This document shows, piece by piece, positions 1 to 64,000 of a DNA stretch of 64,000 nucleotides. The stretch spans positions 4,017 to 68,016 of IMG/VR virus record IMGVR_UViG_3300005680_000007; one strand, 5' to 3'. The notes beneath the pieces are model-generated. The model saw only the letters and a list, made by a program, of their open reading frames with translations. It was not told the origin of the DNA and searched no databases. The stretch is from a virus. Position numbers and translations under genes: made by a program. Within the stretch, counting starts at the first letter, position 1, and the number at the start of each line of letters is the position of its first letter.

Positions 1-146
1 AGAGCGGCGCGGCTCTCAGGATCGAGCTTCGGCCATTGTTCGATCGCCACACGCAGCACCACCACGAGCGCCCGCGCCTCTGGACTGAGCGGATGGTCCT
101 TGCATAGATCAGTGATCTTGGTGGACAGGTCGGCCGGATCAGACAT
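1..146 (-). CDS. 5' part of an unknown CDS running out of the window (flank outside the prophage)
   Basis: ATG at 144-146 (minus) preceded by GGGAGAG. The frame is open to position 1 (MSDPADLSTKITDLCKDHPLSPEARALVVVLRVAIEQWPKLDPESRAAL...). Absent from the ORF track because it is incomplete. Confidence 0.4.
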   Translation of the reverse strand, partial: MSDPADLSTKITDLCKDHPLSPEARALVVVLRVAIEQWPKLDPESRAA

Positions 147-276
147 GGTTCTCTCCCGTGAACATGGCGCGAACAAAGTCCACGGATTCTACCCGATTGG
201 CTTTGCCGAGTTTTGGATATGTTCTGCCGAGATTTGCCGAGAGCGAGCGAAGGCTAGTTGAAAAAGCCCCGCAAAA

Positions 277-325
277 TGGTGGGCGCGACAGGGATTGAAC
301 CTGTGACCCCTCCCGTGTGAAGGGA
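277..325 (-). tRNA. 3' fragment of a tRNA-Val(CAC)-like gene (att core), not a complete tRNA
   Basis: The minus strand reads TCCCTTCACACGGGAGGGGTCACAGGTTCAATCCCTGTCGCGCCCACCA. This gives an anticodon stem-loop (CAC), variable loop, T-arm ACAGG/TTCAATC/CCTGT, the 3' acceptor strand and CCA. Sequence 5' of it (326-352) cannot form a D-arm or the 5' acceptor strand. Confidence 0.6.
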
Positions 326-341
326 CTACCCCTCTTTGTTA

Positions 342-908
342 TCATTGCGCTTTCCTTTTCGGAGCGCCCGTTTCCACTAATTCTGCCACTGGCAACCGAT
401 CGGCTCGTCGCGCGTCCTCGCTCGCGATCGTATGCGCGTAGCGGCTCGCTGATTGTTCGCTGTCCCAGGCACCAGTCCCGACCAGCCCGCGCGTGTCCAG
501 CCCGCCATAGCGGCGCATCCATGTGCCGTAGGTGTGCCGGAATAGGTGGAACGCTTCGCGCTCGGGCAGCGCAATCTTGGCGTCCCGCGCGGCAGCCCGC
601 AGCATGTCATAGAGCCGGCCGCCCTTGTGGAAGCGGAACAGCGTCTCGCCGGGCCGATCAAGCCCGCGCGGATGGTTCGCCAACGCCGCTACGATATGCG
701 GCGGCAGATGCACCGGACGCGGGTTGCCGTTCTTCGTGCGCGCGACATAGGCGAAGCCCTCGGACAGCTGGCTCCGCTCCGTCTTGCACTCTGCCGTCAA
801 GCCGGACGGCAGATGGATGACGCGAACGCCCGCCTCCGTGCCAACGTGCTGCCCTCCCGGCGGTCGCCGCATCAATTCAACCCTCAAATCGTCGTCCGGT
901 ATGTCCAT
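342..908 (-). CDS. int: Tyrosine recombinase/integrase, short (catalytic domain only)
   Basis: 188 aa with HLFRHT (H-x-x-R) and GAWDSEQSASRYAHT (W...Y) motifs, and ARTKNGNPRPVHLP upstream. No N-terminal core-binding domain. Adjacent to the tRNA fragment. Confidence 0.7.
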   Translation of the reverse strand: MDIPDDDLRVELMRRPPGGQHVGTEAGVRVIHLPSGLTAECKTERSQLSEGFAYVARTKNGNPRPVHLPPHIVAALANHPRGLDRPGETLFRFHKGGRLYDMLRAAARDAKIALPEREAFHLFRHTYGTWMRRYGGLDTRGLVGTGAWDSEQSASRYAHTIASEDARRADRLPVAELVETGAPKRKAQ

Positions 909-923
909 GGCGCTAACGGCGGT

Positions 924-1268
924 TCAGCTAAAATCCGAATGGTCCCAAGGCTGGGCAGAGCCCATTTTGCCGTCGTTGATGACCCCGCCAGCCTCGGCGC
1001 GAGCAAGCGCGCTTTCCGCCGCAGAAAGTTCGCGGCGCTTCTGATCGACGCCCGCTCTAAGGCTATCAATGTCGCGGTGAAACAACTTATCGAGGCGTGC
1101 TTTTGCCTTCGGGCACTGTTCCGCCTCAGCATGTGTCGGGTGGCCATTGTCGCAGTCGCACAGTTCGTCAATGACGTGCAACTGCTCATCGGACTGCCCG
1201 ATGTAGCGATAGCGGCCGATACCCTTGCCGCCCTTCGCCAACTCCCGAACGCTGTAGATCATTGCCAT
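924..1268 (-). CDS. Hypothetical phage protein
   Basis: 114-aa ORF, 15 nt upstream of int in the same operon. Normal composition, no motif recognised. Confidence 0.5.
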   Translation of the reverse strand: MAMIYSVRELAKGGKGIGRYRYIGQSDEQLHVIDELCDCDNGHPTHAEAEQCPKAKARLDKLFHRDIDSLRAGVDQKRRELSAAESALARAEAGGVINDGKMGSAQPWDHSDFS

Positions 1269-1297
1269 CTTCTTCTCCGGTTAGGCGGGTTAAACTG

Positions 1298-1480
1298 CTA
1301 TGGCATCATTTCAGCGATTGCCGACTTGGCTTGCTCAAACGTCCATTCTTCCTCAATTGCGAGCGTTAAATAGCGTAGCGCCTGCTGGATGTAGGCCGTC
1401 TCGATACGACTTGCCGGTGCCCATAGAGCATCGTCGTTTGCCTGCATCGCGGTTAAAATCCGAAGCTGCTCAAGGGTCAT
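1298..1480 (-). CDS. Hypothetical small protein
   Basis: 60-aa ORF (MTLEQLRILTAMQANDDALW...) with protein-like composition. Confidence 0.45.
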   Translation of the reverse strand: MTLEQLRILTAMQANDDALWAPASRIETAYIQQALRYLTLAIEEEWTFEQAKSAIAEMMP

Positions 1481-1567
1481 CTTTCAAATCCGTTTAACGG
1501 CGGTTTCCGGTGTCACGAACGATGCTTATCCGGTTTAGACACATGGCCACAAAATACGGTGCCCCGC

Positions 1568-1610
1568 TCTGTGCCAAGTGTTCCGCCCTTTTCGCTGTTC
1601 TGTGCCAAGT
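1568..1610. repeat. 12-bp direct repeat pair, function unknown
   Basis: TCTGTGCCAAGT at 1568-1579 and 1599-1610, in the 135-nt gap downstream of the transposase gene. Confidence 0.8.
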
Positions 1611-1629
1611 TTCGTACCCCAAAGGCTGA

Positions 1630-2679
1630 TCAGTCATGATGGCTCGCCATCGTCGGATGCTTCCACGTTCCTTCGTAAAGCCCGTCATAGGTCGGGCCTT
1701 CGCCGTTCGTGCCGATGCCGAGCAGCGAGCGGAAGGCGTTGAATGGGTAGAAGCGGCGATTGAACCGGAACGTGAACTCGTTGAGGTAGGCTTGCAGGTG
1801 TTGCGGCTCGACGCGCCCATGATGCGTGCCTTGCAGCCATGCCTTGAGGTTCGAAAACACAAGGTGGACGATGGGCAGGTATTCTTCCGCCACGGCTGGG
1901 TCGTTCGCCTCGACAACCGGCAGGTGGTCGTAGCCGAGCGCCTTGAGCCCATTGTAACCGCCCCAAGCGTCCGTGATGACCATCGCACCCGGTTCCACGG
2001 CCTGTTGCACAAAGGCGGTCAAAGACTTAGCGCCGCGCGTAGGGACGATTTCCAGCCGAAGGCGGCCAGCGTAGCGCCCGCCGCGACGGGTCGGCTTGTC
2101 GCCTTTCTTGGGTGGACGGGTGCGGACTTCGACGGCGGCCATGACCAGCGTCTTTTCATCCGCGTGAACGCCCTTGCCTTGGCCGCGCGTCACGCCGCCG
2201 ATGTAAGTTTCGTCGATCTCGACGTGATCGTTCCGGCCAAGATTGCCGCCGATCCGATCGCGGCCCTGCCGCACCATGCCAGCGCGCAGCTTGTGCAGGA
2301 TTTGGAAGGCGGTTTCGTACCGGCTGAGGCCAAGCTGGCGCTGAAATTGAACCGCAGACAGGCCCGGGGTCATGCTCGACACCAGATAGGCCGCCCAAAA
2401 CCAGACGGTCAGCGGCGTGTGTGTCCGCTGCATCACGGTATCAACCGTCAGGCTGGTTTGCTTCCGGCACGCCCGGCAGGTGAGCACGCTGGTGCGCGTC
2501 GCCATGCGGAACGGCTCACCCTTTTCGCCGCAGTGCGGGCAAACGAAGCCCTTGGGCCACTTCGCGCCTTCCAGGTAGCGGGCGCACGCGGCGTCATCCG
2601 GGAAAAGCTTCTGGAAGTCCCGGAGGGACTTGGGGAACGGCAGGTGTTCCCATTGGAGAACGTCGGCGTGGGGAGGCAT
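1630..2679 (-). CDS. IS1595-family (ISXO2-like) DDE transposase
   Basis: 349 aa. N-terminal zinc ribbon CPHCG...CRACRKQTSLTVDTVMQRTHTPLTVWFWAAYL, an HTH-like LSAVQFQRQLGLSRYETAFQILHKLR, and a DDE region starting VEIDETYIGG. Confidence 0.8.
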   Translation of the reverse strand: MPPHADVLQWEHLPFPKSLRDFQKLFPDDAACARYLEGAKWPKGFVCPHCGEKGEPFRMATRTSVLTCRACRKQTSLTVDTVMQRTHTPLTVWFWAAYLVSSMTPGLSAVQFQRQLGLSRYETAFQILHKLRAGMVRQGRDRIGGNLGRNDHVEIDETYIGGVTRGQGKGVHADEKTLVMAAVEVRTRPPKKGDKPTRRGGRYAGRLRLEIVPTRGAKSLTAFVQQAVEPGAMVITDAWGGYNGLKALGYDHLPVVEANDPAVAEEYLPIVHLVFSNLKAWLQGTHHGRVEPQHLQAYLNEFTFRFNRRFYPFNAFRSLLGIGTNGEGPTYDGLYEGTWKHPTMASHHD

Positions 2680-2874
2680 CTACTTCGCTTTCTGCTGGAA
2701 TTTGCGGAGCGCGATGCGACTCTCTTCGTTTCTCACGCCACTTTCGGTCCAAACATCCATGACCGAACCGCATTCGGTGCACCTGTCGAAATCGCCCCAA
2801 GGGCGCTTGCCGTCGTAAGGCTCTGCCGCCCAATCGAAAACGGAACATTTAGGGCAAACGGAAAAGAGATTCAT
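2680..2874 (-). CDS. Small zinc-ribbon protein
   Basis: 64 aa with CPKC...CTEC. Its stop codon directly abuts the transposase start. Confidence 0.55.
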   Translation of the reverse strand: MNLFSVCPKCSVFDWAAEPYDGKRPWGDFDRCTECGSVMDVWTESGVRNEESRIALRKFQQKAK

Positions 2875-2877
2875 GGC

Positions 2878-3075
2878 TCAGTACCCCTTCCCGTAGTCGT
2901 AGATCGCCAGCAATTCGTCATTCGAGAGCGGCGGGGCAAAGTCGCGGTCCGTATCGACTTCCTCGCGATTGGCGGGGTCTACGAGGCGACGATTGCTCGG
3001 GCAGCAGGGGTTGGTCCAAATCTCATAGATTTGGCCGCGCAGTTCGAAATCAGGGCAGAGACATCGATCGCTCAT
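2878..3075 (-). CDS. Hypothetical small protein
   Basis: 65-aa ORF, 3 nt from the next gene. Confidence 0.5.
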   Translation of the reverse strand: MSDRCLCPDFELRGQIYEIWTNPCCPSNRRLVDPANREEVDTDRDFAPPLSNDELLAIYDYGKGY

Positions 3076-3078
3076 GGT

Positions 3079-3243
3079 TCAGGCCCTCTCCGCTTGAACA
3101 CGCTCGCCCGCGCCCCACAAGATCAGCAAGAGGCCGCGCGCCTTACGGATTTCGGCTTGAGCGACGGAATCCTTTACCTGCTGATGCAGTTCCCAAAGGT
3201 CATCGATGATGGCGCTCAGTTTTTCCAATTCAGGCTGCGTCAT
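3079..3243 (-). CDS. Hypothetical small protein (below track threshold)
   Basis: 54 aa (MTQPELEKLSAIIDDLWELHQQVKDSVAQAEIRKARG...). GGAGGG lies 4 nt before ATG 3243. Fills the gap between neighbouring ORFs. Confidence 0.45.
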   Translation of the reverse strand: MTQPELEKLSAIIDDLWELHQQVKDSVAQAEIRKARGLLLILWGAGERVQAERA

Positions 3244-3314
3244 CTAACCCTCCACAGGAGCCGAGCGGAATTGCTCGGGTATGCCCATGGTTCTAGCACT
3301 AGCCGCTGTATGTG

Positions 3315-3479
3315 TCAACCGGATAAGCATGTCACGAACCAATCCTCGACCGCCTGTTGGATTGCCTTGGCGAGGCTGTCACAATGTGATTTGTAGAGCG
3401 CCGGATCGTCTCGGCACGGCTCGTGTTGCAGGAAATGCTCGGCCAATTCATAGCTTTTCACGTCATATGTCTTGATCAT
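3315..3479 (-). CDS. Hypothetical small protein
   Basis: Track ORF 3315-3545 trimmed to the internal ATG 3479 (MIKTYDVKSYELAEHF...), which is preceded by GAGGGAAA. Confidence 0.5.
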   Translation of the reverse strand: MIKTYDVKSYELAEHFLQHEPCRDDPALYKSHCDSLAKAIQQAVEDWFVTCLSG

Positions 3480-3505
3480 CTTTCCCTCGCTTATCAGTCG
3501 TTTCG

Positions 3506-3670
3506 TCAGAAATAGTACGGCCAGACTTGGCCGCATCTCGTGCATCGATAGTGCAGCGTCTCATCTTCGTCGCGGCCTCGCAGTTCAATGCGATGGCTCC
3601 ATGTCAGCACGCACCAAAGCCATCTGATGCTGCCAAAGGCTTCCGCAATCCGCTCTCCAAGTCCAAGCAT
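3506..3670 (-). CDS. Hypothetical small protein (below track threshold)
   Basis: 54 aa (MLGLGERIAEAFGSIRW...HYRCTRCGQVWPYYF). Starts 16 nt after the stop of 3687-3890. Confidence 0.35.
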   Translation of the reverse strand: MLGLGERIAEAFGSIRWLWCVLTWSHRIELRGRDEDETLHYRCTRCGQVWPYYF

Positions 3671-3686
3671 CTAATTTCCCATTTCG

Positions 3687-3890
3687 TCAGTTGGGGATGC
3701 GGGAGCGGCAGGTTGCGCACGACACAGCGTCGTGACCAGAGTGCGCCGCATTGGCCGGAACATCGCGACCGCATAGCGTCCACAAGAGCCGCACGCCAGG
3801 GTGAACATCCGCACCCTCGACCGCGTGAACAAAATCCTGCTTGTCCTTCCAGCGGATCGGCCTGTTGTTGATCGTCGAGAATGTAGCCAT
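3687..3890 (-). CDS. Hypothetical small protein
   Basis: 67-aa ORF in the operon. Confidence 0.5.
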   Translation of the reverse strand: MATFSTINNRPIRWKDKQDFVHAVEGADVHPGVRLLWTLCGRDVPANAAHSGHDAVSCATCRSRIPN

Positions 3891-3910
3891 GGGTTGTGCT
3901 CCATTAGGTG

Positions 3911-4600
3911 CTATTCCGCCGCCATCACGATCGGTTCTTGGATAAGAGCCAACGCAGCGCGGCCAATGTGTTCGCTGTAAGCGGGCGGAATCGCCTCGCT
4001 CAATTCAGTCAACGTCATCCAGTCGATCCCCATGGCCTCGGCCGCAGCGGATTTGTGCCCGCCCTCCCAAGTGTCGCGCGTGCCCCTGCCGCCTGCCGAT
4101 GCTGCGCGACGCCTCGCGTGTCCACCATAGACGCCTATCACCGGGCGGGTATCGTGAGCGCAGGCGAGTTTCGGGATTGCAAAATTGCTCTCAAAGTCCC
4201 GGTGCCGCTCTAGCCGGCATCCTTGACTGCCGAGACCAAACATTGAGCCACACAGCCGAACAGGATTGATGAGTGGTGCGCCAACAACATTCTCTATGAC
4301 CCACGGCACGCCGGCCGCCTTTAGCCGCTTGCGGAGCGGCGCGATAAGCTCCGGATTGGCATCGCCCTTAGCGCCTGGCGCGTGCTTCATCGCCGTATGC
4401 CGCTGGCAGGGAGGGGAAGCCCAAATGAAATCGAAGCCCTGAAAACGAACATCCAGAGCGTCGGCTTGGATAAATGGGAAAGGGTAGCGCGGCTGCGGCG
4501 CTATATCGACGCCGACCACATCGAAGCCGGCGCGCCATAGGCCCATGCTCGCGCCTCCGGCGCAGCAACAAAGGTCTATGGCTTTTGGTCTGATAGTCAT
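3911..4600 (-). CDS. DNA (cytosine-5)-methyltransferase, compact phage type
   Basis: 229 aa. Motif I AIDLCCCAGGASMG, motif IV ASPPCQ, motif VI VIENV. Confidence 0.8.
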   Translation of the reverse strand: MTIRPKAIDLCCCAGGASMGLWRAGFDVVGVDIAPQPRYPFPFIQADALDVRFQGFDFIWASPPCQRHTAMKHAPGAKGDANPELIAPLRKRLKAAGVPWVIENVVGAPLINPVRLCGSMFGLGSQGCRLERHRDFESNFAIPKLACAHDTRPVIGVYGGHARRRAASAGGRGTRDTWEGGHKSAAAEAMGIDWMTLTELSEAIPPAYSEHIGRAALALIQEPIVMAAE

Positions 4601-4618
4601 CTAATTCGCCATATGGTG

Positions 4619-5122
4619 CTATTGAATACGCGGCCCCGGATGCATCTTGAGTCCGATCGCCATGCGCTCCAAGTGATCGAGAATCGCGAATGTCTCATCG
4701 CCGAGCGCAGTGCCACCGCGCGTGCGCGTCCAGTGCGCTCGCGCCTCCGCGAACGTGAAATAACGGCAGCCAGCAATGATGACTGGCGCGCAATCCCTGT
4801 TGGTGGGAGTCACGAGGAATGTGTGGCCATCGCTACGGGTCGCGACGCAAATGCGTGTAGAGACCCGCGCATCGCCGTAGACCCACGCATTGCCGTAGAC
4901 CCGCGCATTGCCGTAGACCCACGCATTGCCGGAGACCCGCGCATTGTCGTAGACCCACGCATCGCCGTAGACCGAAAGGTTTTTTTCGCTCTCGATCCAG
5001 CCGCCTAGTTCGCCGGCAACGATCTCCAGCGCTGCGATGGCCACAACCGCGCGGATGCGATTCAGCTTGACGCCCAATTCGATCTTGGTTTCGCCGGTAA
5101 ATTCATATTTGGCGTTTTTCAT
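4619..5122 (-). CDS. Hexapeptide-repeat (beta-helix type) protein
   Basis: 167 aa counted from ATG 5122 (MKNAKYEF...). Contains YGDAWVYDNARVSGNAWVYGNARVYGNAWVYGDARV. As sequenced the frame stays open upstream to ATG 5377, giving a 252-aa version with a hydrophobic N-terminus. Confidence 0.6.
   Translation of the reverse strand: MKNAKYEFTGETKIELGVKLNRIRAVVAIAALEIVAGELGGWIESEKNLSVYGDAWVYDNARVSGNAWVYGNARVYGNAWVYGDARVSTRICVATRSDGHTFLVTPTNRDCAPVIIAGCRYFTFAEARAHWTRTRGGTALGDETFAILDHLERMAIGLKMHPGPRIQ
4861..4968. repeat. Six tandem 18-bp units (AGACCCRCGCATYGCCGT) inside the CDS
   Basis: Units start at 4861, 4879, 4897, 4915, 4933 and 4951. They encode the (Y/S)G(N/D)A(R/W)V hexapeptides on the minus strand. 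Confidence 0.9.
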
Positions 5123-5178
5123 GCTTATCCCCGTTGAGTAGAAATTAGCGAGCCGTTGCCATGGCGGGCCTCTGCTCC

Positions 5179-5188
5179 GGGGGGGGGG
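5179..5188. repeat. G10 (C10 on the coding strand) homopolymer tract
   Basis: Ten consecutive G at 5179-5188, encoding PPP(R) between the hydrophobic N-terminal segment and the repeat protein. Confidence 0.95.
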
Positions 5189-5393
5189 CAGTAACGATAA
5201 CTGCCGATCCTCCGCGTCGAGATACCGGCAGGCCTGCCGCCAATAGCCCGGCGCATCCGGCGCGCAAGGCAAAGTCAACCGAATGCCGCTGGAACGGGAA
5301 CAGCAGAAGCCAAAAATACCGAACCCAAACGAGAGTACGAGGGTCAGTATCAAGGAAACGAGTTTGAGCTTTGTCATGGCAATTAATGCTCCC

Positions 5394-5786
5394 TCACTTG
5401 CTCTGCGCGAAGCCGCGCGATTGAAGTTTTCGCCCTGCTGGCCACGGGTTCACGCGAGCGGGGATCTTCGAGCGCGGCCGGTTGCGCGTCTCGCCGCGGA
5501 TGCGCTTCTGCTTTGCGATCTGCGGAACGTCGATCGTCCGTGTCTTGGCGTCGTGCTCGTCGGTTGGGCGAGGCTCGAGATTCCACGGCGCGTCGGGACC
5601 GCCATCGGCCTTCCGGATCGGCCAGTGGTCGAAGTCAAAGCGCGCCAGAATTTGGGCCTCGGTCATCCCCTTCGCTTCCTCGTGCGAGATCACGCGAACC
5701 AGCGTCCCGTTCTCGTCCGGGCGCATGATGGTGAGCAGCGCCGCGCATAGACGGGTCTTGAGGGGGATGTAGGCACGCTTGCTCAT
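5394..5786 (-). CDS. HNH endonuclease
   Basis: 130 aa from ATG 5786 (MSKRAYIPLKTRL...), overlapping the upstream gene by 4 nt. Carries FDFDHWPIRKADGG...NLEPRPTDEHDAKT. The rest of track ORF 5394-6302 is shadow-type sequence. Confidence 0.65.
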   Translation of the reverse strand: MSKRAYIPLKTRLCAALLTIMRPDENGTLVRVISHEEAKGMTEAQILARFDFDHWPIRKADGGPDAPWNLEPRPTDEHDAKTRTIDVPQIAKQKRIRGETRNRPRSKIPARVNPWPAGRKLQSRGFAQSK

Positions 5787-6379
5787 GCCGCCTCCAGCGC
5801 GCCGCGTGCGGTCAGGTGCAGCCAGAGCAGCTTGGCGCGGGTGAGATCCTCGTGCGCGGTGTGGATGCCTTGTCGGGGCTTGAGGCCGAGGATGGTTTCG
5901 CAGGCGACGTCGAGGCTGGGCCAGCGGTAGCTGCCGGACGGGTGGTCGGACGGAATGCGGCAGAGCGCGGCGCATGCGGGAATGAGATCGACCACCTGAA
6001 TGCCGGGGCGCACCCACATGCGCGGGTCTTTGCGCCGGCGGAGGAGGGCTGACTCCACCACCTTGCGATCGAACCCGACTCCGAAGCCGATCATGCAGTC
6101 GGCCTGAGCGGCGAGGTCGCAGAGGATGGCCAGCGCGGCGATCTCGGAAACGCCGGATCGGGATGCCTGCCGGGTCGAGATGCCATGCACGGCTTGCGCA
6201 CCGGCACGGATCGATCGGCCGTCGGCCTTGATGCGGAGCGAGACGAAATCCAGCGCGGCGCCGTCGTCCGTCGACAGTTCGGCCGCGACCGCGACGATCC
6301 AAGGCTGGCTCGCATCGTCGAGCGGGAGGTCGTCCCTGAGAAGGTCGCTGGTCTCGAGGTCGATCAGGAGCGCGGTCAT
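5783..6379 (-). CDS. DnaQ-like DEDDh 3'-5' exonuclease
   Basis: 198 aa from ATG 6379. Motifs LIDLETSD, GFGVGFD and HTAHEDL. Lies next to RecT. Confidence 0.7.
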   Translation of the reverse strand: MTALLIDLETSDLLRDDLPLDDASQPWIVAVAAELSTDDGAALDFVSLRIKADGRSIRAGAQAVHGISTRQASRSGVSEIAALAILCDLAAQADCMIGFGVGFDRKVVESALLRRRKDPRMWVRPGIQVVDLIPACAALCRIPSDHPSGSYRWPSLDVACETILGLKPRQGIHTAHEDLTRAKLLWLHLTARGALEAA

Positions 6380-6840
6380 GCGTATTCGCGCTCCCGCTCG
6401 CGTTGGCGCTGCGGATTGCCGGCGCACATGGCCTCGATCTCGTCGCGAAGCGTCCCGGGGTCGAGACCGGGGATGATGTCGGTGCAGGTCACGTAGACCA
6501 TCCGGTCGATCAGACGGGACATTGCCGCCTGGTCGAGCGCGGACAGGGACTTGCGCTGGATGTGCGCCTTGCCCGTGATCGGGTTGACGACGATCTTGAC
6601 GTGCCGGGCCATTTCGCAAAGCACATCCATCGCCACTTCCTTGTCGAGGATGTCGTCGCGCGCGTCTGCGATCTTGCCGGCGAGCGCCCAGATGAACCGC
6701 ATCTGGGCCGCGTTCTTCGGTGCCTTGACGATCACCAGCAGGTCCTTGTCGCTCGGAATGCGCGCCATGTCGTCGGCGGCGATCTGGTTCGCCGCCTCCA
6801 ACTTGCCCTTCACCTTGCGCATCCATAGCTCGGTGCTCAT
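6376..6840 (-). CDS. Hypothetical protein of the recombination module
   Basis: 154-aa ORF between RecT and the exonuclease, with 4-nt overlaps on both sides. Confidence 0.55.
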   Translation of the reverse strand: MSTELWMRKVKGKLEAANQIAADDMARIPSDKDLLVIVKAPKNAAQMRFIWALAGKIADARDDILDKEVAMDVLCEMARHVKIVVNPITGKAHIQRKSLSALDQAAMSRLIDRMVYVTCTDIIPGLDPGTLRDEIEAMCAGNPQRQREREREYA

Positions 6841-7922
6841 GCCTGCAGTCTCGCCTCGTGCTGGCGGTACTTCGCCATCGCGGTCTCTTGATCCGGGGGG
6901 AACAGGCCGTCCATGCGCGGTGCGATTTCGTCATTCCAGATGGTTTCCAGCGCATCCGGATCGGTGATCGCGGCGAGCTTGGTTTCGATCCAGGTCAGGA
7001 ACGCCTCCGGGTCCGTGCCCGCGTCAGGGATGGCGTTCTCTGCCGCAGCGGCGTGCTGGCGCTCGCGCCGCGTCGATTTCTTCTGAGGAGGGGGAGCCTC
7101 CTGCGCCTCGTCCCTGGGGACGAGGGTAGCTTCCGCGGCTTCGTCCGCTGCCGGGGTTGGCGGCGAAGGCGGAACCGGCGGCGCGGGAGGTTTCGGGGTG
7201 ACGTCGCGGGCGGTGTGCGCCGGATCGTAGATGCGGCGCCCTTCCATTTCCTCGGCGCTCAACTGATTGCCGAGTTCTTCGGGGAAAGCCTTGCGGAGCG
7301 CGGCGGCCTCGGCGCATTTCTCCAGCTGCCCCTCGGGCCGTGACTGCCACATCTCGTTCGGCAGATCCGAGGAGCCGATGGTGGCGTAGCTTTCCAGCCA
7401 GCCGACCTTGGGGCCGACGAATTTGCAAACGCGGCCGTTCAGATCGCGATAGACCGTGATGCGGCACCATTCGGGAAATTGGACCTGGACGGTCTTGTCC
7501 TCCCAATTTCCTTTGTTCTTCACCTTCCCGGTGAATTGCTGCTCGATCATCGGGCCGAACACGGCCTCGTCGCAGCCGGCGTACTGGCCGGTGCGGAATG
7601 CGGTCGTGCGCAATTCGGCAATGCCCGGCCAGATGGTTTCGATGTAGCCGCCGGACTTGCTGTCCCACATCGGAACGATGTGAACCGGCTTCTTGAACGG
7701 GTCGAGGTTGCGCGCTTTGCAGTAGGAGAGGACCATCGCGACGGAGTCGACGCTCTTCGCCGACGGGAAAACCGCCTCGACGAGAGCCTTCCAGCCGGAC
7801 TTGTCGATCCCGAAGCGCTCCTGGATCGCAGGATGGTAGGGCAGGCGCGGCGGGCTGAATGCGACGACTTCGCCGCGCTCGGCGACCGGCGCTTCGATCT
7901 TCTCTGCTGCTTGTGCGGTCAT
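6837..7922 (-). CDS. recT: RecT/Bet-family single-strand annealing protein
   Basis: 361 aa from ATG 7922. Contains VLSYCKARNLDPFKKPVHIVPMWDSKSGGYIETIWPGIAELRTTAFRTGQYAG and an acidic/proline-rich tail. Confidence 0.75.
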   Translation of the reverse strand: MTAQAAEKIEAPVAERGEVVAFSPPRLPYHPAIQERFGIDKSGWKALVEAVFPSAKSVDSVAMVLSYCKARNLDPFKKPVHIVPMWDSKSGGYIETIWPGIAELRTTAFRTGQYAGCDEAVFGPMIEQQFTGKVKNKGNWEDKTVQVQFPEWCRITVYRDLNGRVCKFVGPKVGWLESYATIGSSDLPNEMWQSRPEGQLEKCAEAAALRKAFPEELGNQLSAEEMEGRRIYDPAHTARDVTPKPPAPPVPPSPPTPAADEAAEATLVPRDEAQEAPPPQKKSTRRERQHAAAAENAIPDAGTDPEAFLTWIETKLAAITDPDALETIWNDEIAPRMDGLFPPDQETAMAKYRQHEARLQA

Positions 7923-7923
7923 G

Positions 7924-8859
7924 CTACGCAACTTTCCTTTGCTCTTCGATGCTGACACCTGGGATGTTCTCGCGGCCGGCGTCGACGGCGCGCTGCGCAA
8001 GTTTGTCGAGCAGTCCGATCAGATCAGGATGATCCTTGACGTACCCGTAGAAGGCGTCACGGTCGGTCACGGTGGCCACCTTGATCAGCTTCACGGAAGC
8101 GGCGCGGCCGTAGGCACCCTTGACCGGCGCCGGCGCGGCAGGAGGGGGCGGCGCGACGGGCGCAGGCTTTCCGGCATCCGCCGCCTTGCGGGCCGCTTCT
8201 TCGGCCGCGCGCTGCGCCTCGCGCTCCTTGCGAAGCTTTTCGGTTTCAAAGGCCGACATGGCGCGCGCGATCGCGTCGGCGGCTTCCTTCGCCATCTTGA
8301 CCAACGGCATCCAGCGCGTGTCGACCGCCTTCGCCGCCTCCATGTGCGGCTTCTTGTCGGCCTCCCGGCGCTTGTCGGCGGTGCGGGACAATTCGTTGAG
8401 GCGCGCGCGCAGCGACTGCGCCTTGGCGAGCGTGGCGTCGTCCGCGATCGTGGCGTATTCGGACGCGCCGGCCTTCGCCGCCTCGATCTGCTCCTGCAGG
8501 ATCAGCGCCTCGTCCTCCGGCGGATTGTTGCCGCCGATACCGGTGCGCTGCTGCTCGGCCACGGTCGGGTCGATGTCGGGCCAGTTTTCCCCGCGCTCGG
8601 TCACGGCAAGGTAGGTTTCGTGTGCGATCGGATTCGCCGAAGCCCACGGCCAGATTTCACGCGCGCGCAGGTCGGAGACGGGCGAGCCATCCATGACGCA
8701 GACCAGCGCGCCCTCCTGGTCGTACCAATAGGCTATCGGCACGAACGGGCCGTTCTTTTGCTTGCGGACACGATAGAACCCAGACGCAGGGTGATCGACA
8801 TGGCGCTCGGGGTCCCCGCCGGCCAACAGCGCGCGCCAGACCGAATAGTCATTGCTCAT
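7924..8859 (-). CDS. Hypothetical phage protein (coiled-coil centre)
   Basis: 311 aa from ATG 8859 (MSNDYSVW...). Ala/Glu/Lys-rich middle and a PPPPAAPAP linker. Confidence 0.55.
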   Translation of the reverse strand: MSNDYSVWRALLAGGDPERHVDHPASGFYRVRKQKNGPFVPIAYWYDQEGALVCVMDGSPVSDLRAREIWPWASANPIAHETYLAVTERGENWPDIDPTVAEQQRTGIGGNNPPEDEALILQEQIEAAKAGASEYATIADDATLAKAQSLRARLNELSRTADKRREADKKPHMEAAKAVDTRWMPLVKMAKEAADAIARAMSAFETEKLRKEREAQRAAEEAARKAADAGKPAPVAPPPPAAPAPVKGAYGRAASVKLIKVATVTDRDAFYGYVKDHPDLIGLLDKLAQRAVDAGRENIPGVSIEEQRKVA

Positions 8860-9056
8860 CGCGGGGCTCCCTTCCTGATCTGCTCGGCCGCGAAGCGCTT
8901 GAGGCGCGCGGCGCATTCGAGTTGTGCGGCTTCCTGGTCCAGCGTGTCGGCGGCCTTGTGAGACAGCCCGCGCGCAAGATCGGTGATGAGTTTGGAGGCC
9001 ACGTCGCCGATGGGGCGGAAGGTGTCGGGCATGTTGATGACCTTGTCGTCGCTCAT
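8856..9056 (-). CDS. Hypothetical small protein
   Basis: 66 aa from ATG 9056 (MSDDKVINMPDTF...). 4-nt overlaps with neighbours. Confidence 0.5.
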   Translation of the reverse strand: MSDDKVINMPDTFRPIGDVASKLITDLARGLSHKAADTLDQEAAQLECAARLKRFAAEQIRKGAPR

Positions 9057-9304
9057 TTGAGTTTCATCGCCTCGATTTGTTGCTGCTGTAGGGAGGGGCC
9101 GCCGCCGGTTTCCATTAGGTGTTCGTAGTGGCGCTCCCAATCCGCCTCGGCCTTGCACTGCTCGGCTTCCTCGACGAGCTTGATGATGCGGTCGTTGAAT
9201 TCCGTGCGGATGCCGGCTTCCTCCAGAAGCCCGAGGATGGCCTCCTGCAATTCGCTTGGGGCGATGTCGGGAACGTCAGGGCTTTCGGGGCGCTTTGCCA
9301 TCAC
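9053..9304 (-). CDS. Hypothetical small acidic protein
   Basis: 83-aa ORF, overlap-coupled. Confidence 0.5.
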   Translation of the reverse strand: MMAKRPESPDVPDIAPSELQEAILGLLEEAGIRTEFNDRIIKLVEEAEQCKAEADWERHYEHLMETGGGPSLQQQQIEAMKLK

Positions 9305-9747
9305 CGAGATTCACCTTCGAACTGCTCTGGCCGAACTTGAGTTTGCGGCGGTTCATTCCGAAGATTGATGAATGCGCGAACCACGTCGTAGATTGTTCGC
9401 TCGTCGATCAGCGGCAGGCAGAATTTCAATTCCGTAATTTCGAGGGTGCTGACCGGCTGTAATTTGGTCGGATCGCAGCCAATGTCGCTGACCAAATCCG
9501 GCACATTAGCCACGGTTACGACGCCCCCGGCCTCGCGGGCAAACGAGGGACTGTCGGCCATGTCGCCGAGGACCTTTTTCGCCTTTGCACTCTCTGCCCA
9601 GCGACGCATTGCGCGGCAGTCAGATCGCGTTTTTCCCCAAGTGGTTACGTTGTATCGGTATTCGTCGTCGATCGCGAGGATTGCCAACCGCTGCGCCTCG
9701 GACTGGTTGCCTATCACGCGGGCCGTGTTGATGGAGATGGCCTTCAT
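9301..9747 (-). CDS. Hypothetical protein
   Basis: 148-aa ORF with normal composition. Confidence 0.55.
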   Translation of the reverse strand: MKAISINTARVIGNQSEAQRLAILAIDDEYRYNVTTWGKTRSDCRAMRRWAESAKAKKVLGDMADSPSFAREAGGVVTVANVPDLVSDIGCDPTKLQPVSTLEITELKFCLPLIDERTIYDVVRAFINLRNEPPQTQVRPEQFEGESR

Positions 9748-10007
9748 GACTGGCGCTCCATCGAGAGTGCGTTCATTGCCCCGCGATAGGTCTTGTACCA
9801 GCCGACATTGACGAGCCTCACGGTGCCGTCTGGCTGGCGCACACGGCGGTCCAAAGCGAAACGATACTCGCCGTAGGTGTCGCCGGTCACAGACTGTTCC
9901 TCGATAATGAAGTCCCCAATATCCTCCCGGATGCGGCTGCCGCGCGTCGTTTTGATGTTGACCGCGCGATTTAATTCCGTACCAAAACTTTCCCCGCTGT
10001 CAGTCAT
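9744..10007 (-). CDS. Hypothetical protein
   Basis: 87-aa ORF. Confidence 0.5.
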   Translation of the reverse strand: MTDSGESFGTELNRAVNIKTTRGSRIREDIGDFIIEEQSVTGDTYGEYRFALDRRVRQPDGTVRLVNVGWYKTYRGAMNALSMERQS

Positions 10008-10058
10008 GTCGTTGATTTCCCTTGTTAGGCTCCGTACTTTTCGAGGCTAAATTCAGCT

Positions 10059-10223
10059 TCACCGGCGCTCCCTAACGAATGTCTCGACCGCGGCTTCATC
10101 CGCGATGACGTTCTCGACGCCGCGGCACTCGTCGCAGGCCAGAACCTCAATGCCGCAGGTGATGCAGCGGGTGAGGGTGCGGTCTCCCTTGTGGCAGAGA
10201 TCGCAATCTCCGAACGCGCTCAT
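10059..10223 (-). CDS. Cys-rich mini-protein (below track threshold)
   Basis: 54 aa (MSAFGDCDLCHKGDRTLTRCITCGIEVLACDECRGV...). ATGA overlap with the upstream gene. Confidence 0.4.
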   Translation of the reverse strand: MSAFGDCDLCHKGDRTLTRCITCGIEVLACDECRGVENVIADEAAVETFVRERR

Positions 10224-10432
10224 GCCGCGCACTCCCGAGTGATCTGGCGCGCCTTCTGCAAATGCTCGACGCGGAGCAGGTGCATCATCGCGGCCTTGTA
10301 TTTCCCGGCCATCGCGAGGCGTGCGGCTTCTTTCCGGTGCCGGCGGATGGCGCTGCGGATGATTGCGGCAGGCGAGATCGAGGGGGCGGGGACTCCCGCC
10401 TGCCGCGTTGTGGGTGATCCGATACGCGACAT
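10220..10432 (-). CDS. Hypothetical small basic protein
   Basis: 70-aa ORF. Confidence 0.45.
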   Translation of the reverse strand: MSRIGSPTTRQAGVPAPSISPAAIIRSAIRRHRKEAARLAMAGKYKAAMMHLLRVEHLQKARQITRECAA

Positions 10433-10436
10433 GGCG

Positions 10437-10514
10437 TCACCCGATGAAAAACTGGTGGATCGCGATGATCGCGATCACGGCGAAGATGCAGAGCATGGAG
10501 CGGAAGGATGCCAT
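10437..10514 (-). CDS. Possible 25-aa hydrophobic peptide
   Basis: MASFRSMLCIFAVIAIIAIHQFFIG. ATGA overlap with the XRE gene stop, and ends 4 nt before the next start. Confidence 0.3.
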   Translation of the reverse strand: MASFRSMLCIFAVIAIIAIHQFFIG

Positions 10515-10936
10515 CACGCGGCCCTCTGCTGCTCAGGCGCGCTGCTCGCCGCGATCTGCTCGATCAGGTCGACAATGCGGCGACGGGTCTTCGGGTCAGG
10601 AATTGCGGTGAAGCTGCGCGCGATAGCGATGCCGTCACCCGTGGCGAGGAAGTCGTCGACGAAGGTTGCCTGGTCGCCGTCGCCAGCAGGCACGAGGCCT
10701 GATCCGACATGGACGCCATCGAAGAAGAACGACACCGGCACCTGGAGGATTTCCGCAATTTGCGCCATGCGGCTGGCGCCGATGCGGTTGGTCCCTTTCT
10801 CGTATTTCTGGACCTGCTGAAAGGTGAGGCCGAGCGCATCACCCAGCTTCTCCTGCGACATGCCGAGCATCATCCGACGCATCCGCACGCGGCTGCCGAC
10901 ATGCTTATCCGTGGGGTTCGGGCTCTTGATCGACAT
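10514..10936 (-). CDS. XRE-family HTH transcriptional regulator
   Basis: 140 aa. HTH: VGSRVRMRRMMLGMSQEKLGDALGLTFQQVQKYEKGTNRIGASRMAQIAEIL. Confidence 0.8.
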   Translation of the reverse strand: MSIKSPNPTDKHVGSRVRMRRMMLGMSQEKLGDALGLTFQQVQKYEKGTNRIGASRMAQIAEILQVPVSFFFDGVHVGSGLVPAGDGDQATFVDDFLATGDGIAIARSFTAIPDPKTRRRIVDLIEQIAASSAPEQQRAA

Positions 10937-10939
10937 TGC

Positions 10940-11329
10940 TCACCCCCTCATGCTGCGCTGGAAGTCGTGCCGCTGGCCTTCGCTGCGCGCGTCCTCGCGG
11001 TACTGCGCCGCAAGCTTGTCGAGCAGCGCCGCCGCGTTGTCGTCGGTGGCGTTGAAGCATTGCTCCTTGAAGCTTTCGGCCAGTTGCTTCTCGGTGATGG
11101 TCATGTGCCGCGCGGCGTAGCGCCCGAGCGCGTGGATCAGGTTGTCGGCGATCACCGCAACCGTCCGGCAATCGTCGGCTAGGTTCTCCGCATCCGCGGC
11201 GTCAGGGCCGCTGCCAAGGATTTCGGTGGGCTGGAAATTCGCCAGCGCCTTCACCGCGTCCATGATGGCGCGCTCGAGGATCAGGCGGTCGGGGGAGGGA
11301 AGGCGGCGGACTTCGGCGCTGGCGGGCAT
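10940..11329 (-). CDS. First gene of the early-left operon, function unknown
   Basis: 129-aa ORF. GGAG lies 6 nt before ATG 11329, and the gene is just downstream of the PL-like promoter. Confidence 0.55.
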   Translation of the reverse strand: MPASAEVRRLPSPDRLILERAIMDAVKALANFQPTEILGSGPDAADAENLADDCRTVAVIADNLIHALGRYAARHMTITEKQLAESFKEQCFNATDDNAAALLDKLAAQYREDARSEGQRHDFQRSMRG

Positions 11330-11349
11330 GTCTGGCTCCGTTCTGATGC

Positions 11350-11364
11350 TGGAAATATTTTCCA
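11350..11364. promoter_or_regulatory. Operator OL1 (TGGAA-N5-TTCCA)
   Basis: TGGAAATATTTTCCA overlaps the -10 of the PL-like promoter. The same motif occurs at 12753-12767. Confidence 0.55.
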
Positions 11365-11382
11365 GTTTACGGACAATGTCAA
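11354..11382 (-). promoter_or_regulatory. PL-like sigma70-type promoter for the early-left operon
   Basis: On the minus strand: TTGACA (11382-11377), a 17-nt spacer, then AATATT (11359-11354). About 25 nt upstream of ATG 11329. Confidence 0.5.
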
Positions 11383-11390
11383 CAGGGTCT

Positions 11391-11405
11391 TGGAATTTAT
11401 TTCGG
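11391..11405. promoter_or_regulatory. Operator OL2 (variant TGGAA-N5-TTCGG)
   Basis: TGGAATTTATTTCGG, centred 41 bp from OL1. The same variant occurs at 12714-12728. Confidence 0.4.
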
Positions 11406-11526
11406 AGTGTGGATATATTGGCGGCGGCCGGTGGAATCGGCCCCCCGCGGAGCCGCTCCAGAGTGGCCCATATTCGCCCGGAAACGGGCCCTGCGTTCGC
11501 GTACCGCGTCGGCCCGGTGTCTCGGG

Positions 11527-11563
11527 GCCAAAAACGGAAAAAGCCCGCCTGTGGGGCGGGCTT
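11527..11563 (-). terminator. Intrinsic terminator (functional only in minus orientation)
   Basis: 9-bp stem 11541-11549/11555-11563 (AAGCCCGCC/GGCGGGCTT). On the minus strand it is followed by TTTTCCGTTTTT; there is no T-run on the plus strand. Confidence 0.65.
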
Positions 11564-12012
11564 CCATTCCGATCCGGGGTCGTCGGATTAACGACGGGGC
11601 CTCGGGGTCATGCCGATGCGGTATGGCTAGATGTATACCGTGGGATGCCTGCGCATACAAGCCCTAGTCCAGGTCAGAAGGGGCAAGACAGGCCGGTCGG
11701 GACGATCCGACTGACAGTAGCTGACCTACCGCCCCCGCATCGATCGGGAGGGGCGGGCCCGGCTCGTCCCTCGTCTCGAGTGACATTCCAGAGCTTGGGC
11801 ATAGGGACTGTCCCCTTCACCGGGGATAGTCGTCCTATGCCCAGTCTGAACCCTGAACTCAGTGACATCCCTTTGAAAACAATATATAATCTTCTCTTTC
11901 TATCAACTTGGAAGATGGTAACTGTTGAAAGAGAAGAGAGGGGGCGACCGCAAAAATCCTGTGGGCATGCGGATACTGCATAAGGCCCTGTGAGGCTTGA
12001 CAAAAACGCAAC
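11564..12012 (-). ncRNA. Candidate structured non-coding RNA / long 3' UTR downstream of the repressor
   Basis: No credible ORF on either strand. Long perfect stems at 11797-11805/11834-11842, 11729-11735/11750-11756 and 11890-11900/11927-11937. Bounded by the repressor stop and the minus-strand terminator. Confidence 0.3.
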
Positions 12013-12696
12013 TCAGCGCGGCCGGGTCGGCCGGTAGGCGTAGATCACCAGCGCAATGATTCGGCCCTCCTCGCCCTCGTATTCGCCGTAGGGGAGCACC
12101 ACCGGGGTCTGCCATTGGGGGTCGGTCGAATAGGGCCAGAGCTCGGTCCGGTTTCCGGCCTGCCTGATTCGCTTGGCGGTGACTTCGCGCAATTGGCCGC
12201 CGTCTTTCAGGCGCTCGAAGATCACGAAATCGTCGTTCCGGATGTCGACCGGATGGGCCATGAGGCTGACGCATCGCAGGAATTCGCCGTCTGACGCCAG
12301 TTTGTTGATTGAAGTCCCGCTGACCCGGAGATCGAATTGGGCGCCGATCGGATAGCCCGGTACCGGCGGAAACTCTGAGGGGATCGGTTCGAAGTCGATT
12401 CGCACGTCGTTCATGAACTCGACGTATCGGCCGGCGGCAACCTCGCCCAGCACATGGATTGGCTCCGGCGCCTCCATGGTGCGACCGCTACGCAGCGCCT
12501 CGGCGGTGGTGTCAAAAACCTGCGCGATCTCCTGCAGCGCGGATCCCCGCGGCTGATCCACCTTCCCCTGAACGTATTTGTAGAGCCGATCGAGCAGGGC
12601 GGCGTCGTTCGGTTTGCCCATTTCCCGCGCCAGGTCCGGGACCGACATGCCGCGCTGGCGCATCTCCCGTTTCAGGTTTTCCGACCAGTGGGGCAT
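12013..12696 (-). CDS. CI/LexA-type repressor (HTH + S24 peptidase-like C-terminal domain)
   Basis: 227 aa from ATG 12696 (MPHWSENLKREMRQRGMSVPDLAREMG...). The C-terminal part (VAAGRY...DLRVSGTSINK...FVIFER...) is S24-like. The track start at 12825 would overlap the divergent promoter region. Confidence 0.7.
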   Translation of the reverse strand: MPHWSENLKREMRQRGMSVPDLAREMGKPNDAALLDRLYKYVQGKVDQPRGSALQEIAQVFDTTAEALRSGRTMEAPEPIHVLGEVAAGRYVEFMNDVRIDFEPIPSEFPPVPGYPIGAQFDLRVSGTSINKLASDGEFLRCVSLMAHPVDIRNDDFVIFERLKDGGQLREVTAKRIRQAGNRTELWPYSTDPQWQTPVVLPYGEYEGEEGRIIALVIYAYRPTRPR

Positions 12697-12713
12697 TCCG
12701 AAATTGTAAATTG

Positions 12714-12728
12714 TGGAAATTCCTTCGG
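12714..12728. promoter_or_regulatory. Operator OR2 (variant TGGAA-N5-TTCGG)
   Basis: TGGAAATTCCTTCGG, just upstream of a TACAAT hexamer (minus strand, 12708-12703) that sits 6 nt before the repressor ATG. Confidence 0.4.
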
Positions 12729-12745
12729 TATGGATTTCCGGCCCC

Positions 12746-12774
12746 TTGTGCATGGAATTTAATTCCAGTATATG
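12746..12774 (+). promoter_or_regulatory. PR-like promoter for the Cro-like gene
   Basis: TTGTGC (12746-12751), a 17-nt spacer, then TATATG (12769-12774). ATG at 12782. Confidence 0.4.
12753..12767. promoter_or_regulatory. Operator OR1 (TGGAA-N5-TTCCA)
   Basis: TGGAATTTAATTCCA inside the spacer of the PR-like promoter. Confidence 0.55.
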
Positions 12775-12781
12775 GGGCTTC

Positions 12782-13042
12782 ATGGAAGAGAAGCCCGCAC
12801 CCCTTTCGATCTCGGAAATCATCAAGCGCGCCGGCGGTCCGAATGCGATCGCCGCTGCCGCCGACGGCGCAATCTCGACCGATGCGGTCTACAAATGGCC
12901 GCAGATCGGCATCCCGGATCGACACTGGCCGAGCATCATCGCGCTCGCTGCCGCGGGCGGGGCCACGATCACTCCGGACGACCTCATGCGTGCAAACATT
13001 GCTGCGCGCGCGGCTCGGGCCGGCGCGGACGCAGCTGCATGA
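12782..13042 (+). CDS. Cro/YdaS-like small DNA-binding protein
   Basis: 86 aa from ATG 12782 (MEEKPAPLSISEIIKRAGGPNAIAAAADGAISTDAVYKWPQIGIPDRHW...). Divergent from the repressor. Confidence 0.6.
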   Translation: MEEKPAPLSISEIIKRAGGPNAIAAAADGAISTDAVYKWPQIGIPDRHWPSIIALAAAGGATITPDDLMRANIAARAARAGADAAA

Positions 13043-13056
13043 CCGGCCCGCGCGAC

Positions 13057-13344
13057 TCAGTGCAGCAATCGCAGGAAGGGCATCTGCGCGCGCAGTCGCA
13101 ATTTGCGCATGAAGGCGCACGCCGCGAGCCGAAGCGCCGCGGGCACGTCCTCCCATTGCATGACGATCTGAGCGCGGATGTGGTGTTCGACCGGGCCTTG
13201 CGTTCCGAGCGGCATCTGCTCGACGTAGCAGACGAAGCGCGCGCAATCCCCCAGGTCCTCGATGTCTTCCAGTCCTCGAATGTAAACGTCGGTGACTGTC
13301 GCCGGTCGGATTACCACCGGCGCCGCTTTGACAGCCTCCAGCAT
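13057..13344 (-). CDS. Counter-oriented small protein, function unknown
   Basis: Track ORF 13057-13482. The 95-aa version from ATG 13344 (MLEAVKAAPVVIRPATVTDVYIRGLEDIEDLGD...) has the more protein-like composition. Confidence 0.4.
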   Translation of the reverse strand: MLEAVKAAPVVIRPATVTDVYIRGLEDIEDLGDCARFVCYVEQMPLGTQGPVEHHIRAQIVMQWEDVPAALRLAACAFMRKLRLRAQMPFLRLLH

Positions 13345-13547
13345 GGCATTGCCCCATTCCGCCGGGCGTCTTTTTACGCTTCCCGGTCCAGGCAACATGG
13401 TGCCACACGGTTCCAGTTTGGAAACGGTAAAAGTCACAGTGGCGCGGCAAAATTTGTCGCGGCACCGCACGCGATGTTTCAAGCTTCAACTGGATACGGA
13501 ATTCACAGCGATTTCTATGCGCGCTCATTTTCTCTGATGGGTGCGGC

Positions 13548-13802
13548 ATGACCGGCCCGCGCCGCATCACGATCGATCTGCGGCCGTCCGACGCCGCGCG
13601 CCTCGACCTGATGGCGGAACGCACCGGGCTTTCGGTCGATCGTCTCGCGGCCGATCTGTTCCAAGATATTCTGGCGTCAGCCATTCCGTCCGAGGTTTCA
13701 CGTGACGAATGCGGTGGACCGCGCTCCGGGCCGGCGGGACGAGGCACAAACTCGCCGGCCCGGGCGCTCTCCTTCATCGCAGGCGTGGGGAGCCAGCGAT
13801 GA
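13548..13802 (+). CDS. Ribbon-helix-helix-type protein
   Basis: 84 aa. ITIDLRPSDAARLDLMAERTGLSVDRLAADLFQDIL. Confidence 0.5.
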   Translation: MTGPRRITIDLRPSDAARLDLMAERTGLSVDRLAADLFQDILASAIPSEVSRDECGGPRSGPAGRGTNSPARALSFIAGVGSQR

Positions 13803-14176
13803 GAACGCGGAAACTCACATTCGCGCAGTGCAAGGCGCTCGCCGAAGCCCGCGAACGCGGCGAGACCGTGAAGGTCCTCGCCAAGCGCTTCGGCATCTCG
13901 CCCGGCTACGTCTCCCATATCGCCAATCAGATGGGGGCGAAGAAGCCCGTCACGGTGAAGCAGCGCATCCTGGATTACGCGCGCGACAATCCCAGCGCGT
14001 CGACCGCGGACATTGCGGCGGCGGTCAATACGACGAGGCAGAGCGTCCGCGCGGTTCTTTACGACTGCGGATGGTTCGAAGAGCGCGGCGTCGTGGCGAT
14101 CGGTCGCGCCGCCGTCGCGGCTGGCCTCACCGTCAAGGACATCCAGGCGCTCGCCGCTCAGAGGAGCGCGCAATGA
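13799..14176 (+). CDS. HTH DNA-binding protein
   Basis: 125 aa from ATG 13799 (ATGA overlap). HTH-like segments VKVLAKRFGISPGYVSHIANQ and STADIAAAVNTTRQSVRAVL. Confidence 0.55.
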   Translation: MRTRKLTFAQCKALAEARERGETVKVLAKRFGISPGYVSHIANQMGAKKPVTVKQRILDYARDNPSASTADIAAAVNTTRQSVRAVLYDCGWFEERGVVAIGRAAVAAGLTVKDIQALAAQRSAQ

Positions 14177-14293
14177 CCAATCCGATTTCGAATATGCGTA
14201 GCGTTGGGGTGCGTCCATGCGTTCAAGTTATGAGGCTCGCGTTGCCGAGCAAACTGAAATCCAACGCAAGATCGTGCAGGGGACTGCAAGATA

Positions 14294-14653
14294 TTGCAGC
14301 GGGAAATTCGGGAGAGCTTGGTCTGTGGGTCAGCGATCTCTGAATTGCCGCTGCAAATTCTGCCGGAGCGGGGGATGGTGATTGCGAACGGGAAATTCGT
14401 CACGATTTCGGGGCAGGAGATGGAATTGCTCGCGCTTCTGGCCAAGTTGTTCCCGCGCGTGCTCACGAAAGAAGCGGCGCTTGATCATCTGTATCAGTTG
14501 GACCCGGATGGCGAAGCCGAGGCAAAAATCGTCGATGTCCTGATCTGCAAAATCAGGCGCAAGGTTCAGCCGCTGGGGCTGCGCATCGATACGCACTGGG
14601 GAAAGGGCTACGCGCTCGCCGCGCCAGTCCGTGTTGCACAGGCGGCCGCATGA
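14294..14653 (+). CDS. Stand-alone OmpR/PhoB/CtrA-type winged-helix output domain (no receiver domain)
   Basis: 119 aa (TTG start; start uncertain). LQILPERGMVIANGKFVTISGQEMELLALLAKLFPRVLTKEAALDHLYQ...IVDVLICKIRRKVQPLGLRIDTHWGKGYALA. Confidence 0.6.
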   Translation: MQREIRESLVCGSAISELPLQILPERGMVIANGKFVTISGQEMELLALLAKLFPRVLTKEAALDHLYQLDPDGEAEAKIVDVLICKIRRKVQPLGLRIDTHWGKGYALAAPVRVAQAAA

Positions 14654-14904
14654 CACCCCCCCTCATCCGCAAGGACAAGCTCCCGCTGGCGAGAGAGTTG
14701 GGCGTGGAAGACCGCGCTGCCGAGCGCGCAGCGGTCGAGGCCGGATATGGCGAGCTGCGCTCCTATGTCGAACGCAGTCTCCCGCACGCGGTGCCGATCA
14801 GCCATGACGTGTTCGCCTTCTATGACAAAATCGCGAAGCGGGAAGGCGGGAGTGTCGCGGCGGTCATCAACGATACCCTCCGCAAGGCGGCCGGGGTGGA
14901 ATGA
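14650..14904 (+). CDS. Ribbon-helix-helix-type protein
   Basis: 84 aa. VPISHDVFAFYDKIAKREGGSVAAVINDTLRKAA. Confidence 0.5.
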   Translation: MTPPLIRKDKLPLARELGVEDRAAERAAVEAGYGELRSYVERSLPHAVPISHDVFAFYDKIAKREGGSVAAVINDTLRKAAGVE

Positions 14905-16157
14905 TGCTGGCGCTCCCGACCCCGGAGACGTTCTTGGACGGCCGCGTCACGCTGTGGTGCGGTGACGTGCGGGAGATGCTTGGCCGGTTGCCGAGCGACC
15001 ATTTCGATTGCGTGGTGACATCACCGCCGTATTGGGGCCTTCGCGATTACGGTGTCAGCGGCCAGCTTGGTCTCGAGCCGACGCTGGGCGAGCATCTGGC
15101 CGTCATGGTCGACGTGTTCCGCGAGGTCCGCCGCGTGCTGAAACCGACCGGCACGCTCTGGCTCAATTACGGCGACTGCTATGCGACGTCGCCGAACGGG
15201 CGCTCTGCGGCTGAAACAAAGGCTGCCGGCAACGACGACCGCACCTTTCGCGACAAGCCGTTCAGCACCATCGGCGGCGTTCTGAAAGCCAAAGACCTGT
15301 GCATGATCCCGAACCGTCTTGCAATCGCGCTGCAGGAGGACGGCTGGTGGGTGCGATCCGAGATCGTATGGGGCAAGCCGAACCCGATGCCGGACTCCAG
15401 CGGCAAATATCGCCCGAGTACGGCACACGAAAAAATCTTCCTCCTCACCAAAAGCGGCAAGAGTTTCTATGACGCGGAGGCCGTCGCGCTCCCTTGCAGC
15501 CCTAACACGCATGCCCGCATCTCTCAGGAAGTCGAGAAGCAGGTCGGGTCAGCGCGCGCGAACGGTGGCCGAAAGACCAACGGCAACATGAAAGCCGTAG
15601 TCCGCAAGCAGGACGGCCACGGGCGGCGCCACGATGGTTTCAACGAGCGTTATTTCGGCGGCAAGGTTGCGGAGGCTGGGTCCGGAATGCCTGTGGAGAC
15701 ACGGTATTTGCGCAACTACGAGCCAGCGTTCTTGCCCGCATGGGTGATCGGTACGTCGCCATTCTCAGAAGCGCACTTCGCCACGTTCCCGCCCGAACTC
15801 GCTGAGCGCTGCATCAACGCCGGCTGCCCTGCAGGCGGCGAAGTGCTCGATCCATTTGGCGGCGCCGGCACCACTGCCCTGGTCGCTGCTTCGCTTGGCC
15901 GCCGCGCGACCCTGATCGAACTCAATCCGGAATACTGCCGCCTCGCGCGCGCCAGGATCGAAAGCGCGTTCATGGGCAAGGGCGAGGGCGCTCGCCACAT
16001 GGCCGCCGCGCTCGGCAAGACGCAATCAGCCGAAAGCCTCCCGCTATTCGGCGCAAAAGAGGAGACCGCAAGTGCAGCCCGCGCAATCGGAATCCCCGCC
16101 CGCCACCCACAACCAGACCGTCGATGCCGACGCAATGGTGGTCGTCACGCTCTCTAA
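14901..16157 (+). CDS. Beta-class N4/N6 DNA methyltransferase
   Basis: 418 aa. Motif IV DCVVTSPPYWGLRDYG precedes motif I LDPFGGAGTTALVA. Also EIVWGKPNPMPDS. Target base and site not assignable by eye. Confidence 0.8.
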   Translation: MMLALPTPETFLDGRVTLWCGDVREMLGRLPSDHFDCVVTSPPYWGLRDYGVSGQLGLEPTLGEHLAVMVDVFREVRRVLKPTGTLWLNYGDCYATSPNGRSAAETKAAGNDDRTFRDKPFSTIGGVLKAKDLCMIPNRLAIALQEDGWWVRSEIVWGKPNPMPDSSGKYRPSTAHEKIFLLTKSGKSFYDAEAVALPCSPNTHARISQEVEKQVGSARANGGRKTNGNMKAVVRKQDGHGRRHDGFNERYFGGKVAEAGSGMPVETRYLRNYEPAFLPAWVIGTSPFSEAHFATFPPELAERCINAGCPAGGEVLDPFGGAGTTALVAASLGRRATLIELNPEYCRLARARIESAFMGKGEGARHMAAALGKTQSAESLPLFGAKEETASAARAIGIPARHPQPDRRCRRNGGRHAL

Positions 16158-16602
16158 AATCCGGAGAGCGCAGGAGGACAATGCCTCCGCGAACGGAACG
16201 CTCCGCAACGCTTTCGCGCAGGCCGAAAAGCGCGGGATCAATCTCCCGGCCGCGAAGCGCGCGCTCAAGATCCTCAAGTCCGACAACCGCGACGAGGCGG
16301 TGGAGGAAATCAAGCAAACCTTCTACTACCTTCGGGTGCTCGGTCAGGCGGTGCCAAAGAGCCAGCTTGACCTGTTCGAGGTTGCCGGCGGTCCCGCACC
16401 GCTCGACGAGAAGGCCGCAGAAGACGGGCGCCGGGCCGGGCTGCTCGGCGATGCGGAATCCTGTCCCCACGATCTCAATACCGACGCCGGCAAGGCATGG
16501 CTCAACGCATTCCGTCAGGGCCGCGCCGAGCGCGACATCGTCATGGCGATGGCCGACGAGGACGAGGAATCGGCCGAAGCCGAGGACGCCGAGGGAGAAT
16601 GA
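16072..16602 (+). CDS. GapR/DUF2312-like domain protein with acidic tail
   Basis: 176 aa. GTG start after AAAGAGGAGA. AQAEKRGINLPAAKRALKILKSDNRDEAVEEIKQTFYYLRVLG resembles the GapR core as I remember it. Confidence 0.45.
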   Translation: MQPAQSESPPATHNQTVDADAMVVVTLSKIRRAQEDNASANGTLRNAFAQAEKRGINLPAAKRALKILKSDNRDEAVEEIKQTFYYLRVLGQAVPKSQLDLFEVAGGPAPLDEKAAEDGRRAGLLGDAESCPHDLNTDAGKAWLNAFRQGRAERDIVMAMADEDEESAEAEDAEGE

Positions 16603-17216
16603 CCGTCATCTGCGGACTGGATTCGGCCACGACAAGCGGCGCTGCGATCCTCCGCGGCGACCGGCTCGTTCATGCCGAATTCTTCCGCCCCAAGGGCAGT
16701 ACCGACGCGGAAATCTTCGCGGGTTTCCGCATCTGGTGGCGCGCGCTGTTGAAGGCCAACGAGGTCGAGGAAGTCGCGATCGAGGAGCCGCTTCGCACCG
16801 ACCTATCTATGAACGAAACCGAGGATCGGAGCGACGTGTTCGGTTCGTCCCGCTTCACCGTCAAGAAGCCGATCGGGACCATGCGGACGTTCCTGCGGCT
16901 CTACGGCATCCGCGCGCACGCGATCGAGGTTTGCCATTCGATCAATGTGCCGTGCCGGGAAGTGAACAATGCCACTTGGCGGTCCAAGATTTACGGGGGC
17001 CGACGGCCGCCGAGGGGCCTGAACTCTGCACAGCGCTCGGCCTGGTGGAAGCAGCAGGCGCTCAATCACTGCGCGCTGATCGGGTGGGACATCAAATCGA
17101 AGGACGCCGCCGAAGGCGCGATGATCGCGGAATATCTGCGCATCACGCTCAAGGAAGAGCGGCTGGGCTACTCGGCCCGTCCTGGGGAATTCAAATTCGG
17201 GGAGAGCGCGGCATGA
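16599..17216 (+). CDS. RuvC-like Holliday junction resolvase
   Basis: 205 aa from ATG 16599 (ATGA overlap). Motifs MTVICGLDSATTSG, VAIEEP and DAAEGAMIAEY. Confidence 0.6.
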   Translation: MTVICGLDSATTSGAAILRGDRLVHAEFFRPKGSTDAEIFAGFRIWWRALLKANEVEEVAIEEPLRTDLSMNETEDRSDVFGSSRFTVKKPIGTMRTFLRLYGIRAHAIEVCHSINVPCREVNNATWRSKIYGGRRPPRGLNSAQRSAWWKQQALNHCALIGWDIKSKDAAEGAMIAEYLRITLKEERLGYSARPGEFKFGESAA

Positions 17217-17752
17217 GCTTCGAGTGGAGTGACGTCCGGATCGAGCAATTGAAGGCCCTTTGGAGTGAAGGGCTTTCGGCGTCCAAGATCGCCGCTGAAA
17301 TGAGCGACCCGGTGCGGGGGATGGTGCTTTCCCGGAGCGCGATCATCGGCAAGGTGCATCGGCTCGGGCTGCCGGGGCGCGCACGGGCCCCCCGCCCGGC
17401 CGTGGTGCCGGAGCGGCCCCGCCGCGTCCCGGTGCGCGTCTCGGTGCAAGGGAAGGGAGCAATCCGCCTCCTCGATGCGAAATGCGAGCCGATCGAAATG
17501 CGGGAGGCCGATGCGGTCCCGCTCAATATCGGGCTGAGCGATCTGAACGGCACGACCTGCCGCTTCCCGTATGGCGACGAGGCACCATACCGGTTCTGCG
17601 GACATCCGCCGATCAAGGACTCGCCGTATTGTGCCGCGCACCATCACATCACGCACAACGAGCCGCCGCGCGAAATCTCGGATGAAGAATCCGCCAAGCG
17701 TTCCGCCGCGCAGAAGCGGTCATGGGCCACGCGCAAGACCGAGGCGGCATGA
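17213..17752 (+). CDS. gcrA: GcrA-family cell-cycle regulator homologue
   Basis: 179 aa. N-terminal MSFEWSDVRIEQLKALWSEGLSASKIAAEM...SRSAIIGKVHRLGL. C-terminal CRFPYGDEAPYRFCGHPPIKDSPYCAAHH. Confidence 0.8.
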   Translation: MSFEWSDVRIEQLKALWSEGLSASKIAAEMSDPVRGMVLSRSAIIGKVHRLGLPGRARAPRPAVVPERPRRVPVRVSVQGKGAIRLLDAKCEPIEMREADAVPLNIGLSDLNGTTCRFPYGDEAPYRFCGHPPIKDSPYCAAHHHITHNEPPREISDEESAKRSAAQKRSWATRKTEAA

Positions 17753-19152
17753 ACGCACCGCGCCGCATTGAGGACTTCCTGCCGGCCGACATTCAGATCG
17801 AGCAAGCCCTGCTCGGCCTGGTGTTGTTGAAGAACGACGCTTGGCTCGAGGCTTCCGAGATCGTCGAGGCGCAGCATTTTTCCGAGCATCTCCACCAGCG
17901 CATCTGGGAATTCATCAGCGCGAAACTCGATGCGGGGGAGAAGGTCACGCCGCTGACCATGGGCGCGGCGCTCGGGCCGGACGCCAAGGCCGAAATCATC
18001 CCCGGCGTGACAGTCTCGGAATATCTCGCCCGGCTCGTGTCCGAAAGCATTGCGGGCCTGACGCAGGCCGCAGAACTCGCCAAGACCATCCGCGACCTGT
18101 GGCGCCGCCGGCAGATCATCACGCTTGCCGCCGAGATGCAGCAGCGCGTGGCCGGCGGGTTGGGCGAGGCCGGCGTTGATGAATTGCTGGACGAACTCGA
18201 TCAGGAACTGAGCGCAATCCGGTTCGGCAAGGAAATCGCGGGGGTGGTCACGATCGGCGCAGCTGCGGAAGATGCGCTGAACGACACGGCCCGCGCCTAT
18301 CAGAGCGAGCAGCGGGTAGGCTTCGAGACGGGCCTGCCGACGCTGGACGAATTGATCGGGCCAATGATGCCGGGCGACCTGATCACGCTCGGCGGCCCGT
18401 CCGGAGCGGGGAAGTCGGCGCTCGCTGCGCAGATCCTTCGCCACAACGCGCAGGGGCTATTCCCGCAGCCGGGCTTCTTCCTGTCGATGGAAATGAGCGC
18501 GTCCGCGATCGTGCGCCGGGAATTGGCGGCCGATACCCGGATCACGATGCGCCAGCAGAAGACCGGGGACATCACGCAGGGGGAATACGAATACCTCCGC
18601 GACACCGTGAAGGCGATGAAGTCGATCCCGATCCATGTGGACGACAGCGGCCGGATGAAGGTCTCGCAGATCGTGAAGCGCCTGCGGGCGATGAAGAAGC
18701 GCCACAACATCGCACTGGCGGTGCTGGACAACATCCCCCTGATCGCGCCGGAGCGCGACCGCTGGACCGACATCGAGACCATCAAGCACGCGATGCCGAT
18801 CCTGAAAGACACGGCGAAGGAATTGGGAATTGCCCTGATCGCAATTGCGCAGGTGACTCGCGAGAGCATGAAGCGCACGACCTGGCGCATCCGGTCGAGC
18901 TCGATATTCGGCGGCGAGATCATCAAGCAATGCTCCGACATCATGGCCGGGGTGGTGCTGCCGTCGCAATGGCTGATCGAGAACGAGCCGGAAGGCGAGG
19001 GCACCAAGGCCCATGACAAGTGGCTGCGTGACACCGAGCAATGGCGCGGGAAGGCGGAATTGGCGGCGCTGAAGGTGCGCGACGACGCCAGCGGCAGCTA
19101 CCGGCGCTGCGATTTCGACGGCAAAACGGTGCGGTTCAGCGAGGAACGATGA
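17749..19152 (+). CDS. dnaB: DnaB-type replicative helicase
   Basis: 467 aa from ATG 17749. N-terminal IEQALLGLVLL, Walker A LGGPSGAGKSALA, then VLDNIPLI and QVTRESMK. Confidence 0.85.
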   Translation: MNAPRRIEDFLPADIQIEQALLGLVLLKNDAWLEASEIVEAQHFSEHLHQRIWEFISAKLDAGEKVTPLTMGAALGPDAKAEIIPGVTVSEYLARLVSESIAGLTQAAELAKTIRDLWRRRQIITLAAEMQQRVAGGLGEAGVDELLDELDQELSAIRFGKEIAGVVTIGAAAEDALNDTARAYQSEQRVGFETGLPTLDELIGPMMPGDLITLGGPSGAGKSALAAQILRHNAQGLFPQPGFFLSMEMSASAIVRRELAADTRITMRQQKTGDITQGEYEYLRDTVKAMKSIPIHVDDSGRMKVSQIVKRLRAMKKRHNIALAVLDNIPLIAPERDRWTDIETIKHAMPILKDTAKELGIALIAIAQVTRESMKRTTWRIRSSSIFGGEIIKQCSDIMAGVVLPSQWLIENEPEGEGTKAHDKWLRDTEQWRGKAELAALKVRDDASGSYRRCDFDGKTVRFSEER

Positions 19153-19565
19153 TGCCGAAGCGCATTCAGCGAAGCCAAGCCAAGGGCTGGAAGATGCCGC
19201 ACGGCGCGGTCTATGTCGGCCGCGGCTCCATATGGGGCAACCCGTTCAAGGTGGGGGAGCCATGCGGCGTATTCGACGGGAAAGACGGACGCGGTCTTGG
19301 TCTCATGGATCAAGTGGAAATTCTTGTGCCGATGCTGACGAGAGAGCAATGCGTCGAGTTTTACGGCGAAATGGTTAGAGGGTTTTTGCGCCCTGAGTTG
19401 TATCCAGCCGGCCATAACTGGCGGGCGGCTTTCGCTGGGAAAATGGGCGCGTGGCATCCTTCGGACGTCGCTCATACGGCGCTACGCGGGAGGGATTTGG
19501 CCTGTTGGTGCCGGCTCGATGAACCCTGCCACGCCGATGTTCTGCTGGAGATCGCGAACACATGA
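19149..19565 (+). CDS. DUF4326-like protein
   Basis: 138 aa. YVGRGSIWGNPF...LACWCRLDEPCHADVLLEI, a pattern I remember for DUF4326. Confidence 0.5.
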   Translation: MMPKRIQRSQAKGWKMPHGAVYVGRGSIWGNPFKVGEPCGVFDGKDGRGLGLMDQVEILVPMLTREQCVEFYGEMVRGFLRPELYPAGHNWRAAFAGKMGAWHPSDVAHTALRGRDLACWCRLDEPCHADVLLEIANT

Positions 19566-20278
19566 CTGCGCTTGCAACGAGGGACTTCACCATGACGCGC
19601 AACACCAAGATGCGTGGCGTTGCGTTGAAGGCGGTGCCGCCGAGCGCGCGGCCGAAGCTGATCGACATCGTGGTGGACAGCCCGACGGTCCCGGGGGCGG
19701 TGGAAAAGCTCAAGCGCGTCGTCGACACCATCGAGGCCATGCACCGCCGCAAGCAATTGGCCGAGGACAAGGATAAGGACCTCCGGGCCATGAACAACGA
19801 GCGGGCGTATCGGGCGGCAATGCGGCTGCGCAATGCCTACGACACAGTCCACGGCTCGATCGGCGGCTCCATGGACTTCGACCGGGTGCGGGGAGGGGGC
19901 GCGCTCGGTGCGCCGCCCGCGCTGCATTACCGGGAAGCCGCGGACGTGCTGATCGATAGCCGCAAGGCGCTGCTCGCCGTTCAGGAGCGGGTGCTGCAAT
20001 TCATCGTCTGCCAGGGCTACAGCGTTGAGGAGACAGCGCAGCGGGTGCGGCATTCGACCGAGCGGGCGGCGAAGGAAGAAATGGGCCGCGTTCTGCGCTC
20101 TGGTCTCGCCGCATTGGCGGATTTCTGGTTCGAGCCGGGGGACGTGAAGCGCAAGCTTGTGCGCCCCTATCACGCCCCGGACGTGGATCCCCGCTCATTC
20201 CGGTATTCGACCGAGCCGGGGACCATCAAGGCCGGCGGGACCGCGACGGCTACGCGCAATCGGGTGCAGAGGAATTAG
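19562..20278 (+). CDS. Putative HTH/sigma-region-4-like regulator
   Basis: 238 aa. C-terminal QERVLQFIVCQGYSVEETAQRVRHS. Last gene before the late region. Confidence 0.4.
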   Translation: MTALATRDFTMTRNTKMRGVALKAVPPSARPKLIDIVVDSPTVPGAVEKLKRVVDTIEAMHRRKQLAEDKDKDLRAMNNERAYRAAMRLRNAYDTVHGSIGGSMDFDRVRGGGALGAPPALHYREAADVLIDSRKALLAVQERVLQFIVCQGYSVEETAQRVRHSTERAAKEEMGRVLRSGLAALADFWFEPGDVKRKLVRPYHAPDVDPRSFRYSTEPGTIKAGGTATATRNRVQRN

Positions 20279-20559
20279 AAGTGCCCGAGACCCGAGGTCC
20301 GGACCCGATCCTTGGTGAATTCTTCCTCCGCGATGCGGGACAGGAGCCGCCACAAACTACGCTCAGAGGGCGTTAAATGCCCCCATTTCCGCTTGCGCTG
20401 CTCGGTTTCCCGGTAATAGGCGTCGGCCATCTTCGCGGCCACGGTATCGACAAGCGTTGGCATTGCGGCATCTCCAAAACGAAATGCCTCGTCGGGGAAT
20501 TGGCTATACGACCTTTGCGTGTGTGTCCAGATGGGGTGCGTTGACAATTGCGGGGTCAA
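20275..20559 (-). CDS. Counter-oriented small protein, function unknown
   Basis: 94-aa ORF (a 62-aa version from the internal MPTLVDTVAAK... is possible). Opposite to the flanking plus-strand genes. Confidence 0.4.
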   Translation of the reverse strand: MTPQLSTHPIWTHTQRSYSQFPDEAFRFGDAAMPTLVDTVAAKMADAYYRETEQRKRKWGHLTPSERSLWRLLSRIAEEEFTKDRVRTSGLGHF

Positions 20560-20744
20560 GCGGTTAATTCAGGTCAAATCGTGATTCGCGTCATTGCCCG
20601 CTCCGGCCCCGGCCGCGGCGGGTTTTTCGTTTCGCGGTCAATCCCTCCCCCCGAAGGCTCCTCGACCGCGGATCGGCCCGCGCCTCGTTCCCAGGTCCCC
20701 CTCTTGTGACGGGCGCGGGCCACCAATTCCAAGGGCATTGCGTG

Positions 20745-20963
20745 ATGGCGGACCGGGTCGAAGGGACCACCAAGTTCTATCTGGCGGACAAGGCCTACGG
20801 GTTTATCTCGCCCGACGGCGGCGGCGAGGACGTCTTCGTCCACCTGAAGGACCTGAAGGTTTCCGGAATCCGCGCGCTGGTGAAGGACCAGCGGGTGTCG
20901 TTCGAGATTGTCCCCGGCCGCGACGGCAAGCCCAAGGCAATTGGGGTGCAATTGCTCAAATGA
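20745..20963 (+). CDS. Cold-shock domain protein
   Basis: 72 aa from ATG 20745. GTTKFYLADKAYGFISPDGGGEDVFVH. Confidence 0.8.
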   Translation: MADRVEGTTKFYLADKAYGFISPDGGGEDVFVHLKDLKVSGIRALVKDQRVSFEIVPGRDGKPKAIGVQLLK

Positions 20964-21697
20964 CGCAATTGCAATTGCGCGGCAAATTGCTCATTTGCCT
21001 GCCCGCCTTCGGCCGCGTCGTGCAGGCCGACACCACCGCGAGCCTGGTGCGGCTCTCCGGATTGCTCGCGCTCAATGGAATTGAGCCGGTATTCACCACG
21101 CATTCCTACCCCAATATCGCCGATCTGCGTAACCAGATGCTGACGCTCTGGTACGACCGGATCACTGACGCCTCGCATTGCCTGATGGTCGATGCCGACA
21201 TGGCATTCGAGCCGGAATTGGTATTGGACATGCTCGCGCTCGACGAGCAATTGGTTGGCTGCCTGTATCCGAAGAAGACCTATCCGATCTCGTATGCCGG
21301 CCGGCTGCTGGATGAGGCGCCGACGGCGCGCGATGGCTTCCTGGAGGTCTTGTCGATCGGCTTCGGCGTCACCCTGATCCGCAGGGATTGCGTGGACGCC
21401 ATGCTGGCGAGCGGCGCGGCCGCCTCCGATCCCAGGATCGACGCCTTCACCTACGGCCCGATGCTCCGGCAATGGGGCGTGTCCCGCCTGATCCGGGCCT
21501 TCGACGAGATCGAGACCGAACAGGGCCGGATGACCGAGGATTATGCCTTCTGCAAGCGTCACCGGGACAGCGGCGGCAAGGTCTTCGCGGCCGCGCACCA
21601 CCGCATCACCCATGTCGGGCCGCACGGGTATTCCGGATGTTTCGCCGAGACAGCCCAGACCCAACCGGCGCCCTTCTCGTTCCAATGGACCGCGTGA
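20960..21697 (+). CDS. GT-A-type glycosyltransferase (putative)
   Basis: 245 aa from ATG 20960 (ATGA overlap). CLMVDADMAF (DxD) and MTEDYAFCKRHRDSGGKVF. Confidence 0.5.
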   Translation: MTQLQLRGKLLICLPAFGRVVQADTTASLVRLSGLLALNGIEPVFTTHSYPNIADLRNQMLTLWYDRITDASHCLMVDADMAFEPELVLDMLALDEQLVGCLYPKKTYPISYAGRLLDEAPTARDGFLEVLSIGFGVTLIRRDCVDAMLASGAAASDPRIDAFTYGPMLRQWGVSRLIRAFDEIETEQGRMTEDYAFCKRHRDSGGKVFAAAHHRITHVGPHGYSGCFAETAQTQPAPFSFQWTA

Positions 21698-21930
21698 TGA
21701 TACACGTGAGCAAAGAGGGCGAGGAAACTCGCCGCGGCCTCAACATTCGTTCCGTCTCGGATGGCGGTTACGAAGCCATCCTGTACGTCTGGCGACTGAG
21801 CGTCTATTTCCGGAAGCGCGGTGCCAGCAATCCAAGGCGGCCTCGGTTCATCCTCGATTGGCATTGGGGGAAGACCTGGGCCGAGCGGCAGGCCGAACAC
21901 AAGCAGTTCATGGCGCTCGGACGGAAATGA
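21697..21930 (+). CDS. Hypothetical small protein
   Basis: 77 aa from ATG 21697. Confidence 0.45.
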   Translation: MIHVSKEGEETRRGLNIRSVSDGGYEAILYVWRLSVYFRKRGASNPRRPRFILDWHWGKTWAERQAEHKQFMALGRK

Positions 21931-22232
21931 TGCCCGGCTACATCGTGCGCAAGGACGGCGTGCAGGAAGTGCGCTCAGTCGAGTTCTCCCAAGTGAACGA
22001 TCCGAAGTCGTTCGACGCGGATGTGGCTGTCGGCCCAATGGAAATCCTCGCGAGCCTTGAAAAGCAGGTTATCGACATCTACCGAGAGCCGCTGTCTCCG
22101 GCTGAGAGCAAACTGGTCAATGCGCTGGCGGTGCTGATTGCTGTTGTCCGGCACATTCACGGGCCGCAGCCCGGCGACCGCAAAGGGCCTGATGCTGTTG
22201 ACCTATCAGGTAAGACCTATACCGTTCGCTAA
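21927..22232 (+). CDS. Hypothetical protein
   Basis: 101 aa from ATG 21927 (ATGA overlap). Confidence 0.5.
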   Translation: MMPGYIVRKDGVQEVRSVEFSQVNDPKSFDADVAVGPMEILASLEKQVIDIYREPLSPAESKLVNALAVLIAVVRHIHGPQPGDRKGPDAVDLSGKTYTVR

Positions 22233-22897
22233 TGCCTGTCCTCTCCAATGGCCGCCACGAGCAAATCGACCTGCAACTGCTCCCGAAATCCAAGAGGGAG
22301 GCGCGCGCTATAGGCAGCAAGTTTTTCTTTACGGGCGTAGCCTGCAAATACGGGCATCTGGCTCACCGGTATGCGACGACGGGGCATTGCAAAGTTTGCT
22401 CAGTAGAGCGCGTTAAACAGTGGTGGGCGGCTCAAGGGCCCGGAGCAAAGAAGGAAAACTGGCGAGAGTGGGCGCGAGACAACGCAGACCACCGCAATGC
22501 CTATAAGCGCGCTCGCAAAGCCAAGCCAAATCCAGAGACGCGATCCGCGTGGAAGGACCAGAACAGGGAAAAGCTCCGGGCTTCTGGACGCCGACATTAC
22601 CGCGAGAACAAGGAATATCATCTCGCCAAGGGCCGCAATCGCAAAGCGAGGCAAAAGGGTGCTGCCGGTTCTCACTCCCGGGAGGATGTGGCTCGCATCC
22701 TAGCGAAGCAGAGCGGAAAGTGCGCCTATTGCAAGGTTGGGCTGCGCGGCAAGTACCACGTCGACCACGTAATGCCGCTGGCGCTGGGCGGCAGCAATTT
22801 TCCGCAGAACCTGCAGGTTCTTTGCCAGCCGTGCAACTTGGCAAAAAGCTACAAGCACCCGACCGAGTTCGCGCGGCGTCGGGGCATGTTGCTCTGA
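22232..22897 (+). CDS. HNH endonuclease (terminase-associated position)
   Basis: 221 aa. CAYCKVGLRGKYHVDHVMPLALGGSNFPQNLQVLCQPCNLAKS. Directly upstream of the terminase genes. Confidence 0.8.
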   Translation: MPVLSNGRHEQIDLQLLPKSKREARAIGSKFFFTGVACKYGHLAHRYATTGHCKVCSVERVKQWWAAQGPGAKKENWREWARDNADHRNAYKRARKAKPNPETRSAWKDQNREKLRASGRRHYRENKEYHLAKGRNRKARQKGAAGSHSREDVARILAKQSGKCAYCKVGLRGKYHVDHVMPLALGGSNFPQNLQVLCQPCNLAKSYKHPTEFARRRGMLL

Positions 22898-22918
22898 TAG
22901 ACATTCAAACCAAATCAA

Positions 22919-23293
22919 ATGGCCCGCGGCGGCAAGAGGGAAGGCGCTGGGCGTAAGCCAGGCGCGGTCAACAAAGCCACTAAAGAGGCTAACGCCACCA
23001 TCGGGCAATTGGCGCGCGGCCATACGGCTTTGGCGCTGGCCACGCTTGTGAGGATCGCCAGTAAGAGCGAGAGCGATGCGGCGGCAAAATCAGCTGCCGA
23101 TTCGATCTTGGATCGAGCGTGGGGCCGACCTGTGCAGAGCATGGAACACACGGGTGCCGGTGGCGGTCCTATCAAGCACGATTTGAGCGCGTTGCCGGAT
23201 GACCAGCTTAGCCAACTCCGAACAATCCTTGGATCACTTGCCCAGCTTGGCGGAGGTCGAGGCGGAAATACGGAGAAGGGAGACAAGTCGTAA
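22919..23293 (+). CDS. terS: Terminase small subunit (putative)
   Basis: 124 aa. Basic N-terminus MARGGKREGAGRKPGAVNKATKE. Position immediately before TerL. Confidence 0.45.
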   Translation: MARGGKREGAGRKPGAVNKATKEANATIGQLARGHTALALATLVRIASKSESDAAAKSAADSILDRAWGRPVQSMEHTGAGGGPIKHDLSALPDDQLSQLRTILGSLAQLGGGRGGNTEKGDKS

Positions 23294-24821
23294 CGCCGAC
23301 AAGCTGCGGGCAGCCCAATCGCGACGCGGCGGTCTCATCGAATTTGTCAGGCATTTTTGGGCAACGCTCGAGCCGCAGACCGAGTTTGTGGACGGGTGGC
23401 CGCTGCGGGCCATTTGCGAGCATCTCGAGGCGGTGACGTTCGGGGAGATCAACCGGCTCCTGATGAACGTGCCGCCGGGCTTCATGAAATCGCTGCTGAC
23501 GGACGTGTTCTGGCCGGCGTGGATGTGGGGGCCGATGAACCTGCCTCACAAGCGGTTCGTGACGTTCTCGTATTCGGCCGCGCTGACCGAGCGCGATAAC
23601 CGCCGGATGCTGGCGCTGATTATGTCCCCCGACTTCCAGGTTCTGTGGGGTGAGCGCTTCGGCCTGATGAAGAAGGGCGAAACCCTCGTATCCAACGACA
23701 AGACGGGGTGGAAACTGGCCTCGTCGGTCGGCGGCGTCGGCACTGGCGAGCGCGGCGACGTGGTGGTCGCGGATGACTTGCACAACGTGAAGGAGGCGGA
23801 ATCCGATCAGGTTCGGACCGAGACCGTGCGCTGGTTCCAGGAGGCCGCAGAAAACCGGCTCAACGACCTGAAGAAATCGGCAATCGTGGTCATCATGCAG
23901 CGCGTGCATGAGGCTGATGTCGCAGGCGCTATCATCAAATCGGGCGGATACGTCCACCTGATGATCCCGATGGAATTCGAGCCTGCGCGCGCCTGCAAGA
24001 CCAAGATCGGTTGGAAGGACCCCCGAACCGAAGACGGGCAGCTGGCTTGGCCAGAGCGGTTTGCCGAGGCGGAAATCCTCACGTTCAAGCGTCGTGCATA
24101 TCTCTGGGCTGGCCAGTATATGCAGCGCCCGGAGCCGCGCGGTGGCGGCATCTTCAAGCGCCACTGGTGGAAGAACTGGAACGACGAGACCTGCGTTCAA
24201 TTCGGGGTAAAGCCGGGGCATCTGCCCAGCTTCTCCTATATGCTTGGCGTGCTGGACACGGCCTATACCGAGAAGGACGAGAACGATCCGTCGGCGATGA
24301 CGGTCTGGGGCGTGTTCTCGGATCCGCGTGGCGCGCCGAACGTCATGCTGGTGCATTCCTGGGAGGAATGGCTGGAATTCAACCCGCTGGTCGAGAAGGC
24401 GGCCAAGGTTGCGAAGGACGTAAAACTGGACCGGCTGCTGATCGAGGCGAAGGCCTCGGGGTTGTCGGTGGCGCAGGAACTGGAGCGCAGGTTCGGCGGC
24501 CGGGGCTTTGCGATCGAGGCTGTCGATCCTGCCAAGGGCGACAAGATCGCGCGGGCCTATGCGCAGACCTACGCCTTCGAGGAAGGTCTGGTCTGGGCGC
24601 CAGGCTATCCTGACGGGCGCTGGCGCAAGCTGAGCGAGCGGGTGATCGACCAGGCCGCGACCTTTCCAAGATCGACGCACAAAGATTTGGTCGACACCAT
24701 GACAATGGGGCTCTGGTATTTGCGGTCGCGTGGACTAATTCTCAGGGCGGAAGAAAAAGCCGCGAGGGACCGCGAGGAAATGATGTTCCGGGGCCGCGCG
24801 CGGAAGCTTTACGATGCATGA
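23199..24821 (+). CDS. terL: Terminase large subunit
   Basis: 540 aa. Walker-A-like NVPPGFMKSLL, then VVVADDLHN and IVVIMQRVHEADV. The start is uncertain because of the 95-nt overlap with terS. Confidence 0.8.
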   Translation: MTSLANSEQSLDHLPSLAEVEAEIRRRETSRNADKLRAAQSRRGGLIEFVRHFWATLEPQTEFVDGWPLRAICEHLEAVTFGEINRLLMNVPPGFMKSLLTDVFWPAWMWGPMNLPHKRFVTFSYSAALTERDNRRMLALIMSPDFQVLWGERFGLMKKGETLVSNDKTGWKLASSVGGVGTGERGDVVVADDLHNVKEAESDQVRTETVRWFQEAAENRLNDLKKSAIVVIMQRVHEADVAGAIIKSGGYVHLMIPMEFEPARACKTKIGWKDPRTEDGQLAWPERFAEAEILTFKRRAYLWAGQYMQRPEPRGGGIFKRHWWKNWNDETCVQFGVKPGHLPSFSYMLGVLDTAYTEKDENDPSAMTVWGVFSDPRGAPNVMLVHSWEEWLEFNPLVEKAAKVAKDVKLDRLLIEAKASGLSVAQELERRFGGRGFAIEAVDPAKGDKIARAYAQTYAFEEGLVWAPGYPDGRWRKLSERVIDQAATFPRSTHKDLVDTMTMGLWYLRSRGLILRAEEKAARDREEMMFRGRARKLYDA

Positions 24822-25021
24822 AGCACACCACGGTCAATGTCGGTAAGCGGGCTTTCGTCCGCCTCAAAGACGGAACCACCTTCACTGATCGCGTGGAAGC
24901 CCTGACGGATAGGTTCGTTGTGTTCCAGTTGCGCGGGCGGGTGCAAAAGAACGCGATGCGATCGATGTCGATCAACCAGAATTTGCCGGGCGTTCGGTTG
25001 CTCCGGCCGGGGCGCGGGTGA
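24818..25021 (+). CDS. Hypothetical small protein
   Basis: 67-aa ORF, ATGA overlap with terL. Confidence 0.45.
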   Translation: MKHTTVNVGKRAFVRLKDGTTFTDRVEALTDRFVVFQLRGRVQKNAMRSMSINQNLPGVRLLRPGRG

Positions 25022-25141
25022 ACCCGGCTTTCAGAAATGCCGCCTCGTGAGAACGTCCGGTCCGGGTGAAAACCCGGCTTCATCTTGGACACGTCAAGGC
25101 GGCAGTCCCGCGAGTTTCTTTCCAACAAACGGAGATGCGTT

Positions 25142-25441
25142 ATGGCTTTCGGTCAAGTCGGTCAGGTTACGGGCACTGCGCTGCAGGGGCTGCAGGGCAT
25201 GGCGGTGGGTGCGCCAGTCAAGGAGATCGGCTTCCTGCAGCGGGCCGAGGGTCTGAGCAGCGGCCTCATGGAATTGCACGAGCGGCTGGAGCGCCTGTCC
25301 GCCAAGATCAACAGCCATCCGGTCGCCGACGACAAGGCGCGCAATGCTATTGCGGGCGGCCTCGACGGTTCGCTCACGGCGGCAGAAGGTGCGCTGCGCG
25401 CGTGCTTCGACGCCATCACCAGGATCGACGGCCAGTTCTGA
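25142..25441 (+). CDS. Hypothetical protein
   Basis: 99 aa from ATG 25142 (MAFGQVGQVTG...), preceded by ACGGAG. Confidence 0.5.
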   Translation: MAFGQVGQVTGTALQGLQGMAVGAPVKEIGFLQRAEGLSSGLMELHERLERLSAKINSHPVADDKARNAIAGGLDGSLTAAEGALRACFDAITRIDGQF

Positions 25442-25449
25442 GCGCCATC

Positions 25450-25797
25450 ATGTCCAGTCCCGCAAAGCCCGTGATGCAGCTTCGCCCCGGCGAGTGGAAG
25501 CAGAACGCGCTGTTCAATCTCGCCGGCATTCAGAATTACGTGCTGAGCATCCCGGATCAGGTGGAGTCCGGTGCGGCGGGCATTCAGCCCGAGCACCTGG
25601 CGCTGATCGACGCGGAGATTGAGCGCGTGCGTCTGTTCCTGCGGTCGTGGCAGCGCTCGCGGTTCGATGTGCCGAGCGCCGAGCCGGCGCAGGAGCCGCA
25701 TGCCGGCAACGGCGCAGCCGAGCCGAAGCGCAAGGGCGGCTGGCCGAAGGGCAAGAGCCGCAAGGTCAAGATCGCGCCCGGCGAGAGCGTCGTATGA
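25450..25797 (+). CDS. Hypothetical protein
   Basis: 115 aa from ATG 25450 (MSSPAKPVMQLRPGEWKQN...). Confidence 0.5.
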   Translation: MSSPAKPVMQLRPGEWKQNALFNLAGIQNYVLSIPDQVESGAAGIQPEHLALIDAEIERVRLFLRSWQRSRFDVPSAEPAQEPHAGNGAAEPKRKGGWPKGKSRKVKIAPGESVV

Positions 25798-25973
25798 CAG
25801 TCGACGTCGGCCACATGCAATCGGTCGTTCGGCAACTGCTGGAGCGCCAGCGCGCCGAGAAGATCGATCGGCTGTTCCGCCGTCCCCCGAATTTCCGGCG
25901 TGCCGCCCTGTCGTCCGCCTCGCTGATCGCGATCCGCGCGCGCGACATGGTGAAGACCGCGGGGTTGCCATGA
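25794..25973 (+). CDS. Hypothetical small protein
   Basis: 59 aa from ATG 25794 (ATGA overlap). Confidence 0.4.
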   Translation: MTVDVGHMQSVVRQLLERQRAEKIDRLFRRPPNFRRAALSSASLIAIRARDMVKTAGLP

Positions 25974-26464
25974 CCATAACGCTGGAGCGTCTGAAAGAAC
26001 TGGTGGAATACAGCCCCGAGACGGGGCTTTTTCTTTGGCGCGTTCAGATGAATTCGGCTGCGCCGGTTGGGTCGATCGCGGGAACAGTACGCCCCGACGG
26101 GTATCGTGGCATTCGCATTGATAAGCGTCACTACTTTGCACATCGCCTCGCGTGGTTTTACGTCCATGGTGAATGGCCCGCGCTTTATCTGGATCACATC
26201 AATTGCGATCGTGCAGACAATCGAATTAAGAATTTGCGGGTCGCGACGCGATCTCAAAATCACGCTAACGTCGGAAGGCGAAGCCACAATACTTCCGGGT
26301 TCAAGGGCGTGACTTGGCACAAGCGCGACCGTCACTGGCGCTCCCAAATCAAGCACGCTGGCACATTGCATCATTTGGGGAGTTTCTCGGACCCGGCCTT
26401 AGCTCACGAAGCTTATTGCCGCGCAGCACGTCAGCTTTTCGGTAAGTTTGCCCGCGCCGGTTAA
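25970..26464 (+). CDS. HNH + AP2-domain homing-type endonuclease
   Basis: 164 aa. YFAHRLAWFYVHGEWPALYLDHINCDRADNRIKNLRVATRSQN, then NTSGFKGVTWHKRDRHWRSQI. Paralogue of 62045-62554. Confidence 0.75.
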   Translation: MTITLERLKELVEYSPETGLFLWRVQMNSAAPVGSIAGTVRPDGYRGIRIDKRHYFAHRLAWFYVHGEWPALYLDHINCDRADNRIKNLRVATRSQNHANVGRRSHNTSGFKGVTWHKRDRHWRSQIKHAGTLHHLGSFSDPALAHEAYCRAARQLFGKFARAG

Positions 26465-28928
26465 CGCATTGGCCAGTCCATTTCAAAATGTGCTGCGGAT
26501 GCCGCAGCCCGAACCAGAGCCCTTGCCGCCCCCGGCGATCGTGGACCTGCTCGAGGACGGCCCGTCGTCAATGCTCGACGAAGGCGCGCTGGTGATCGAG
26601 ACCGAGGATGGCGGCGTCATCGTCGATCTGGACCCGAAGCCTGAGCCGAAGCAGCGGTCCGACCGGTTCGATGCCAATCTCGCGGAGGAACTGGACGAAG
26701 CAACGCTCGCCATCATCGCCGACGAATTGCTGACCGGGATCGAGGCGGACGACCAGTCCCGCGCCGAATGGCTCGCGACCCATGCCGCGGGCATCAAACT
26801 TCTCGGCCTGACCATCGACGAGCCCTCGGCGACCTCGGGCGAAAGCTCGGCGCCGCTGGAAGGCATGTCCAATGCCCGGCATCCGCTCCTGCTCGAGGCG
26901 GTGCTGATGTTCCAGGCCAATGCTCGGGGCGAATTGCTCCCGGCCGCGGGCCCGGTGAAGGTGCGGGACGACCGGCCGCAGAAGCCTGCCGAGCCGCCGC
27001 AGATGGGCCACAACGGCGGTCCGCCGCTGGACGATGCTGGCATGGCCGACGCTGGCGCCCCGCCGATGCCGGCGCCAATGGCCGGCGGTGCCGCTGTGCC
27101 GCCGCCTCCCGTGCCGCAAATCCCTCCGCAGCCCTCCATGGTCCCCGGCGTCCCGATGCCCGGCACAGGCCCGCAGGAGGACAAGCGCGACGAACTCGCC
27201 GATGCGCTGGAAAAGGACTTCAACCACTTCCTGACCGTCACGGCGAAGGAATACGTGCCCGATACCGACCGGATGCTGTTCTCCGTCGGCTTCGGCGGGC
27301 AGGGCATCAAGAAGGTCTATAACTGCCCGATCCGGCGCCGGCCGGTCTCCGAGTCCGTGCCGATGGAGGACTTCATCGTCTCCAATGCGCTGACCGATCT
27401 GGGCAACGCCCAGCGGATCACGCACCGGATCAAGATGAAGCCCTCGACCATGAAGCGGATGCAGCTTCTCGGGGCCTATCGCGACGTCGCGCTCGGGCAG
27501 CCGGCGCCGGACAGCGACGTCAATGCGGTCGACCAGGCCAAGGCCGAAGTCACGGGCGTCGCGCCGGCTCCGACCGATCCGAAGGACGCCGATTACGAGC
27601 TCTACGAGGTCTGCTGCGAACTGGACCTCGAGGATTACGCCCCCGAGCAATTCAAGGGGAAGGGTCTCGCGCTTCCGTATCGCGTCACGATCGAGAAGGA
27701 CAGCCGGCAGGTCCTGCAGATCGTCCGGAACTGGAAGGAAGACGACGAACAGTGCCTGCCGAAGCAGTATTTCGTGGAATATCCCTACACCAAGGCGTTC
27801 GGTTTCTACGGCATCGGGCTCCTGCACATCGTCGGCAACCTCGCCAAGGCGCTGACCGCGATGATGCGGATCAGCATCGATAACGGCATGTTCTCGAATT
27901 TCCCCGGCTTCCTCTATGCCAAAGGCGCCGGGCGGCAATTGACCAACGAATTCAGGGTGCCTCCGGGCTCCGGCGTCGGCCTCGATGTCGGGCTGGCAAA
28001 ACTGCAGGACGCCGTGATGGCGCTGCCGTACAAGGAATTCTCGCAGGCCTGGGCGATGTTCCAGAACCAGCTTGCGGAATTGGGCCAGCGCGTCGGCGGC
28101 ACCGCGAATATCCAGGTCGGTGAGGGCAAGCAGGACGCGCCGGTCGGAACCACGCTCGCGCTGATCGAGCAGGCGACCAAGCCCACCGGCGCGGCACTGA
28201 AACGGCTGCATACCGCGCAGAGCACGGAATTCCAGTTGCTGCGGGAGCGCTTCCTCGAGGATCCGGAGGCGTTCTGGCGCTTCAACCGGCGCCCGGCCCG
28301 GCAATGGCAGGCCGAGCAATTCGTCAAGGCGCTGAACGATTTCGACCTCGTGCCGGTGTCCGACCCGAACAATCCGACCAAGCTTCACCGGGCGGCCCGC
28401 ACCGCGGCGCTGCAGACCTACGACCAGCAGAACCCAGGCCTTCTCGACAAGCGCAAGGTCTGGGAGCGGGTTGCGGCCGCGCTCGACGAGCCGAACCCGC
28501 AGGAATTGCTGGCGCCGCCGATGCCGCCGCAGGCCCCGCCGGTCGACCAGGGCAAACTGGCGATGGCTCAGGCCAAGACGCAAGGCGATCAACTGCGGGC
28601 GCAGACCGAAATACAGAAAGCCCAATTGGGAGCGCAGGAAGCCGCCGCCAGCCGCGATGCTCGCATCCGCGAATTGGAAATGAAGATCGAACTGGAGCAG
28701 TTGAAGGCGGACGCTAAGAGGGAAGCCGAGCAATTGCGGATAGCCGGGCAATTGGCGGTCGCGTCCGAAAAGGCCGAGCAGGCGGACCATCACAAGGCCG
28801 CGGAGATCGCCTCGCGGATGGAGAACAGCGCCGAGGACCGCGCGCATCGCGAGCGCATCGCGGAGGCGAACAACAAGGCGCGTATCGACGCCGTGAAGGC
28901 GAGACCGAAACCGAAAGGTGGGAAGTGA
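26448..28928 (+). CDS. Portal protein (large, with C-terminal coiled-coil extension)
   Basis: 826 aa. Sits after terL, is large, and has a long helical Q/A/E/K-rich tail. Start uncertain (TTG 26448 or ATG 26499). Confidence 0.65.
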   Translation: MPAPVNALASPFQNVLRMPQPEPEPLPPPAIVDLLEDGPSSMLDEGALVIETEDGGVIVDLDPKPEPKQRSDRFDANLAEELDEATLAIIADELLTGIEADDQSRAEWLATHAAGIKLLGLTIDEPSATSGESSAPLEGMSNARHPLLLEAVLMFQANARGELLPAAGPVKVRDDRPQKPAEPPQMGHNGGPPLDDAGMADAGAPPMPAPMAGGAAVPPPPVPQIPPQPSMVPGVPMPGTGPQEDKRDELADALEKDFNHFLTVTAKEYVPDTDRMLFSVGFGGQGIKKVYNCPIRRRPVSESVPMEDFIVSNALTDLGNAQRITHRIKMKPSTMKRMQLLGAYRDVALGQPAPDSDVNAVDQAKAEVTGVAPAPTDPKDADYELYEVCCELDLEDYAPEQFKGKGLALPYRVTIEKDSRQVLQIVRNWKEDDEQCLPKQYFVEYPYTKAFGFYGIGLLHIVGNLAKALTAMMRISIDNGMFSNFPGFLYAKGAGRQLTNEFRVPPGSGVGLDVGLAKLQDAVMALPYKEFSQAWAMFQNQLAELGQRVGGTANIQVGEGKQDAPVGTTLALIEQATKPTGAALKRLHTAQSTEFQLLRERFLEDPEAFWRFNRRPARQWQAEQFVKALNDFDLVPVSDPNNPTKLHRAARTAALQTYDQQNPGLLDKRKVWERVAAALDEPNPQELLAPPMPPQAPPVDQGKLAMAQAKTQGDQLRAQTEIQKAQLGAQEAAASRDARIRELEMKIELEQLKADAKREAEQLRIAGQLAVASEKAEQADHHKAAEIASRMENSAEDRAHRERIAEANNKARIDAVKARPKPKGGK

Positions 28929-29143
28929 TGCCGAAATATACCGACGAGTCCGCGCGCGGCCGGCGCTTTGCCGACAGCATGAAGCGCCCCGAAAAGCTCT
29001 ACGGCAACGACGGCCCGGCCTCGGCCAAGGCTCCGAAGGTCGATGCCTCGGTTCAACTCGGCCCGCTGCAAGGCGAGCCGCGCCGCTGCGTCCCCGTCAA
29101 CTCGCCGGCCTATACCGGCAAATTCCCGGGATATGCGAAATGA
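28928..29143 (+). CDS. Hypothetical small protein
   Basis: ATG 28928 follows GGTGGGAAG. The track starts at GTG 28925. Confidence 0.45.
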   Translation: MPKYTDESARGRRFADSMKRPEKLYGNDGPASAKAPKVDASVQLGPLQGEPRRCVPVNSPAYTGKFPGYAK

Positions 29144-29298
29144 AACAGCCAAAATACGTCGGCGAGTCCATGAAGGCCTCGAAATCCGCCCGCAACGAGA
29201 CCGGATCGGCGCACAAGTATCCGAGCATCAAGCATGGCGGCGCCGCGTCCGGCGTCGGCCGCCTCGCCAAGACCAAGGCCTACGGCAAGAAGGCGTGA
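29140..29298 (+). CDS. Hypothetical small basic protein
   Basis: 52 aa (MKQPKYVGESMKASKSARNE...), ATGA overlap. Confidence 0.4.
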   Translation: MKQPKYVGESMKASKSARNETGSAHKYPSIKHGGAASGVGRLAKTKAYGKKA

Positions 29299-29522
29299 CG
29301 GTCCTGACCATTCTCGCGGTCGATCTCAAGATCGGCCTTGTCCATTTCGACCGCTGCGACGCCAAGATCGACACCATGCTGGACGTGGACGGGGAGGAGA
29401 CCTCCGACCCGGCAATGGCCTGCTACGTGGTCGCGAAGGTTCCGGACGAATTCCCGGTGCGCGGCGGCCAGTGGGTGAACGTCACGGTCGATGCGGTGCC
29501 GTCGCGTCCGACGAGGCATTGA
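29295..29522 (+). CDS. Hypothetical small protein
   Basis: GTG start in a GTGA overlap. 75 aa. Confidence 0.4.
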   Translation: MTVLTILAVDLKIGLVHFDRCDAKIDTMLDVDGEETSDPAMACYVVAKVPDEFPVRGGQWVNVTVDAVPSRPTRH

Positions 29523-29794
29523 TGGCGGAAATTCATGTTTTGCCGGGTGTGGAGCGCCGGGATCTGCTGGGCGTTCTGCCGGCCGAGGAATTGCTTCAAA
29601 AGGCGATCGATCAGGGGATCACCGACGTGGTGATCGTCGGCCGCGACCGTGCGGGAAACCCCTATGTCGCGTCCTGCCTCTCGGATGTTGATCGTGCGGT
29701 CGGCCGATTGATGTATGCGGCGACATTCCTCGCCCAGGCCACGCTCCACAACGATCAGGTGATCGATACGGACGAGGGGCCGATCGGCGCATGA
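29522..29794 (+). CDS. Hypothetical protein
   Basis: 90 aa from ATG 29522 (MAEIHVLPGVERRD...). Confidence 0.5.
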   Translation: MAEIHVLPGVERRDLLGVLPAEELLQKAIDQGITDVVIVGRDRAGNPYVASCLSDVDRAVGRLMYAATFLAQATLHNDQVIDTDEGPIGA

Positions 29795-29988
29795 GCGTTC
29801 TCGACACCGACCTCGCCGCGAAGCTCACCGAGGACCTCGACAAGATCATCGCCGACGCAATCAATGGCCTCGCCGCCGGCCTGCCCTACGACCAGTACCA
29901 GCAAGCCTGCGGGATGATCGAGGCCTTCAAGCAGGTCCGCTTCTCGCTGATCCCACAAACCCTGTCCGACCTTCAAACCCGGAGATAA
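29791..29988 (+). CDS. Hypothetical small protein
   Basis: 65-aa ORF, ATGA overlap. Confidence 0.45.
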   Translation: MSVLDTDLAAKLTEDLDKIIADAINGLAAGLPYDQYQQACGMIEAFKQVRFSLIPQTLSDLQTRR

Positions 29989-29994
29989 CCGCGT

Positions 29995-30411
29995 ATGCCT
30001 GCTGCGGCCATTTACGACATCGCTGACAGTGACAACCCGAAAGCCGAAATGCTCAAGGCGATCGGCGACCTGTCCGGCTTCGAGCTCGCCGGCGCCCGCG
30101 TGCTGGTGTGGCCCTTCATCCGCTCGCGCAAGACCAAGAGCGGCATTTACCTGACCGACAAGTCGGTGAAGGAGGACCTGTATCAGGGCGCGGTGGGCTA
30201 CGTGCTCAAGGTCGGGCCGCTCGCGTTTCAGGACGACGCCGCGCAGAACATCAATTTCGCGGGCTTCTCCTGCAAGGAAGGCGACTGGGTCACGTTCTCG
30301 CCGGGCGAGGGCAAGCGGCTGCAGGTCAACGGCGTCGATTGCCGGCTGTTCGAGGACTCGCTGATCCAGGCGAAGGTCTCCGATCCCGACACCATCACGC
30401 ACCGCCAGTGA
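29995..30411 (+). CDS. GroES/Cpn10-like co-chaperonin (putative)
   Basis: 138 aa. LAGARVLVWPFIRSRKTKSGIYLTDKSVKEDLYQGAVGYVLKVGP...EGDWVTFSPGEGKRLQVNG follows the GroES pattern (RV.V...KT.GGI.L....G.V.AVG...GD.V.F). Confidence 0.45.
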   Translation: MPAAAIYDIADSDNPKAEMLKAIGDLSGFELAGARVLVWPFIRSRKTKSGIYLTDKSVKEDLYQGAVGYVLKVGPLAFQDDAAQNINFAGFSCKEGDWVTFSPGEGKRLQVNGVDCRLFEDSLIQAKVSDPDTITHRQ

Positions 30412-30418
30412 GGCACCC

Positions 30419-31354
30419 ATGTCCAAGCTGAAGCCGATCAAGGACGAGGCCGAACTGGCCCGTATCCCGCTGGAAGAGCCGGTTCTGGTCGAACTGGAGC
30501 CGGCCGCGAGCGGGGAGGATGTGTCCGCCCGCACCGAAGAGCGCGAGGAGGAGCGGCCCGAGCCCGATGACGGTGCCGGCGCGCCCGACCTTTCCGAGCA
30601 GCTGCGCGCCGCGAACGAGGCCCGCGATCGCGCCGTGCGCGAAGCGGCGGTCGCGCGCGAGGAAGCGGAGCGTCTGCGCGCGTCCAACACCGACACCGAG
30701 AAGGAATTGCTGACCTCCTCGCTCGAAAAGGCGCAGCAGGATCAGGCGACGGCCGAAGCCGAATACAAGTCAGCCTACGAAGCCGGCGACCCGGACGCGA
30801 TGGCCAAGGCGCAGAGCAAGATCGGCCGCGCCGCTGCGCAAATCCTGCATTTCGAGGGCGCGATCGCGAATTTCGATACGGCGCCGAAGCGCCCAGCGAC
30901 CGATGAGCGGGGCGGCGACGTCATCTCGGCAATCGAGCGCGATCCGCAATTGCTGCCGGCCGAAAAGGAATGGCTGAAAAAGCACCCCGAAACGCTGGTG
31001 CAGGGCTCATCGGCTCATGCCGAATTGACCGTCGCCCATAATCGCGCGCTTCGGGCCGGCCACGACCGCGGCACCGACGGCTATTTCAAGTACGTCGACA
31101 AGTTCATGGGCTTCGACAAGTCGTCGGGCCGCTCCGACACCAGCGAAAGGTCCCCCTCCGTGACCGCACCCGTCACTCGCGACGCTCCGTCACACTCCGG
31201 CCGCCCGCTCAAGCCGAGCCAGGTCCAACTCACCCCGGAAGAGCGCCAGATGGCGCGCAATCTCGGCCAGTCGGAAACGGTCTACGCGCGCAACAAGCAA
31301 TTGCTCCAGCAGCGCAAGCAGACCGATCCCGAGCGCTACGCCACGACCCGCTGA
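30419..31354 (+). CDS. Scaffolding-like protein
   Basis: 311 aa, acidic and helical (EAERLRASNTDTEKELLTSSLEKAQQDQATAEAEYK). Lies between portal and capsid. Confidence 0.5.
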   Translation: MSKLKPIKDEAELARIPLEEPVLVELEPAASGEDVSARTEEREEERPEPDDGAGAPDLSEQLRAANEARDRAVREAAVAREEAERLRASNTDTEKELLTSSLEKAQQDQATAEAEYKSAYEAGDPDAMAKAQSKIGRAAAQILHFEGAIANFDTAPKRPATDERGGDVISAIERDPQLLPAEKEWLKKHPETLVQGSSAHAELTVAHNRALRAGHDRGTDGYFKYVDKFMGFDKSSGRSDTSERSPSVTAPVTRDAPSHSGRPLKPSQVQLTPEERQMARNLGQSETVYARNKQLLQQRKQTDPERYATTR

Positions 31355-31365
31355 GGAGCACCGAC

Positions 31366-31908
31366 ATGGCACCCCGCACCGCCCGCACCCCGGTCCGCAC
31401 CGAAACCCAGGAGGCCGAGCCCGCGCGCGAGCCGGTCCGCGCCAAGGTCCGGACCCGCAAGAATGTCGGCAGCCAGAGCCGCTATCACATCCCGCCGGAC
31501 TGGATCCCGGAAGGCATGGACTTCCAGTGGAACATCGACACCGTGCTCGGCAAGCCGGAGACTTTCCAGCGCCGCATGATGGAAGAGCAGGGCTGGGAGC
31601 CGGTCGACCCGAGCCAGGAGCCGTTCAAACATCTCGACGGCCGCATCATGCGCGCCGGCCACAAGGGCGAGATCAACGTCGATGGCCTGGTGCTCATGTA
31701 TCGGCCGCTCGAATTGACGCTGGAAGCCCGCGCCGAGGAATTGCAGGACGCGCGGCGCGCGCGCTATGTGGAAGAGCAGAAGATGGCGGCCGGCCGACCG
31801 GACGGCGTTAATCCGAACATGCTCGACCCGAACCACGGCTCGGCACCGCGGCAGACGTTCTTCCGCAAGAGCCACGAGCGCATCCCCTCGATGCCGGTCC
31901 CGGAGTGA
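31366..31908 (+). CDS. Head-module protein, function unknown
   Basis: 180-aa ORF. Confidence 0.5.
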   Translation: MAPRTARTPVRTETQEAEPAREPVRAKVRTRKNVGSQSRYHIPPDWIPEGMDFQWNIDTVLGKPETFQRRMMEEQGWEPVDPSQEPFKHLDGRIMRAGHKGEINVDGLVLMYRPLELTLEARAEELQDARRARYVEEQKMAAGRPDGVNPNMLDPNHGSAPRQTFFRKSHERIPSMPVPE

Positions 31909-31921
31909 CGGGAACGACATC

Positions 31922-32125
31922 ATGGGACGGCCCTGGCGCCTCGAAGAATGGCAGAAGCAGGCCATCTGCGACGCCATGGAGGCCGGGGAGAAGCGGGAAG
32001 CGATCGCGGCTGAGTTTGGCGTGACGCCGCGCTACACGCGGCTTCTCGCCCGCCGGCGGGGCGTTCGCGAGCGTCCTGCGGGGCGCCCGCGCAAAATACG
32101 GAACACTCTTCTCGAACCGTGTTAG
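31922..32125 (+). CDS. Small HTH protein inside the head module
   Basis: 67 aa from ATG 31922. EAGEKREAIAAEFGVTPRYTRLLARRRG. Confidence 0.5.
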   Translation: MGRPWRLEEWQKQAICDAMEAGEKREAIAAEFGVTPRYTRLLARRRGVRERPAGRPRKIRNTLLEPC

Positions 32126-32224
32126 CCAAGTCCTAAGTGATAGGCACCGCCACGCGCCGTGGTGGTTTTCCGCTGACGAAGATCGCGAGGCTCGCGGTTC
32201 GGTCGGCATAGATGGGAAACCGCT

Positions 32225-32824
32225 ATGGCAAATACCAATGCCCCGAACGGGTTCATGCCTTGGCGCCGCATGGATGGCGGCTCGCCGACCATGGGCCTCG
32301 AAACCCGCAAGATTCTCTCGACCTACAACGTCGCGATCGGTCAGGGCGACCCGGTGATCCCGGTGTCGACCGGCTATATCCAGCGCGCGACCGCCTCGAC
32401 CGTGCAGTTTGTCGGCATCTTCTGGGGCTGCAAATACCTCAACACGTCGGTCGGCCGGGTGGTCTGGTCCAATTACTGGCCGGGCACCGCGCAGGGCTCC
32501 GACGCCGAAGCCTATCTCATCACCGACCCGCAGACGCTGTTCGTCGCGCAGACCCTGAATACCGCGATCACCTTCGCCAATATCGGCGAGAACGTGAACG
32601 TGGCGATCGGCACGCCGAGCTCCGTCACCGGCTTCTCGACCTCCACGGTCGATCAGTCGACCCTCGCCACCACCAACACCCTGCCGTTCCGGGTGTACGG
32701 GCTTCTGTCCGAATACGAGACCACGTCCGGCGCCGTGAACGGCACCGACGATGCCTCGGCCTACAACCGCGTCATCCTCCAGCCCAACAACTGGTCTCGT
32801 CGCCAGCTTGAAGGCATTGCATAG
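32225..32824 (+). CDS. Capsid-associated structural protein (decoration-type position)
   Basis: 199-aa ORF directly upstream of the capsid gene, with Thr/Ser/Asn/Gly-rich beta-type composition. Confidence 0.45.
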   Translation: MANTNAPNGFMPWRRMDGGSPTMGLETRKILSTYNVAIGQGDPVIPVSTGYIQRATASTVQFVGIFWGCKYLNTSVGRVVWSNYWPGTAQGSDAEAYLITDPQTLFVAQTLNTAITFANIGENVNVAIGTPSSVTGFSTSTVDQSTLATTNTLPFRVYGLLSEYETTSGAVNGTDDASAYNRVILQPNNWSRRQLEGIA

Positions 32825-32838
32825 CGAGGAGATGACAG

Positions 32839-33753
32839 ATGCCCATCGCACTTTCAAACATCCGCGATCTCCTCCTCCCCGGCCTCTGGGGCTTCACCGG
32901 CGAATACGACCAGCTGCCGCGTGTCTGGAACAAGGTCTACAAGACCCGCACGTCCAACATGGCGCTGGAGCGCAATGTTGCGATGCGCTTCCTGCCGATC
33001 GCGGCGATCAAGTCCGAAGGCGCGCCGACGGTCTTCGACGCCCAGTCCGGCGAGCGCTACGTCTACAACCAGGAGCACGACGAAATCGGTCTCGGTTTCG
33101 CGATCACCCGCAAGGCGATCGACGACAACCTCTACAAGACCGAATTCGGCCCGTCGGCGATGGGCCTGCGCAACGCCTTCCTCCGGCTCGAGGAAGTGCT
33201 GTCGGCGGACGTGTTCAACACCGCGACCACCTATGACGCGGCGGTCGGCGGCGACGGCAAGGCCTTTGCCGCAACCGACCATCCGGTCGATGGCGGCACG
33301 TTCTCGAACCTCGCCTCTCCGGCGGTGGCGCTGAACGAGACCTCGCTGCTCGACGCGCAGGTCGCGATCAATGCGAACTTCCGCGACAACGCCAACCAGC
33401 GCATGAATGCCAAGCCGCGGCGCCTGCTGATCCCGCCGCAGCTCGAGCCGACCGCGATCCGCCTGCTCAAGACGGAATTGCGCCCCGGCACCGGCAACAA
33501 CGACGTCAACGCCATCCTGTCCACGCAGGGCGGCGTGCCCGACGGCTATCTGGTCTGGAACTACCTGACCTCGACCGTCGGCTGGCAGTTGCTGACCGAT
33601 CAGGACGGCCTGGTGCACATGAACCGGGTGCCGTTCGAGACCGACATGAGCGTCGAATTCAGTACGGACAACTTGCTCGTCAAGGGGTACCAGCGCTACT
33701 CGTTCGGGTACTTCGATCCGCGCGCGGCCTATTTCAGCCGGCCGAGCGCGTAA
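32839..33753 (+). CDS. Major capsid protein (putative)
   Basis: 304 aa. Called from its position after the scaffold-like gene, plus size and composition. Confidence 0.55.
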   Translation: MPIALSNIRDLLLPGLWGFTGEYDQLPRVWNKVYKTRTSNMALERNVAMRFLPIAAIKSEGAPTVFDAQSGERYVYNQEHDEIGLGFAITRKAIDDNLYKTEFGPSAMGLRNAFLRLEEVLSADVFNTATTYDAAVGGDGKAFAATDHPVDGGTFSNLASPAVALNETSLLDAQVAINANFRDNANQRMNAKPRRLLIPPQLEPTAIRLLKTELRPGTGNNDVNAILSTQGGVPDGYLVWNYLTSTVGWQLLTDQDGLVHMNRVPFETDMSVEFSTDNLLVKGYQRYSFGYFDPRAAYFSRPSA

Positions 33754-33768
33754 GGGAGGGCTCGCACA

Positions 33769-34812
33769 ATGGCCCTCACCAACTTCCCGAACGGCCTGAC
33801 CTCGTTCGGTGTCCCCCTCGTCGGGGGCATCGGCGGCATCCCGCTCACCGGCACCTGGTTCTTCGTGAACCCGGCGACCGGCTCGGACGCCAACGACGGC
33901 CTGTCGCCGGAAACGCCGCTCGCGACGCTCTACATGGCCCATCACAAGATGACGGCCGGCAAGAACGACGTCTGCGTGCTGATCGGCGACGGCTCGACCA
34001 CCGGCGCGGCGCGGCTCTCGACCGCGCTCGCCCAGACGGTCAATTCCGCCGCCACCGCCGGCACGCTGGCATGGACCAAGAACGCCTGCCATCTGATCGG
34101 CGAGACGGCTCCGACCGCGGCCGCGTCCCGCGCGCACATCGCACCGCCCTCGGGCACCTATACCCAGGCGACGTTCGGCTCCGGCAATTTCGTCACGGTG
34201 TCAGCGCAGGGGTGCATCTTCGCCAATTTCTCGCTGTTCAACGGCTTTTCGACCGGCGGCAATAACCAGATTTGCTGGACGGACTCGGGCGGCCGGAATT
34301 CCTACTACAACGTGCAATTCGGCGGCGCGGGTGACGCGGCTTCGGCCGCTTCGACCACCAGCCGATCGCTGCTGATCACCGGCACCACCGGCGAGAACCT
34401 GTTCGCCAGCTGCACGATCGGTCTCGATACCGTGTCGCGCGGTGTGGCGAACGCCTCGATGGAATTCGCCGGCGGCTCGCCGCGCAACGTGTTCAAGAAC
34501 TGCCTGTTCCCGATGGTGGCCGGCGCGGCAACCCCGCTCTTCATCGTCACGGCGGCAGCCTCCGCGATCGACCGCTTCCAGTGGTTCTACGACTGCCTGT
34601 TCGTGAACGACATCAATTCGTCGGGCACGGCGCTGACGGTCGGTATTTCCATGGCTGCGTCCGCAGGCGGCATCCTGGTGATGCAGCGCTGCACGCTGGT
34701 CGGCGGCAATACCTCGACCAACTGGGGCGATGCCGCGGCGCTGTCCCAGATTTGGGTGGACGGTGGCGCCCCGACGGCCGGCACGACCGGCCTCGCGGTC
34801 AACCCGACCTGA
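33769..34812 (+). CDS. Beta-helix (pectate-lyase-like) structural protein
   Basis: 347 aa. FVNPATGSDANDGLSPETPLATL, then repetitive Gly/Asn/Thr-rich turns. Confidence 0.45.
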   Translation: MALTNFPNGLTSFGVPLVGGIGGIPLTGTWFFVNPATGSDANDGLSPETPLATLYMAHHKMTAGKNDVCVLIGDGSTTGAARLSTALAQTVNSAATAGTLAWTKNACHLIGETAPTAAASRAHIAPPSGTYTQATFGSGNFVTVSAQGCIFANFSLFNGFSTGGNNQICWTDSGGRNSYYNVQFGGAGDAASAASTTSRSLLITGTTGENLFASCTIGLDTVSRGVANASMEFAGGSPRNVFKNCLFPMVAGAATPLFIVTAAASAIDRFQWFYDCLFVNDINSSGTALTVGISMAASAGGILVMQRCTLVGGNTSTNWGDAAALSQIWVDGGAPTAGTTGLAVNPT

Positions 34813-34822
34813 TGGTGACGTC

Positions 34823-34993
34823 ATGAAGCATTCCGACAAGAAGCAGGACAAGGCCATGGCGAAGGCCGCGGTGCATAAGCACGAAAAGGCGATGCACCCC
34901 GGCAAGGCCATGACCCCGATGAAGCGCGGCGGCCGGCTGTCGCCGATGGCCGATGTCGCGTCCAAGAATCCCCTGGCCTACGGGGCCAAGTAA
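34823..34993 (+). CDS. Small lysine-rich protein
   Basis: 56 aa from ATG 34823 (MKHSDKKQDKAMAKAAVHKHEKAMHPGKAM...). Followed by a terminator. Confidence 0.4.
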   Translation: MKHSDKKQDKAMAKAAVHKHEKAMHPGKAMTPMKRGGRLSPMADVASKNPLAYGAK

Positions 34994-35027
34994 CGAGCCT
35001 CCTGCGGTCGCGTTCCGACCAAACTCC

Positions 35028-35055
35028 AAGGGGCGGCTTCGGCTGCCCCTTTTGC
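35028..35055 (+). terminator. Intrinsic terminator
   Basis: Stem GGGGCGGC (35030-35037) / GCTGCCCC (35042-35049), TTCG loop, then TTTT. Confidence 0.7.
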
Positions 35056-35071
35056 TTAGAGGGACCGGGCT

Positions 35072-35761
35072 ATGAGGCCAATCTACGTCTCCAAAACGCT
35101 TGCGGCCGCCGACGATAACGGCATCTGCGCCTCGCAGACCCCGGGCGCCGCGGGCAATATGACGATCAACGGTGTGCTGGCCTCTGGCGGCGTCGCCACG
35201 CTGGACACCCAGCGGATCGTGCTGTTCACCTTCGCGGCCGACGAAACCGGCACGAATTTCACGGTCTACGGGGCCGACGACAACGGTGTGAGCCTGCAGG
35301 AAACCGTGGCGGGCACCGCGACCACGGCCGTCACGACGCAGAGTTTCAAGACGGTCACGCGCATCGCGATCTCCGCCGCTGCGGCCGGCGCCATCATCGT
35401 CGGCACCAATGGCGTCGGCGCGACCCCGTGGCAGATCATCAGCAATGCCATGACCCCGACCGGGCTCGGCATCGGCATCACGGTCTCCGGCACGGTCGAT
35501 TTCACCTGGCAATACACCTTCGAGGATCCGAGCGGCACCTATCCGAACCCGGCGGCGGCGACCTCGGGCTATATCAACCCCGCGCAGCCCAACGCGATCA
35601 CGAAATTCCCGACCGCGTGGAACCTGACCGCGCTCGCGGCCAAGTCGGCGAACACGGATTCCTCGAGATCATCGCCGATCTATGCGTGGCGGCTGCAGAT
35701 CAATTCCGGCACCGGCACCGCGCAGGCCACGGTGGTGCAGGCCGGGATCGCGGGCAACTGA
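35072..35761 (+). CDS. Virion structural protein
   Basis: 229 aa. AGAGGGA precedes ATG 35072. Gly/Thr/Ala-rich. Confidence 0.5.
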   Translation: MRPIYVSKTLAAADDNGICASQTPGAAGNMTINGVLASGGVATLDTQRIVLFTFAADETGTNFTVYGADDNGVSLQETVAGTATTAVTTQSFKTVTRIAISAAAAGAIIVGTNGVGATPWQIISNAMTPTGLGIGITVSGTVDFTWQYTFEDPSGTYPNPAAATSGYINPAQPNAITKFPTAWNLTALAAKSANTDSSRSSPIYAWRLQINSGTGTAQATVVQAGIAGN

Positions 35762-35767
35762 CGCGAC

Positions 35768-36457
35768 ATGGCCTCGAGCGGCACCTACGCATTCGCCCTG
35801 TCGAATGCGGATGTCCTGATTGAGGGTTTTTCCCGGTGCGGTGTGCGCCGGACGTCGCTCCTCGCCGAGCACATGAAGGACGGCCAGCGCGCGATCAACC
35901 TCGCGATGGTGACGTTCTCCAACAAGCAGCCGAACCTCTGGACCTCGGAGGAACAGACGCTGGACCTGACCGAGGGCACGATCACGTATTCGCTGCCGGC
36001 CCGCAGCGTGATGATCCTGTCCTGTTTCATCCGGACCGGCAGCGGCGACACCCAGCAGGACCGCATCTGCTGGCCGATCAGCCAATTCGATTACGCCAGC
36101 CTGCCGAACAAGAACGCCGAGGGCTTCCCGAGCCAATACTGGTTTGATCGGCAGATCACCCCGGAGATTTCGTTCTATCTCGTCCCTGACGCGGACGACA
36201 CCTACACCGCGCATTTGCAGATCGTGCGGCAGATTCAGGACGCCAACCTGCCGGGCGGCGAGACCCCGGATATTCCCTATCGCTGGATCGATGCTTTGTG
36301 CGCCGAGACCGCGTACCGGCTGTCGCGCATCTACGCCCCGGACAAGGAGCAATTGCGCAAGGCCGACGCGGCCGAGGCTTGGGCGATCGCGGCGATCCAG
36401 GACACCGAGAACGTATCGATGTCGATCGCGCCGGCGCTCGGCGGGTATTATCGTTAG
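35768..36457 (+). CDS. Virion structural protein (distantly resembles 40710-41405 and 41402-42088)
   Basis: 229 aa. Same length class and shared pattern (T.-L-T....Y/F-S/T-LP ... P-I-S ... PD..Y). Confidence 0.45.
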   Translation: MASSGTYAFALSNADVLIEGFSRCGVRRTSLLAEHMKDGQRAINLAMVTFSNKQPNLWTSEEQTLDLTEGTITYSLPARSVMILSCFIRTGSGDTQQDRICWPISQFDYASLPNKNAEGFPSQYWFDRQITPEISFYLVPDADDTYTAHLQIVRQIQDANLPGGETPDIPYRWIDALCAETAYRLSRIYAPDKEQLRKADAAEAWAIAAIQDTENVSMSIAPALGGYYR

Positions 36458-36461
36458 CCGC

Positions 36462-37106
36462 ATGTTGAAAACATCGCTGGACAAGCCTGCCGTTGTCTAC
36501 CTGATCACAAATTCCGTGACCGGGAAGACCTACATAGGCGTGACCACACGCACGCTGCGTCGCCGACTAAATGAGCACTTTGCGGGCGCGCGCTTCGGTG
36601 GTGAGAGCCGTTTCTATCGCGCTCTGCGGAAATATGACCGAAGTGTTTTCTCTATCGAAACCCTTCGCCAATGCCAAACCACGCGCGAGGCGCTCGTGGC
36701 AGAGCAAGAACTTATCGCAGAGATGAAGCCCAAATATAACTCGACCCTTGGAGGGGACGGGCAATTTGGGCGGTCAATATCGGCTGCTGGGAAGGCTCGG
36801 ATTTCCGCCGCTCAAAAAGGAAAGGCAAGGTTCCTTGGCCGCAAGCACAGCGACGAAACAAAGCAGATGCTTCGCGATCTCGGACACAAGAATATCTCGA
36901 TATTCAAGCGCTATTCTCTCTTGGGCCCCGCGTCTCAGGCGCGGCCGGTAATCTGTGTTGATGATGGACTCTCATTCCACAGCGCATCTGCCGCTGCGGC
37001 CCACTATGGGCTTTCAAAAAGCTTGATCATTGAAGTTTGCCTCAAGAAGCCGTACCGGAAAACGGCGGGGGGGAAGCGGTTTGCTTATGCTGGAGAAGCC
37101 GCATGA
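36462..37106 (+). CDS. GIY-YIG homing-type endonuclease
   Basis: 214 aa. VVYLITNSVTGKTYIGVT...RLNEH, with repeated G.K.S.ETK-type (NUMOD-like) segments. Visibly AT-richer than its neighbours. Confidence 0.75.
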   Translation: MLKTSLDKPAVVYLITNSVTGKTYIGVTTRTLRRRLNEHFAGARFGGESRFYRALRKYDRSVFSIETLRQCQTTREALVAEQELIAEMKPKYNSTLGGDGQFGRSISAAGKARISAAQKGKARFLGRKHSDETKQMLRDLGHKNISIFKRYSLLGPASQARPVICVDDGLSFHSASAAAAHYGLSKSLIIEVCLKKPYRKTAGGKRFAYAGEAA

Positions 37107-37501
37107 GCGGCCCGTGGCACCCTACAGGAAGGGCTCGCGTAAACCCTTCGAACCCAGAAGCTGCCGGAATTTGTGACCGTTGCGGCATGATGTTCTCCAT
37201 GCGCGATCTCGTGCCGCAATATCAGTGGCAGGGGATGCAGCTGCAGAATATCGGCATTCTGGTTTGCACCGCGACCTGCCTCGACACGCCGCAAATCCAG
37301 TTGAAGACGATCATCCTGCCGCCGGACCCGATGCCGCTGCAGGTCACGCGGCCGGAACGCTATGGCGAGAATGTGCCGTCCTTCATGTCGACCGAAGACG
37401 GCGATCACCTGACCACCACCACTGGCGACAACCTGACCATGGCGATCCGCGTCACGCCGTCGCCCGACCCCAACACCCCGTATTATTTCGATGAAGAATA
37501 G
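37103..37501 (+). CDS. Hypothetical tail-module protein
   Basis: 132 aa from ATG 37103 (ATGA overlap). Confidence 0.5.
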   Translation: MSGPWHPTGRARVNPSNPEAAGICDRCGMMFSMRDLVPQYQWQGMQLQNIGILVCTATCLDTPQIQLKTIILPPDPMPLQVTRPERYGENVPSFMSTEDGDHLTTTTGDNLTMAIRVTPSPDPNTPYYFDEE

Positions 37502-37509
37502 ACCGCCCC

Positions 37510-39996
37510 ATGGCTAACGCCACCATGCTCAATCTGCCCGTCGCCACTGGGCTCGACGGGTCTGAATATGCGTGGATCAACCAGGGCGGCACCGACAAGC
37601 GCGCGACCCTTGCGGACATTGCCAACACCGCATCGGGCTTTATCCCGTTTGACCTCTCGAACCTCAATCCGATGCTGGTCACGGACTCGTTCACGGTTTA
37701 CGAGACCGCGACCGGCAATTACGCGCGCGCGACCTTCCCGAACGCAATGAAGGCCCTGACCGGGCTCACCGCGCTCGCCGTTCCGAACCTCACCAACGAC
37801 TACCTGATCATCAACCGGGCGGCGGATAACACCACCTATAAGATCAACGTCAGCGCGTTCGGCCTGGCGAGCGGCAATCTGCCGGCGGGTGGCACCCGCG
37901 GGCAATTGCTCGCCAAGAACTCGTCGACCGATTACGACGCCACTTGGTCGTCGACGATCTTCGATGGCAGCGGCAATACCGAACTCGCCTTCACCGCGAC
38001 GGCCTCGGCGGTCAACTATCTCCGCGTCACCAACAATTCGACCGGCGGCACGCCGCTCCTGTCGTCAGATGGCGAAACCAACGTCCCGATCCGCATTGCC
38101 TCCAAGGCGGCGGCCTCGGTGTTCCTGCGCACCGACGGCACCGACCGCGTCACCGTGGGCTCGACCGGCATCGTCACGGTATCGGCTGCGGTCGCCTCGA
38201 CCAATACCTCGACCGGTGCGATCGTGCTGTCCGGCGCATCGGCAGGCATCGGGCTCCCGGGGGCCATTTTTGCCGGTGGCAACGTCAATGCGGCGGCCTT
38301 GGTCCCGACCGGTGCTTCGGTCCCCAGCAATGGCATGTATTTGCCGTCGGCCAACACGCTGGGCTTTGCCACCAATTCCGGGGCCGTGGCCTCGATCGGC
38401 GCCACCGGAATCGTCACCCTGCTCGGAGCCGTGGCGTCCACCACCACCGGCACCGGCACCCTCGTCCTGTCCGGGGCTTCGGCCGGCATCGGCCTCGCTG
38501 GCGCGCTGTTTGCCGGCGGCAATGTCAACGGTGCCGCGCTCGTCCCCACCGGTTCGAGCGTGCCTGCGAACGGTGTCTATCTGCCGGCGGCCAATACCGT
38601 CAGCATCGCCACCAACACGACGGAGCGCTTCCGTGTTGACAGCGTCGGGGCGGTGCAGGTCGGCGCCGGCGCCATCACCACCGGCTATTCGTTCTCAAAT
38701 ATCCGCAACATCACCGGAGCCGTGTCGTCGCACGCCAACGTGTCGTCCGGGACCGTGCAATCCGACGTCACCACCCAGGCATCGGGCTACCTGACGCTGC
38801 TCGGCGTCCAGAACGCGGCCTTCACGCTGCCAATCCTGTACCACTACCGCGCCGCGCAGGGCACGTTCGGCGGTTCGGCGACCATCACCAATCAGTACGG
38901 CTTTGCCGCAGGTTCGAACCTGACGGGGGCGGGCACCAATTACGGCTTCTGGACCGATCTTGCTGCGTCGGGTGCCGCTCGCTTTGCCTATTACAGTGCC
39001 GGTTCGGCTCCGAGCCTGCTGACCGGCATCCTGACGCTTGCTTCGGCGACCGCGTCCACGTCGACCTCCACGGGTGCCCTCGTCCTGACGGGCGCGTCCG
39101 GCGGCATCGGCCTGCTGGGCGCCATCTTCGCGGGGGGCAACGTCAACGCCGCCGCGCTGGTGCCGACGGGGTCCGCCGTCCCCGCCAATGGCATGTACCT
39201 GCCGAGCGCCAATACCGTCAGCTTCGCTACCGCCTCCACCGAGCGCATGAGGATCGATAGCGCGGGCAACGTCCAGGTCGGCGCCGGCGCGACCACCGCT
39301 GGCCGCATCTTCTCCAGCGTGAAGCAGATGACGGGCGCGGCCACGTCCTACGCCAACGCGACCTTTGCGCAGATCCAGTCCGATGTGACGACGGCGGCGC
39401 ATGGGTTCTTCTCGTCGCTCGCGGTTGCCAACGCATCGTTCACGCTCCCGGCCCTCTACGCTTTCCGCGCCATCCAAGGCTCGTTCGGCGGTTCGGCCAC
39501 CGTTACCAGCCAGTTCGGGTTTATCGCCGACAACACGCTGATCGGGGCGACGACGAATTACGGCTTCTACTCGCTGCTCGCGGCATCGGGTGCGACCCGC
39601 TACGCCTTCTACGCGGCAGGAACGGCGCCCTCGCTGTTCGCTGGCGTGACCAGCTTCACGGTGGGCACCGCCGCGACCTCGACCACGACCGGATCGGTGG
39701 TCGTCACCGGCGGCATCGGTGCCAGCGGCGCGATCTACGCCGGGGGCCTGATCAACTCCGCGGCGGCCGTCGCCGCCCATTCCGCCACCGCAATTCCGGC
39801 CGGCGGCACCGCGGGCGCGGGCTTCGTGTTCTCGTCCACCGCGAATTTCGGGATGTTTTTCGGCTCCGGTGCGCCGACGCTCTCTGCTGCCCAGGGCTCG
39901 CTCTACCTGCGCTCGGACGGCTCGTCCACGTCGACGCGCCTCTACGTCAACACCAACGGCTCCACGACGTGGACCAATCTCACTTCCGCAGCATAA
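37510..39996 (+). CDS. Tail fibre protein with internal module repeats
   Basis: 828 aa, Gly/Ala/Thr/Ser-rich. The repeated block S.STGA.VL.GASGGIGL.GA.FAGGNVN.AALVPTGS.VPANG.YLP.ANT occurs at least three times. Confidence 0.7.
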   Translation: MANATMLNLPVATGLDGSEYAWINQGGTDKRATLADIANTASGFIPFDLSNLNPMLVTDSFTVYETATGNYARATFPNAMKALTGLTALAVPNLTNDYLIINRAADNTTYKINVSAFGLASGNLPAGGTRGQLLAKNSSTDYDATWSSTIFDGSGNTELAFTATASAVNYLRVTNNSTGGTPLLSSDGETNVPIRIASKAAASVFLRTDGTDRVTVGSTGIVTVSAAVASTNTSTGAIVLSGASAGIGLPGAIFAGGNVNAAALVPTGASVPSNGMYLPSANTLGFATNSGAVASIGATGIVTLLGAVASTTTGTGTLVLSGASAGIGLAGALFAGGNVNGAALVPTGSSVPANGVYLPAANTVSIATNTTERFRVDSVGAVQVGAGAITTGYSFSNIRNITGAVSSHANVSSGTVQSDVTTQASGYLTLLGVQNAAFTLPILYHYRAAQGTFGGSATITNQYGFAAGSNLTGAGTNYGFWTDLAASGAARFAYYSAGSAPSLLTGILTLASATASTSTSTGALVLTGASGGIGLLGAIFAGGNVNAAALVPTGSAVPANGMYLPSANTVSFATASTERMRIDSAGNVQVGAGATTAGRIFSSVKQMTGAATSYANATFAQIQSDVTTAAHGFFSSLAVANASFTLPALYAFRAIQGSFGGSATVTSQFGFIADNTLIGATTNYGFYSLLAASGATRYAFYAAGTAPSLFAGVTSFTVGTAATSTTTGSVVVTGGIGASGAIYAGGLINSAAAVAAHSATAIPAGGTAGAGFVFSSTANFGMFFGSGAPTLSAAQGSLYLRSDGSSTSTRLYVNTNGSTTWTNLTSAA
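38194..39760. repeat. Intragenic module repeats of the fibre gene (approximate limits)
   Basis: Module starts near 38194, 38434, 39044 and 39667. The two long copies are about 610-620 nt apart. Confidence 0.7.
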
Positions 39997-40001
39997 GGAA
40001 A

Positions 40002-40334
40002 ATGACCATGCCGGAATATAAAGCCTGGCGCTTCCAGTGTGACATCCCTTACGGCGAGGACGATCCGTTCGTCACCGTGTTCCTCGGCCCCGTTGTCGAA
40101 GGCCGAGAAGGCACGAACATCCAGCAGGACGCCAGCAACCCTCTGACCATGCGGCTGTCTGACCTCGGCAAATACATCGCCGGCGGCGTCGATCACGCCA
40201 ACCTGTCCGCGAAGCAGCAGGACGAAATCGAAGCCAGGGCCGCGGCCAAGGCCGAAGCCGAACTGGCCGATCAGGCAGAGCGCGCCAAGATCGCGGCCGA
40301 ACAGGCCGCGGCAGCAGCGCCTGCGCGCGGCTGA
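40002..40334 (+). CDS. Hypothetical protein
   Basis: 110 aa from ATG 40002, after AAGGAAA. Confidence 0.5.
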   Translation: MTMPEYKAWRFQCDIPYGEDDPFVTVFLGPVVEGREGTNIQQDASNPLTMRLSDLGKYIAGGVDHANLSAKQQDEIEARAAAKAEAELADQAERAKIAAEQAAAAAPARG

Positions 40335-40368
40335 TCCATCCGTTCCCCACCAGCAAGAGGCGTCCCCT

Positions 40369-40710
40369 GTGAAGACCTTCACGTTCAACACCTGTCCGCC
40401 GAAGAAAAACGCCCAGGGCATCGAAGTCGCGTTCGAGCCGAAGTCGATCCTGCACGGCATCGTCATCAACGCCCCGCAAGGACACGGATTCACCCTCGAC
40501 ATGATGCGCAAGCGGCTGCGTATCGCCGATGTCCTCGAAAAGACCGAAGGCCTCACCATCACGCTCGAGGACGCCGATCACGCGCAACTCTGCGACATCC
40601 TCAACAATTTCCCGACCTTCCTCGGCGGCGACTTCATCAAGGAAGTGGTCGAAATGTGCGACACCGTCCTGAAAGCCAAGGACGCACCGCGGGATAAGAA
40701 AGCGGCCTGA
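40369..40710 (+). CDS. Hypothetical protein
   Basis: 113 aa, GTG start. Confidence 0.5.
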   Translation: MKTFTFNTCPPKKNAQGIEVAFEPKSILHGIVINAPQGHGFTLDMMRKRLRIADVLEKTEGLTITLEDADHAQLCDILNNFPTFLGGDFIKEVVEMCDTVLKAKDAPRDKKAA

Positions 40711-41405
40711 TGTCCTACACCTACTCGACCTACACAACTGCCCTTGCGCAGTTGATGGTTATGGAAGAGTCGGACCCGCTGTTCGTCGCGATCGAGCCGT
40801 CGGTCATCGATTACGCCGAGCAGCGCTGCTACACTGACCTGAACCTGCTGGCGACGACGGTGCGCAACGCAACGCTGAGCACCACGCCCAACAGCCGGTC
40901 CTTCACCCTGCCGGTCCCGAGCGAGGGCTATTTCCTGATCGTGCAGGGGATGAATGCGATCACGCCGGCGGGCGGCACTACCGCCACCGGCACCCGAAAC
41001 CCGATTTCTCCCGCCGCGCTCCGGCTCGTGGATTTCCTCTATCCCACGGAGACCGCCCCGAGTACGCCCTCGGTGCCGTCCCTCTACGCGATGGTGACGG
41101 ATACCCAGGTCGTGTTCGGCCCGGCGCCGGACGCCGCCTATCTGATCGAAGTCATCGGCACGGTGCGACCGACCGCAATGTCGGTCAGCAATCCGAGCAC
41201 CATTCTCAGCAGCCATTTCCCGCAGCTGCTGATCACCGCGTCGATGGTGTTCGCCTCGGGTTACCAGAAGAATTTCGGCTCGCAGGCCGACGATCCCAAG
41301 ATGGCGATCTCCTGGGAAAGCCAGTACCAGACCCTGCTCAAATCGGCCCAGACGCAGGAGACGCGCAAGAAGCTCAACCAGACTTTTGCGGGCATGCAGT
41401 CATGA
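40710..41405 (+). CDS. Virion structural protein, paralogue A
   Basis: 231 aa. Clearly similar to the next gene (IDYAEQRCYTDLNLL vs IDYGEQRCYRDLDLL; YAMVTDTQVVFGPAPDAAYLIEVIGTVRPT vs YAMVTDQTIIVGPVPNAGFTVEVIGTIRPT). Confidence 0.6.
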   Translation: MSYTYSTYTTALAQLMVMEESDPLFVAIEPSVIDYAEQRCYTDLNLLATTVRNATLSTTPNSRSFTLPVPSEGYFLIVQGMNAITPAGGTTATGTRNPISPAALRLVDFLYPTETAPSTPSVPSLYAMVTDTQVVFGPAPDAAYLIEVIGTVRPTAMSVSNPSTILSSHFPQLLITASMVFASGYQKNFGSQADDPKMAISWESQYQTLLKSAQTQETRKKLNQTFAGMQS

Positions 41406-42088
41406 GCATGACCTTCCAGACCTATGTGCAGCGCTTGTTCGACGAGAGCGCGGCCATAAAGTCCGATTTCAACCCGCAAATCCTGGTCCCCGGCGCAATC
41501 GATTACGGCGAACAGCGCTGCTATCGCGACCTGGACCTGTTGAACACGGTGACGCGGCAGACCGGGACGCTCACATCCGGGTCACGCGATTTTACGCTGC
41601 CGAGCGCATCCGGCCGCTTCGTGGTCACGAACGGCATCAATGTCATCACCCCATCGTCGCAGGCTACGCCCAATCTCGGTACCAGGGTGCAGCTTGAGTC
41701 GGTGTCGCGCGACTACATGGACGCGGTCTGGCCGTCCACGGCCGGGACCGGGACACCGTCCTGCTACGCCATGGTCACTGACCAGACCATCATTGTGGGC
41801 CCGGTGCCGAATGCGGGCTTCACGGTCGAGGTCATCGGCACCATCCGGCCGACGCCGCTCTCGTCCAGCAACACGACCACCTACCTGACGCTGTATCTGC
41901 CGGACCTGTTTCTCGCCGCCTCGATGATCTATCTGGCCAATCTTGCCGAAAAGGCTGCCGTTCCCGCCTGGGAGCAGCAATATGCGACCCGGCTCGCGTC
42001 CGCGAACGTCGAAGAGAACCGGAAGAAATACGCCTCTGGTGCTTGGGGATCGCTGCAGCCGACCCCGATCGCAACGCCCGGCCGATAA
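41402..42088 (+). CDS. Virion structural protein, paralogue B
   Basis: 228 aa. Tandem duplicate of 40710-41405. Confidence 0.6.
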   Translation: MSMTFQTYVQRLFDESAAIKSDFNPQILVPGAIDYGEQRCYRDLDLLNTVTRQTGTLTSGSRDFTLPSASGRFVVTNGINVITPSSQATPNLGTRVQLESVSRDYMDAVWPSTAGTGTPSCYAMVTDQTIIVGPVPNAGFTVEVIGTIRPTPLSSSNTTTYLTLYLPDLFLAASMIYLANLAEKAAVPAWEQQYATRLASANVEENRKKYASGAWGSLQPTPIATPGR

Positions 42089-42154
42089 CCCACCGCGTCT
42101 CCCTGCCATGCGTCCTTCCCCGGTCCCGCCGGGGCTGCCGACGGAATCCGCGCA

Positions 42155-43078
42155 ATGCCATCAACCTCGAACCGCGGCTATTCGGTCCCGGCGACCGGCA
42201 CGCAAAGCGGCATCTGGGGGTCCGACGACCTCAACCCGAATTTCGAGAAAATCGATGACAATCTCGGCGCCACCGCGTCGGTGGTGCTGTCGTCATCGAA
42301 CGTCATTCTGTCTGCCGCTGAATATAACTGCGGCACGATCATCCTGTCGGGCGCGCTGCTCGGCAACCTGACCGTGACCTGGCCGTCGGTTTCGGGCTGG
42401 TGGACCGTCTACAATCTCTGCACCGGCAACTTCTTCGTTCGCATTCAGTGCAGCGTGCCCGGCGCGAAAATCTGCCCGCCGCCGGGGCAATGCACCGACG
42501 TCTTCACCGACGGCACCAACATGTATTACCGAAGCCTGCCGCATAACATCGGCGGGTATTGGGACTATGCCGGGAGTTCCACCCCGCTCTGGGTCAGCAA
42601 CTGCACCGTCCCGCCGTATCTTCTCTGCGACGGATCGACGTTCAGCGCCGTCACCTATCCCTATCTCAATACGATCCTCGGCGGCACGACATTGCCGGAT
42701 CATCGCGGGCGCTCGCGCATCGCGCTCGATGGCGGCACCAACCGCGTCACCACCGCGGGCTCCGGAATCGACGGCGCAACCCGTTTCGCGGCCGGTGGCG
42801 CTCAGAACGTCACCCTTACCGAAGCGCAACTCGCAGCGCACGCGCACACGCTCACCACCAACGGCGCCCACACCCATACGGTAGGTCCGCTGCTGACAAG
42901 CAATCCGAACCAAGGTAGCGGTGGATCAATCACGGTCTATGTCCCGTCCGCCGGAACACTGACCTCGTCCTCGAACGGTGATCACACGCATACGGTTGGG
43001 AGTACCGGAGGGGGCACGTCGCACAACAACATGCAGCCGACGGTGGTCGGTGGAATTGTGCTGATCCGAGCGGCTTGA
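42155..43078 (+). CDS. Tail fibre/collar-domain protein
   Basis: 307 aa. PPYLLCDGSTFSAVTYPYLNTILGGTTLPDHRGRS (tail-collar pattern) and a C-terminal HNNMQPT. Confidence 0.7.
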   Translation: MPSTSNRGYSVPATGTQSGIWGSDDLNPNFEKIDDNLGATASVVLSSSNVILSAAEYNCGTIILSGALLGNLTVTWPSVSGWWTVYNLCTGNFFVRIQCSVPGAKICPPPGQCTDVFTDGTNMYYRSLPHNIGGYWDYAGSSTPLWVSNCTVPPYLLCDGSTFSAVTYPYLNTILGGTTLPDHRGRSRIALDGGTNRVTTAGSGIDGATRFAAGGAQNVTLTEAQLAAHAHTLTTNGAHTHTVGPLLTSNPNQGSGGSITVYVPSAGTLTSSSNGDHTHTVGSTGGGTSHNNMQPTVVGGIVLIRAA

Positions 43079-45108
43079 TGCCAAACTTCCCGCTCAAACT
43101 CATCCCGACCGTCAATGCGGAGTTTACCGAGACCCTGAACGAGGCCGGGATTTCGTCCTGCAACCTCATCCGGTTCAAGGCAAAACTGCCGCAGAAGCTC
43201 GGCGGCTGGCAGAAGTTCGTCGATGCGGTGCTCGGGGGCACCGCGCGAGACCTTCATGCGTGGCAGGACCTGTCGGCCAATGACTGGCTCGCCTATGGCG
43301 CCACGTCCAATGTCAGTGCGGTCTCGGACGGTGTCGTCTCCGACATCACGCCGCAGACGCTCGATACCGCGTTCACCCCGGGGTTCGCGACCACCAATCT
43401 CTCGACAACCGTAACGATCACCGACGCCGGGATTTCCAACGTCACCGATTACGACTCCATCCTGTTCCGGACACCTGTGTCGGTCGGCGGCTGCGTCTTC
43501 TATGGCGTCTATCCGATCGATGCCTCCGTCACGCCCACGAGCTATCAGATCACGGCAGACAGCGCCGCAACGTCGACGGTGGCCAACGGCGGCGCGGTGC
43601 CGCAATTCGGGACCACAAGCGGGTCCGCCATCGTCACGGTGACGTTCGCCAATCACGGCAAGGCGGTCGGGGAACCGTTTACCGCCCTCGTGTCCACCAC
43701 GGTTGGCGGCCTGACGGTGTCCGGAACCTATCCGATCCTCACCACGCCGACGGCCGACACCTTCACGATCGCGGCCAACACCGCGGCCACGTCCACGACC
43801 TCGGCCTATATGGGCGGCGCCAACGAGGCGCAGCTGACCTATTACATCACGCTCGGGCCGCCCGGCGCCGGAGCGGGCTATGGCACCGGCACCTACGGCA
43901 CCGGCGGCTACGGCACCGGTTCGTCTTCGACCGCGCAGACCGGAGACCCGCTGGTCGCGACCGACTACACCCTCGATAACTGGGGCGAAAACCTGCTCGC
44001 CAATCCGCTCGGCGGCGGCATCTATGAATGGACGCCGAATTCCGGCTTCCAGAATATGCGCCTGATCGAGGAGGCGCCGATCTTCGTCAACGGCATCTTT
44101 GTCGCAATGCCGGCGCAAATCCTCGTCGCTTATGGTTGCAACCCGGAAGGCGACCAACTGCTCGATCCGCTGCTGATCCGCTGGTGCGACCAGGAGGATT
44201 ATTACACCTGGATCGGGACCGCATCCAATCAGGCGGGATCGTTCAGACTGTCTTCCGGCTCGCGGGTTGTCGGCGCGCTGCAAGGCCCGCAACAGGCTCT
44301 GCTCTGGACCGACATCGATCTGTGGTCGATGTCCTATATCGGGCCTCCGCTGGTGTTCTCCTTCAACAAGATCAGTTCCGGTTGCGGGTTGATCGGGCCG
44401 CATGCCGCGGGCGTTCTCGGCGGCAACGTCTATTGGATGAACCAGGGCAATTTTTACGTTCTCGGCGGGCAAGGCGTGCAGGTCCTGCCGTCTTCGGTCT
44501 GGGACATCGTGTTCCAGGACCTCGACACCGCCAACCAGCACAAATGCGTGGCGGCGCCGAATTCCACCTTCAATGAGATGTGGTTCTTCTATCCGTCGGC
44601 CTCGGGCGGCACCGGCGAGTGCGACAAATACGTCAAGTTCAATACGCAGGAGCCGTCCTGGGACTATGGCGACATGCAGCGGTCGGCGTGGATCGACCAG
44701 AGCGTGCTCGGTCAGCCCATCGGCGCGACGTCCGGGGGCACGATCTACCAGCATGAGACATCCAACGACGCCGACGGCGCTCCGCTCAATTGGTGGTTCG
44801 AGACCGGCTATTTCGTGATCGCAGAAGGCCTCAACCAGATGGTTGTGGACTTCATCTATCCCGACTTCAAATTCGGCGAGGCCGGCGGCCTGCAGGACGC
44901 AACGGTCATGACTACCATCACGGCGGTCGATTATCCGAACGGCACTGAGCGGGTCTACGGGCCCTATTCGATGACGGCGGCGAAGAACTACATCAACACG
45001 CGGCTGCGCGGGCGCCAGATCAAACTGAAATTCGAGGGCAACGATCTCGGCACCTTCGCCCGGCTTGGCCTGATGCGCTACCGCGCGGCGCCGGACGGAA
45101 GGGTCTGA
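43078..45108 (+). CDS. Large tail protein (nozzle/tubular-B-type position)
   Basis: 676 aa from ATG 43078 (the track starts at TTG 43075). The function call is positional only. Confidence 0.4.
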   Translation: MPNFPLKLIPTVNAEFTETLNEAGISSCNLIRFKAKLPQKLGGWQKFVDAVLGGTARDLHAWQDLSANDWLAYGATSNVSAVSDGVVSDITPQTLDTAFTPGFATTNLSTTVTITDAGISNVTDYDSILFRTPVSVGGCVFYGVYPIDASVTPTSYQITADSAATSTVANGGAVPQFGTTSGSAIVTVTFANHGKAVGEPFTALVSTTVGGLTVSGTYPILTTPTADTFTIAANTAATSTTSAYMGGANEAQLTYYITLGPPGAGAGYGTGTYGTGGYGTGSSSTAQTGDPLVATDYTLDNWGENLLANPLGGGIYEWTPNSGFQNMRLIEEAPIFVNGIFVAMPAQILVAYGCNPEGDQLLDPLLIRWCDQEDYYTWIGTASNQAGSFRLSSGSRVVGALQGPQQALLWTDIDLWSMSYIGPPLVFSFNKISSGCGLIGPHAAGVLGGNVYWMNQGNFYVLGGQGVQVLPSSVWDIVFQDLDTANQHKCVAAPNSTFNEMWFFYPSASGGTGECDKYVKFNTQEPSWDYGDMQRSAWIDQSVLGQPIGATSGGTIYQHETSNDADGAPLNWWFETGYFVIAEGLNQMVVDFIYPDFKFGEAGGLQDATVMTTITAVDYPNGTERVYGPYSMTAAKNYINTRLRGRQIKLKFEGNDLGTFARLGLMRYRAAPDGRV

Positions 45109-45110
45109 GC

Positions 45111-45446
45111 ATGTCTTCGCTGAGCGACATCTTCACGGCGTTGAACACCGCCAACAAGAACATCTCGGAACTGATCCGGACGCTGCAAAGCATCTTCCGC
45201 AATGCCGGGACCTTCACCTGGAATGGCGCTTCGGCAACCACCACGGTCGAGAATGCGGGGGTGCAGGCGACATCGCTTGTTCTCCTGATCCCGACCAATG
45301 CCGCGGCCGCCACGCTGATGGGCAGCAACGAATACCCGTATGTGTCGTCTCGCGTGGTCGGGACGAGCTTCACGCTCACGACCGCGGCGGGCACGGCTGC
45401 GGCGGGCACGGAAACCTTCGCGTACCTCCTCATCACGCCGGTATAG
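45111..45446 (+). CDS. Small structural protein
   Basis: 111-aa ORF. Confidence 0.5.
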   Translation: MSSLSDIFTALNTANKNISELIRTLQSIFRNAGTFTWNGASATTTVENAGVQATSLVLLIPTNAAAATLMGSNEYPYVSSRVVGTSFTLTTAAGTAAAGTETFAYLLITPV

Positions 45447-45450
45447 CGCC

Positions 45451-46092
45451 ATGCCCCTGAAAAAATCTTCCAGCGATGCGGCGTTCAAGGCCAATCTGAA
45501 AGCCGAGCTTGCGGCGGGAAAGCCGCAGAAGCAGGCGTTGGCGATCGCCTATCGCGTCCAGCGCGACGCCAAGGCCAAAGGCATGGCGCGCGGCGGCAAG
45601 GTCGGATACGCGCCGGGCGGCGGCATCCCGTTCTATCTCCGCGACCAGGCCCGGCAGACCGCGCGCCCGAGCGGCGGCATCATCGGCTCCGCGGTGCCGG
45701 GACGCAGCGACCGCATTCCACTGTCGCCGAAAGGCGGTTCCTATGTCATTCCCGCGGATGTTGTCAGCGCGATCGGGCAGGGCAATACCGCCGCCGGCGC
45801 GCGCGGGCTCAGCCGCATGTTCAAGATCGGTGCCCCGCCCAAGGGCATGCCGAGGATGCCATCGACGCGAGTGCGGATGCCAAGCGCGAAGATGGCGGCC
45901 GGCGGCGCGACCGACGGCAACGTGGACATCATGGCGGCCGGCGGCGAATTCCTGGTGCCGCCAGAGAAGGTGGCCGAGATCGGCGGCGGCGATCTGGACC
46001 GGGGCCATAACATCCTCGACGACTTCGTCATGCAGGCGCGCAAGAAGGCGATCAAGACGCTGAAAGGGCTGCCGGGTCCGCGCCAGCGATGA
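45451..46092 (+). CDS. Ejection/internal-virion-type protein (putative)
   Basis: 213 aa from ATG 45451. Gly/Ala/Pro/Arg-rich. Lies before the other ejection-type genes. Confidence 0.4.
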   Translation: MPLKKSSSDAAFKANLKAELAAGKPQKQALAIAYRVQRDAKAKGMARGGKVGYAPGGGIPFYLRDQARQTARPSGGIIGSAVPGRSDRIPLSPKGGSYVIPADVVSAIGQGNTAAGARGLSRMFKIGAPPKGMPRMPSTRVRMPSAKMAAGGATDGNVDIMAAGGEFLVPPEKVAEIGGGDLDRGHNILDDFVMQARKKAIKTLKGLPGPRQR

Positions 46093-46622
46093 CATCGGCA
46101 TCGATTGTGCGGCCCGCGGTCCCTTCGGACCGGGACGAAATCTGGCGGCTGTTCCGGCTGCATGCGGAAGAGAACGCGCTGGTGCGGCTCGCGCAGGACA
46201 AGGTCGACTGGTATCTCGACCGCATGCTCTATCCGCACCGGATAGCGGTGGACGACACCGGGCCGCGCGGGCGGATCGGCGTGATCGGAGCCTCGGGCTC
46301 GCTCGAGGCCGCCATCATGCTGGTGCTCGGCGCCCCGTGGTATTCCGACGAAATCATGCTGGACGACTGCATGAACTTCGTCGATCCGGCGCACCGCAAG
46401 TCCGATCACGCCAAGGCGCTGATCGCCTATGCCAAGCACCTTGTGGACAAGGTGCGCGAAGGGCACCCGAATTTCAAGATGACGCTCGGCATCGTCTCGA
46501 CCGAGCGCACCGAAGCGAAAATCAGACTCTACGCGCGCCAGGACCTGCAGCCGGTCGGCGCGCTGTTCGTCTATCCCCCTGCGTCTGGCGTGAAGCCCCT
46601 CACCGAGATCCGGACGGACTGA
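46089..46622 (+). CDS. GNAT-type N-acetyltransferase (putative)
   Basis: 177 aa. IVRPAVPSDRDEIWRLF...VDPAHRKSDHAKALIAYAK follows the GNAT pattern. Confidence 0.5.
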   Translation: MTSASIVRPAVPSDRDEIWRLFRLHAEENALVRLAQDKVDWYLDRMLYPHRIAVDDTGPRGRIGVIGASGSLEAAIMLVLGAPWYSDEIMLDDCMNFVDPAHRKSDHAKALIAYAKHLVDKVREGHPNFKMTLGIVSTERTEAKIRLYARQDLQPVGALFVYPPASGVKPLTEIRTD

Positions 46623-46623
46623 C

Positions 46624-48945
46624 ATGGGATCATTGTGTAAAAGCGGTCCCGCGACCACCACGACGTCGACCAAGACCAAATCGGAGTCGGCCTATACGCC
46701 TTTCGCGCGCGACGAGATGCAGGACATCTACGGCCGCGTCTGGGAGGCTGGATCGACGCCATACACGCCGTTCACCGGCAATATGGTCGCGGGGCTCAAC
46801 CCGACGCAGCTTGGCGGCATCGACAAGATCACGGGCGCGACGAACTATCTCAACACCGCGGCGAATTACGCGCGCGAGGGCGCAGCGCCGATCTCGGATT
46901 GGGAGATCGAACGCTACATCAATCCGTTCACCAACAATGTCATCGACGCCACGCGGGCGAATTTCGCGGAGAACAATGCCCAGCAGCAGAGCCAGATCAG
47001 GGGCAATGCCGCGCTCCGTGGCGCGCTCGGCGGCGACCGGGCCGGCATTGCGCAGGCGGAAGCGGCGCGGCAGCAGAAACTGGCGCAAGACCCGATCATC
47101 GCCAAGATGCAGCAGGACAGCTACACGCAGGCGCTCGCGGCCGCGCAGGCCGACCGGGCCGCAAAGGCGCAAGGGGCTTATGGCTTCGGCGCGCTGCATT
47201 CCGGTGCGCTTGCCGGCGGCCAGTCTCAGATCGGGGCTGGCTCGCTCGAGCAGGGCGTGGATCAGGCAAGGCTCAATGCCCAGTACCAGGAATTCATGCG
47301 CGCGCAGCAATACCCCTATCAGAATGCGCAATTCCTCGCGTCGGCCGGGCTGCCGCTCCTCACCGCGCAGGGCGGCACCCAGACCGGCCAGAGCAGCGGC
47401 ACCAGCACGCAGGTCCAGCAGGCGGCGCAGCCGAGCGTCTTGCAGCAGGCGGTTGGCCTCGGCACCGCGGCAATCGGCGCGTTCAGCGGCAACCCGTTCG
47501 CGTTCCTCGGCGGCCTGAACAGCGCCGCGGGCGGAATGCCATCGACCGGCGCGACCTACGGCGTCTCGCCAGGGTCTTCCGGCATGGCATCGTTCGGCGG
47601 CGTGCCGTATCCGGTGTTCAACCGCGGCGGCCGCGTGCGTCCCGGCTACCGGAATGGCGGCTTCATCGACCGGGTCAACGAGCTCCGGCAGGCGATGCGC
47701 CGCGGCGGCGCGATCCGGCTTCCCGGCTATGCCGACGGCGGCGAAATTCCGTTCTGGGAGCGCTTCGCGCCGGCCGCGGAAGCCGTCCAGAGCGGCGAAT
47801 TCGATCCGCAGGGGTCGAATTACCCGGCACCCATGGCAATGGCGCCAGAGGCCCCCGCTGAGTCTCCTGCGCTCGCCCGTGGGATCACGCTTCCCCCGCA
47901 GATTGCCAGCCCGGGGGGCTCCGGCCCGATCATGGCTCCGGCCATGCGCCCGGCCATGCAGCCCGCGATCGCGCAGGCGCCAATGGCGGCCGACGCACCG
48001 ACCGATTTCTCCGCGCAGCGGGCATTCCCGCCGCGAGCCGCGCAGCCGGGCGGTGGCCTCTCCGAAGAAGCCCGCATGGCACTCATCGCGGCCGGCCTCG
48101 GCATGATGGCCTCCAAGCATCCAAATGCGGCCGGCGCCATCGGCGAGGGCGGACTGATCGGCATCAAGCAATACACGAGCGGCAAGCAGACCAAAGAGAA
48201 GAACGAATTGGCGGCTCGCAAATTGCTGATGGATGCGGAGCAATTCGCCAAGACCCACGATTTGCGCGGCAAGACGCTGGACGAGACCAAGCGCTACCAC
48301 GACATGACGATCCAGGAGCGCCGGGAGGCGGCTTCCGAGCGGTCGCAGGACCGCCGCGATGCGCTGGCCCGTCATGCTTTCCCTGGGACAGGGAAGGACG
48401 AGGACGGCAACGCCGTGCCGGGGATGTATCGCTACGACCCGGACAAGCAGGACTATGTGTTCAAGCCAGGCGCCGCGATCCAGAAGGGCGGCTCCGGTTC
48501 CGGACGGCCGCCGGCGGTGCTGCAGATCGCAGACGCGATGATCGCCGCGCGCGAAGAGGCCCGCAAGGCCAATCCGAGCCTTCCGCCGCTCAGCCGGGAG
48601 GAGGCGATCAAGTCGGCCCAGCGCGCCCCGCGCGACCGCGAGGACGTCACCACCCGCGAGCGGCTGGCCCAGAACCTCGCCAAGAACGACCCGAGTTTCA
48701 CCATCGACAAGGCGCGCGAATTCTACGGCCTGCCGCCGCGCGTGATGCCGGACAAGAAGCCCGCCGAGAAGGGCCTGTGGGACCGCATGTTTGGCGGCGG
48801 GGACAAGAAGGCCGATGCGCCGAAGCTCAAGCCCATGACGCCCGAAGTCAGCGCCAAGGCGAAAGAAGCCATCGACGCCGGCAAGGACCGCAATGCCGTG
48901 ATCCAGCGGCTGCGTGAAAACGGAATCGACCCGTCCGGACTGTGA
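46624..48945 (+). CDS. Large internal-virion/ejection protein (tape-measure-like composition)
   Basis: 773 aa, Gln/Ala/Gly-rich. Ends in a GTGA overlap with the giant ORF. Confidence 0.45.
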   Translation: MGSLCKSGPATTTTSTKTKSESAYTPFARDEMQDIYGRVWEAGSTPYTPFTGNMVAGLNPTQLGGIDKITGATNYLNTAANYAREGAAPISDWEIERYINPFTNNVIDATRANFAENNAQQQSQIRGNAALRGALGGDRAGIAQAEAARQQKLAQDPIIAKMQQDSYTQALAAAQADRAAKAQGAYGFGALHSGALAGGQSQIGAGSLEQGVDQARLNAQYQEFMRAQQYPYQNAQFLASAGLPLLTAQGGTQTGQSSGTSTQVQQAAQPSVLQQAVGLGTAAIGAFSGNPFAFLGGLNSAAGGMPSTGATYGVSPGSSGMASFGGVPYPVFNRGGRVRPGYRNGGFIDRVNELRQAMRRGGAIRLPGYADGGEIPFWERFAPAAEAVQSGEFDPQGSNYPAPMAMAPEAPAESPALARGITLPPQIASPGGSGPIMAPAMRPAMQPAIAQAPMAADAPTDFSAQRAFPPRAAQPGGGLSEEARMALIAAGLGMMASKHPNAAGAIGEGGLIGIKQYTSGKQTKEKNELAARKLLMDAEQFAKTHDLRGKTLDETKRYHDMTIQERREAASERSQDRRDALARHAFPGTGKDEDGNAVPGMYRYDPDKQDYVFKPGAAIQKGGSGSGRPPAVLQIADAMIAAREEARKANPSLPPLSREEAIKSAQRAPRDREDVTTRERLAQNLAKNDPSFTIDKAREFYGLPPRVMPDKKPAEKGLWDRMFGGGDKKADAPKLKPMTPEVSAKAKEAIDAGKDRNAVIQRLRENGIDPSGL

Positions 48946-51900
48946 CCGACATCTCCTTCGACGACCTCCCGTCGGCAAAACCGGCGGATACCGGCCTTTC
49001 CTTCGACGACCTTCCTGCGGCCGCGCCCGCAGCGGAATCGGGCTATGTGCCGGAAGCGTTGAAGGGCTTCGCGCGCGGCGCGCAGGGCATGGTGACGTCG
49101 CCGCTGCAGGGTGTTGCGGCCGCGCAGTCGCAGGGCCCGGCGGCAATCGAACGCGCCGGACTTTCGGCCGCCATGGACCGCGTCATGGCCGGCGAGGATC
49201 CCGCGCAGGCTGTGGAGAACGTGCGCGCGGCACCCCCGGCGCTGCCGCCGGTCACGGAAACGCCCGGCTGGCATGCCGCCGAGTCCTTCAAGAAAGCGAC
49301 GGACCCGTATATCGCGCCCGCGAAAGGCTGGGAGGACAGCTGGACCGGCGATATAGCTGGCGGCTTTGGATCGGTCGCAGCCGGCATCGGCATGTCCATC
49401 CTCAATCCGGCCGCCGCCATGCTCGCGTTCGTCACGGCCGGCCAGGGCGAAGCGGCCGAACGCGCGGTGAAGGCTGGCGCTACGCCGGAGCAGATCCAGA
49501 CCGCGGCCAGGCTCGGAACGGTCTCGGGCGCAACCGACGTGGTTGACGCGCTCCTGCCGATGATGGGCTCCTACGGCAAGACGCTCGGGCTCATCAAGCG
49601 GGTGGGCTATGGCGCTGTCTCCGGCGCGCTCGCGGAAGGCGGGCAGGAAGGCCTGCAGCAATTCATCCAGAACGCGATCGCGAAGGGCATCTACAAGCCC
49701 GACCAGGACTTGATGGAGGATGTGCCGCGCAGTGCGGCCATTGGCGCGATCGTCGGCGGGAGCATCGGCGGGTTCTCTGGCGGCGTGCAGAAGCCGGGGG
49801 CTGCGCCGGCAGCCGAGGCCCAGCAGTCCGCTGTGCAGCCAACTGCCGGGCAGCCCGCGGCCGACCCGCTCGAAGCCTTGATCGCGCGCGAAGCCGAGTC
49901 GCCGGCGCCGGACAATCCCGAACTCGACGCGCTCCTGTCCGATCTTGCCTCCCGCGCGACGGATTTCTCGGACCGCGCGCGCAGCGGTTCTCCGGTCGCT
50001 GCGCCTGCCCAGGCTGCCGAACCCGCCACCGAGCCGAGCGGGGCGCCGATCGATCCGATGTTCGCAGACCTGCCGGATGCGGAAGAAACCCCGCAGCGCG
50101 GCCCGAAAATCACCTATCTGACGCCGGATGCCATCCAGACCGACGCCGAGCGCTTCCAATATAAGGGTGGTGCCGACAAGGAAGGCGTCACCAGCGCGCT
50201 CAAGGACGTCAAGAAATGGGATGACCGTCTCGCCCCGCCTATTCTCGCGTGGGAGTCGGAAGACGGCAGCCTCTACGTCGTCAACGGACACCAGCGCACG
50301 GCGCTCGCCAAGCGCGCCAGCGCCGCAGGTCAGCCGGACGTCTATGTCCCGGCCCGCATTATGCGTGAGGCTGACGGCTATACCCCCGAGTATATGCGCG
50401 CCCTCGGCGCCTTCCAGAACATCGCGGAGGGCACCGGGACGGCGCTCGATGCGGCGAAGGTGCTGCGCGCTAATTCGGCCGACCTCGCAGATGTGCTGCC
50501 GCCGCTGCCGCCGCGCAGCCAGCTTGTCCAGAACGCAAAGGGGCTGGCCGACCTGTCCGACGAGGCGTTCGGCATGGTGGTCAACGACATCGTGCCGGAA
50601 GCCTACGCCGCGCAGGTTGGCAACATCCTGAAAGAGCCTGCCGAGCAGATGGCGGCGCTGGACGTTCTGGCGAAAGGCCAGCCCGCCAACGTCGACCAGG
50701 CGCGGATCATGGTCGAGGACATCCGCAACGCCGGATTCCTGAAAGGCGAACAAACCGGATTGTTCGGTGCCGAGGAATTTGCCCGCTCGCTTGTGCCCGA
50801 AAGGGCGCGTATACTGGACCGCGCCGTCAAGACGCTGCGCAAGCTCGGCTCCACGTTCAAGACCGCGGTGGAGCAGGAAGGCACGCTGGCCGAGGCCGGC
50901 AACAAGCTCAAGCGCGCCGCCAACGAAAGGGCGCAGACCGAGAACGAAAGGCTCGCAGAGGTTCTTGCCAATGACGGGACGCGGAAAGGACCAATCTCCG
51001 ATGCGCTTAGTGACGCCGCAAGAGCGCTCGCCGACGGCAAGCCCATCAATGCCGTCACGTCGCAATTCCTCTCCCAGGTTCGATCTCTCACGCGAGGAAC
51101 TCGTCCGGGCGTACAACGAAGCGCTGAGACTGACCGCGATGGACATGCGCGAGAACCGCAGCAGGCCGCGCTCTACTCGCTCGGACGAGGACAGCAACGT
51201 CCTGTAGCGCCGAAAGTTCGCGCTGAAATCGAGGCCATGACGGCGCGCAATGCGCCGCTGGATGAAATCGTCGCGCACCCTGCCGTGTCCCGCGCCGTCG
51301 CGGAAATGCGCCGCCGCATCCCGACCGGTACACCGGAACAATTGCGCGATCCGGCATGGCAAGCGAAGCGCGTCTATGACTTCGGCGGCAAGCCGGTCAG
51401 AGGATTCGATGCTGCTGCTGATCGTCTGACGGAAAAGGCTCGTTCCTATGCGGGCGGCAAGGTGGAGAACGGGCGCCATGCCGTACTCGTGCTTGGGCCT
51501 CCTGCGGCTGGCAAATCTACCTTCGCCAACCCGATCGCAAAGGCGATGGGCGCGGCCGTGGTCGACGCCGACGATGCCAAACTGGTCATACGCGAATATC
51601 AGGGCGGTGTCGGCACCGTCGCGGTTCATGAGGAAAGCTCTGCCCTGGCCGGTCGTGTGGCCTCGCGCCTGATCGGCGAGGGAGCCAATCTGGTTTTGCC
51701 GAAGGTGGGTGCCGCCGAGGCCAGCATCCGCAATCTGAAGAAGGCGCTGGAGGCCAAGGGCTACACGGTCGACGTCGCCCATGTGGCTGCAAATCCTGAG
51801 ATTTCCGGCCGCCGGAACATTGGCCGCTGGCTCGAAACGGGACGCCTCGTCGACCCGGATTATATTCGGGAAGTGGGTGACAAGCCGCGGGAAGTCGCCT

Positions 51901-54900
51901 ATATTCTGAGTAGAGAGGGTAATGACTATGTCGATGTCGATACCTCCCGAAGCCCCCCGAAAATCGAAGGAAAAGGCCCGCTCGCGAAGCTTCTCCGAGA
52001 TCGAGGAGAGCGCGGAGAGCCTGTTTCTCGAGGAGATGGAGCGCAAGCCCTCTTCTCGCTCGGGCGACGGAAAGGCGTAACGGATCAGGTCGATCTGTTC
52101 GGCGGCAGGGGAGACCAGTATGTCCTGCCGGGCGCCGAGAAGATCAGCGATGCCGAACTGGCGCAGCGGCGCGCGGATGCCCCGCTGCAGCCCAAGAAGC
52201 CGCAGAAGCCGGCCGAACTATTCTCGAACGACGATGCAAGCCAGCTAGGGCTTGGTCTGGAGCCGAAAGATGGACGCCGAGACGTTCGCCAGGGAGCACA
52301 AGGAGTATCTCCAAAACAACCGGCCGGACGTGCTCAAGGGCTTTCAGCGCGAAGGCGACCTGAGCAGGTATCTCTCTTCGATTGGGGAGCAGGCCGAAAG
52401 CCGGATGATCGACCTGCACGGCCAGATGAACAAGCAGGCGGGGGTGAACGACCTGCCGTACCTGCAGAAGGTGGCCGCGTTACAAAACCACCATCAATCG
52501 GCGCTCGAAATCGTCCGCGACGAAATCATCCTGCAGCCGCGGGACTAGCCGAGGCGATCAAGAAGATCGAGGAGCGTTCGCGCCTCAACTATCGCATCAC
52601 CGATTCCGATCGCATCGGCGAAGGCGGACCCAAGCAGAAGGTCCGCGACAATATCGAAGCCGTTCGCGTCCTGCGCCAGATCGAGGAAGAAGGCCGCGGC
52701 CCGACTCCCGAGGAAAAGGCGAAGCTCGTCAAGTATGTCGGCTGGGGCGCGTTCGCGCAGGATGTGTTCGCACCCCACAAGCAGGATTGGAAGAAGGAAC
52801 GCGATGCGCTCCGCTCGCTCCTGACCGACGCCGAATACGATTCCGCCAAAGCCTCGACCCTGAATGCCCACTACACGTCGCCGGAAGTCATCCGCGGCAT
52901 GTGGGACGTGATGGATCATTTCGGGTTTTCGGGTGGCCTTGCGCTCGAGCCGTCGGCCGGCATCGGCCATTTCATCGGTCTCACCCCCGACCACGTCGCG
53001 CCCAAGACGGCATGGACGGCGGTTGAACTCGACGCCATCACCGGACGCATCGCCGCCGCGCTCTATGGCGGCTCCGAGGTTCACGTCGAAGGCTATCAGG
53101 ATCTCAAGCGACCGTCGAATTACTACGACCTCGTCATCTCCAACGTGCCGTTTGGCGACTACAACATCACCGAAAAGCCCTACGGCCGCTATCCCATTCA
53201 CGACTTCTTCTTCGTCAAGTCGCTGGACAAGGTGCGCCCGGGCGGCATCGTCGCGTTCATCACGTCCCGCTACACTATGGACCGCATGGATCCCGCGACG
53301 CGGCGCGAATTCGCGAAGCAGGCTGACCTCGTCGGCGCCATCCGTCTCCCGGGCGGCCGCAAGGGCGCGTTCGCCGGCAATGCCGGAACCGAAGTGACGA
53401 CCGACATCATTTTCCTGCGCAAGAAGGTGCCGGACGAAAAGCCTTATCCGCAGAAGCCATGGCTAGAGACCAAGGAGATCAAGACACCGGACGGCCCGGT
53501 CAAGATCAACGAGTATTTCGCCGCCAATCCACAAATGATGATGGGCGAAATGCGGCTGACCGGATCGATGTATTCGGACAAGGAGCCGGTGCTGGTCGGG
53601 ACCGCGGAGGGATTGCGAGAGCGCATTGCTCAGGCCGCGCGCGACAACATGGAGGCCGGAGCATTCCTGCCGCGCGGCGTGCCGGAGCCGGTCAATATCG
53701 ATAGTTCGGACGTCGATCCGACGCTGAAAGAAGGCGCGCTGTTCGTGAAGAACGGCAAGGTCTACCAGCGCCAGAATGGCGTTGGCGTCGAGCAGAAGCT
53801 TTCCCCCGACGACGTCGACCGCGTCAAGCGGCTGTCCGAGATGCGGGGCACGGTGAACGACTTGCTCGCGGCGCAGCTGGGCGCGAGCGACAAGGGCACG
53901 CCGGCGGACCTGCGCCGTTCGCTTGCCAAAACCTACGAGGCTTTCGTCAAGAAGTGGGGCCCGATCAATCTCGAGGAGCGGACGGTCACGTCCCGCGTCA
54001 ACAAGGAAGGCGAAAACGTCGTCATTGTCCGCACGCCGAACCTGACCCCGTTCAAGGGCGATCCGGATGCATGGAAGGTCTCGGCGATCGAGAAATACGA
54101 TCCAGAGACGGGCAAGGCGACGCCAGCCGCGATCCAGACCAAGAACGTGATCGAGGCACCGACCGAGCGCCAGATCAACGGGCCGGCCGATGCGCTGGCT
54201 GCGTCGCTAGACAAGCATGGTGCTGTGGACGTCTACGACATCGCGGACATGCTGGGCACGTCGGTCGAGGATGCCGTCAAGAGCCTGGGCGATACGGTGT
54301 TCGTCGATCCGGACGGCCGCCAGTATGTGACCGCCGATCAGTACCTTTCCGGCAATGTCGTGAAAAAGCTGGAAGAGGCGCGCGCGCTTGCGCAGGATGA
54401 CGCCTCGTTCCAGCGCAACGTGGACGCCTTGGAGAAGGTGCAGCCCGTTCCGCTGGAGCCGTCCGACATCACCGCGCAATTCGGTGCCCCGTGGGTGCCG
54501 GAGCACGTCTATAACGATTTCATCAAGGATGTGCTGGGTGGTAGCGGGGAGGTCAAGAAGGTCCCGCTGACGGGCGAATGGCGCGTCACGATCAACGCAG
54601 CATCCCGAGATGCTCGCGCGAAGTATGCGACCGATCGCGTGCCGATCGACAAGATATTCAAGGCCGCGATCAACAACCAGCAGATTACGGTGTGGGATCA
54701 GGTCGCGGACGACAAGCGGGAGGTCAACCAGAAAGAAACCGAAGCGGCCCGGATCAAGACCGAGGCGATGAAAGAAGCCTTCGCGGGCGATCCGAACCTC
54801 GGGATTGACGGATGGGTGTGGCAGGACGGGGCCCGCGCCGCCGAGCTCGCCGCCATCTACAACCGGACCTACAACAATCTCGTCCCCACCAATTTCGACG

Positions 54901-57900
54901 GCTCGCACCAGACGCTGCCCGGCCTCAACCGCATGTTCGCCGATCGCAAGCACCGGCTGGATGCTATCTGGCGCATGGTCACGAAGGGCAACACGCTGCT
55001 CGCCCATGTGGTCGGTTCCGGCAAGACCGTTACCATGATCGCCGGCGGCATGGAGATGAAGCGGCTGGGCCTGATCAACAAGCCCGCCTATGTGGTGCCG
55101 AACCACATGCTCGAGCAGTTCGCGCGGGAATTCATCGAAGCCTACCCGAATGCCAAGATCATCGTCGCCGAAAAGGACGAGATGACGCGGGACAACCGCA
55201 AGGCCTTCTTGGCCAAGGTGGCGGCAAACGACTGGGACGGCGTCGTTATCACGCATGACGCCTTCGGCCGCATCAACATGGCGAAGGAATTCCGCCAGCA
55301 ATTCATCCGCGACCAGATCGCCGAACTTGAGCGGGTGAAGACCGCGGAGGCGAAGGAGGCGGGCAAGGACTCGCCCACGGTCAAGGCGCTGGAAAAGGCC
55401 AAGAAGCGGCTGCAGGACAAACTGCAGAAGCTTTTGAACGAGGATCGCAAGGACGAGGGCACGTCGTTTGAGGAGAGCGGCGTCGACTTCCTGTTCGTCG
55501 ACGAGGCGCACAAGTTCAAGAACCTCGCATTCGTGACGCGGCTGCAGCGGGTGAAGGGGCTTGCGCAGGGCGAGAGCCAGCGCGCCGAGGACCTGTCCCT
55601 GAAAATCCGCTACCTCGACCAGAAGCGCCCCGGCCGCTCGGCGGTTTTCGCAACCGGCACGCCGGTATCGAACACGATGGCCGAACTCTGGACCATGCAA
55701 CGCTACCTGCAATACGACAAACTGCGGGAGGCCGATCTTGACACGTTTGATGCATGGGCATCGACCTTCGGCAAGGTCGTCAACAACATGGAATTGTCGG
55801 CGGACGGCCGCACCCTGAAAGAGGTTTCATCCTTCTCCCGCTTTGTGAACGTGCCGGAACTGGTCTCGCTCTATTCCGAGATTGCCGACACCAAGACCGC
55901 GGACATGCTCAACCTGCCGCGGCCGCAGGTGGTGGCGCCGGACGGCAAGCCCGGCATCGAGATTGTGAAGGTCTCGCCATCGGAAGCCGAAGAGCGCTAC
56001 ATTGAAGGCCTGGTGAAACTGGCCGAGGAATTGAAGGGCAAGCGGCCGGAGCCCGGCAAGCCCAATATGCTGAGCGTGGTCGGGCTGGGCCGCAAGGTCG
56101 CGACCGATGCGCGCCTTGTCGGTCTGCCCGTCAATGAGGGCGGCAAGATCGCCACGGCCGCGCGCAACATCTTCCAAATCTGGAAGGATGGCAAAGAGCC
56201 CGGCACCGTGCAGATGGTGTTCCTCGACATGGGCGTGCCGCAGACCAAGGCGAAGCCGAAAAAGGCGGACCCGGATGGCGACGTCACGATCACGGACACT
56301 CCGGACCCGATCTTCGCGAAATACAACGTCGATCTCTATGCTGACCTGAAAGCGCGCCTTGTCGCCATGGGCGTGCCGGCCAAGCAAATTGCCACGATCC
56401 ACGAGGCGACCGACGACCAGAAGAAGGCCAAGCTGTTCTCGCGCGTGCGATCGGGCGATGTTCGCGTGATCATCGGCTCGTCGGAGAAGATGGGCGTCGG
56501 GACCAATGTGCAGGACCGGCTCATTGCGATGCACCATTTGGACGCGCCGTGGAAGCCCGCGGAAGTGGAGCAGCGCGACGGCCGCATCGTGCGCCAGGGC
56601 AACAAAAATCCGAACGTCCGCATCCTTCGCTATGTGACCGAGCGTTCGTTCGACGCATTCATGTGGCAGAAGCTGGACACAAAATCGAAATTCATCGGGC
56701 AGGTGCTGTCCGGTGCAAAAGGCGCGCGTCACGCCGAGGACATTGACAATCCGCTGCCGGAAGCAGCGGAGATGAAGGCCGCGGCGTCTGGCGACCCGCG
56801 CATCATGGAGTTGGCCGAACTCGACCGGAAGGTCCGGCAACTGGCGGCGCAGAAGCGTGTGTTCGACGCATCCAAGGCCCGCGCGGTGTCCGAACTCGCC
56901 ATGACCAAGGGCCGCGTCAAGCAGTATGAGGATGCGCTGCCGGCGGCCGAGATGGACGCGGCGAAGGTCGAAGATCTGTCGGGAGACAAGTTCAAGGTCA
57001 CGATCCAGGGCAAGGAATACGACGACCGCCGCGAGGCCGGAAAGGTCATTCTCGATGCATTGCTCGCGCGCGATGCCCGTTCCTATTATGCGCCGAAGCG
57101 GATCGACATCGGCACGGAAATGTCGGGCTTCCCGCTCGAAGTTGTGGCGCATGGCCGTTATGGGGACGGCGCGGCCTATCTGGCCGTGACGCCCGTGGTG
57201 CAGGCCAGCAAGAATTACAGCGGCTTGTCGGACATAACGATCAACGACCAGACAGATCCAGCCGGCCTCATGCTCAGGTTTGGCAATCTCCTCAAGAGCA
57301 TCGCTCTGGAGCCGGACCGGATCGAGCGCGTGCTGAAAGAAGAGCGCGCAAACGTCCCGCGGCTGGAGAAGGTCGCGGGCGAAACCTGGCCGAAGGATGC
57401 CGAACTGCAGCGCGCGCGCGCCGATCTGGACGCGCTGACCAAGGAATTGACCGGGGCGAAGGAGGAGAAGCCTGCGGAGGCGGCTCCTGCAACTGACGCG
57501 GTGGATACTGAAGGCTGGACGGCAGAGTCCCTCGTGGGACCGGATGCCGGGTTCACGCATTGGCAGATTAGGGACGCCGCCGGGAACCCAGTCACGAAAA
57601 TCGTCGGTGGCACCGCAGAGTCCGCAATCCGAAAGGCAGCGGAGAAACCCGAGGCGCTGTTCGACATCTCGCGCGACCTGACACGGCTCGCCCAGAAGGA
57701 CCGCGGGGAGATCGAGCGCCGCATTACCGCAATCGCCCGGCAGGTCATGGGGGCGCATGTGAGGGTGGCGTTTCAGGACGCGATTCCGCTGCCGGACGAT
57801 GCTGTCGAAGCGTGGGGCGCGAAGGCCAAGGGCCTCTATACCGCCGCAGGACGGTATATCCCGGCGCATCGGCTGATCGACATCGCCATGGCTGACCCGA

Positions 57901-60900
57901 TGTACCGGGATCAGGTCAGCACCGCCTATCACGAGCTTTTCCACGGCGCGGAAAACCTGCTGCTGCGTGACGCGGAAATGGCCGTGCTCAAGGCAGAGGA
58001 CGCGGAGTTGCGGCAGATCGCGGCCGACTATACCGGGATGAGCCGTGCGGAAGCGGCTGAACTCGCGGGCTTCGAGGTCCGCGCGATCGCGGCGCAGGCC
58101 TATGCGGACATGCGCAACCAGCCGCGCTCGGTCGATCTCCTGTCCGGAGCGGCCCGCAAGGTGCTGGAAAAGCTGCGCCAGATGTTCAAGCGCATCCGCA
58201 ACGTCATGCGCGGGCTGGGCTACCAGACGTCGCAGGACATCTTCTCGGACTTCTATGAAGGCCGCATGGCGGCGCGGGCTGCGAAGGAACGGCCGTTCGT
58301 GCGGGAAGCGGCGTCCGTCGTGCCCGGCGGTGGCACACCCACCCCGCAGCAGCGCCGCTCCGTCATGGAGCGCATGGACATGCGCCCGCTGGACCGGGCA
58401 TTGCGGGTGCCCTTCGACGTGTTCGGCGGCACCAACCAGAAGGGCGAGTGGGACCCGGGCCTGCGCCTCTCCGAGAAGGCGGCGAAGATCATCAAGGACG
58501 CCAAGTTCTCGGGTGGCGGCAAATTCCACTGGCTCAATCCCACGCTGGAACGCGCGCGTGCCGGACTGATTGACCGATACGGTCTCGACCCCGCCTATGT
58601 CGAGCGGGAGCGCCAGCGGGCGCTGGACGAGCGCCGCATCATGGGCGTGGTCCCCGAAGTGATGCAGACATTGAAGGAGAACGACGTCGGGTCCGCCGAA
58701 GCGATCGTTTTGCAGAAGATCCTGACTGGCGAGCAAATCTCCGACGCCAACCTCGAAGCGCTCGCCGCGCCGATCCGGCAGGCCATTGATGTATTCGGGC
58801 AGGAGGCGGTCGACCTCGGCCTCCTCTCTCAGGAATCCTTCGACCGCAACAAGGGCGCCTATCTGCATCGCGTCTACCGCAAGCACGAGACCGACCAGAA
58901 CCCGCTGGTGAAGTGGGTCTCCCAGATGGCGTCGACCCGCCGCAAGAAGATCATCGGCAACCAGTTCAAGGGCCGGGGCCTCTGGAAGGAAGTCGCAGCG
59001 AGCACGGTCAACCAGGCACCGAAGGGCTCCAAGGTCTCGATCGGCGGCACGCAATGGGAAGTCCGCGGCTACAAGGGTAAGAAGGCCGTGCTCTGGCGCG
59101 ACTATACGCCGGCAGAGCGCGAGCGCATGGGCGAAATCCTCGACGCCCGCTACACCATCGCCAAGACCTATATGGTCATGGCGCACGATCTGGCGACCGG
59201 CCGCTTCTACAAGGACATCGCGGACAATCCGGAATGGTCGTCGGATCAGGAGCCAGCGTCCGGCGCGTGGAAGAATGCTGCGGAATACGGCCGGCACTGG
59301 GCCGACCCCGACATCGAATGGGTCAAGGTCCCCGACACCAAGATCGCGTCCAGCAACACGCCCCGCTATGGAGCGCTTGCCGGCCGGTTCGTGCGCGCTG
59401 AAATCTGGCGCGACATAAACGAACTTGAGCAGATGCAGAGCCCGACATGGTGGAACACCATCCTCACGCAATGGAAGCTCAACAAGACCGCGCGCTCCCC
59501 CGTCACGCACATGAACAACGTCATGTCCAACGCCGTGTTGATGGACATGGCGGACGTGCGCGCTCGCGATCTCTACCGCGGCATCCGCTCGATGGTGAAG
59601 CAGGACGCGCTCTACAAGGAGGCGGTGGACAACGGCGCCTTCGGCGGCGACATGATCAGCCAGGAAATCCGGGACAACGTACTCCGGCCGATCCTCGAGG
59701 AGATCGAGAACCAGGCGCAGGCCAAGTCCCCGGTCGGCATGGTAGAGAAGGTCATGGCCGGGCTGTTCTCCAAGGGCGCGCTGGTGGGCGCTGCCTATGG
59801 TGCTGCTGGCGGTGCGTTGGTCGGCGGGCCGGTCGGTGCGGTGGCCGGTGCGGGCGTCGGGGCCGTGGCCGGCGCGGCCGCGCGCAAGCCGATCGACAAG
59901 TTCGACGAGAAGATGCTGCAGGCCTACCGGCTCGAGGATGAAGTCTTCCGCATGGCGACCTATACGCGCCGGATCGACCAAGGCCTGACGCCGCGGGAGG
60001 CCGCGATTGAGGCCAACGAACAATTCCTCGACTATGACATCCGGGCGCCGTGGGTGAATGCGGCGCGGCGCACGGTGCTGCCGTTCATCGCCTATACCTA
60101 CCGCGCGACCCCGCTGGTCGCGAAGATGGTCATGACGCGGCCGTGGAAACTGGCGAAGTATGCGACCGTGGCATTCGTCCTCAATGCGCTGGGCTATGCT
60201 CTCTTCCCCGGCGATGAGGACGACGAGCGCCGCACGCTGCGGGAGGAAGAGCAGGGGCGGACGTGGATCGGCGCCCCGCGCATGATCCGCACGCCGTTCG
60301 GGGATGCCAACGGCAACCCGCTGTTCCTCGACGTGCGCCGCTGGATCCCGTCCGGCGACATCTTCGACATGAACCAGGGGCAGGGCGCCGTGCCGGTCCC
60401 GGCGCCGCTGCAATTCGGCGGACCAATCATGCTCGGCGCGGAACTGGCCCTGAACAAGCAGGCCTTCACCGGCCGCCCGATCGTCAACACCAAGACCGAC
60501 GATATTTGGGATCGAGCCGGCAAGGTCGGGGATTGGGCGTGGAAGGCATGGATGCCGGGCGCTGCGTGGATCCCCGGCTCGTGGTACTGGGAGAAAACAG
60601 GGGATGCCCTTGCCGGCGCACGCGATCGCTCCGGCCGCGCCTATAGCCTCCCCCTCGCGCTGTCGAGCTCGGTCGGCGTCAAGCTCAAGCCGCACGAGAT
60701 TGCCGAAGGCAAGCGCCAGATCCAACTGGAATTCGACCGCGTGAACCGGGAACTGAGCTTTGAGCGCTCCCGTCTCGCACGGGACCGATCGCAGGGCAAG
60801 ATTTCGGATGACCGCTACAAGAGCGATCTCGCAGCCCTCGACCGCAAACGCAAGCATTACAACGAGGAACGCCGCAAGCGGCTGACCGGCGAGGACCTAG

Positions 60901-60908
60901 CACCGTAG
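48942..60908 (+). CDS. Giant polyvalent protein: ParB-like nuclease + zeta-like kinase + N6-adenine MTase + DEAH (SF2) helicase + HExxH + glycine-zipper C-terminal region
   Basis: 3,988 codons with no stop. Motif coordinates are listed as separate features. GTG start. Third-position G/C periodicity is in this frame except for the three stretches described in the findings. Confidence 0.75.
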   Translation: MTDISFDDLPSAKPADTGLSFDDLPAAAPAAESGYVPEALKGFARGAQGMVTSPLQGVAAAQSQGPAAIERAGLSAAMDRVMAGEDPAQAVENVRAAPPALPPVTETPGWHAAESFKKATDPYIAPAKGWEDSWTGDIAGGFGSVAAGIGMSILNPAAAMLAFVTAGQGEAAERAVKAGATPEQIQTAARLGTVSGATDVVDALLPMMGSYGKTLGLIKRVGYGAVSGALAEGGQEGLQQFIQNAIAKGIYKPDQDLMEDVPRSAAIGAIVGGSIGGFSGGVQKPGAAPAAEAQQSAVQPTAGQPAADPLEALIAREAESPAPDNPELDALLSDLASRATDFSDRARSGSPVAAPAQAAEPATEPSGAPIDPMFADLPDAEETPQRGPKITYLTPDAIQTDAERFQYKGGADKEGVTSALKDVKKWDDRLAPPILAWESEDGSLYVVNGHQRTALAKRASAAGQPDVYVPARIMREADGYTPEYMRALGAFQNIAEGTGTALDAAKVLRANSADLADVLPPLPPRSQLVQNAKGLADLSDEAFGMVVNDIVPEAYAAQVGNILKEPAEQMAALDVLAKGQPANVDQARIMVEDIRNAGFLKGEQTGLFGAEEFARSLVPERARILDRAVKTLRKLGSTFKTAVEQEGTLAEAGNKLKRAANERAQTENERLAEVLANDGTRKGPISDALSDAARALADGKPINAVTSQFLSQVRSLTRGTRPGVQRSAETDRDGHAREPQQAALYSLGRGQQRPVAPKVRAEIEAMTARNAPLDEIVAHPAVSRAVAEMRRRIPTGTPEQLRDPAWQAKRVYDFGGKPVRGFDAAADRLTEKARSYAGGKVENGRHAVLVLGPPAAGKSTFANPIAKAMGAAVVDADDAKLVIREYQGGVGTVAVHEESSALAGRVASRLIGEGANLVLPKVGAAEASIRNLKKALEAKGYTVDVAHVAANPEISGRRNIGRWLETGRLVDPDYIREVGDKPREVAYILSREGNDYVDVDTSRSPPKIEGKGPLAKLLRDRGERGEPVSRGDGAQALFSLGRRKGVTDQVDLFGGRGDQYVLPGAEKISDAELAQRRADAPLQPKKPQKPAELFSNDDASQLGLGLEPKDGRRDVRQGAQGVSPKQPAGRAQGLSARRRPEQVSLFDWGAGRKPDDRPARPDEQAGGGERPAVPAEGGRVTKPPSIGARNRPRRNHPAAAGLAEAIKKIEERSRLNYRITDSDRIGEGGPKQKVRDNIEAVRVLRQIEEEGRGPTPEEKAKLVKYVGWGAFAQDVFAPHKQDWKKERDALRSLLTDAEYDSAKASTLNAHYTSPEVIRGMWDVMDHFGFSGGLALEPSAGIGHFIGLTPDHVAPKTAWTAVELDAITGRIAAALYGGSEVHVEGYQDLKRPSNYYDLVISNVPFGDYNITEKPYGRYPIHDFFFVKSLDKVRPGGIVAFITSRYTMDRMDPATRREFAKQADLVGAIRLPGGRKGAFAGNAGTEVTTDIIFLRKKVPDEKPYPQKPWLETKEIKTPDGPVKINEYFAANPQMMMGEMRLTGSMYSDKEPVLVGTAEGLRERIAQAARDNMEAGAFLPRGVPEPVNIDSSDVDPTLKEGALFVKNGKVYQRQNGVGVEQKLSPDDVDRVKRLSEMRGTVNDLLAAQLGASDKGTPADLRRSLAKTYEAFVKKWGPINLEERTVTSRVNKEGENVVIVRTPNLTPFKGDPDAWKVSAIEKYDPETGKATPAAIQTKNVIEAPTERQINGPADALAASLDKHGAVDVYDIADMLGTSVEDAVKSLGDTVFVDPDGRQYVTADQYLSGNVVKKLEEARALAQDDASFQRNVDALEKVQPVPLEPSDITAQFGAPWVPEHVYNDFIKDVLGGSGEVKKVPLTGEWRVTINAASRDARAKYATDRVPIDKIFKAAINNQQITVWDQVADDKREVNQKETEAARIKTEAMKEAFAGDPNLGIDGWVWQDGARAAELAAIYNRTYNNLVPTNFDGSHQTLPGLNRMFADRKHRLDAIWRMVTKGNTLLAHVVGSGKTVTMIAGGMEMKRLGLINKPAYVVPNHMLEQFAREFIEAYPNAKIIVAEKDEMTRDNRKAFLAKVAANDWDGVVITHDAFGRINMAKEFRQQFIRDQIAELERVKTAEAKEAGKDSPTVKALEKAKKRLQDKLQKLLNEDRKDEGTSFEESGVDFLFVDEAHKFKNLAFVTRLQRVKGLAQGESQRAEDLSLKIRYLDQKRPGRSAVFATGTPVSNTMAELWTMQRYLQYDKLREADLDTFDAWASTFGKVVNNMELSADGRTLKEVSSFSRFVNVPELVSLYSEIADTKTADMLNLPRPQVVAPDGKPGIEIVKVSPSEAEERYIEGLVKLAEELKGKRPEPGKPNMLSVVGLGRKVATDARLVGLPVNEGGKIATAARNIFQIWKDGKEPGTVQMVFLDMGVPQTKAKPKKADPDGDVTITDTPDPIFAKYNVDLYADLKARLVAMGVPAKQIATIHEATDDQKKAKLFSRVRSGDVRVIIGSSEKMGVGTNVQDRLIAMHHLDAPWKPAEVEQRDGRIVRQGNKNPNVRILRYVTERSFDAFMWQKLDTKSKFIGQVLSGAKGARHAEDIDNPLPEAAEMKAAASGDPRIMELAELDRKVRQLAAQKRVFDASKARAVSELAMTKGRVKQYEDALPAAEMDAAKVEDLSGDKFKVTIQGKEYDDRREAGKVILDALLARDARSYYAPKRIDIGTEMSGFPLEVVAHGRYGDGAAYLAVTPVVQASKNYSGLSDITINDQTDPAGLMLRFGNLLKSIALEPDRIERVLKEERANVPRLEKVAGETWPKDAELQRARADLDALTKELTGAKEEKPAEAAPATDAVDTEGWTAESLVGPDAGFTHWQIRDAAGNPVTKIVGGTAESAIRKAAEKPEALFDISRDLTRLAQKDRGEIERRITAIARQVMGAHVRVAFQDAIPLPDDAVEAWGAKAKGLYTAAGRYIPAHRLIDIAMADPMYRDQVSTAYHELFHGAENLLLRDAEMAVLKAEDAELRQIAADYTGMSRAEAAELAGFEVRAIAAQAYADMRNQPRSVDLLSGAARKVLEKLRQMFKRIRNVMRGLGYQTSQDIFSDFYEGRMAARAAKERPFVREAASVVPGGGTPTPQQRRSVMERMDMRPLDRALRVPFDVFGGTNQKGEWDPGLRLSEKAAKIIKDAKFSGGGKFHWLNPTLERARAGLIDRYGLDPAYVERERQRALDERRIMGVVPEVMQTLKENDVGSAEAIVLQKILTGEQISDANLEALAAPIRQAIDVFGQEAVDLGLLSQESFDRNKGAYLHRVYRKHETDQNPLVKWVSQMASTRRKKIIGNQFKGRGLWKEVAASTVNQAPKGSKVSIGGTQWEVRGYKGKKAVLWRDYTPAERERMGEILDARYTIAKTYMVMAHDLATGRFYKDIADNPEWSSDQEPASGAWKNAAEYGRHWADPDIEWVKVPDTKIASSNTPRYGALAGRFVRAEIWRDINELEQMQSPTWWNTILTQWKLNKTARSPVTHMNNVMSNAVLMDMADVRARDLYRGIRSMVKQDALYKEAVDNGAFGGDMISQEIRDNVLRPILEEIENQAQAKSPVGMVEKVMAGLFSKGALVGAAYGAAGGALVGGPVGAVAGAGVGAVAGAAARKPIDKFDEKMLQAYRLEDEVFRMATYTRRIDQGLTPREAAIEANEQFLDYDIRAPWVNAARRTVLPFIAYTYRATPLVAKMVMTRPWKLAKYATVAFVLNALGYALFPGDEDDERRTLREEEQGRTWIGAPRMIRTPFGDANGNPLFLDVRRWIPSGDIFDMNQGQGAVPVPAPLQFGGPIMLGAELALNKQAFTGRPIVNTKTDDIWDRAGKVGDWAWKAWMPGAAWIPGSWYWEKTGDALAGARDRSGRAYSLPLALSSSVGVKLKPHEIAEGKRQIQLEFDRVNRELSFERSRLARDRSQGKISDDRYKSDLAALDRKRKHYNEERRKRLTGEDLAP
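50105..50470 (+). other. ParB/Srx-like nuclease segment of the giant ORF
   Basis: ITYLTPDAIQTDAERFQYK...LYVVNGHQRTALAK. Confidence 0.55.
51049..51207 (+). CDS. Possible nested +1-frame ORF (52 aa) just before the kinase module
   Basis: ATG 51049 (no SD) to TAG 51205-51207. Over 51078-51156, third positions are 21/26 G/C in +1 against 9/26 in frame 0. Confidence 0.2.
   Translation: MPSRRNSSPRFDLSREELVRAYNEALRLTAMDMRENRSRPRSTRSDEDSNVL
51237..51920 (+). other. Zeta-toxin/AAA-kinase-like module of the giant ORF
   Basis: Walker A GPPAAGKST (51495-51521) followed by VVDADD. Begins at an in-frame ATG (51237). Confidence 0.55.
51922..52080 (+). CDS. Possible nested +1-frame ORF (52 aa) just after the kinase module
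   Basis: GAGAGGG (51912-51918) before ATG 51922; stop is TAA 52078-52080. 40/52 third positions are G/C against 27/53 in frame 0. Product: MTMSMSIPPEAPRKSKEKARSRSFSEIEESAESLFLEEMERKPSSRSGDGKA. Confidence 0.3.
   Translation: MTMSMSIPPEAPRKSKEKARSRSFSEIEESAESLFLEEMERKPSSRSGDGKA
52270..52548 (+). CDS. Nested +1-frame gene: TnpV-like 92-aa protein
   Basis: GGAG (52259-52262) lies 7 nt before ATG 52270; stop is TAG 52546-52548. 78/92 third positions are G/C in this frame against 32/100 in the giant-ORF frame (hand count). The product follows the TnpV family pattern as I remember it. Confidence 0.55.
   Translation: MDAETFAREHKEYLQNNRPDVLKGFQREGDLSRYLSSIGEQAESRMIDLHGQMNKQAGVNDLPYLQKVAALQNHHQSALEIVRDEIILQPRD
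52700..53430 (+). other. Gamma-class N6-adenine methyltransferase core of the giant ORF
   Basis: Motif I LEPSAGIGHF (52944-52973) and motif IV ISNVPFGDY (53136-53162). Confidence 0.75.
54990..56610 (+). other. SF2 (DEAH, SNF2/DarB-like) helicase core of the giant ORF
   Basis: GSGKT (55014-55028), DEAH (55500-55511), ATGTPVSN, and QRDGRIVRQGN (56571-56603). Confidence 0.75.
57930..57944 (+). other. HELFH (HExxH) zincin-type motif in the giant ORF
   Basis: YHELFHGAE. A motif alone does not prove a metallopeptidase domain. Confidence 0.35.
59776..59880 (+). other. Glycine-zipper hydrophobic segment in the giant ORF
   Basis: GALVGAAYGAAGGALVGGPVGAVAGAGVGAVAGAAA. Confidence 0.6.
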
Positions 60909-61211
60909 CGGCCTGCCATCGCGATAGAGCAGCGGCGGCAATTCATCGTCGAACCCGGCCTTGTAGGCCGCGCAGTAATATGCCTGAAAGGTGCATTGAT
61001 CGCGGTCGCAGTCGTCGCGCTTTTCGAGCAGTTCGCGGCATCGAACGGTCGCGAGCGGTTCGGAAAGGCACTTGTCCTCAATCTGCCGGATGGCGGTAGC
61101 GGCCGCGTCGCTGTAGGGCGGCGCACCCTGCAGGACCCGCTTCGCAAGCCCGTAAAGCATCGGCGCGCTCAATAGGGCGGCGACGACCAGAATCGCTCGA
61201 AGGAATGCCAT
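60897..61211 (-). CDS. Counter-oriented secreted/membrane Cys-rich protein
   Basis: 104 aa from ATG 61211 (MAFLRAILVVAALLSAPMLYG... then six Cys). Its 3' end overlaps the giant-ORF stop by 12 nt. Confidence 0.5.
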   Translation of the reverse strand: MAFLRAILVVAALLSAPMLYGLAKRVLQGAPPYSDAAATAIRQIEDKCLSEPLATVRCRELLEKRDDCDRDQCTFQAYYCAAYKAGFDDELPPLLYRDGRPLRC

Positions 61212-61295
61212 TTGCACCCGTAGTCCTAATCGGGGTGCCTCGTAACGTCTTTTTCCCGCGTCCCGCGTCCCCCGTCAACAACATCCCGGTGACTG

Positions 61296-61745
61296 ATGAA
61301 ACTGCGCCTTATCGCGGTCGCGCTCTTACTGTGCGCGGCTTCTCCCGCCTTTGCGTTCTTCCAGGGGCCATGGAATGTGAATGCCCAGCCGGGCACCCTG
61401 AAAGGCTATGCGAAGGCGTCCGCGTCCCGCTCCTGCCTGACGGCGGACACCCGCGCCGTTCTCAGCCGGCTCGAGGCCCGCGTCGGCAAGGTGCAGATCG
61501 TTTCGACCTGCCGGCCTGGCGCGACGATTGCTGGGACCGGGCGCCAGTCTGCGCACGCGATCGGCCGCGCGGTCGATTTCAACACCCGCAACAAGGGCGC
61601 GGCGATCTCGTTCCTGCGCTCGCAGGGCGTGTTCGTGATGACCTATTGCGGCATGTCCCATGTCCACTTCAACACCGGGCAGAGCGGGGCGTCGTTCTGC
61701 GGCAAGGGCTATGTCTCGGCGCGCAAGCGGGCGCGGCGCCGATGA
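61296..61745 (+). CDS. Secreted LAS/M15-type peptidoglycan peptidase
   Basis: 149 aa. Signal peptide MKLRLIAVALLLCAASPAFA. Motifs QSAHAIGRAVDF (S.H..G.A.D) and SHVHF. Confidence 0.65.
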   Translation: MKLRLIAVALLLCAASPAFAFFQGPWNVNAQPGTLKGYAKASASRSCLTADTRAVLSRLEARVGKVQIVSTCRPGATIAGTGRQSAHAIGRAVDFNTRNKGAAISFLRSQGVFVMTYCGMSHVHFNTGQSGASFCGKGYVSARKRARRR

Positions 61746-62029
61746 TCGCCGCCATCTTCGCCACGACCATGCTGGCCTCGTTCTACTGGCAGGGCACGCA
61801 GACTGCGAGCGGCGAGCGGTTCGACCCTGACGGCATGACTGCGGCGCATCGCACACTGCCGTTCGGGACGCGATTGCGCGTCTGCTATCGCGGCTGCGTG
61901 GTGGTCCGGATTTCAGATCGTGGCCCATTCATTCGTGGCCGTGATCTTGATCTCTCAATAGGTGCTGCCCGCGCGATAGGCATGACCGGAGCCGGTGTCG
62001 CCCGCGTCAATGTAAGCATCGTCAACTAA
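61742..62029 (+). CDS. RlpA-like double-psi beta-barrel protein
   Basis: 95 aa. ASGERFDPDGMTAAHRTLPFGTRLRVCYRGCVVVRISDRGPFIRGRDLDLSIGAARAIG. Confidence 0.65.
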   Translation: MIAAIFATTMLASFYWQGTQTASGERFDPDGMTAAHRTLPFGTRLRVCYRGCVVVRISDRGPFIRGRDLDLSIGAARAIGMTGAGVARVNVSIVN

Positions 62030-62044
62030 ACCAGAGAAATTGTC

Positions 62045-62554
62045 ATGAAAGATTATGAGCGCGGCCTGACGGCCGAACGCCTACGCGCGCTGTTGCATTA
62101 CTGCCCGGAAACGGGATCGTTCAATTGGAAAGTCTATGGTGGGTCTCGGAGGCCGATTGGGAGCGCAGCCGGCGAATTGAAGTCTTCAGGCTACATCCTG
62201 ATTGGAATCGATGGGCAACGGTATCGTGCCCATCGGCTTGCATGGCTCTACATGATTGGCGAGTGGCCACGATTTCAAATCGACCATCGAGATAACGTCC
62301 GCTCGAATAACAGGTGGCTGAACCTGCGTCCGGCTGACAACGCTGAAAATCAAGCCAATTCTAAACGTCCAAAAAACAATACGTCTGGTTTCAAGGGCGT
62401 GTTCTGGAACAAGCAACGCCAAAAGTGGGCGGCAAAAATTAATCCAAATCGTCGGCAGGTGCATCTTGGCTTCTTTGATGACCCAAAAGAAGCGCACGCT
62501 GCATATTGCAGGGGAGCAGAAGAGTTCTTCGGAGAATTTGCCCGTGCTGCATGA
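62045..62554 (+). CDS. HNH + AP2-domain homing-type endonuclease (second copy)
   Basis: 169 aa. YRAHRLAWLYMIGEWPRFQIDHRDNVRSNNRWLNLRPADNAENQ, then NTSGFKGVFWNKQRQKWAAKI. AT-richer than its neighbours. Confidence 0.75.
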   Translation: MKDYERGLTAERLRALLHYCPETGSFNWKVYGGSRRPIGSAAGELKSSGYILIGIDGQRYRAHRLAWLYMIGEWPRFQIDHRDNVRSNNRWLNLRPADNAENQANSKRPKNNTSGFKGVFWNKQRQKWAAKINPNRRQVHLGFFDDPKEAHAAYCRGAEEFFGEFARAA

Positions 62555-62605
62555 CGCCATCGGCATGGAAGCGGCGGGCATCGCCCGCGTGACGGTCACG
62601 CCGCA

Positions 62606-62830
62606 ATGATCAAACTTATCTGGTTTGCAGCCTTTGTTCATGCACAGACCGGACCGCAGGTCATCACCATCGGCGAAACGACGCTATTCAAGGATCGCGC
62701 GCTTTGTGAGGCGTTCGGCAAGATCATGTCCGCGCGGCTCGCCGATTATGCCCGCGGTGTCGCCAAGCTCGATTGGCGTGATCGGGTGGCCGTGCAGTTC
62801 AAATGCGAACCAAATGGGCAACCGACATGA
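62606..62830 (+). CDS. Small secreted protein
   Basis: 74 aa, N-terminal MIKLIWFAAFVHAQ. Confidence 0.45.
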   Translation: MIKLIWFAAFVHAQTGPQVITIGETTLFKDRALCEAFGKIMSARLADYARGVAKLDWRDRVAVQFKCEPNGQPT

Positions 62831-63246
62831 CCGGGGCTGCCAGAGCATTCGCACTCCTGTTTGTCGCCTTACATATTCTGGCGCTGTTCGCGTACACGCT
62901 GCGCTGGCTTTGGGTGGCGATGCTGGCTATTGCGCTGCTGATCCATGCCGCGCGGGCAGAGGAATTGATCGAGCCGACACCAGCCGAGGCAGCAGACATT
63001 GCGCGCTGGATACCAGCGGCCTGCTGTTGGACTAACGGCTGTTGTCGGAAAGTGTCCGAAACCGCGCTGATCCAGCTTCCGAACAATGACGTGCGCGTGG
63101 TGACGACCGGGCAAGTCTTGAAGCGCACCGGCTGGTCGCAAAATGCCCATACCTGGCGCTGCACCTGCGACCTGATCGACGGCAAGTGGGTCGTGCATCC
63201 GCTGGCGAACACCCGCTGCGTGTTTCCAATTCATTCCGGCTCATAA
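62827..63246 (+). CDS. Membrane protein of the lysis cluster (holin/spanin candidate)
   Basis: 139 aa from ATG 62827 (ATGA overlap). Two N-terminal hydrophobic segments, then a Cys-rich C-terminal part. Confidence 0.4.
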   Translation: MTGAARAFALLFVALHILALFAYTLRWLWVAMLAIALLIHAARAEELIEPTPAEAADIARWIPAACCWTNGCCRKVSETALIQLPNNDVRVVTTGQVLKRTGWSQNAHTWRCTCDLIDGKWVVHPLANTRCVFPIHSGS

Positions 63247-63259
63247 ATCGGAGGCAAGC

Positions 63260-63904
63260 ATGGCTGCATGGCGGCTCGCGAGAGCCCTTGAGAAACTGCG
63301 CGCGCAAGTCGGCGCGAAGGCACCGAATCGCAGCAAGTCGGCCGACGGCTCGATCGGCGATCAGGCGCATCGCGCGCGCAAGTCCGAACACAATCCGAAT
63401 GCGGCCGGCGTGGTGCGGGCGATCGACATCACACACGATCCGGCCGGTGGGTTCGACAGTTACAAGTTCGCGGAAATGCTGCGCGTGAAGGCCGACCAGC
63501 GCATCTATTACATCATCAGCAACGGCAAAATCGCCAATCCAGGCCAGCCTTGGCGGAAATATACCGGCTCCAACCCGCACGATCATCACGTCCATATCTC
63601 TGTCGCGGCATCGCCCGATCTGTATGACGACGCGCGGGATTGGGACATCGGCGACGTGCATCATGTGATGCCTGATCCGGCCATCGTCACCACGCCGCCG
63701 CCGAAGCCCATCGTCGAAAACCCGTTCCTGCTGAAAGGCGCGCGCGGCGATGCCGTGGTGCGTCTGCAGCGCCTGCTCAAGATCGAGGACGACGGCGTGT
63801 TCGGCTCGAAGACCGACGCGGCGGTGAAGGCGTTCCAGAAGGCGCACAAGCTCGTGGCGGATGGAAAAGTCGGCGTCTACACATGGAGGGCGCTGCTGTC
63901 ATGA
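63260..63904 (+). CDS. Endolysin: LAS/VanY-type peptidase + peptidoglycan-binding domain
   Basis: 214 aa. Motifs KSEHNPNAAGVVRAIDI and DHHVHIS. C-terminal LLKGARGDAVVRLQRLLKIEDDGVFGSKTDAAVKAFQKAHKLVADGKVG (PG_binding_1 pattern). Confidence 0.7.
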   Translation: MAAWRLARALEKLRAQVGAKAPNRSKSADGSIGDQAHRARKSEHNPNAAGVVRAIDITHDPAGGFDSYKFAEMLRVKADQRIYYIISNGKIANPGQPWRKYTGSNPHDHHVHISVAASPDLYDDARDWDIGDVHHVMPDPAIVTTPPPKPIVENPFLLKGARGDAVVRLQRLLKIEDDGVFGSKTDAAVKAFQKAHKLVADGKVGVYTWRALLS

Positions 63905-64000
63905 CCACGCGAGTTTACTGCATGTACGGGCTCGGCGGTGCGCTGTGGTCCTACGGAATCGAAAACGTCCTCGCCCGCGCCATCCGCAAGCTGCCGGACA
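63901..64000 (+). CDS. 5' part of a CDS continuing beyond the window
   Basis: ATG 63901 in an ATGA overlap with the endolysin stop (MTTRVYCMYGLGGALWSYGIENVLARAIRKLPD...). Confidence 0.45.
   Translation, partial: MTTRVYCMYGLGGALWSYGIENVLARAIRKLPD

Follow-up and report, generated by a model that had tools for sequence, protein, structure and literature searches.

Phage-type polyvalent proteins, the class described by Iyer, Burroughs, Anand, de Souza, and Aravind in 2017, carry unrelated enzymatic domains in one polypeptide and are encoded among late virion genes. The listed constituents of the class include a DdrB-type ParB, a zeta-toxin-like kinase, an LPD36-methylase-SF2 dyad, and a zincin metallopeptidase, the last of which has been proposed to process the polyprotein (PMC5512222). 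In phage P1, DarB fuses a gamma-class N6-adenine methylase to an SF2 helicase and confers antirestriction in cis against type I systems, while the ParB and metallopeptidase functions reside on a separate protein, DdrB. DarB is a component of the virion head that protects DNA in cis (PMC5512222), and its incorporation needs DarA, Hdf, DdrA, and DdrB (PMC9144972). The systems closest to the locus analyzed here are those of the Bcep22-like Burkholderia podophages (Lessievirus), namely Bcep22 gp75, BcepMigl gp69 (4658 aa), and JC1 gp69 (4515 aa), together with those of Ralstonia phages; the Ochrobactrum phage POI1126 encodes a further DarB-like giant (gp30, 4841 aa), and the PHROG family of these giants is phrog_10089. 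Mass spectrometry of virions purified on CsCl identified 51 unique peptides of JC1 gp69, a DarB-like homologue (PMC9144972). Other giants that invite comparison are (i) gp47 of the temperate Stx podophage phi24B (2807 aa; LPD5, LPD1, LPD38, and a MuF-C metallopeptidase), which was detected in virions and has been proposed to be an ejection protein with a conduit role (bioRxiv 10.64898/2026.04.10.717836); (ii) the 3912-aa giant protein of Ruegeria phage 45A6 (KT820175, ANH49087.1), an Alphaproteobacteria phage described in the literature as temperate, whose gene follows the tail genes; and (iii) the virion RNA polymerases (vRNAPs) of N4-like phages (N4 gp50, 3500 aa; Roseobacter phage RD-1410W1-01 gp64), which have hydrophobic segments near both ends and of which that of N4 is packaged in the capsid.

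The window, by which we mean the whole 64,000-nt stretch of DNA analyzed here, is a circular permutation of a 67.9-kb contig, and a single gene on its plus strand (48942..60908) makes up 17.6% of the genome, compared with 22% for the giant gene of JC1. The 11,967-nt ORF encodes 3988 aa from a GTG start, with no internal stop in its translation, and this GTG (48942-48944) overlaps the TGA (48943-48945) of the 773-aa gene upstream, so that the uninterrupted frame, the start, and the GTGA coupling given in the initial annotation were all reproduced by our ORF listing and translation, as was every one of its motif coordinates. GC-rich DNA does yield long spurious ORFs, an example being the 1676-aa antisense ORF at 55827-60857, whose GC content by codon position (0.83/0.44/0.66) has a shadow pattern. 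That the giant ORF itself arose from chimeric assembly or as an open frame by chance is nonetheless extremely improbable. Its own GC content by codon position is 0.68/0.45/0.80, with a coding-type GC3, and in 200 shuffles of the ORF the longest stop-free run averaged 193 codons and never exceeded 394, against the 3988 observed. Moreover, the identical protein is recorded on two contigs from two assemblies, and six contigs encode a collinear relative of 3924 aa in the same gene order. Relative to this closest relative, dN/dS is 0.09-0.17 in all structured modules, which are therefore under purifying selection, and the domain-wise profile searches that the initial annotation had proposed returned significant Pfam and PHROG matches along the whole ORF.

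The N-terminus bears a doubled FDDLP motif (48954..49016; aa 5-10 and 20-25), with SFDDLP copies at 48954-48971 and 48999-49016, and two copies are likewise present in each of the relatives P0046, P0082, and P0142. It is followed by an Ala/Gly-rich conserved region (49239..49841; aa ~100-300) with hydrophobic segments at aa 145-163 and 264-282, which is common to the 45A6 giant protein and to 33 of the 162 family members. The next module (50133..51089; aa 398-716) is of the DdrB type and consists of a ParB/Srx N-domain, an HTH-like domain, and a helical extension. Its AF2 model (pLDDT 84) has the ParB/Srx fold, with Noc/ParB structures as the top Foldseek matches in the PDB (E 1.5e-5 to 1e-3, probability 1.0, target TM <=0.55), and the conserved Arg of the GxxR motif is present in GHQR (aa 449-452), within VVNGHQRTALA at 50277-50309. 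The module is 42% identical to that of 45A6 over 321 aa. While the Pfam ddrB-ParB family (PF18763) gave no match on the giant protein at E<=0.1, the same segment in the homologues P0039, P0041, and P0043 does carry it.

A zeta-toxin-like P-loop kinase (51477..51878; aa 846-979) comes next, and its assignment to the Zeta toxin family PF06414 is made on a profile match well above the curated cut-off (E 5.6e-14; 52.5 bits versus 22.3), together with an intact Walker A motif, GPPAAGKST (51495-51521; aa 852-860). A weak alternative match of this region is to a PHROG polynucleotide-kinase family (E 0.0035). Between the kinase and the modules that follow lies a P/R/G-rich low-complexity linker (51912..52568; aa 991-1209), which shows low GC3, many indels, and relaxed constraint.

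The center of the protein is a DarB-like core (52587..57500; aa 1216-2853) that comprises a helical lead-in with a GEGG (GxGU-type) motif, a methylase, a middle region, and an SNF2 helicase, and that matches phrog_10089 with 1650 bits. Over ~1,700 aa, BcepMigl gp69 and POI1126 gp30 show 36-38% identity to it and are collinear with its methylase, middle region, and SNF2 core, and 73 phage records cover at least 80% of the DarB-like core. The lead-in has GEGG at aa 1226 and GWGA at aa 1267, in the right position for the GxG(G/A/S) of LPD36, although the Pfam LPD36 profile did not match. In the gamma-class N6-adenine methylase (52803..53489; aa ~1288-1516), motif I is LEPSAGIGHF (52944-52973; aa 1335-1344) and motif IV is SNVPFG, within ISNVPFGDY (53136-53162; aa 1399-1407). 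This module is 29% identical to P1 DarB in tblastn (E 1e-19) and is also matched by PHROG methyltransferase families and by PADLOC MTase_II; a separate DNA methylase is encoded in the early region of the window (14901-16154). The SNF2-type SF2 ATPase/translocase (54981..56720; aa 2014-2593) has GSGKT at 55014-55028, DEAH at 55500-55511, and QRDGRIVRQGN at 56571-56603, with aa 2025-2554 spanning GSGKT to motif VI. Pfam SNF2-rel_dom, ResIII, and Helicase_C each scored above their cut-offs on it, and its matches include SNF2 structures in the PDB as well as DrmD-like and BrxH-like proteins. The core thus has the DarB-type arrangement, in which a gamma-class N6-adenine methylase is fused C-terminally to an SF2 helicase of the SNF2 clade. 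P1 DarB itself differs in that it is much shorter, comes from a myovirus, and lacks the kinase and the C-terminal carrier. The homology with the phrog_10089 giants is not collinear over the full length, as the alignments extend only over aa 1216-2853 (BcepMigl gp69) and aa 1216-2826 (POI1126 gp30); here, unlike in the Bcep22-like giants, the core is flanked by ParB and zeta-kinase modules, and the N-terminus and the C-terminal module are others.

Downstream of the core, a zincin-like metallopeptidase module (57819..58331; aa ~2960-3130) contains HELFH (57930-57944; aa 2997-3001). The HExxH motif is kept in most of the 25 aligned relatives and is degenerate in five; its second His is lost in some relatives, and proteolysis is therefore not essential to the carrier. 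A conserved Glu-containing helix ~50 aa past HExxH provides a candidate third zinc ligand. A profile of this module retrieved 45A6 (E 2e-29) and aa 1534-1650 of phi24B gp47 (E 7e-7), with Z set to 1e6, and hhalign gave a 99% probability. Pfam MuF_C (PF18819) was absent from aa 2881-3140 even at E<=1, and in the relative P0015 the MuF_C match falls elsewhere than the aligned HExxH column.

The remainder of the protein is a C-terminal carrier module of ~850 aa (58374..60905; aa 3145-3988) that no Pfam family covers. It retrieved 2912 cluster representatives at E<=1e-3, and in all 150 matches listed, from proteins of 545-5947 aa, the best match lay at or near the C-terminus; it is also present in prophage regions of many Alphaproteobacteria. 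The AF2 model of the module is helical and mostly confident, and what it matched in BFVD were C-terminal parts of polyvalent proteins from phages. For the C-terminal 1128 aa, the PDB yielded no significant fold match, known ejection proteins included, and matches of the C-terminal part to the pore formers AhlB and SmhB had E>6 and probabilities of 0.01-0.02. The module contains a glycine-zipper hydrophobic segment (59772..59897; aa 3611-3652), matched by Gly-zipper_Omp on the C-terminal piece at 27.4 bits, near the threshold of 25, and a second hydrophobic helix at aa 3737-3755. Next to the zipper, a segment (59910..60233; aa 3657-3764; hhalign probability 93.8%, E 1.7e-7) is common to the 45A6, BcepMigl, POI1126, and phi24B giants, where it lies just upstream of LPD38. 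LPD38 itself is found in BcepMigl (E 9e-35) and 45A6 (E 1e-50), whereas it was not detected in our giant protein, its C-terminal piece included, nor did any LPD family of the Pfam copy searched match the protein directly. Taken with the conserved HExxH motif and the Gly-zipper_Omp score, these profile and fold searches uphold the ParB/Srx-like, zeta/AAA kinase, gamma-class N6-adenine methylase, SF2/SNF2 helicase, zincin, and glycine-zipper calls of the initial annotation.

As for the cargo between the two ends, that of the relatives includes ART-PolyVal, InPase, PRTase, PBECR1, LPD3, LPD37, and ddrB-ParB domains, and among these relatives the C-terminal carrier is, as judged from sequence, constant and the cargo interchangeable. 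The ParB and metallopeptidase modules of our protein recur in the 45A6 protein, as do its hydrophobic N-terminal region and its pre-LPD38 segment, but in 45A6 the helicase precedes a small methyltransferase, a GNAT domain is present, and the protein ends in a canonical LPD38. phi24B gp47 has no DarB core, ParB, or kinase and shows no significant similarity to our protein beyond the peptidase; its gene lies beyond the other late genes of phi24B, at the far end of that phage record. Likeness to the N4-like vRNAPs is short and near threshold, and suggests at most a weak link: the pre-LPD38 segment recurs at the C-terminus of the Roseobacter N4-like vRNAP of RD-1410W1-01 (aa 3211-3300; E 2e-3 by HMM, with Z set to 1e6), a C-terminal piece of which was also matched by Foldseek (E 1.4e-5), and phrog_2206 matched aa 168-517 (E 1e-5). 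A profile of the N-terminal region retrieved no vRNAP, and none of the profile libraries searched placed a T7-like single-subunit RNAP domain on the giant protein.

With regard to genomic setting, TerL, portal, head, SU10 adaptor, and tail fiber genes lie upstream on the same strand, and lysis genes lie downstream. The giant gene comes after two SU10-type tail adaptors, tail fibers, and a virion structural protein, and lies inside an internal-protein cluster, directly behind genes that encode, all on the plus strand, a 213-aa protein (45451..46092), a 177-aa protein (46089..46622), and a Gln/Ala/Gly-rich 773-aa protein (46624..48945). These three neighbors stand as initially annotated, although the GNAT-like call for the 177-aa protein is weak, with an acetyltransferase-like PHROG match at E 2.7e-4 and no Pfam match. 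The 773-aa protein is a probable ejection protein, and its positional counterpart in the relative L012 is an 841-aa protein with a cell-wall hydrolase domain (PF07486). The giant gene had also been placed ahead of the lysis genes, and it does precede DPBB_1 (61742-62029) and PG_binding_1 (63260-63901) lysis-type genes and a holin just beyond the window end, with three genes intervening, of which one is small and reverse, one encodes 149 aa, and one encodes an HNH endonuclease. The reverse gene (60897..61211, minus strand) is convergent with the giant ORF, overlaps its 3' end, encodes 104 aa with an N-terminal hydrophobic helix and seven Cys, and is kept at the same place in L012. BcepMigl and JC1 have the giant gene in the same slot. 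In BcepMigl, a virion protein gene comes first, followed by genes for an acyltransferase and further virion proteins, the giant gene itself, small reverse genes, and the lysis genes; the equivalent cluster there contains an acyl-CoA N-acyltransferase gene, while in POI1126 an N-acetyltransferase gene lies farther upstream of the giant gene, which precedes a probable lysis region. BLAST reveals no similarity between the neighbors here and those in BcepMigl, POI1126, or 45A6, and this synteny is therefore positional only. Agreement with T7 gp14-16 and P22 gp7/gp16/gp20 is similarly one of genomic position, the giant ORF having no PHROG ejection-protein match.

Homology and synteny favor a packaged, ejected multi-enzyme effector as the best-supported reading, and the product of the giant ORF is probably a polyvalent internal (ejection) protein of the virion in a ~68-kb podovirus of temperate type. 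By analogy with the systems described above, the protein would be packaged, ejected, and active in antirestriction. The gene would be expressed late alongside the structural genes, coupled translationally to the preceding ejection-protein gene, and a few copies of the product would be packed in the capsid, guided by the conserved ends, that is, by the FDDLP motif with the Ala/Gly-rich region and by the ~850-aa C-terminal module. At infection, the protein would be threaded out via the tail, either before the DNA or along with it. Its hydrophobic glycine-zipper region may help it to cross or sit in the envelope, and the cargo would then act as soon as infection begins. The DarB-type methylase and the SNF2 translocase may track the entering DNA and shield it in cis from restriction, the ParB-like module may bind or nick DNA, and the HExxH zincin may process the polyprotein into separate functional units, while the zeta-like kinase may modify a host target. 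Zeta toxins act on the cell-wall precursor UDP-GlcNAc. Relatives would swap such cargo freely while the C-terminal carrier stayed constant.

A different possibility is that the protein is a late cytoplasmic enzyme complex that is left unpackaged and methylates or processes progeny phage DNA before packaging, as self-modification. The methylase and helicase pair does resemble parts of restriction-modification and defense systems, as seen in its DrmD- and BrxH-like helicase matches, and the early-region methylase makes DNA modification a part of the phage lifestyle. We nevertheless consider this unlikely, because the gene is one of the internal-protein cluster and its translation is coupled to that of a probable ejection protein, because its homologue JC1 gp69 and its analogue phi24B gp47 are physically in virions, and because conserved hydrophobic modules that always occupy the ends would be needless for a purely cytoplasmic enzyme. 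Another possibility is a mainly structural role, in which the protein is an ejectosome or tail-extension conduit across the envelope and its enzyme domains are minor passengers. This is the role that the phi24B authors propose for gp47, and it fits a C-terminal module that is the sole invariant part of the family, with its hydrophobic glycine zipper and helical segments, while cargo is dispensable or replaced in relatives. Purifying selection on all enzyme modules, however, equals that on the carrier, the catalytic motifs are intact, and there is no fold likeness to T7 or P22 ejection proteins or to any solved pore former, all of which makes a mainly structural role improbable; a conduit function would in any case overlap with, rather than exclude, a packaged effector.

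Likeness to the DISARM and BREX helicases also raises the possibility of lysogen defense or superinfection exclusion, with the methylase, helicase, nuclease, and toxin kinase attacking incoming foreign DNA, and Iyer et al. noted that polyvalent proteins may be taken over by hosts for purposes of this kind (PMC5512222). The occurrence of the C-terminal module in alphaproteobacterial prophage regions points the same way. Still, the gene belongs to the late structural operon, on the strand of the head, tail, and lysis genes and away from the repressor/integrase moron regions, and DISARM and BREX partner genes are absent, while the circular permutation of the contig suggests a phage genome and not a domesticated fragment. 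We therefore regard lysogen defense as very unlikely.

The giant protein, by its domain content, belongs to the phage-type polyvalent class, in that at least two unrelated activities and domains typical of the class are predicted for it and its gene has a late, virion-type position. Its domain combination and size had been thought unusual for a temperate short-tailed phage, a view that we do not share, since it is a textbook protein of this type (Iyer et al. 2017). Such phages are already known to encode giants of 2.8-4.8 thousand residues, every one of its domains was already a polyvalent component in that study, and ~2,900 clusters share its C-terminal module. What novelty there is seems modest and concerns the conserved doubled FDD[LI]P motif and the C-terminal carrier module without a name. 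Compared with the class at large, the protein stands apart in that this ~850-aa module falls outside the LPD families of the Pfam copy searched and in that its module combination is rare, the exact set being found in 2 of the 162 relatives.

The giant ORF (48942..60908, + strand; 3988 aa, to which all residue numbers refer) begins with GTG and its translation is free of stop codons, as the initial annotation had claimed of an uninterrupted frame. The proposed GTGA coupling is borne out by the overlap of the start codon (GTG, 48942-48944) with the stop codon of the upstream 773-aa gene (TGA, 48943-48945), and all ten of the sequence motifs named in that annotation lie at precisely the coordinates assigned to them. 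In shuffled versions of the ORF, stop-free runs had a mean of 193 codons and a maximum of 394, as against the 3988 aa observed, and the in-frame GC content by codon position is 0.68/0.45/0.80; the open frame is no chance product of GC-rich DNA. Two antisense ORFs overlap the giant gene, and neither looks gene-like: the pattern of the 1676-aa ORF (55827-60857, - strand; 0.83/0.44/0.66) is typical of shadow ORFs opposite GC-rich genes, and the 1107-aa ORF (48723-52046, - strand; 0.73/0.52/0.73) lacks a coding-type GC3 bias. The window matches a 67,908-bp metagenome contig (ENA ERZ761594 NODE_36) in circularly permuted form; the giant gene therefore makes up 17.6% of what is probably a complete phage genome. 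The nearest relative, P0046 (3924 aa), was found on six contigs with a gene order as around the giant ORF. Relative to P0046, dN/dS is 0.09-0.17 in all structured modules, and values of 0.23-0.60 together with indels are confined to the linkers, the N-terminal region, and the helicase-peptidase interval; these values are approximate, because dS is close to saturation.

The domain assignments of the initial annotation proved accurate, the enzyme modules being backed by profile, homology, and structure-model evidence. The ParB-like module (aa 398-716) has GHQR where expected, and its AF2 model (pLDDT 84) is matched best, among solved structures, by Noc and ParB (E 1.5e-5, probability 1.0). Pfam ddrB-ParB is present in homologues of this segment; the giant protein itself gave no direct match to that profile. 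The zeta-like kinase (aa 846-979) matches Pfam Zeta_toxin far over the cut-off (E 5.6e-14) and is followed by a P/R/G-rich, low-complexity linker (aa 991-1209), where constraint is relaxed (dN/dS 0.6 and 55 gap columns versus P0046). Over window positions 50742-52541 (aa 601-1200), in-frame GC3 falls from ~0.82 through 0.67 to 0.56; this GC3-poor stretch spans a linker, the zeta-kinase module, and the P/R/G-rich linker, and may be either a compositionally foreign insert or a low-complexity effect.

The DarB-type core (aa 1216-2853) matches phrog_10089, "DarB-like antirestriction", with 1650 bits, and at least 80% of its length is covered in 73 phage records. Over ~1,700 aa it shares 36-38% identity with the giant proteins BcepMigl gp69 (4658 aa) and POI1126 gp30 (4841 aa), and its methylase part is 29% identical to P1 DarB itself (E 1e-19). 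Pfam SNF2, ResIII, and Helicase_C each score over the cut-off within the core, and a whole-protein sequence search of solved structures returned weak SNF2 matches only. Membership of DISARM or BREX, raised by matches to DrmD and BrxH, was rejected because these matches are confined to the generic Helicase_C region and the partner genes are absent. A second DNA methyltransferase gene lies in the early region (14901-16154, + strand; phrog_67, E 3e-67), so that the phage encodes two methylases.

The last enzyme module, an HExxH zincin (aa ~2960-3130), reads HELFH, and HExxH is kept in most of 25 aligned relatives. Its profile matches (i) the 3912-aa giant of Ruegeria phage 45A6, whose gene follows the tail genes (E 2e-29), and (ii) phi24B gp47 (E 7e-7), both E-values being computed for a set database size of one million. 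An identity as MuF_C is unsupported, the module not being Pfam MuF_C.

The last ~850 residues (C-terminal module, aa 3145-3988) fall outside Pfam families except for a near-threshold glycine zipper (aa 3611-3652). A search of 1.84 billion cluster representatives with this module returned 2912 relatives at E≤1e-3, of which 895 also reach E≤1e-30. The 150 matches listed come from proteins of 545-5947 aa, and every one of these proteins has its best match in or close to the C-terminal end. Ahead of it, the relatives carry ART-PolyVal, InPase, PRTase, PBECR1, LPD3, LPD37, MuF_C, or ddrB-ParB domains. Among 162 relatives, the N-terminal region was found in 33, the ParB module in 17, the kinase in 5, and the DarB core in ~17, with the full module set of the giant protein in P0046 only. 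The protein is a clean example of how polyvalent proteins combine a constant carrier (the C-terminal module) with an exchangeable enzyme cargo. In a prophage relative (locus L003, 7698-15235), a 1744-aa ART-PolyVal protein bearing the C-terminal module is overlapped by a 768-aa helicase (DUF8437, ResIII, Helicase_dom) encoded directly upstream; the helicase is thus a separate gene there, whereas in the window an SNF2 helicase is fused into the giant ORF. On another contig (L014), the gene for the carrier-bearing P0001 (1707 aa) is followed, after ~3 kb, by one for a restriction-modification enzyme of the MmeI type (17905-21366).

The AF2 model of the C-terminal module is mostly helical and of moderate confidence (mean pLDDT 69, higher past residue ~290 of the modeled piece). 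A Foldseek search of the PDB with this model gave no significant solved-structure match, and the alpha-pore-forming toxins AhlB and SmhB were dismissed as noise (E 6.9-9.0, probability 0.01-0.02). The model does match many predicted structures of C-terminal pieces from phage "large polyvalent protein" entries, among them one piece from the virion RNA polymerase (vRNAP) of an N4-like Roseobacter phage. LPD38 was not found at the C-terminus of the giant protein or of any of the 25 relatives; in a profile-profile comparison with the giants of 45A6, BcepMigl, POI1126, and phi24B, only the stretch directly preceding their LPD38 aligns, with aa 3657-3764 (probability 93.8%).

At the extreme N-terminus, a doubled FDD[LI]P motif (window 48954-49016) also occurs twice each in P0046 and in the relatives P0082 and P0142. 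Outside this motif the leading residues of these relatives differ, and the C-terminal module is common to all four proteins; the doubled motif may serve as a brief signal for docking or packaging. The 45A6 giant also has the hydrophobic, Ala/Gly-rich region of the N-terminus. Searches for homologues used the terminal pieces of the giant protein as queries. The N-terminus may be homologous to that of N4-like vRNAPs, given a PHROG match (E 1e-5) and a pairwise BLAST match (E 0.004 in a tiny database); a search with a family profile of the N-terminal region found no vRNAP.

The genome carries genes for a CI-like repressor, RecT, DnaB, and the separate methylase, for a large terminase, a portal, and head proteins, and for a tail fibre, two SU10-type adaptors, another tail-fibre-like protein, and a virion structural protein. 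The giant ORF is preceded by genes for a 213-aa protein, a weakly acetyltransferase-like 177-aa protein, and the 773-aa protein; the next genes are a small convergent one rich in Cys, one for 149 aa, and one for a DPBB lytic-transglycosylase-like protein, then those for an HNH endonuclease and a PG_binding_1 protein and, just past the window end, a holin gene. In the nearest relative, the protein preceding the giant gene has a cell-wall hydrolase domain, which is frequent in internal ejection proteins of podoviruses. The functional order is that of BcepMigl, in which a virion protein, an acyl-CoA N-acyltransferase, and virion proteins lead to the DarB-like giant, followed by small reverse genes, holin, endolysin, and Rz; small reverse genes separate the giant gene from the lysis cassette in Bcep22-like phages too. 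Because tblastn of 12 neighboring proteins against seven related loci, including BcepMigl, POI1126, and 45A6, gave no matches, the synteny with known phages is positional only. Megablast of 40000-64000 found no match among GenBank phages, which leaves the phage without a close cultured relative.

The giant protein is almost certainly a member of the polyvalent class, of which it is one well-resolved example; the class is known but, to our knowledge, almost without experimental study. As defined by Iyer et al. 2017 (PMC5512222), polyvalent proteins in phages adjoin virion genes, and that work describes a DdrB-type ParB, a zeta-like kinase, and an LPD36-methylase-SF2 dyad typified by P1 DarB, with a zincin peptidase proposed as processor of the polyvalent chain. 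From the anatomy and homology established here, we infer the function and consider it likely that this is a packaged and ejected antirestriction protein; the inference of the initial annotation, an ejected multi-enzyme effector, matches current thinking. The protein would be packed in the capsid via its conserved ends and ejected along with the DNA, its cargo becoming active at once. Like P1 DarB, the methylase-translocase pair would shield incoming DNA from restriction; DNA would also be bound or nicked by the ParB module right after ejection, the kinase would modify a host target, and the zincin could separate the modules.

A late enzyme that stays out of the virion strikes us as improbable; purified JC1 virions yielded 51 unique peptides of the DarB-like gp69 (4515 aa, encoded by 22% of the JC1 genome; PMC9144972), and phi24B gp47, a 2807-aa polyvalent protein of an Stx podophage, was detected in virions, was not seen in the cryo-EM map, and was proposed as an encapsidated ejection protein (bioRxiv 10.64898/2026.04.10.717836). 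We also doubt that the protein is mainly a structural component of the conduit with the enzymes as passengers, a view that overlaps with packaging and ejection; purifying selection acts on each cargo module, each of which therefore probably matters in the first minutes of infection. A defence system of the lysogen is very unlikely. An artefactual ORF is scarcely credible, and a protein identical to its product is recorded on two contigs.

Returning to packaging and ejection, a more tentative extension, which we regard as possible but doubtful, is that both ends together (the doubled FDD[LI]P and the Ala/Gly-rich hydrophobic region at the N-terminus, and the ~850-aa glycine-zipper module at the C-terminus) form a cargo-independent carrier for capsid packaging and ejection, distantly common to LPD38-type giants and N4-like vRNAPs. 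If so, whatever enzyme lies between these ends would enter the host by way of a short tail, the C-terminal module would define a large undescribed family of about 2,900 clusters, and the carrier would be a natural programmable scaffold for protein injection. Three features are mildly new: the large C-terminal carrier module, which lies outside all families in the copy of Pfam searched; the doubled motif conserved at the N-terminus; and the rarity of this cargo set. The giant protein overturns none of the current views, and its size and domain combination, initially judged unusual, do not stand out among phages of this kind.

Carrier-encoding loci, probably prophages, were found in the cultured Alphaproteobacteria Aureimonas sp. 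Leaf454, Azospirillum cavernae, A. agricola, Fulvimarina endophytica, and Roseobacter sp. SK209-2-6, which makes packaging, ejection, antirestriction, and the C-terminal role accessible to experiment there. A 9-sequence alignment retrieved these loci from the genome collection; a scan with a single protein query found none, and a 25-sequence alignment was too divergent as a query.

The window contains no tRNA genes, and no promoters or terminators were found near the 3' end of the giant ORF. This end is overlapped by the small convergent gene (60897-61211, - strand), which encodes 104 aa with an N-terminal hydrophobic helix and seven Cys and has a 42%-identical homologue in the same place at a related locus (L012). 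The only integrase-like gene is a fragment (187 aa, C-terminal part) adjoining an IS1595-family transposase (342-905 and 1630-2676, respectively, both - strand), so insertion of this element may have disrupted the integrase. The HNH endonuclease gene (62045-62551, + strand; phrog_99, E 4e-67) sits between the DPBB and PG_binding_1 lysis-type genes, and L012 has HNH_3 genes both at the equivalent spot and within the structural module, which suggests mobile homing endonucleases. The SU10-type adaptors are adjoining paralogues of 231 and 228 aa (40710-42085), both matching the tail-adaptor family PF24175, of which L012 and a further related locus, L013, each have one among the genes listed.

What the first reader, a model, noticed from the sequence alone, without database searches (positions are those of the whole stretch)
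51049..52548. Coding frame inside the giant ORF hops to +1 three times around the kinase module; one hop is a complete SD+ATG...TAG gene for a TnpV-like protein
Seen: the 3,988-codon ORF is read in frame 0, and almost everywhere its third codon positions are G/C-rich. In three short stretches the periodicity moves to frame +1.

(a) 52270-52548.
- By hand count, 78/92 third positions are G/C in +1, against 32/100 in frame 0 over 52248-52547.
- The +1 ORF has GGAG (52259-52262) 7 nt before its ATG.
- It is opened by a +1 TAG at 52246-52248 and closed by TAG 52546-52548. Counted from just after the first stop through the second, the span is exactly 300 nt, so frame 0 is preserved.
- Its product MDAETFAREHKEYLQNNRPDVLKGFQREGDLSRYLSSIGEQAESRMIDLHGQMNKQAGVNDLPYLQKVAALQNHHQSALEIVRDEIILQPRD reads like a normal helical protein. 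From memory it fits the TnpV family pattern (YL...RP......L..G.L...L..I..QA......L...M.K..GV..L.........N.....A.EIV..E.I).
- Frame 0 here reads as an R/P/G/A-rich string (GRRDVRQGAQGVSPKQPAGRAQGLSARRRPEQ...).

(b) 51078-51155: 21/26 G/C in +1 against 9/26 in frame 0. The +1 ORF runs from ATG 51049 to TAG 51207 and has no SD.

(c) 51922-52080: 40/52 in +1 against 27/53 in frame 0. GAGAGGG precedes ATG 51922 and the stop is TAA 52080.

ORFs (b) and (c) are both 159 nt and bracket the zeta-like kinase module (51237-51920). Both +1 stops are created by a GTA valine codon of frame 0, which is unusual in this G/C3-rich DNA. In each case that codon sits just after a repeated frame-0 motif AL(Y/F)SLGR.

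After each +1 stop, normal frame-0 coding resumes. No ATG, GTG or TTG start occurs in frame 0 in 52081-52248 or in the roughly 300 nt read after 52548 (the first frame-0 GTG and ATG lie about 240 and 340 nt downstream). The MTase-helicase part can therefore only be made by reading through in frame 0.

Inference, three alternatives:
- Small genes are overprinted on disordered linkers of a polyvalent protein. This would be dual coding, and the products could be partner or antidote proteins for the kinase or MTase modules.
- The ORF carries paired compensating frameshifts or assembly indels.
- Recoding takes place.

I know of no description of nested genes inside phage polyvalent proteins.
Basis: partly seen in the sequence, partly recalled or inferred. 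Interest (0 to 1): 0.85.

Follow-up and report, generated by a model that had tools for sequence, protein, structure and literature searches.

The report
Small gene nested inside giant phage gene
A 92-codon TnpV-like gene is written in a second reading frame inside a 3,988-codon phage anti-restriction gene, and the same two-frame arrangement recurs in phages, plasmids and integrated elements of many bacterial phyla, so it is real dual coding rather than a sequencing error.

Summary
Within the giant ORF 48942-60908, GC3 periodicity leaves frame 0 only at the three stated places, always to +1.

**Hop (a), 52270-52548.** This is a genuine Pfam TnpV gene (E=1.4e-11) with its own SD and ATG.
- Across about 90 homologous loci, 65 of 66 TnpV-like ORFs lie in frame +1 of the methylase-helicase ORF.
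- In 65 of 66 the host frame stays stop-free through them. The mean chance expectation is 0.07.
- The nested ORF is also present but unannotated in phage Bcep22 gp75 and Vibrio phage VvAW1 gp01.
- The TnpV frame carries the amino-acid constraint. Frame 0 there is a Pro/Gly/Arg-rich linker, often holding a QL[SD]LF motif.

**Hop (b).** It encodes a +1 helix conserved in seven relatives. How it is expressed is unresolved.

**Hop (c).** It is weakest. Frame 0 there is conserved coding sequence, and the window's +1 ORF has only positional analogues.

Assembly indels and a double frameshift are rejected. I found no prior description. The function of the small protein is unknown.

The parts
48942..60908 (+). 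Giant ORF (3988 aa, frame 0): DarB-like polyvalent anti-restriction gene at the end of the virion-structure module of a phage or prophage
   Evidence: The ORF is listed. Pfam finds Zeta_toxin, SNF2/ResIII/Helicase_C and Gly-zipper domains. tblastn hits are annotated 'DarB-like antirestriction' in Bcep22, Ralstonia phages and VvAW1. Upstream genes encode terminase, portal, tail fibre and virion proteins.
50100..51047 (+). Conserved N-terminal module of the giant protein (frame 0). It looks ParB-like by eye only; Pfam gives no hit.
   Evidence: It is 57-60% identical to viral loci L086-L090 and to proteins P0063-P0068.
51049..51207 (+). Hop (b): +1 ORF of 52 codons. The conserved core 51085-51159 reads LSREELVRAYNEALRLTAMDMRENR. 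The TAG stop lies inside a frame-0 GTA codon.
   Evidence: GC3 is 21/26 in +1 against 9/26 in frame 0. The +1 peptide and its stop are conserved in L086, L088, L089 and L090. In the lower-GC relatives L091 and L106 the same site is the longest +1 open run in the gene, with P=0.0008 and 0.006. There is no SD and no conserved start codon.
51477..51878 (+). Zeta-toxin-like kinase domain (frame 0), aa 846-979 of the giant protein
   Evidence: Pfam PF06414, E=5.6e-14. Homologues are P0069-P0090.
51922..52080 (+). Hop (c): +1 ORF of 52 codons, preceded by GAGAGGG. The TAA stop lies inside a frame-0 GTA codon. This is a candidate nested ORF only.
   Evidence: GC3 is 40/52 in +1 against 27/53 in frame 0. 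Frame 0 over 51933-52079 is homologous to the zeta tails of P0069 and P0070 (z=6.7 and 2.6), whereas the +1 translation is not. +1 ORFs of 64-69 aa occur at the same position in L091 and L106 (P open 0.018 and 0.11), but they show no similarity to the window's ORF.
52086..52100 (+). Frame-0 motif QVDLF, a near match to the QL[SD]LF clamp-binding consensus, in the linker upstream of the nested gene
   Evidence: The motif was found. Relatives carry an exact QLDLF or QLSLF at the equivalent place. The consensus QLxLF is taken from PMC4549789.
52259..52262 (+). Shine-Dalgarno-like GGAG, 7 nt upstream of the nested ATG
   Evidence: It is visible. SD-like 4-mers precede the nested starts in 35 of 60 loci against a background of 0.20, p=6e-11.
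52270..52548 (+). Hop (a): nested TnpV-like gene in frame +1, 92 aa. Its TAG stop lies inside the frame-0 CTA codon of the conserved peptide G-L-A-E-A.
   Evidence: Pfam TnpV, E=1.4e-11. There are 61 HMMER homologues. The same +1 nesting is seen in 65 of 66 loci. dN/dS is 0.4-0.8 in this frame against 1.1-1.6 in frame 0. The AlphaFold2 model has pLDDT 95.5 and is a four-helix fold. Gene callers call this ORF on the independent Logan contig.
52249..52547 (+). Frame-0 read-through linker lying over the nested gene. It is rich in Pro, Gly and Arg and contains QVSLF at 52365-52379.
   Evidence: The chance of it being stop-free is P=0.04-0.05 in the window. It is stop-free in 65 of 66 loci. The hydrophobic fraction is 0.12 against 0.29 for TnpV, and P+G is 0.28 against 0.09. 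PEQLSLFGG is conserved here in L006, L096, L098, L099, L100 and L101.
52548..54980 (+). N6-adenine-methylase-like part of the DarB-like module (frame 0). It starts directly at the nested gene's stop, and the next frame-0 start codon is at 52764.
   Evidence: It is 67-75% identical to L002, L003 and L006 from the first codon after the TAG. The motifs EPSAGIGHF and NVPFG are shared with P1 DarB.
54981..56600 (+). SNF2/ResIII/Helicase_C helicase part of the DarB-like module (frame 0)
   Evidence: Pfam domains span aa 2014-2553.

Best explanation
The 12-kb gene is a virion-type 'DarB-like' polyvalent anti-restriction gene. It is read in frame 0 from GTG 48942 to its stop.

**The nested gene (a).** A complete small gene for a four-helix TnpV-family protein lies on the stretch that joins the upstream modules to the methylase-helicase module. 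It is in frame +1, at 52270-52548. Both frames are used. Ribosomes translating the giant ORF read straight through and produce a Pro/Gly/Arg-rich flexible linker, which in this clade carries a QxSLF motif resembling the sliding-clamp-binding consensus. Other ribosomes start at the internal GGAG...ATG and make the 92-aa protein. That protein ends at a TAG hidden inside a rare frame-0 Leu codon, placed exactly where the conserved methylase sequence begins.

**What is shown.**
- The arrangement (always frame +1, host frame kept free of stops, internal SD) is conserved in phages, plasmids and chromosomal elements of many phyla.
- The TnpV frame bears the amino-acid constraint.
- Frame 0 is constrained mainly to stay open.

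**What is inferred.**
- Translation starts independently at the nested ATG.
- The small protein works together with the methylase-helicase, for example as a chaperone, packaging or transfer adaptor, or regulator.
- The linker must be translated because it tethers an N-terminal QL[SD]LF motif, or upstream modules, to the enzyme.

**Hops (b) and (c).** Hop (b) is a second conserved +1 coding segment: a helix of about 25 aa ending at a conserved +1 stop after the N-terminal module. It is expressed either as a tiny ORF or as a +1-frameshift tail. I put the probability that it is functional at about 0.7. Hop (c) may be a third nested ORF lying over a conserved frame-0 tail. I put that at about 0.4.
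For: **Conservation of the nesting**
- (1) Across L002-L085 plus the window, 66 loci have a TnpV-like ORF upstream of the methylase. In 65 of them it is in frame +1.
- Of the loci that miss the TnpV HMM, eight (L004, L005, L021, L025, L026, L048, L055 and L082) still carry a 93-110-codon +1 ORF of the same pattern in the leader before the methylase; L026 has one short +2 ORF (33 codons) and the other seven have none.
- (2) The host frame is stop-free across the nested ORF in 65 of 66 loci. Synonymous reshuffling of the nested ORF gives a mean probability of 0.07, with 0.046 for the window and below 0.01 for most Firmicutes. The third frame has 2-14 stops. For VvAW1 the host frame was open in 0 of 5000 shuffles.

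**Signs of independent expression and of selection**
- (3) An SD-like motif precedes the nested start in 58% of loci against a background of 20%, p=6e-11. Examples are gaaggagg in Bcep22 and gaaaggag in Firmicutes.
- (4) The nested stop sits in the same place in the conserved frame-0 peptide G-L-(A/E), using the rare codons CTA or TTA, in the window, L002 and L003.
- (5) dN/dS is 0.4-0.8 in the TnpV frame, 1.1-1.6 in frame 0 over the same bases, and 0.2-0.3 in the flanking methylase.
- (6) The Firmicute nested ORFs match the full Pfam TnpV model at E=1e-35 to 1e-36. The window's product folds with pLDDT 95.5.

**Evidence that frame 0 is translated**
- (7) Frame 0 over the overlap looks like a linker: hydrophobic fraction 0.10 against 0.31, and P+G 0.27 against 0.08, across 65 loci.
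- QL[SD]LF occurs in 33 of 89 leaders and 0 times in 120,691 downstream residues.
- (8) No frame-0 start codon exists between 52080 and 52763, yet conserved methylase sequence begins at 52548.
- (9) The sequence is identical in an independent assembly.
- (10) The giant homologue of phage JC1 is detected in virions by mass spectrometry, so the long frame is translated in that family (PMC9144972).
Against: - There is no expression data for either frame in this organism. Translation of the nested ORF is inferred from sequence alone.
- dS is saturated (0.7-1.4), so the dN/dS values are rough.
- The loci are not phylogenetically independent, so the 65 of 66 count overstates the number of independent tests.
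- My start-codon assignments in some Firmicute loci are approximate.
- The nested proteins of pEMT1 and p12969-2 are not detectably TnpV. Bcep22 and VvAW1 match only my own HMM (E=2e-6 and 7e-4), not Pfam.
- P1 darB, the founding member of the family, has no nested ORF. The small protein is therefore not indispensable to a DarB-type enzyme.
- Foldseek and PDB sequence searches give no functional clue.
- For (c) the window's +1 ORF has no detectable homologue, and its being open is expected by chance (P=0.75).
Confidence: 0.82

Rival explanations
1. Paired compensating frameshifts from sequencing or assembly errors (or recent mutations) put a normally in-frame TnpV domain out of frame. Frame 0 happens to stay open because the DNA is GC-rich.
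For: In GC-rich DNA off-frames are often open. For the window alone the chance of a stop-free frame 0 is not negligible: 0.04-0.05 for (a), 0.09 for (b) and 0.34 for (c). One related long-read contig (L091) does carry a homopolymer frameshift, but elsewhere in the gene.
Against: The same +1 arrangement is present in 65 of 66 independently assembled loci, including isolate genomes and reference phages Bcep22 and VvAW1. An independent assembly is identical over both junctions. No homologue was found with TnpV in frame with the methylase. Low-GC loci keep the host frame open at P<0.01.
Confidence: 0.01
2. Programmed recoding: ribosomes shift +1 into the TnpV frame and shift back (or bypass) before the TAG. 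The TnpV segment is then a domain of the giant protein rather than a separate product.
For: The nested stop abuts the first conserved methylase residue, and there is no frame-0 start codon nearby.
Against: - Under this model frame 0 would not need to be open across the whole nested ORF, yet it is in 65 of 66 loci.
- A +1 stop lies only 7 codons upstream of the nested ATG (52246-52248). This leaves 21 nt for a shift, and no slippery motif is conserved there.
- SD plus ATG is conserved in front of the ORF.
- There is no Rfam element at E<=1 in 48800-61000.
- Two efficient shifts in one gene are without precedent.
Confidence: 0.03
3. A +1 frameshift makes truncated isoforms. At (b), and possibly at (a) and (c), a fraction of ribosomes slips +1 and terminates at the +1 stop. 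The result is a short protein with a conserved C-terminal helix, while the rest of the ribosomes make the full polyprotein. This would resemble dnaX or the phage tail chaperones G/GT.
For: - For (b) the conserved +1 peptide follows directly on conserved frame-0 sequence (FL..AR.L).
- The start codon of (b) is not conserved in position. L086 has no ATG upstream of the conserved peptide, and the window has no SD.
- The +1 stop is conserved inside rare GTA or ATA codons.
Against: - No conserved slippery heptamer or stimulator was seen in the six aligned junctions.
- There is no Rfam hit.
- An ATG lies 12-29 codons upstream in five of six loci.
- No protein in a 5.8-billion-sequence search joins the module and the helix in one frame.
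- For (a), the strong internal SD/ATG makes independent initiation the simpler reading.
Confidence: 0.15
4. Only one frame is functional. Either the TnpV frame is a fossil of a captured gene that now merely supplies linker-coding DNA, or the long frame-0 read-through is not biologically relevant and the real genes are separate.
For: No expression data exist. Automatic annotation pipelines split the locus into a small gene plus a truncated helicase.
Against: - A fossil would not keep a Pfam-grade TnpV profile across phyla (E down to 1e-36), dN/dS below 1, an SD/ATG, a stop at a fixed position and a confidently folding sequence.
- Separate genes would not keep the host frame open.
- Separate genes would also leave conserved methylase residues, and an upstream QL[SD]LF motif, without any start codon of their own.
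Confidence: 0.05

Closest known systems
Embedded spanin genes Rz/Rz1 of phage lambda and of Bcep22-like phages (Rz1 lies wholly inside Rz, in the +1 frame)
   Same: A complete gene with its own start lies entirely inside another gene of a phage, on the same strand and in the +1 frame. Both products are made. The embedded class is also mentioned for phage JC1 in PMC9144972; the lambda details are from established knowledge.
   Different: - Here the host frame is a flexible linker inside a 4000-aa multi-enzyme protein, not a folded partner protein.
- The nested gene is the frame under the stronger amino-acid constraint (dN/dS 0.4-0.8, against 1.1-1.6 for frame 0) and belongs to a Pfam family (TnpV) named after a gene of clostridial transposons.
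- The pairing is conserved across phages, plasmids and integrated elements of many phyla.
- No physical or functional link between the two products has been shown.
P1 DarB and 'DarB-like antirestriction' giant virion proteins (Bcep22 gp75, JC1 gp69, VvAW1 gp01)
   Same: The methylase plus SNF2-helicase core is the same: 39-42% identity over 400 aa, with shared EPSAGxG and NVPFG motifs. The position at the end of the virion module is the same. The JC1 homologue is found in virions.
   Different: P1 darB has no nested ORF. Bcep22 and VvAW1 do have one, but it is not annotated. The window's protein adds N-terminal modules, including a zeta-like kinase.
Polyvalent proteins of phages and conjugative elements (Iyer et al. 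2017, PMC5512222)
   Same: It is a multi-domain 'toolbox' protein with swappable modules. The slot after hop (b) holds zeta in the window but a RelA/SpoT-like module (my reading of the sequence) in L003.
   Different: That survey does not mention TnpV, overlapping genes or frameshifts. It worked on protein sequences, where a +1 ORF is invisible.
TnpV of clostridial transposons Tn4451/Tn4453 (Pfam PF14198)
   Same: It belongs to the same sequence family. The window scores 44.8 bits, and Firmicute nested ORFs score 121-125 bits over the full model.
   Different: The name-giving TnpV is, to my knowledge, a free-standing gene of unknown function in a 6-kb transposon. The copies studied here are overprinted inside a methylase-helicase gene.
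Programmed frameshift products such as dnaX tau/gamma and the phage tail chaperones G/GT
   Same: Hop (b) would resemble these if its +1 helix is added to the upstream module by a shift followed by early termination.
   Different: No slippery site or stimulatory structure was found. The direction would be +1, not -1.

Membership tests
Pfam TnpV (PF14198) | Sequence match above the curated gathering score | tested here: met
   The window 92-aa product scores 44.8 bits against a cut-off of 27, E=1.4e-11, over model positions 25-111. L003 and P0002 also pass.
Pfam TnpV (PF14198) | Known biochemical function shared with characterised members | not testable with these tools
   The family has no established function. 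Foldseek against PDB and BFVD gives no hit at E<0.001, and the PDB sequence search finds only designed proteins.
Same-strand nested (overprinted) gene pair | One complete ORF lies inside another in a different frame | tested here: met
   52270-52548 (+1) lies inside 48942-60908.
Same-strand nested (overprinted) gene pair | Both frames are maintained by selection | tested here: met
   For the nested frame: profile conservation and dN/dS of 0.4-0.8. For the host frame: stop-free in 65 of 66 loci against a mean chance of 0.07, plus flanking conserved motifs that have no start codon of their own.
Same-strand nested (overprinted) gene pair | The nested gene has its own translation-initiation signals | tested here: met
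   GGAG lies 7 nt before the ATG. SD-like motifs are enriched at 58% against 20%, p=6e-11. This is sequence-level evidence only.
Same-strand nested (overprinted) gene pair | Both proteins are detected | not testable with these tools
   Only the long product of a homologue (JC1 gp69) has published mass-spectrometry support. There are no data for the small product.
DarB-like anti-restriction / polyvalent protein | N6-adenine methylase fused to an SNF2-type helicase in one large polypeptide | tested here: met
   The helicase domains are found by Pfam. The methylase part is identified by homology to annotated DarB-like proteins and by shared motifs with P1 DarB. No Pfam or NCBIfam methylase model hits it.
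DarB-like anti-restriction / polyvalent protein | Virion-associated, and protects incoming DNA from restriction | not testable with these tools
   The only support is genomic position after virion genes and the literature on homologues.
Programmed ribosomal frameshift site | Conserved slippery sequence with or without a stimulatory element at the frame junction | tested here: not met
   No shared heptamer is present at the aligned junctions of (b) in six loci. Only a 21-nt window is available at (a). There is no Rfam match at E<=1.
Beta-sliding-clamp-binding motif (QLxLF / QL[SD]LF) | Pentapeptide matching the consensus in a flexible region | tested here: inconclusive
   The window has QVDLF and QVSLF, with Val rather than Leu at position 2. 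Relatives have exact QLDLF or QLSLF: 33 of 89 leaders, and 0 in 120,691 downstream residues. The consensus is taken from PMC4549789. Binding to the clamp was not tested.
Zeta toxin / epsilon antitoxin pair (as an explanation of ORFs b and c) | A small antitoxin homologous to epsilon next to the zeta kinase | tested here: not met
   The zeta domain is present. ORFs (b) and (c) match no Pfam or NCBIfam family. (b) also occurs in relatives whose next module is not zeta.

The most novel reading that the evidence does not exclude
A TnpV-like small protein is an obligatory, co-inherited partner of DarB-type methylase-helicases. Its gene has been kept overprinted, always in frame +1, on the flexible tether that links a sliding-clamp-binding QL[SD]LF motif or upstream modules to the enzyme. 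This holds across phages, plasmids and integrative elements of Proteobacteria, Verrucomicrobiota, Acidobacteriota, Firmicutes and other phyla. If so, it would be one of the most widely conserved long same-strand gene overlaps in bacteria and their mobile elements. Polyvalent genes would then hide further small +1 genes, such as (b) and (c), at their module junctions, and these would have been missed by protein-level surveys and by annotation pipelines.
Probability: 0.5. Interest if true: 0.85.

Novelty: new variant of a known kind. Interest (0 to 1): 0.75.

Why it matters
- **Rarity.** Long, fully nested same-strand genes that are conserved across phyla are very rare in bacteria, and such overlaps are usually dismissed as annotation noise.
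- **Strength of the evidence.** Here the comparative evidence is unusually strong, and it touches a widespread class of anti-restriction weapons.
- **Missing component.** An unrecognised small component, the TnpV-like protein, probably belongs to the DarB-type system.
- **Annotation errors.** It explains why pipelines truncate these helicases at internal start codons or split them into pieces. One example is pEMT1, where the annotated start is 531 nt downstream of the likely one.
- **A use for TnpV.** It gives the orphan TnpV family a concrete genomic partner.
- **A testable host link.** It suggests that the enzyme carries a clamp-binding-like motif on a tether.
- **Blind spot of protein surveys.** Protein-based surveys of polyvalent proteins can miss genes written in a second frame.
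- **Experimental access.** Bcep22, JC1 and VvAW1 are cultivable systems in which all of this can be tested directly.

Tried and rejected
**Searches that gave little or nothing**
- DNA searches of the plasmid and phage collections with 50700-52900 matched only the methylase part.
- A word-indexed protein search with the 92-aa product found only itself. The exhaustive HMMER search was needed to find relatives.
- Scans of the metagenome and viral collections with the zeta module found nothing.
- An alignment of diverse TnpV sequences was too divergent to scan with.
The test of (c) therefore rests on protein tails and on two distant loci.
- Literature searches for TnpV, polyvalent proteins, DarB-like genes and overlapping or embedded genes found no description of this nesting.

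**Tests that came out negative**
- A chimeric query (frame-0 module plus the +1 helix of b) looked for relatives with both parts in one frame. None of the 6 hits covers the helix.
- The pEMT1 nested protein was compared with TnpV. BLASTP found nothing, and hhalign matched only a 16-residue motif at 1.8% probability. Homology is not shown.
- The pEMT1 zeta protein was tried as a frame probe for (c). It is too divergent.
- A low-stringency tblastn of the (b) and (c) peptides gave only noise.
- The window's (c) peptide was compared with the +1 ORFs of L091 and L106. The similarity is not significant (z=0.4-0.7).
- Structure searches gave no clue to function.
- Rfam, NCBIfam and PHROGs gave no functional annotation for the small ORFs.

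**Ideas considered and dropped**
- The equal length of (b) and (c), 159 nt each, as a sign of a repeated cassette. Their peptides are not similar, and relatives differ in length.
- Splicing or bypassing of a 300-nt insert. Neither would require frame 0 to stay open.

Full report

Yes. The window carries one ORF of 3988 codons, 48942-60908. I computed GC at third codon positions for all three phases in 90-nt windows across the whole ORF. Averaged over the ORF, GC3 is 0.80 in frame 0 and 0.68 at the phase that would be third positions of +1. The maximum leaves frame 0 by more than 0.2 only at 51072-51281, 51942-52091 and 52212-52571, plus one isolated window at 51402. The move is always to +1.

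- (a) 78/92 against 32/100
- (b) 21/26 against 9/26
- (c) 40/52 against 27/53

The other stated features are also as described:
- the SD-like GGAG
- the bracketing +1 TAGs, 300 nt apart
- the two 159-nt ORFs
- the GTA codons that create the +1 stops
- the absence of any frame-0 start codon between 52080 and 52763

GTA accounts for 11 of 282 Val codons in the gene, and 6 of those 11 lie in the hop regions. CTA accounts for 6 of 293 Leu codons, and 3 of those lie at or next to the nested gene. ORFs (b) and (c) match no Pfam, NCBIfam or PHROG family.

**2. Context**

The window is a phage or prophage. Upstream genes encode a terminase large subunit, a portal, a tail fibre, virion proteins and a DnaB-like helicase. 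The giant gene sits at the end of the structural module.

Its core is homologous (39-42% over 400 aa) to proteins annotated 'DarB-like antirestriction' in Burkholderia phages Bcep22, BcepIL02 and DC1, in many Ralstonia phages and in Vibrio phage VvAW1. It shares the EPSAGxG and NVPFG methylase motifs with P1 DarB. Pfam adds a zeta-toxin-like kinase, SNF2/ResIII/Helicase_C and a glycine zipper. It is therefore a polyvalent protein in the sense of Iyer et al. 2017.

**3. Hop (a) is not an error**

A Logan assembly of run SRR2082602 is 100% identical to window 52106-55217, which includes both junctions. More importantly, the arrangement recurs in unrelated assemblies.
- The best homologue of the 92-aa product (63% identity) lies on a metagenome contig in frame +1 of an ORF that is open over the whole contig.
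- An IMG/VR contig (67% identity in the methylase) shows the same, with the nested TAG in the same frame-0 peptide G-L-A-E-A.

I then fetched 80 genomic loci with a methylase alignment and searched all stop-to-stop ORFs with a TnpV profile.
- 66 loci have a hit on the same strand upstream of the methylase.
- In 65 of them the hit is in frame +1.
- The loci come from Alphaproteobacteria, Verrucomicrobiota, Acidobacteriota, Chloroflexota, Clostridia, Bacteroides and Synergistaceae, among others.

In the Gram-negative groups the nested stop abuts the methylase (0 to about 30 nt). In Firmicutes it lies 0.4-3.7 kb upstream but still inside the same long ORF. Those Firmicute ORFs are full-length canonical Pfam TnpV (E=1e-35 to 1e-36).

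Eight loci that miss my profile still have a 93-110-codon +1 ORF with the same sequence pattern in the leader before the methylase. Seven of them have no +2 ORF there, and L026 has one short one (33 codons). In addition:
- Plasmids pEMT1 and p12969-2 have a nested 101-aa +1 ORF with a GC3 hop. NCBI's pipeline annotates it as hypothetical and truncates the helicase at a downstream ATG.
- Bcep22 gp75 contains an unannotated +1 ORF (NC_005262.3 52337-52660, SD gaaggagg, profile E=2e-6).
- VvAW1 gp01 contains one too.
- P1 darB does not.

**4. Are both frames selected?**

Host frame. I reshuffled synonymous codons of each nested ORF, keeping its protein sequence and the local codon usage.
- The host frame would be stop-free with a mean probability of 0.07: 0.046 for the window, below 0.01 for most Firmicutes, and 0 of 5000 for VvAW1.
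- It is stop-free in 65 of 66 loci, while the third frame has 2-14 stops.
- The conserved methylase sequence starts at the nested stop with no start codon of its own.
- In the short Verrucomicrobial versions the ORF begins M..QQLDLF, runs through the nested gene and only then reaches the methylase.

Nested frame. The evidence is Pfam-grade conservation across phyla, and dN/dS of 0.4-0.8 against 1.1-1.6 for frame 0 over the same bases and 0.2-0.3 for the flanking methylase (dS is saturated, so these values are rough). SD-like motifs precede 58% of nested starts against a 20% background (p=6e-11). The AlphaFold2 model is a confident four-helix fold (pLDDT 95.5).

Frame 0 over the overlap has the composition of a flexible linker: hydrophobic fraction 0.10 against 0.31, and P+G 0.27 against 0.08.

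These results reject the alternatives as follows:
- Errors are excluded by the conservation.
- A double frameshift, bypassing or splicing would not need an open frame 0.
- A fossil TnpV would not keep its profile, SD, ATG and stop.
- No Rfam family matches the gene at E<=1.

**5. A reason for reading the linker**

The frame-0 leader or linker carries QL[SD]LF in 33 of 89 loci (40 with a looser pattern). There are no occurrences in 120,691 residues of the downstream giant ORFs.
- In Verrucomicrobiota the motif precedes the nested gene.
- In the window's clade PEQLSLFGG lies inside the overlap, opposite TnpV's most conserved SYLSSVGEQA.
- In Firmicutes QLSLF or QLTLF follows the nested stop.
- The window has QVDLF (52086) and QVSLF (52365).

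QLxLF, with QLSLF as the full consensus, is the published beta-clamp-binding motif (PMC4549789). Whether these peptides bind the clamp is untested. Still, a conserved short motif that has to stay attached to the enzyme explains why the frame is kept open.

**6. Hop (b)**

Five IMG/VR relatives (57-60% identity in the N-terminal module) show the same hop at the same place. The +1 peptide is conserved:
- window: LSREELVRAYNEALRLTAMDMR
- L086: LDPYNMALLTLAMDMR
- L088: LTPEKDVDNYNQALLLAAMNLR
- L089: LSEADRERAYDQAIYLTALNIR
- L090: LSEAEHVQAYRQALMDTASDLR

In every case a +1 stop lies inside a rare GTA or ATA codon. The frame-0 reading is Gly/Pro/Ala-rich and poorly conserved, and the module that follows differs between phages.

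In two lower-GC relatives (L091 at 42% GC, L106 at 47% GC) the longest +1 open run of the whole gene lies exactly here: 95 and 126 codons against medians of 10 and 18, with P=0.0008 and 0.006. The +1 coding of (b) is therefore real.

Its mode of expression is open.
- An ATG lies 12-29 codons upstream in five of six loci, but not at a fixed position. The window has no SD.
- No slippery site is conserved, and no database protein joins the module and the helix in one frame.

**7. Hop (c)**

This is the weakest of the three.

Frame 0 over 51933-52079 is significantly similar to the C-terminal tails of the closest zeta modules, sharing the pattern xEGxGPLAxLxRxRG (P0069 z=6.7, P0070 z=2.6). The +1 translation is not similar to them. 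Frame 0 is therefore conserved coding sequence here, not a mere linker.

On the other hand:
- L091 and L106 have their second-longest +1 open run at this position (89 and 69 codons stop-to-stop; P=0.018 and 0.11). The ATG-initiated ORFs in them begin MAT.E.TT.
- The window's ORF has an SD-like GAGAGGG and a depressed frame-0 GC3.

The window's peptide shows no similarity to those ORFs, and its being open is expected by chance (P=0.75). L006, L096 and L100 carry a different +1 ORF family (..VAGKYGDLGLA..) at the equivalent junction. In protein P0009 that family is fused in frame to TnpV. I rate (c) as a plausible but unproven third nested ORF.

**8. Known or new?**

Nested +1 genes are classical in phages. 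Rz1 inside Rz is one example, and it is also present in the Bcep22 group. I found no description of a gene nested in a DarB-like or polyvalent gene.
- The polyvalent-protein survey mentions neither TnpV, overlaps nor frameshifts.
- The JC1/Bcep22 paper treats the gene as a single CDS.
- The reference records do not annotate the ORF.
- Three further full-text searches were negative.

The library does not cover subscription journals, so absence is not proof.

The function of the small protein remains unknown. There is no structural or sequence relative with a known role. Its invariable linkage to the methylase-helicase suggests a partner role, but P1 DarB works without a nested copy.

**9. Verdict**

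It is a new and unusually well-conserved instance of a known phenomenon. It has practical consequences for annotation and for understanding DarB-type anti-restriction systems.

Noticed in passing
window 52086-52100 and 52365-52379; L044 about 5650-5700; L049 just after 3739; L096, L098, L100: Frame-0 leaders and linkers of DarB-like genes carry a QL[SD]LF pentapeptide, the beta-clamp-binding consensus. It occurs in 33 of 89 loci and never in 120,691 residues downstream. In the window's clade it lies inside the overlap, opposite TnpV's most conserved motif.
   Followed up: partly
L093 4690-5013 (Bcep22 NC_005262.3 52337-52660); L094 3597-3926 (VvAW1): Reference phage genomes carry an unannotated +1 ORF of 107-109 aa with a strong SD inside their 'DarB-like antirestriction' CDS.
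   Followed up: yes
L004 5548-6079 (pEMT1 NZ_CP026110.1) and L005 (p12969-2): The annotated 'DEAD/DEAH box helicase family protein' starts at an internal ATG. The ORF really opens at ATG 5548, which has an SD, and reads through the annotated 101-aa 'hypothetical protein'. That protein is in frame +1 and is not detectably TnpV.
   Followed up: yes
L006 about 150-345; L096 about 4480-4700; L100 about 3730-3960; protein P0009: A second family of +1 ORFs (..MARSMKRVAGKYGDLGLARRARDL..) lies upstream of the TnpV ORF at a module junction. In P0009 it is fused in frame to TnpV.
   Followed up: partly
window 51237-51920 compared with L003 about 2700-3000, L088 about 6110-6260 and L086 about 6100-6260: The slot after ORF (b) holds different modules in different phages: zeta kinase here and in L091 and L106, a RelA/SpoT-like module in L003, and others elsewhere. 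Hop (b) therefore marks a module-swapping boundary. The module names for the relatives come from reading the sequence only.
   Followed up: no
L091 about 4680-4690: An A5 homopolymer frameshift splits the zeta domain in a pilon-polished long-read contig. It looks like an ordinary assembly error, which contrasts with the conserved hops.
   Followed up: partly
L103 1434-1946; L097; L102: Some metagenome copies are broken or free-standing. In L103 the TnpV frame runs into the linker frame. L102 has a truncated TnpV. In L097 the overlapping frame is closed.
   Followed up: no
window 48942-48945: The giant ORF's GTG start overlaps the stop of the upstream 773-aa ORF (46624-48945) by 4 nt (GTGA), which suggests translational coupling.
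   Followed up: no
window 48723-52046 (-) and 55827-60857 (-): Very long antisense ORFs (1107 and 1676 aa) lie opposite the giant gene. They are most likely GC-rich shadow ORFs.
   Followed up: no
Foldseek BFVD hit Q8W6J4_2: The best viral structural match of the TnpV model is a segment of a large phage protein (probability 0.95, TM 0.65, but E=0.9). It could be an in-frame TnpV-like domain.
   Followed up: no
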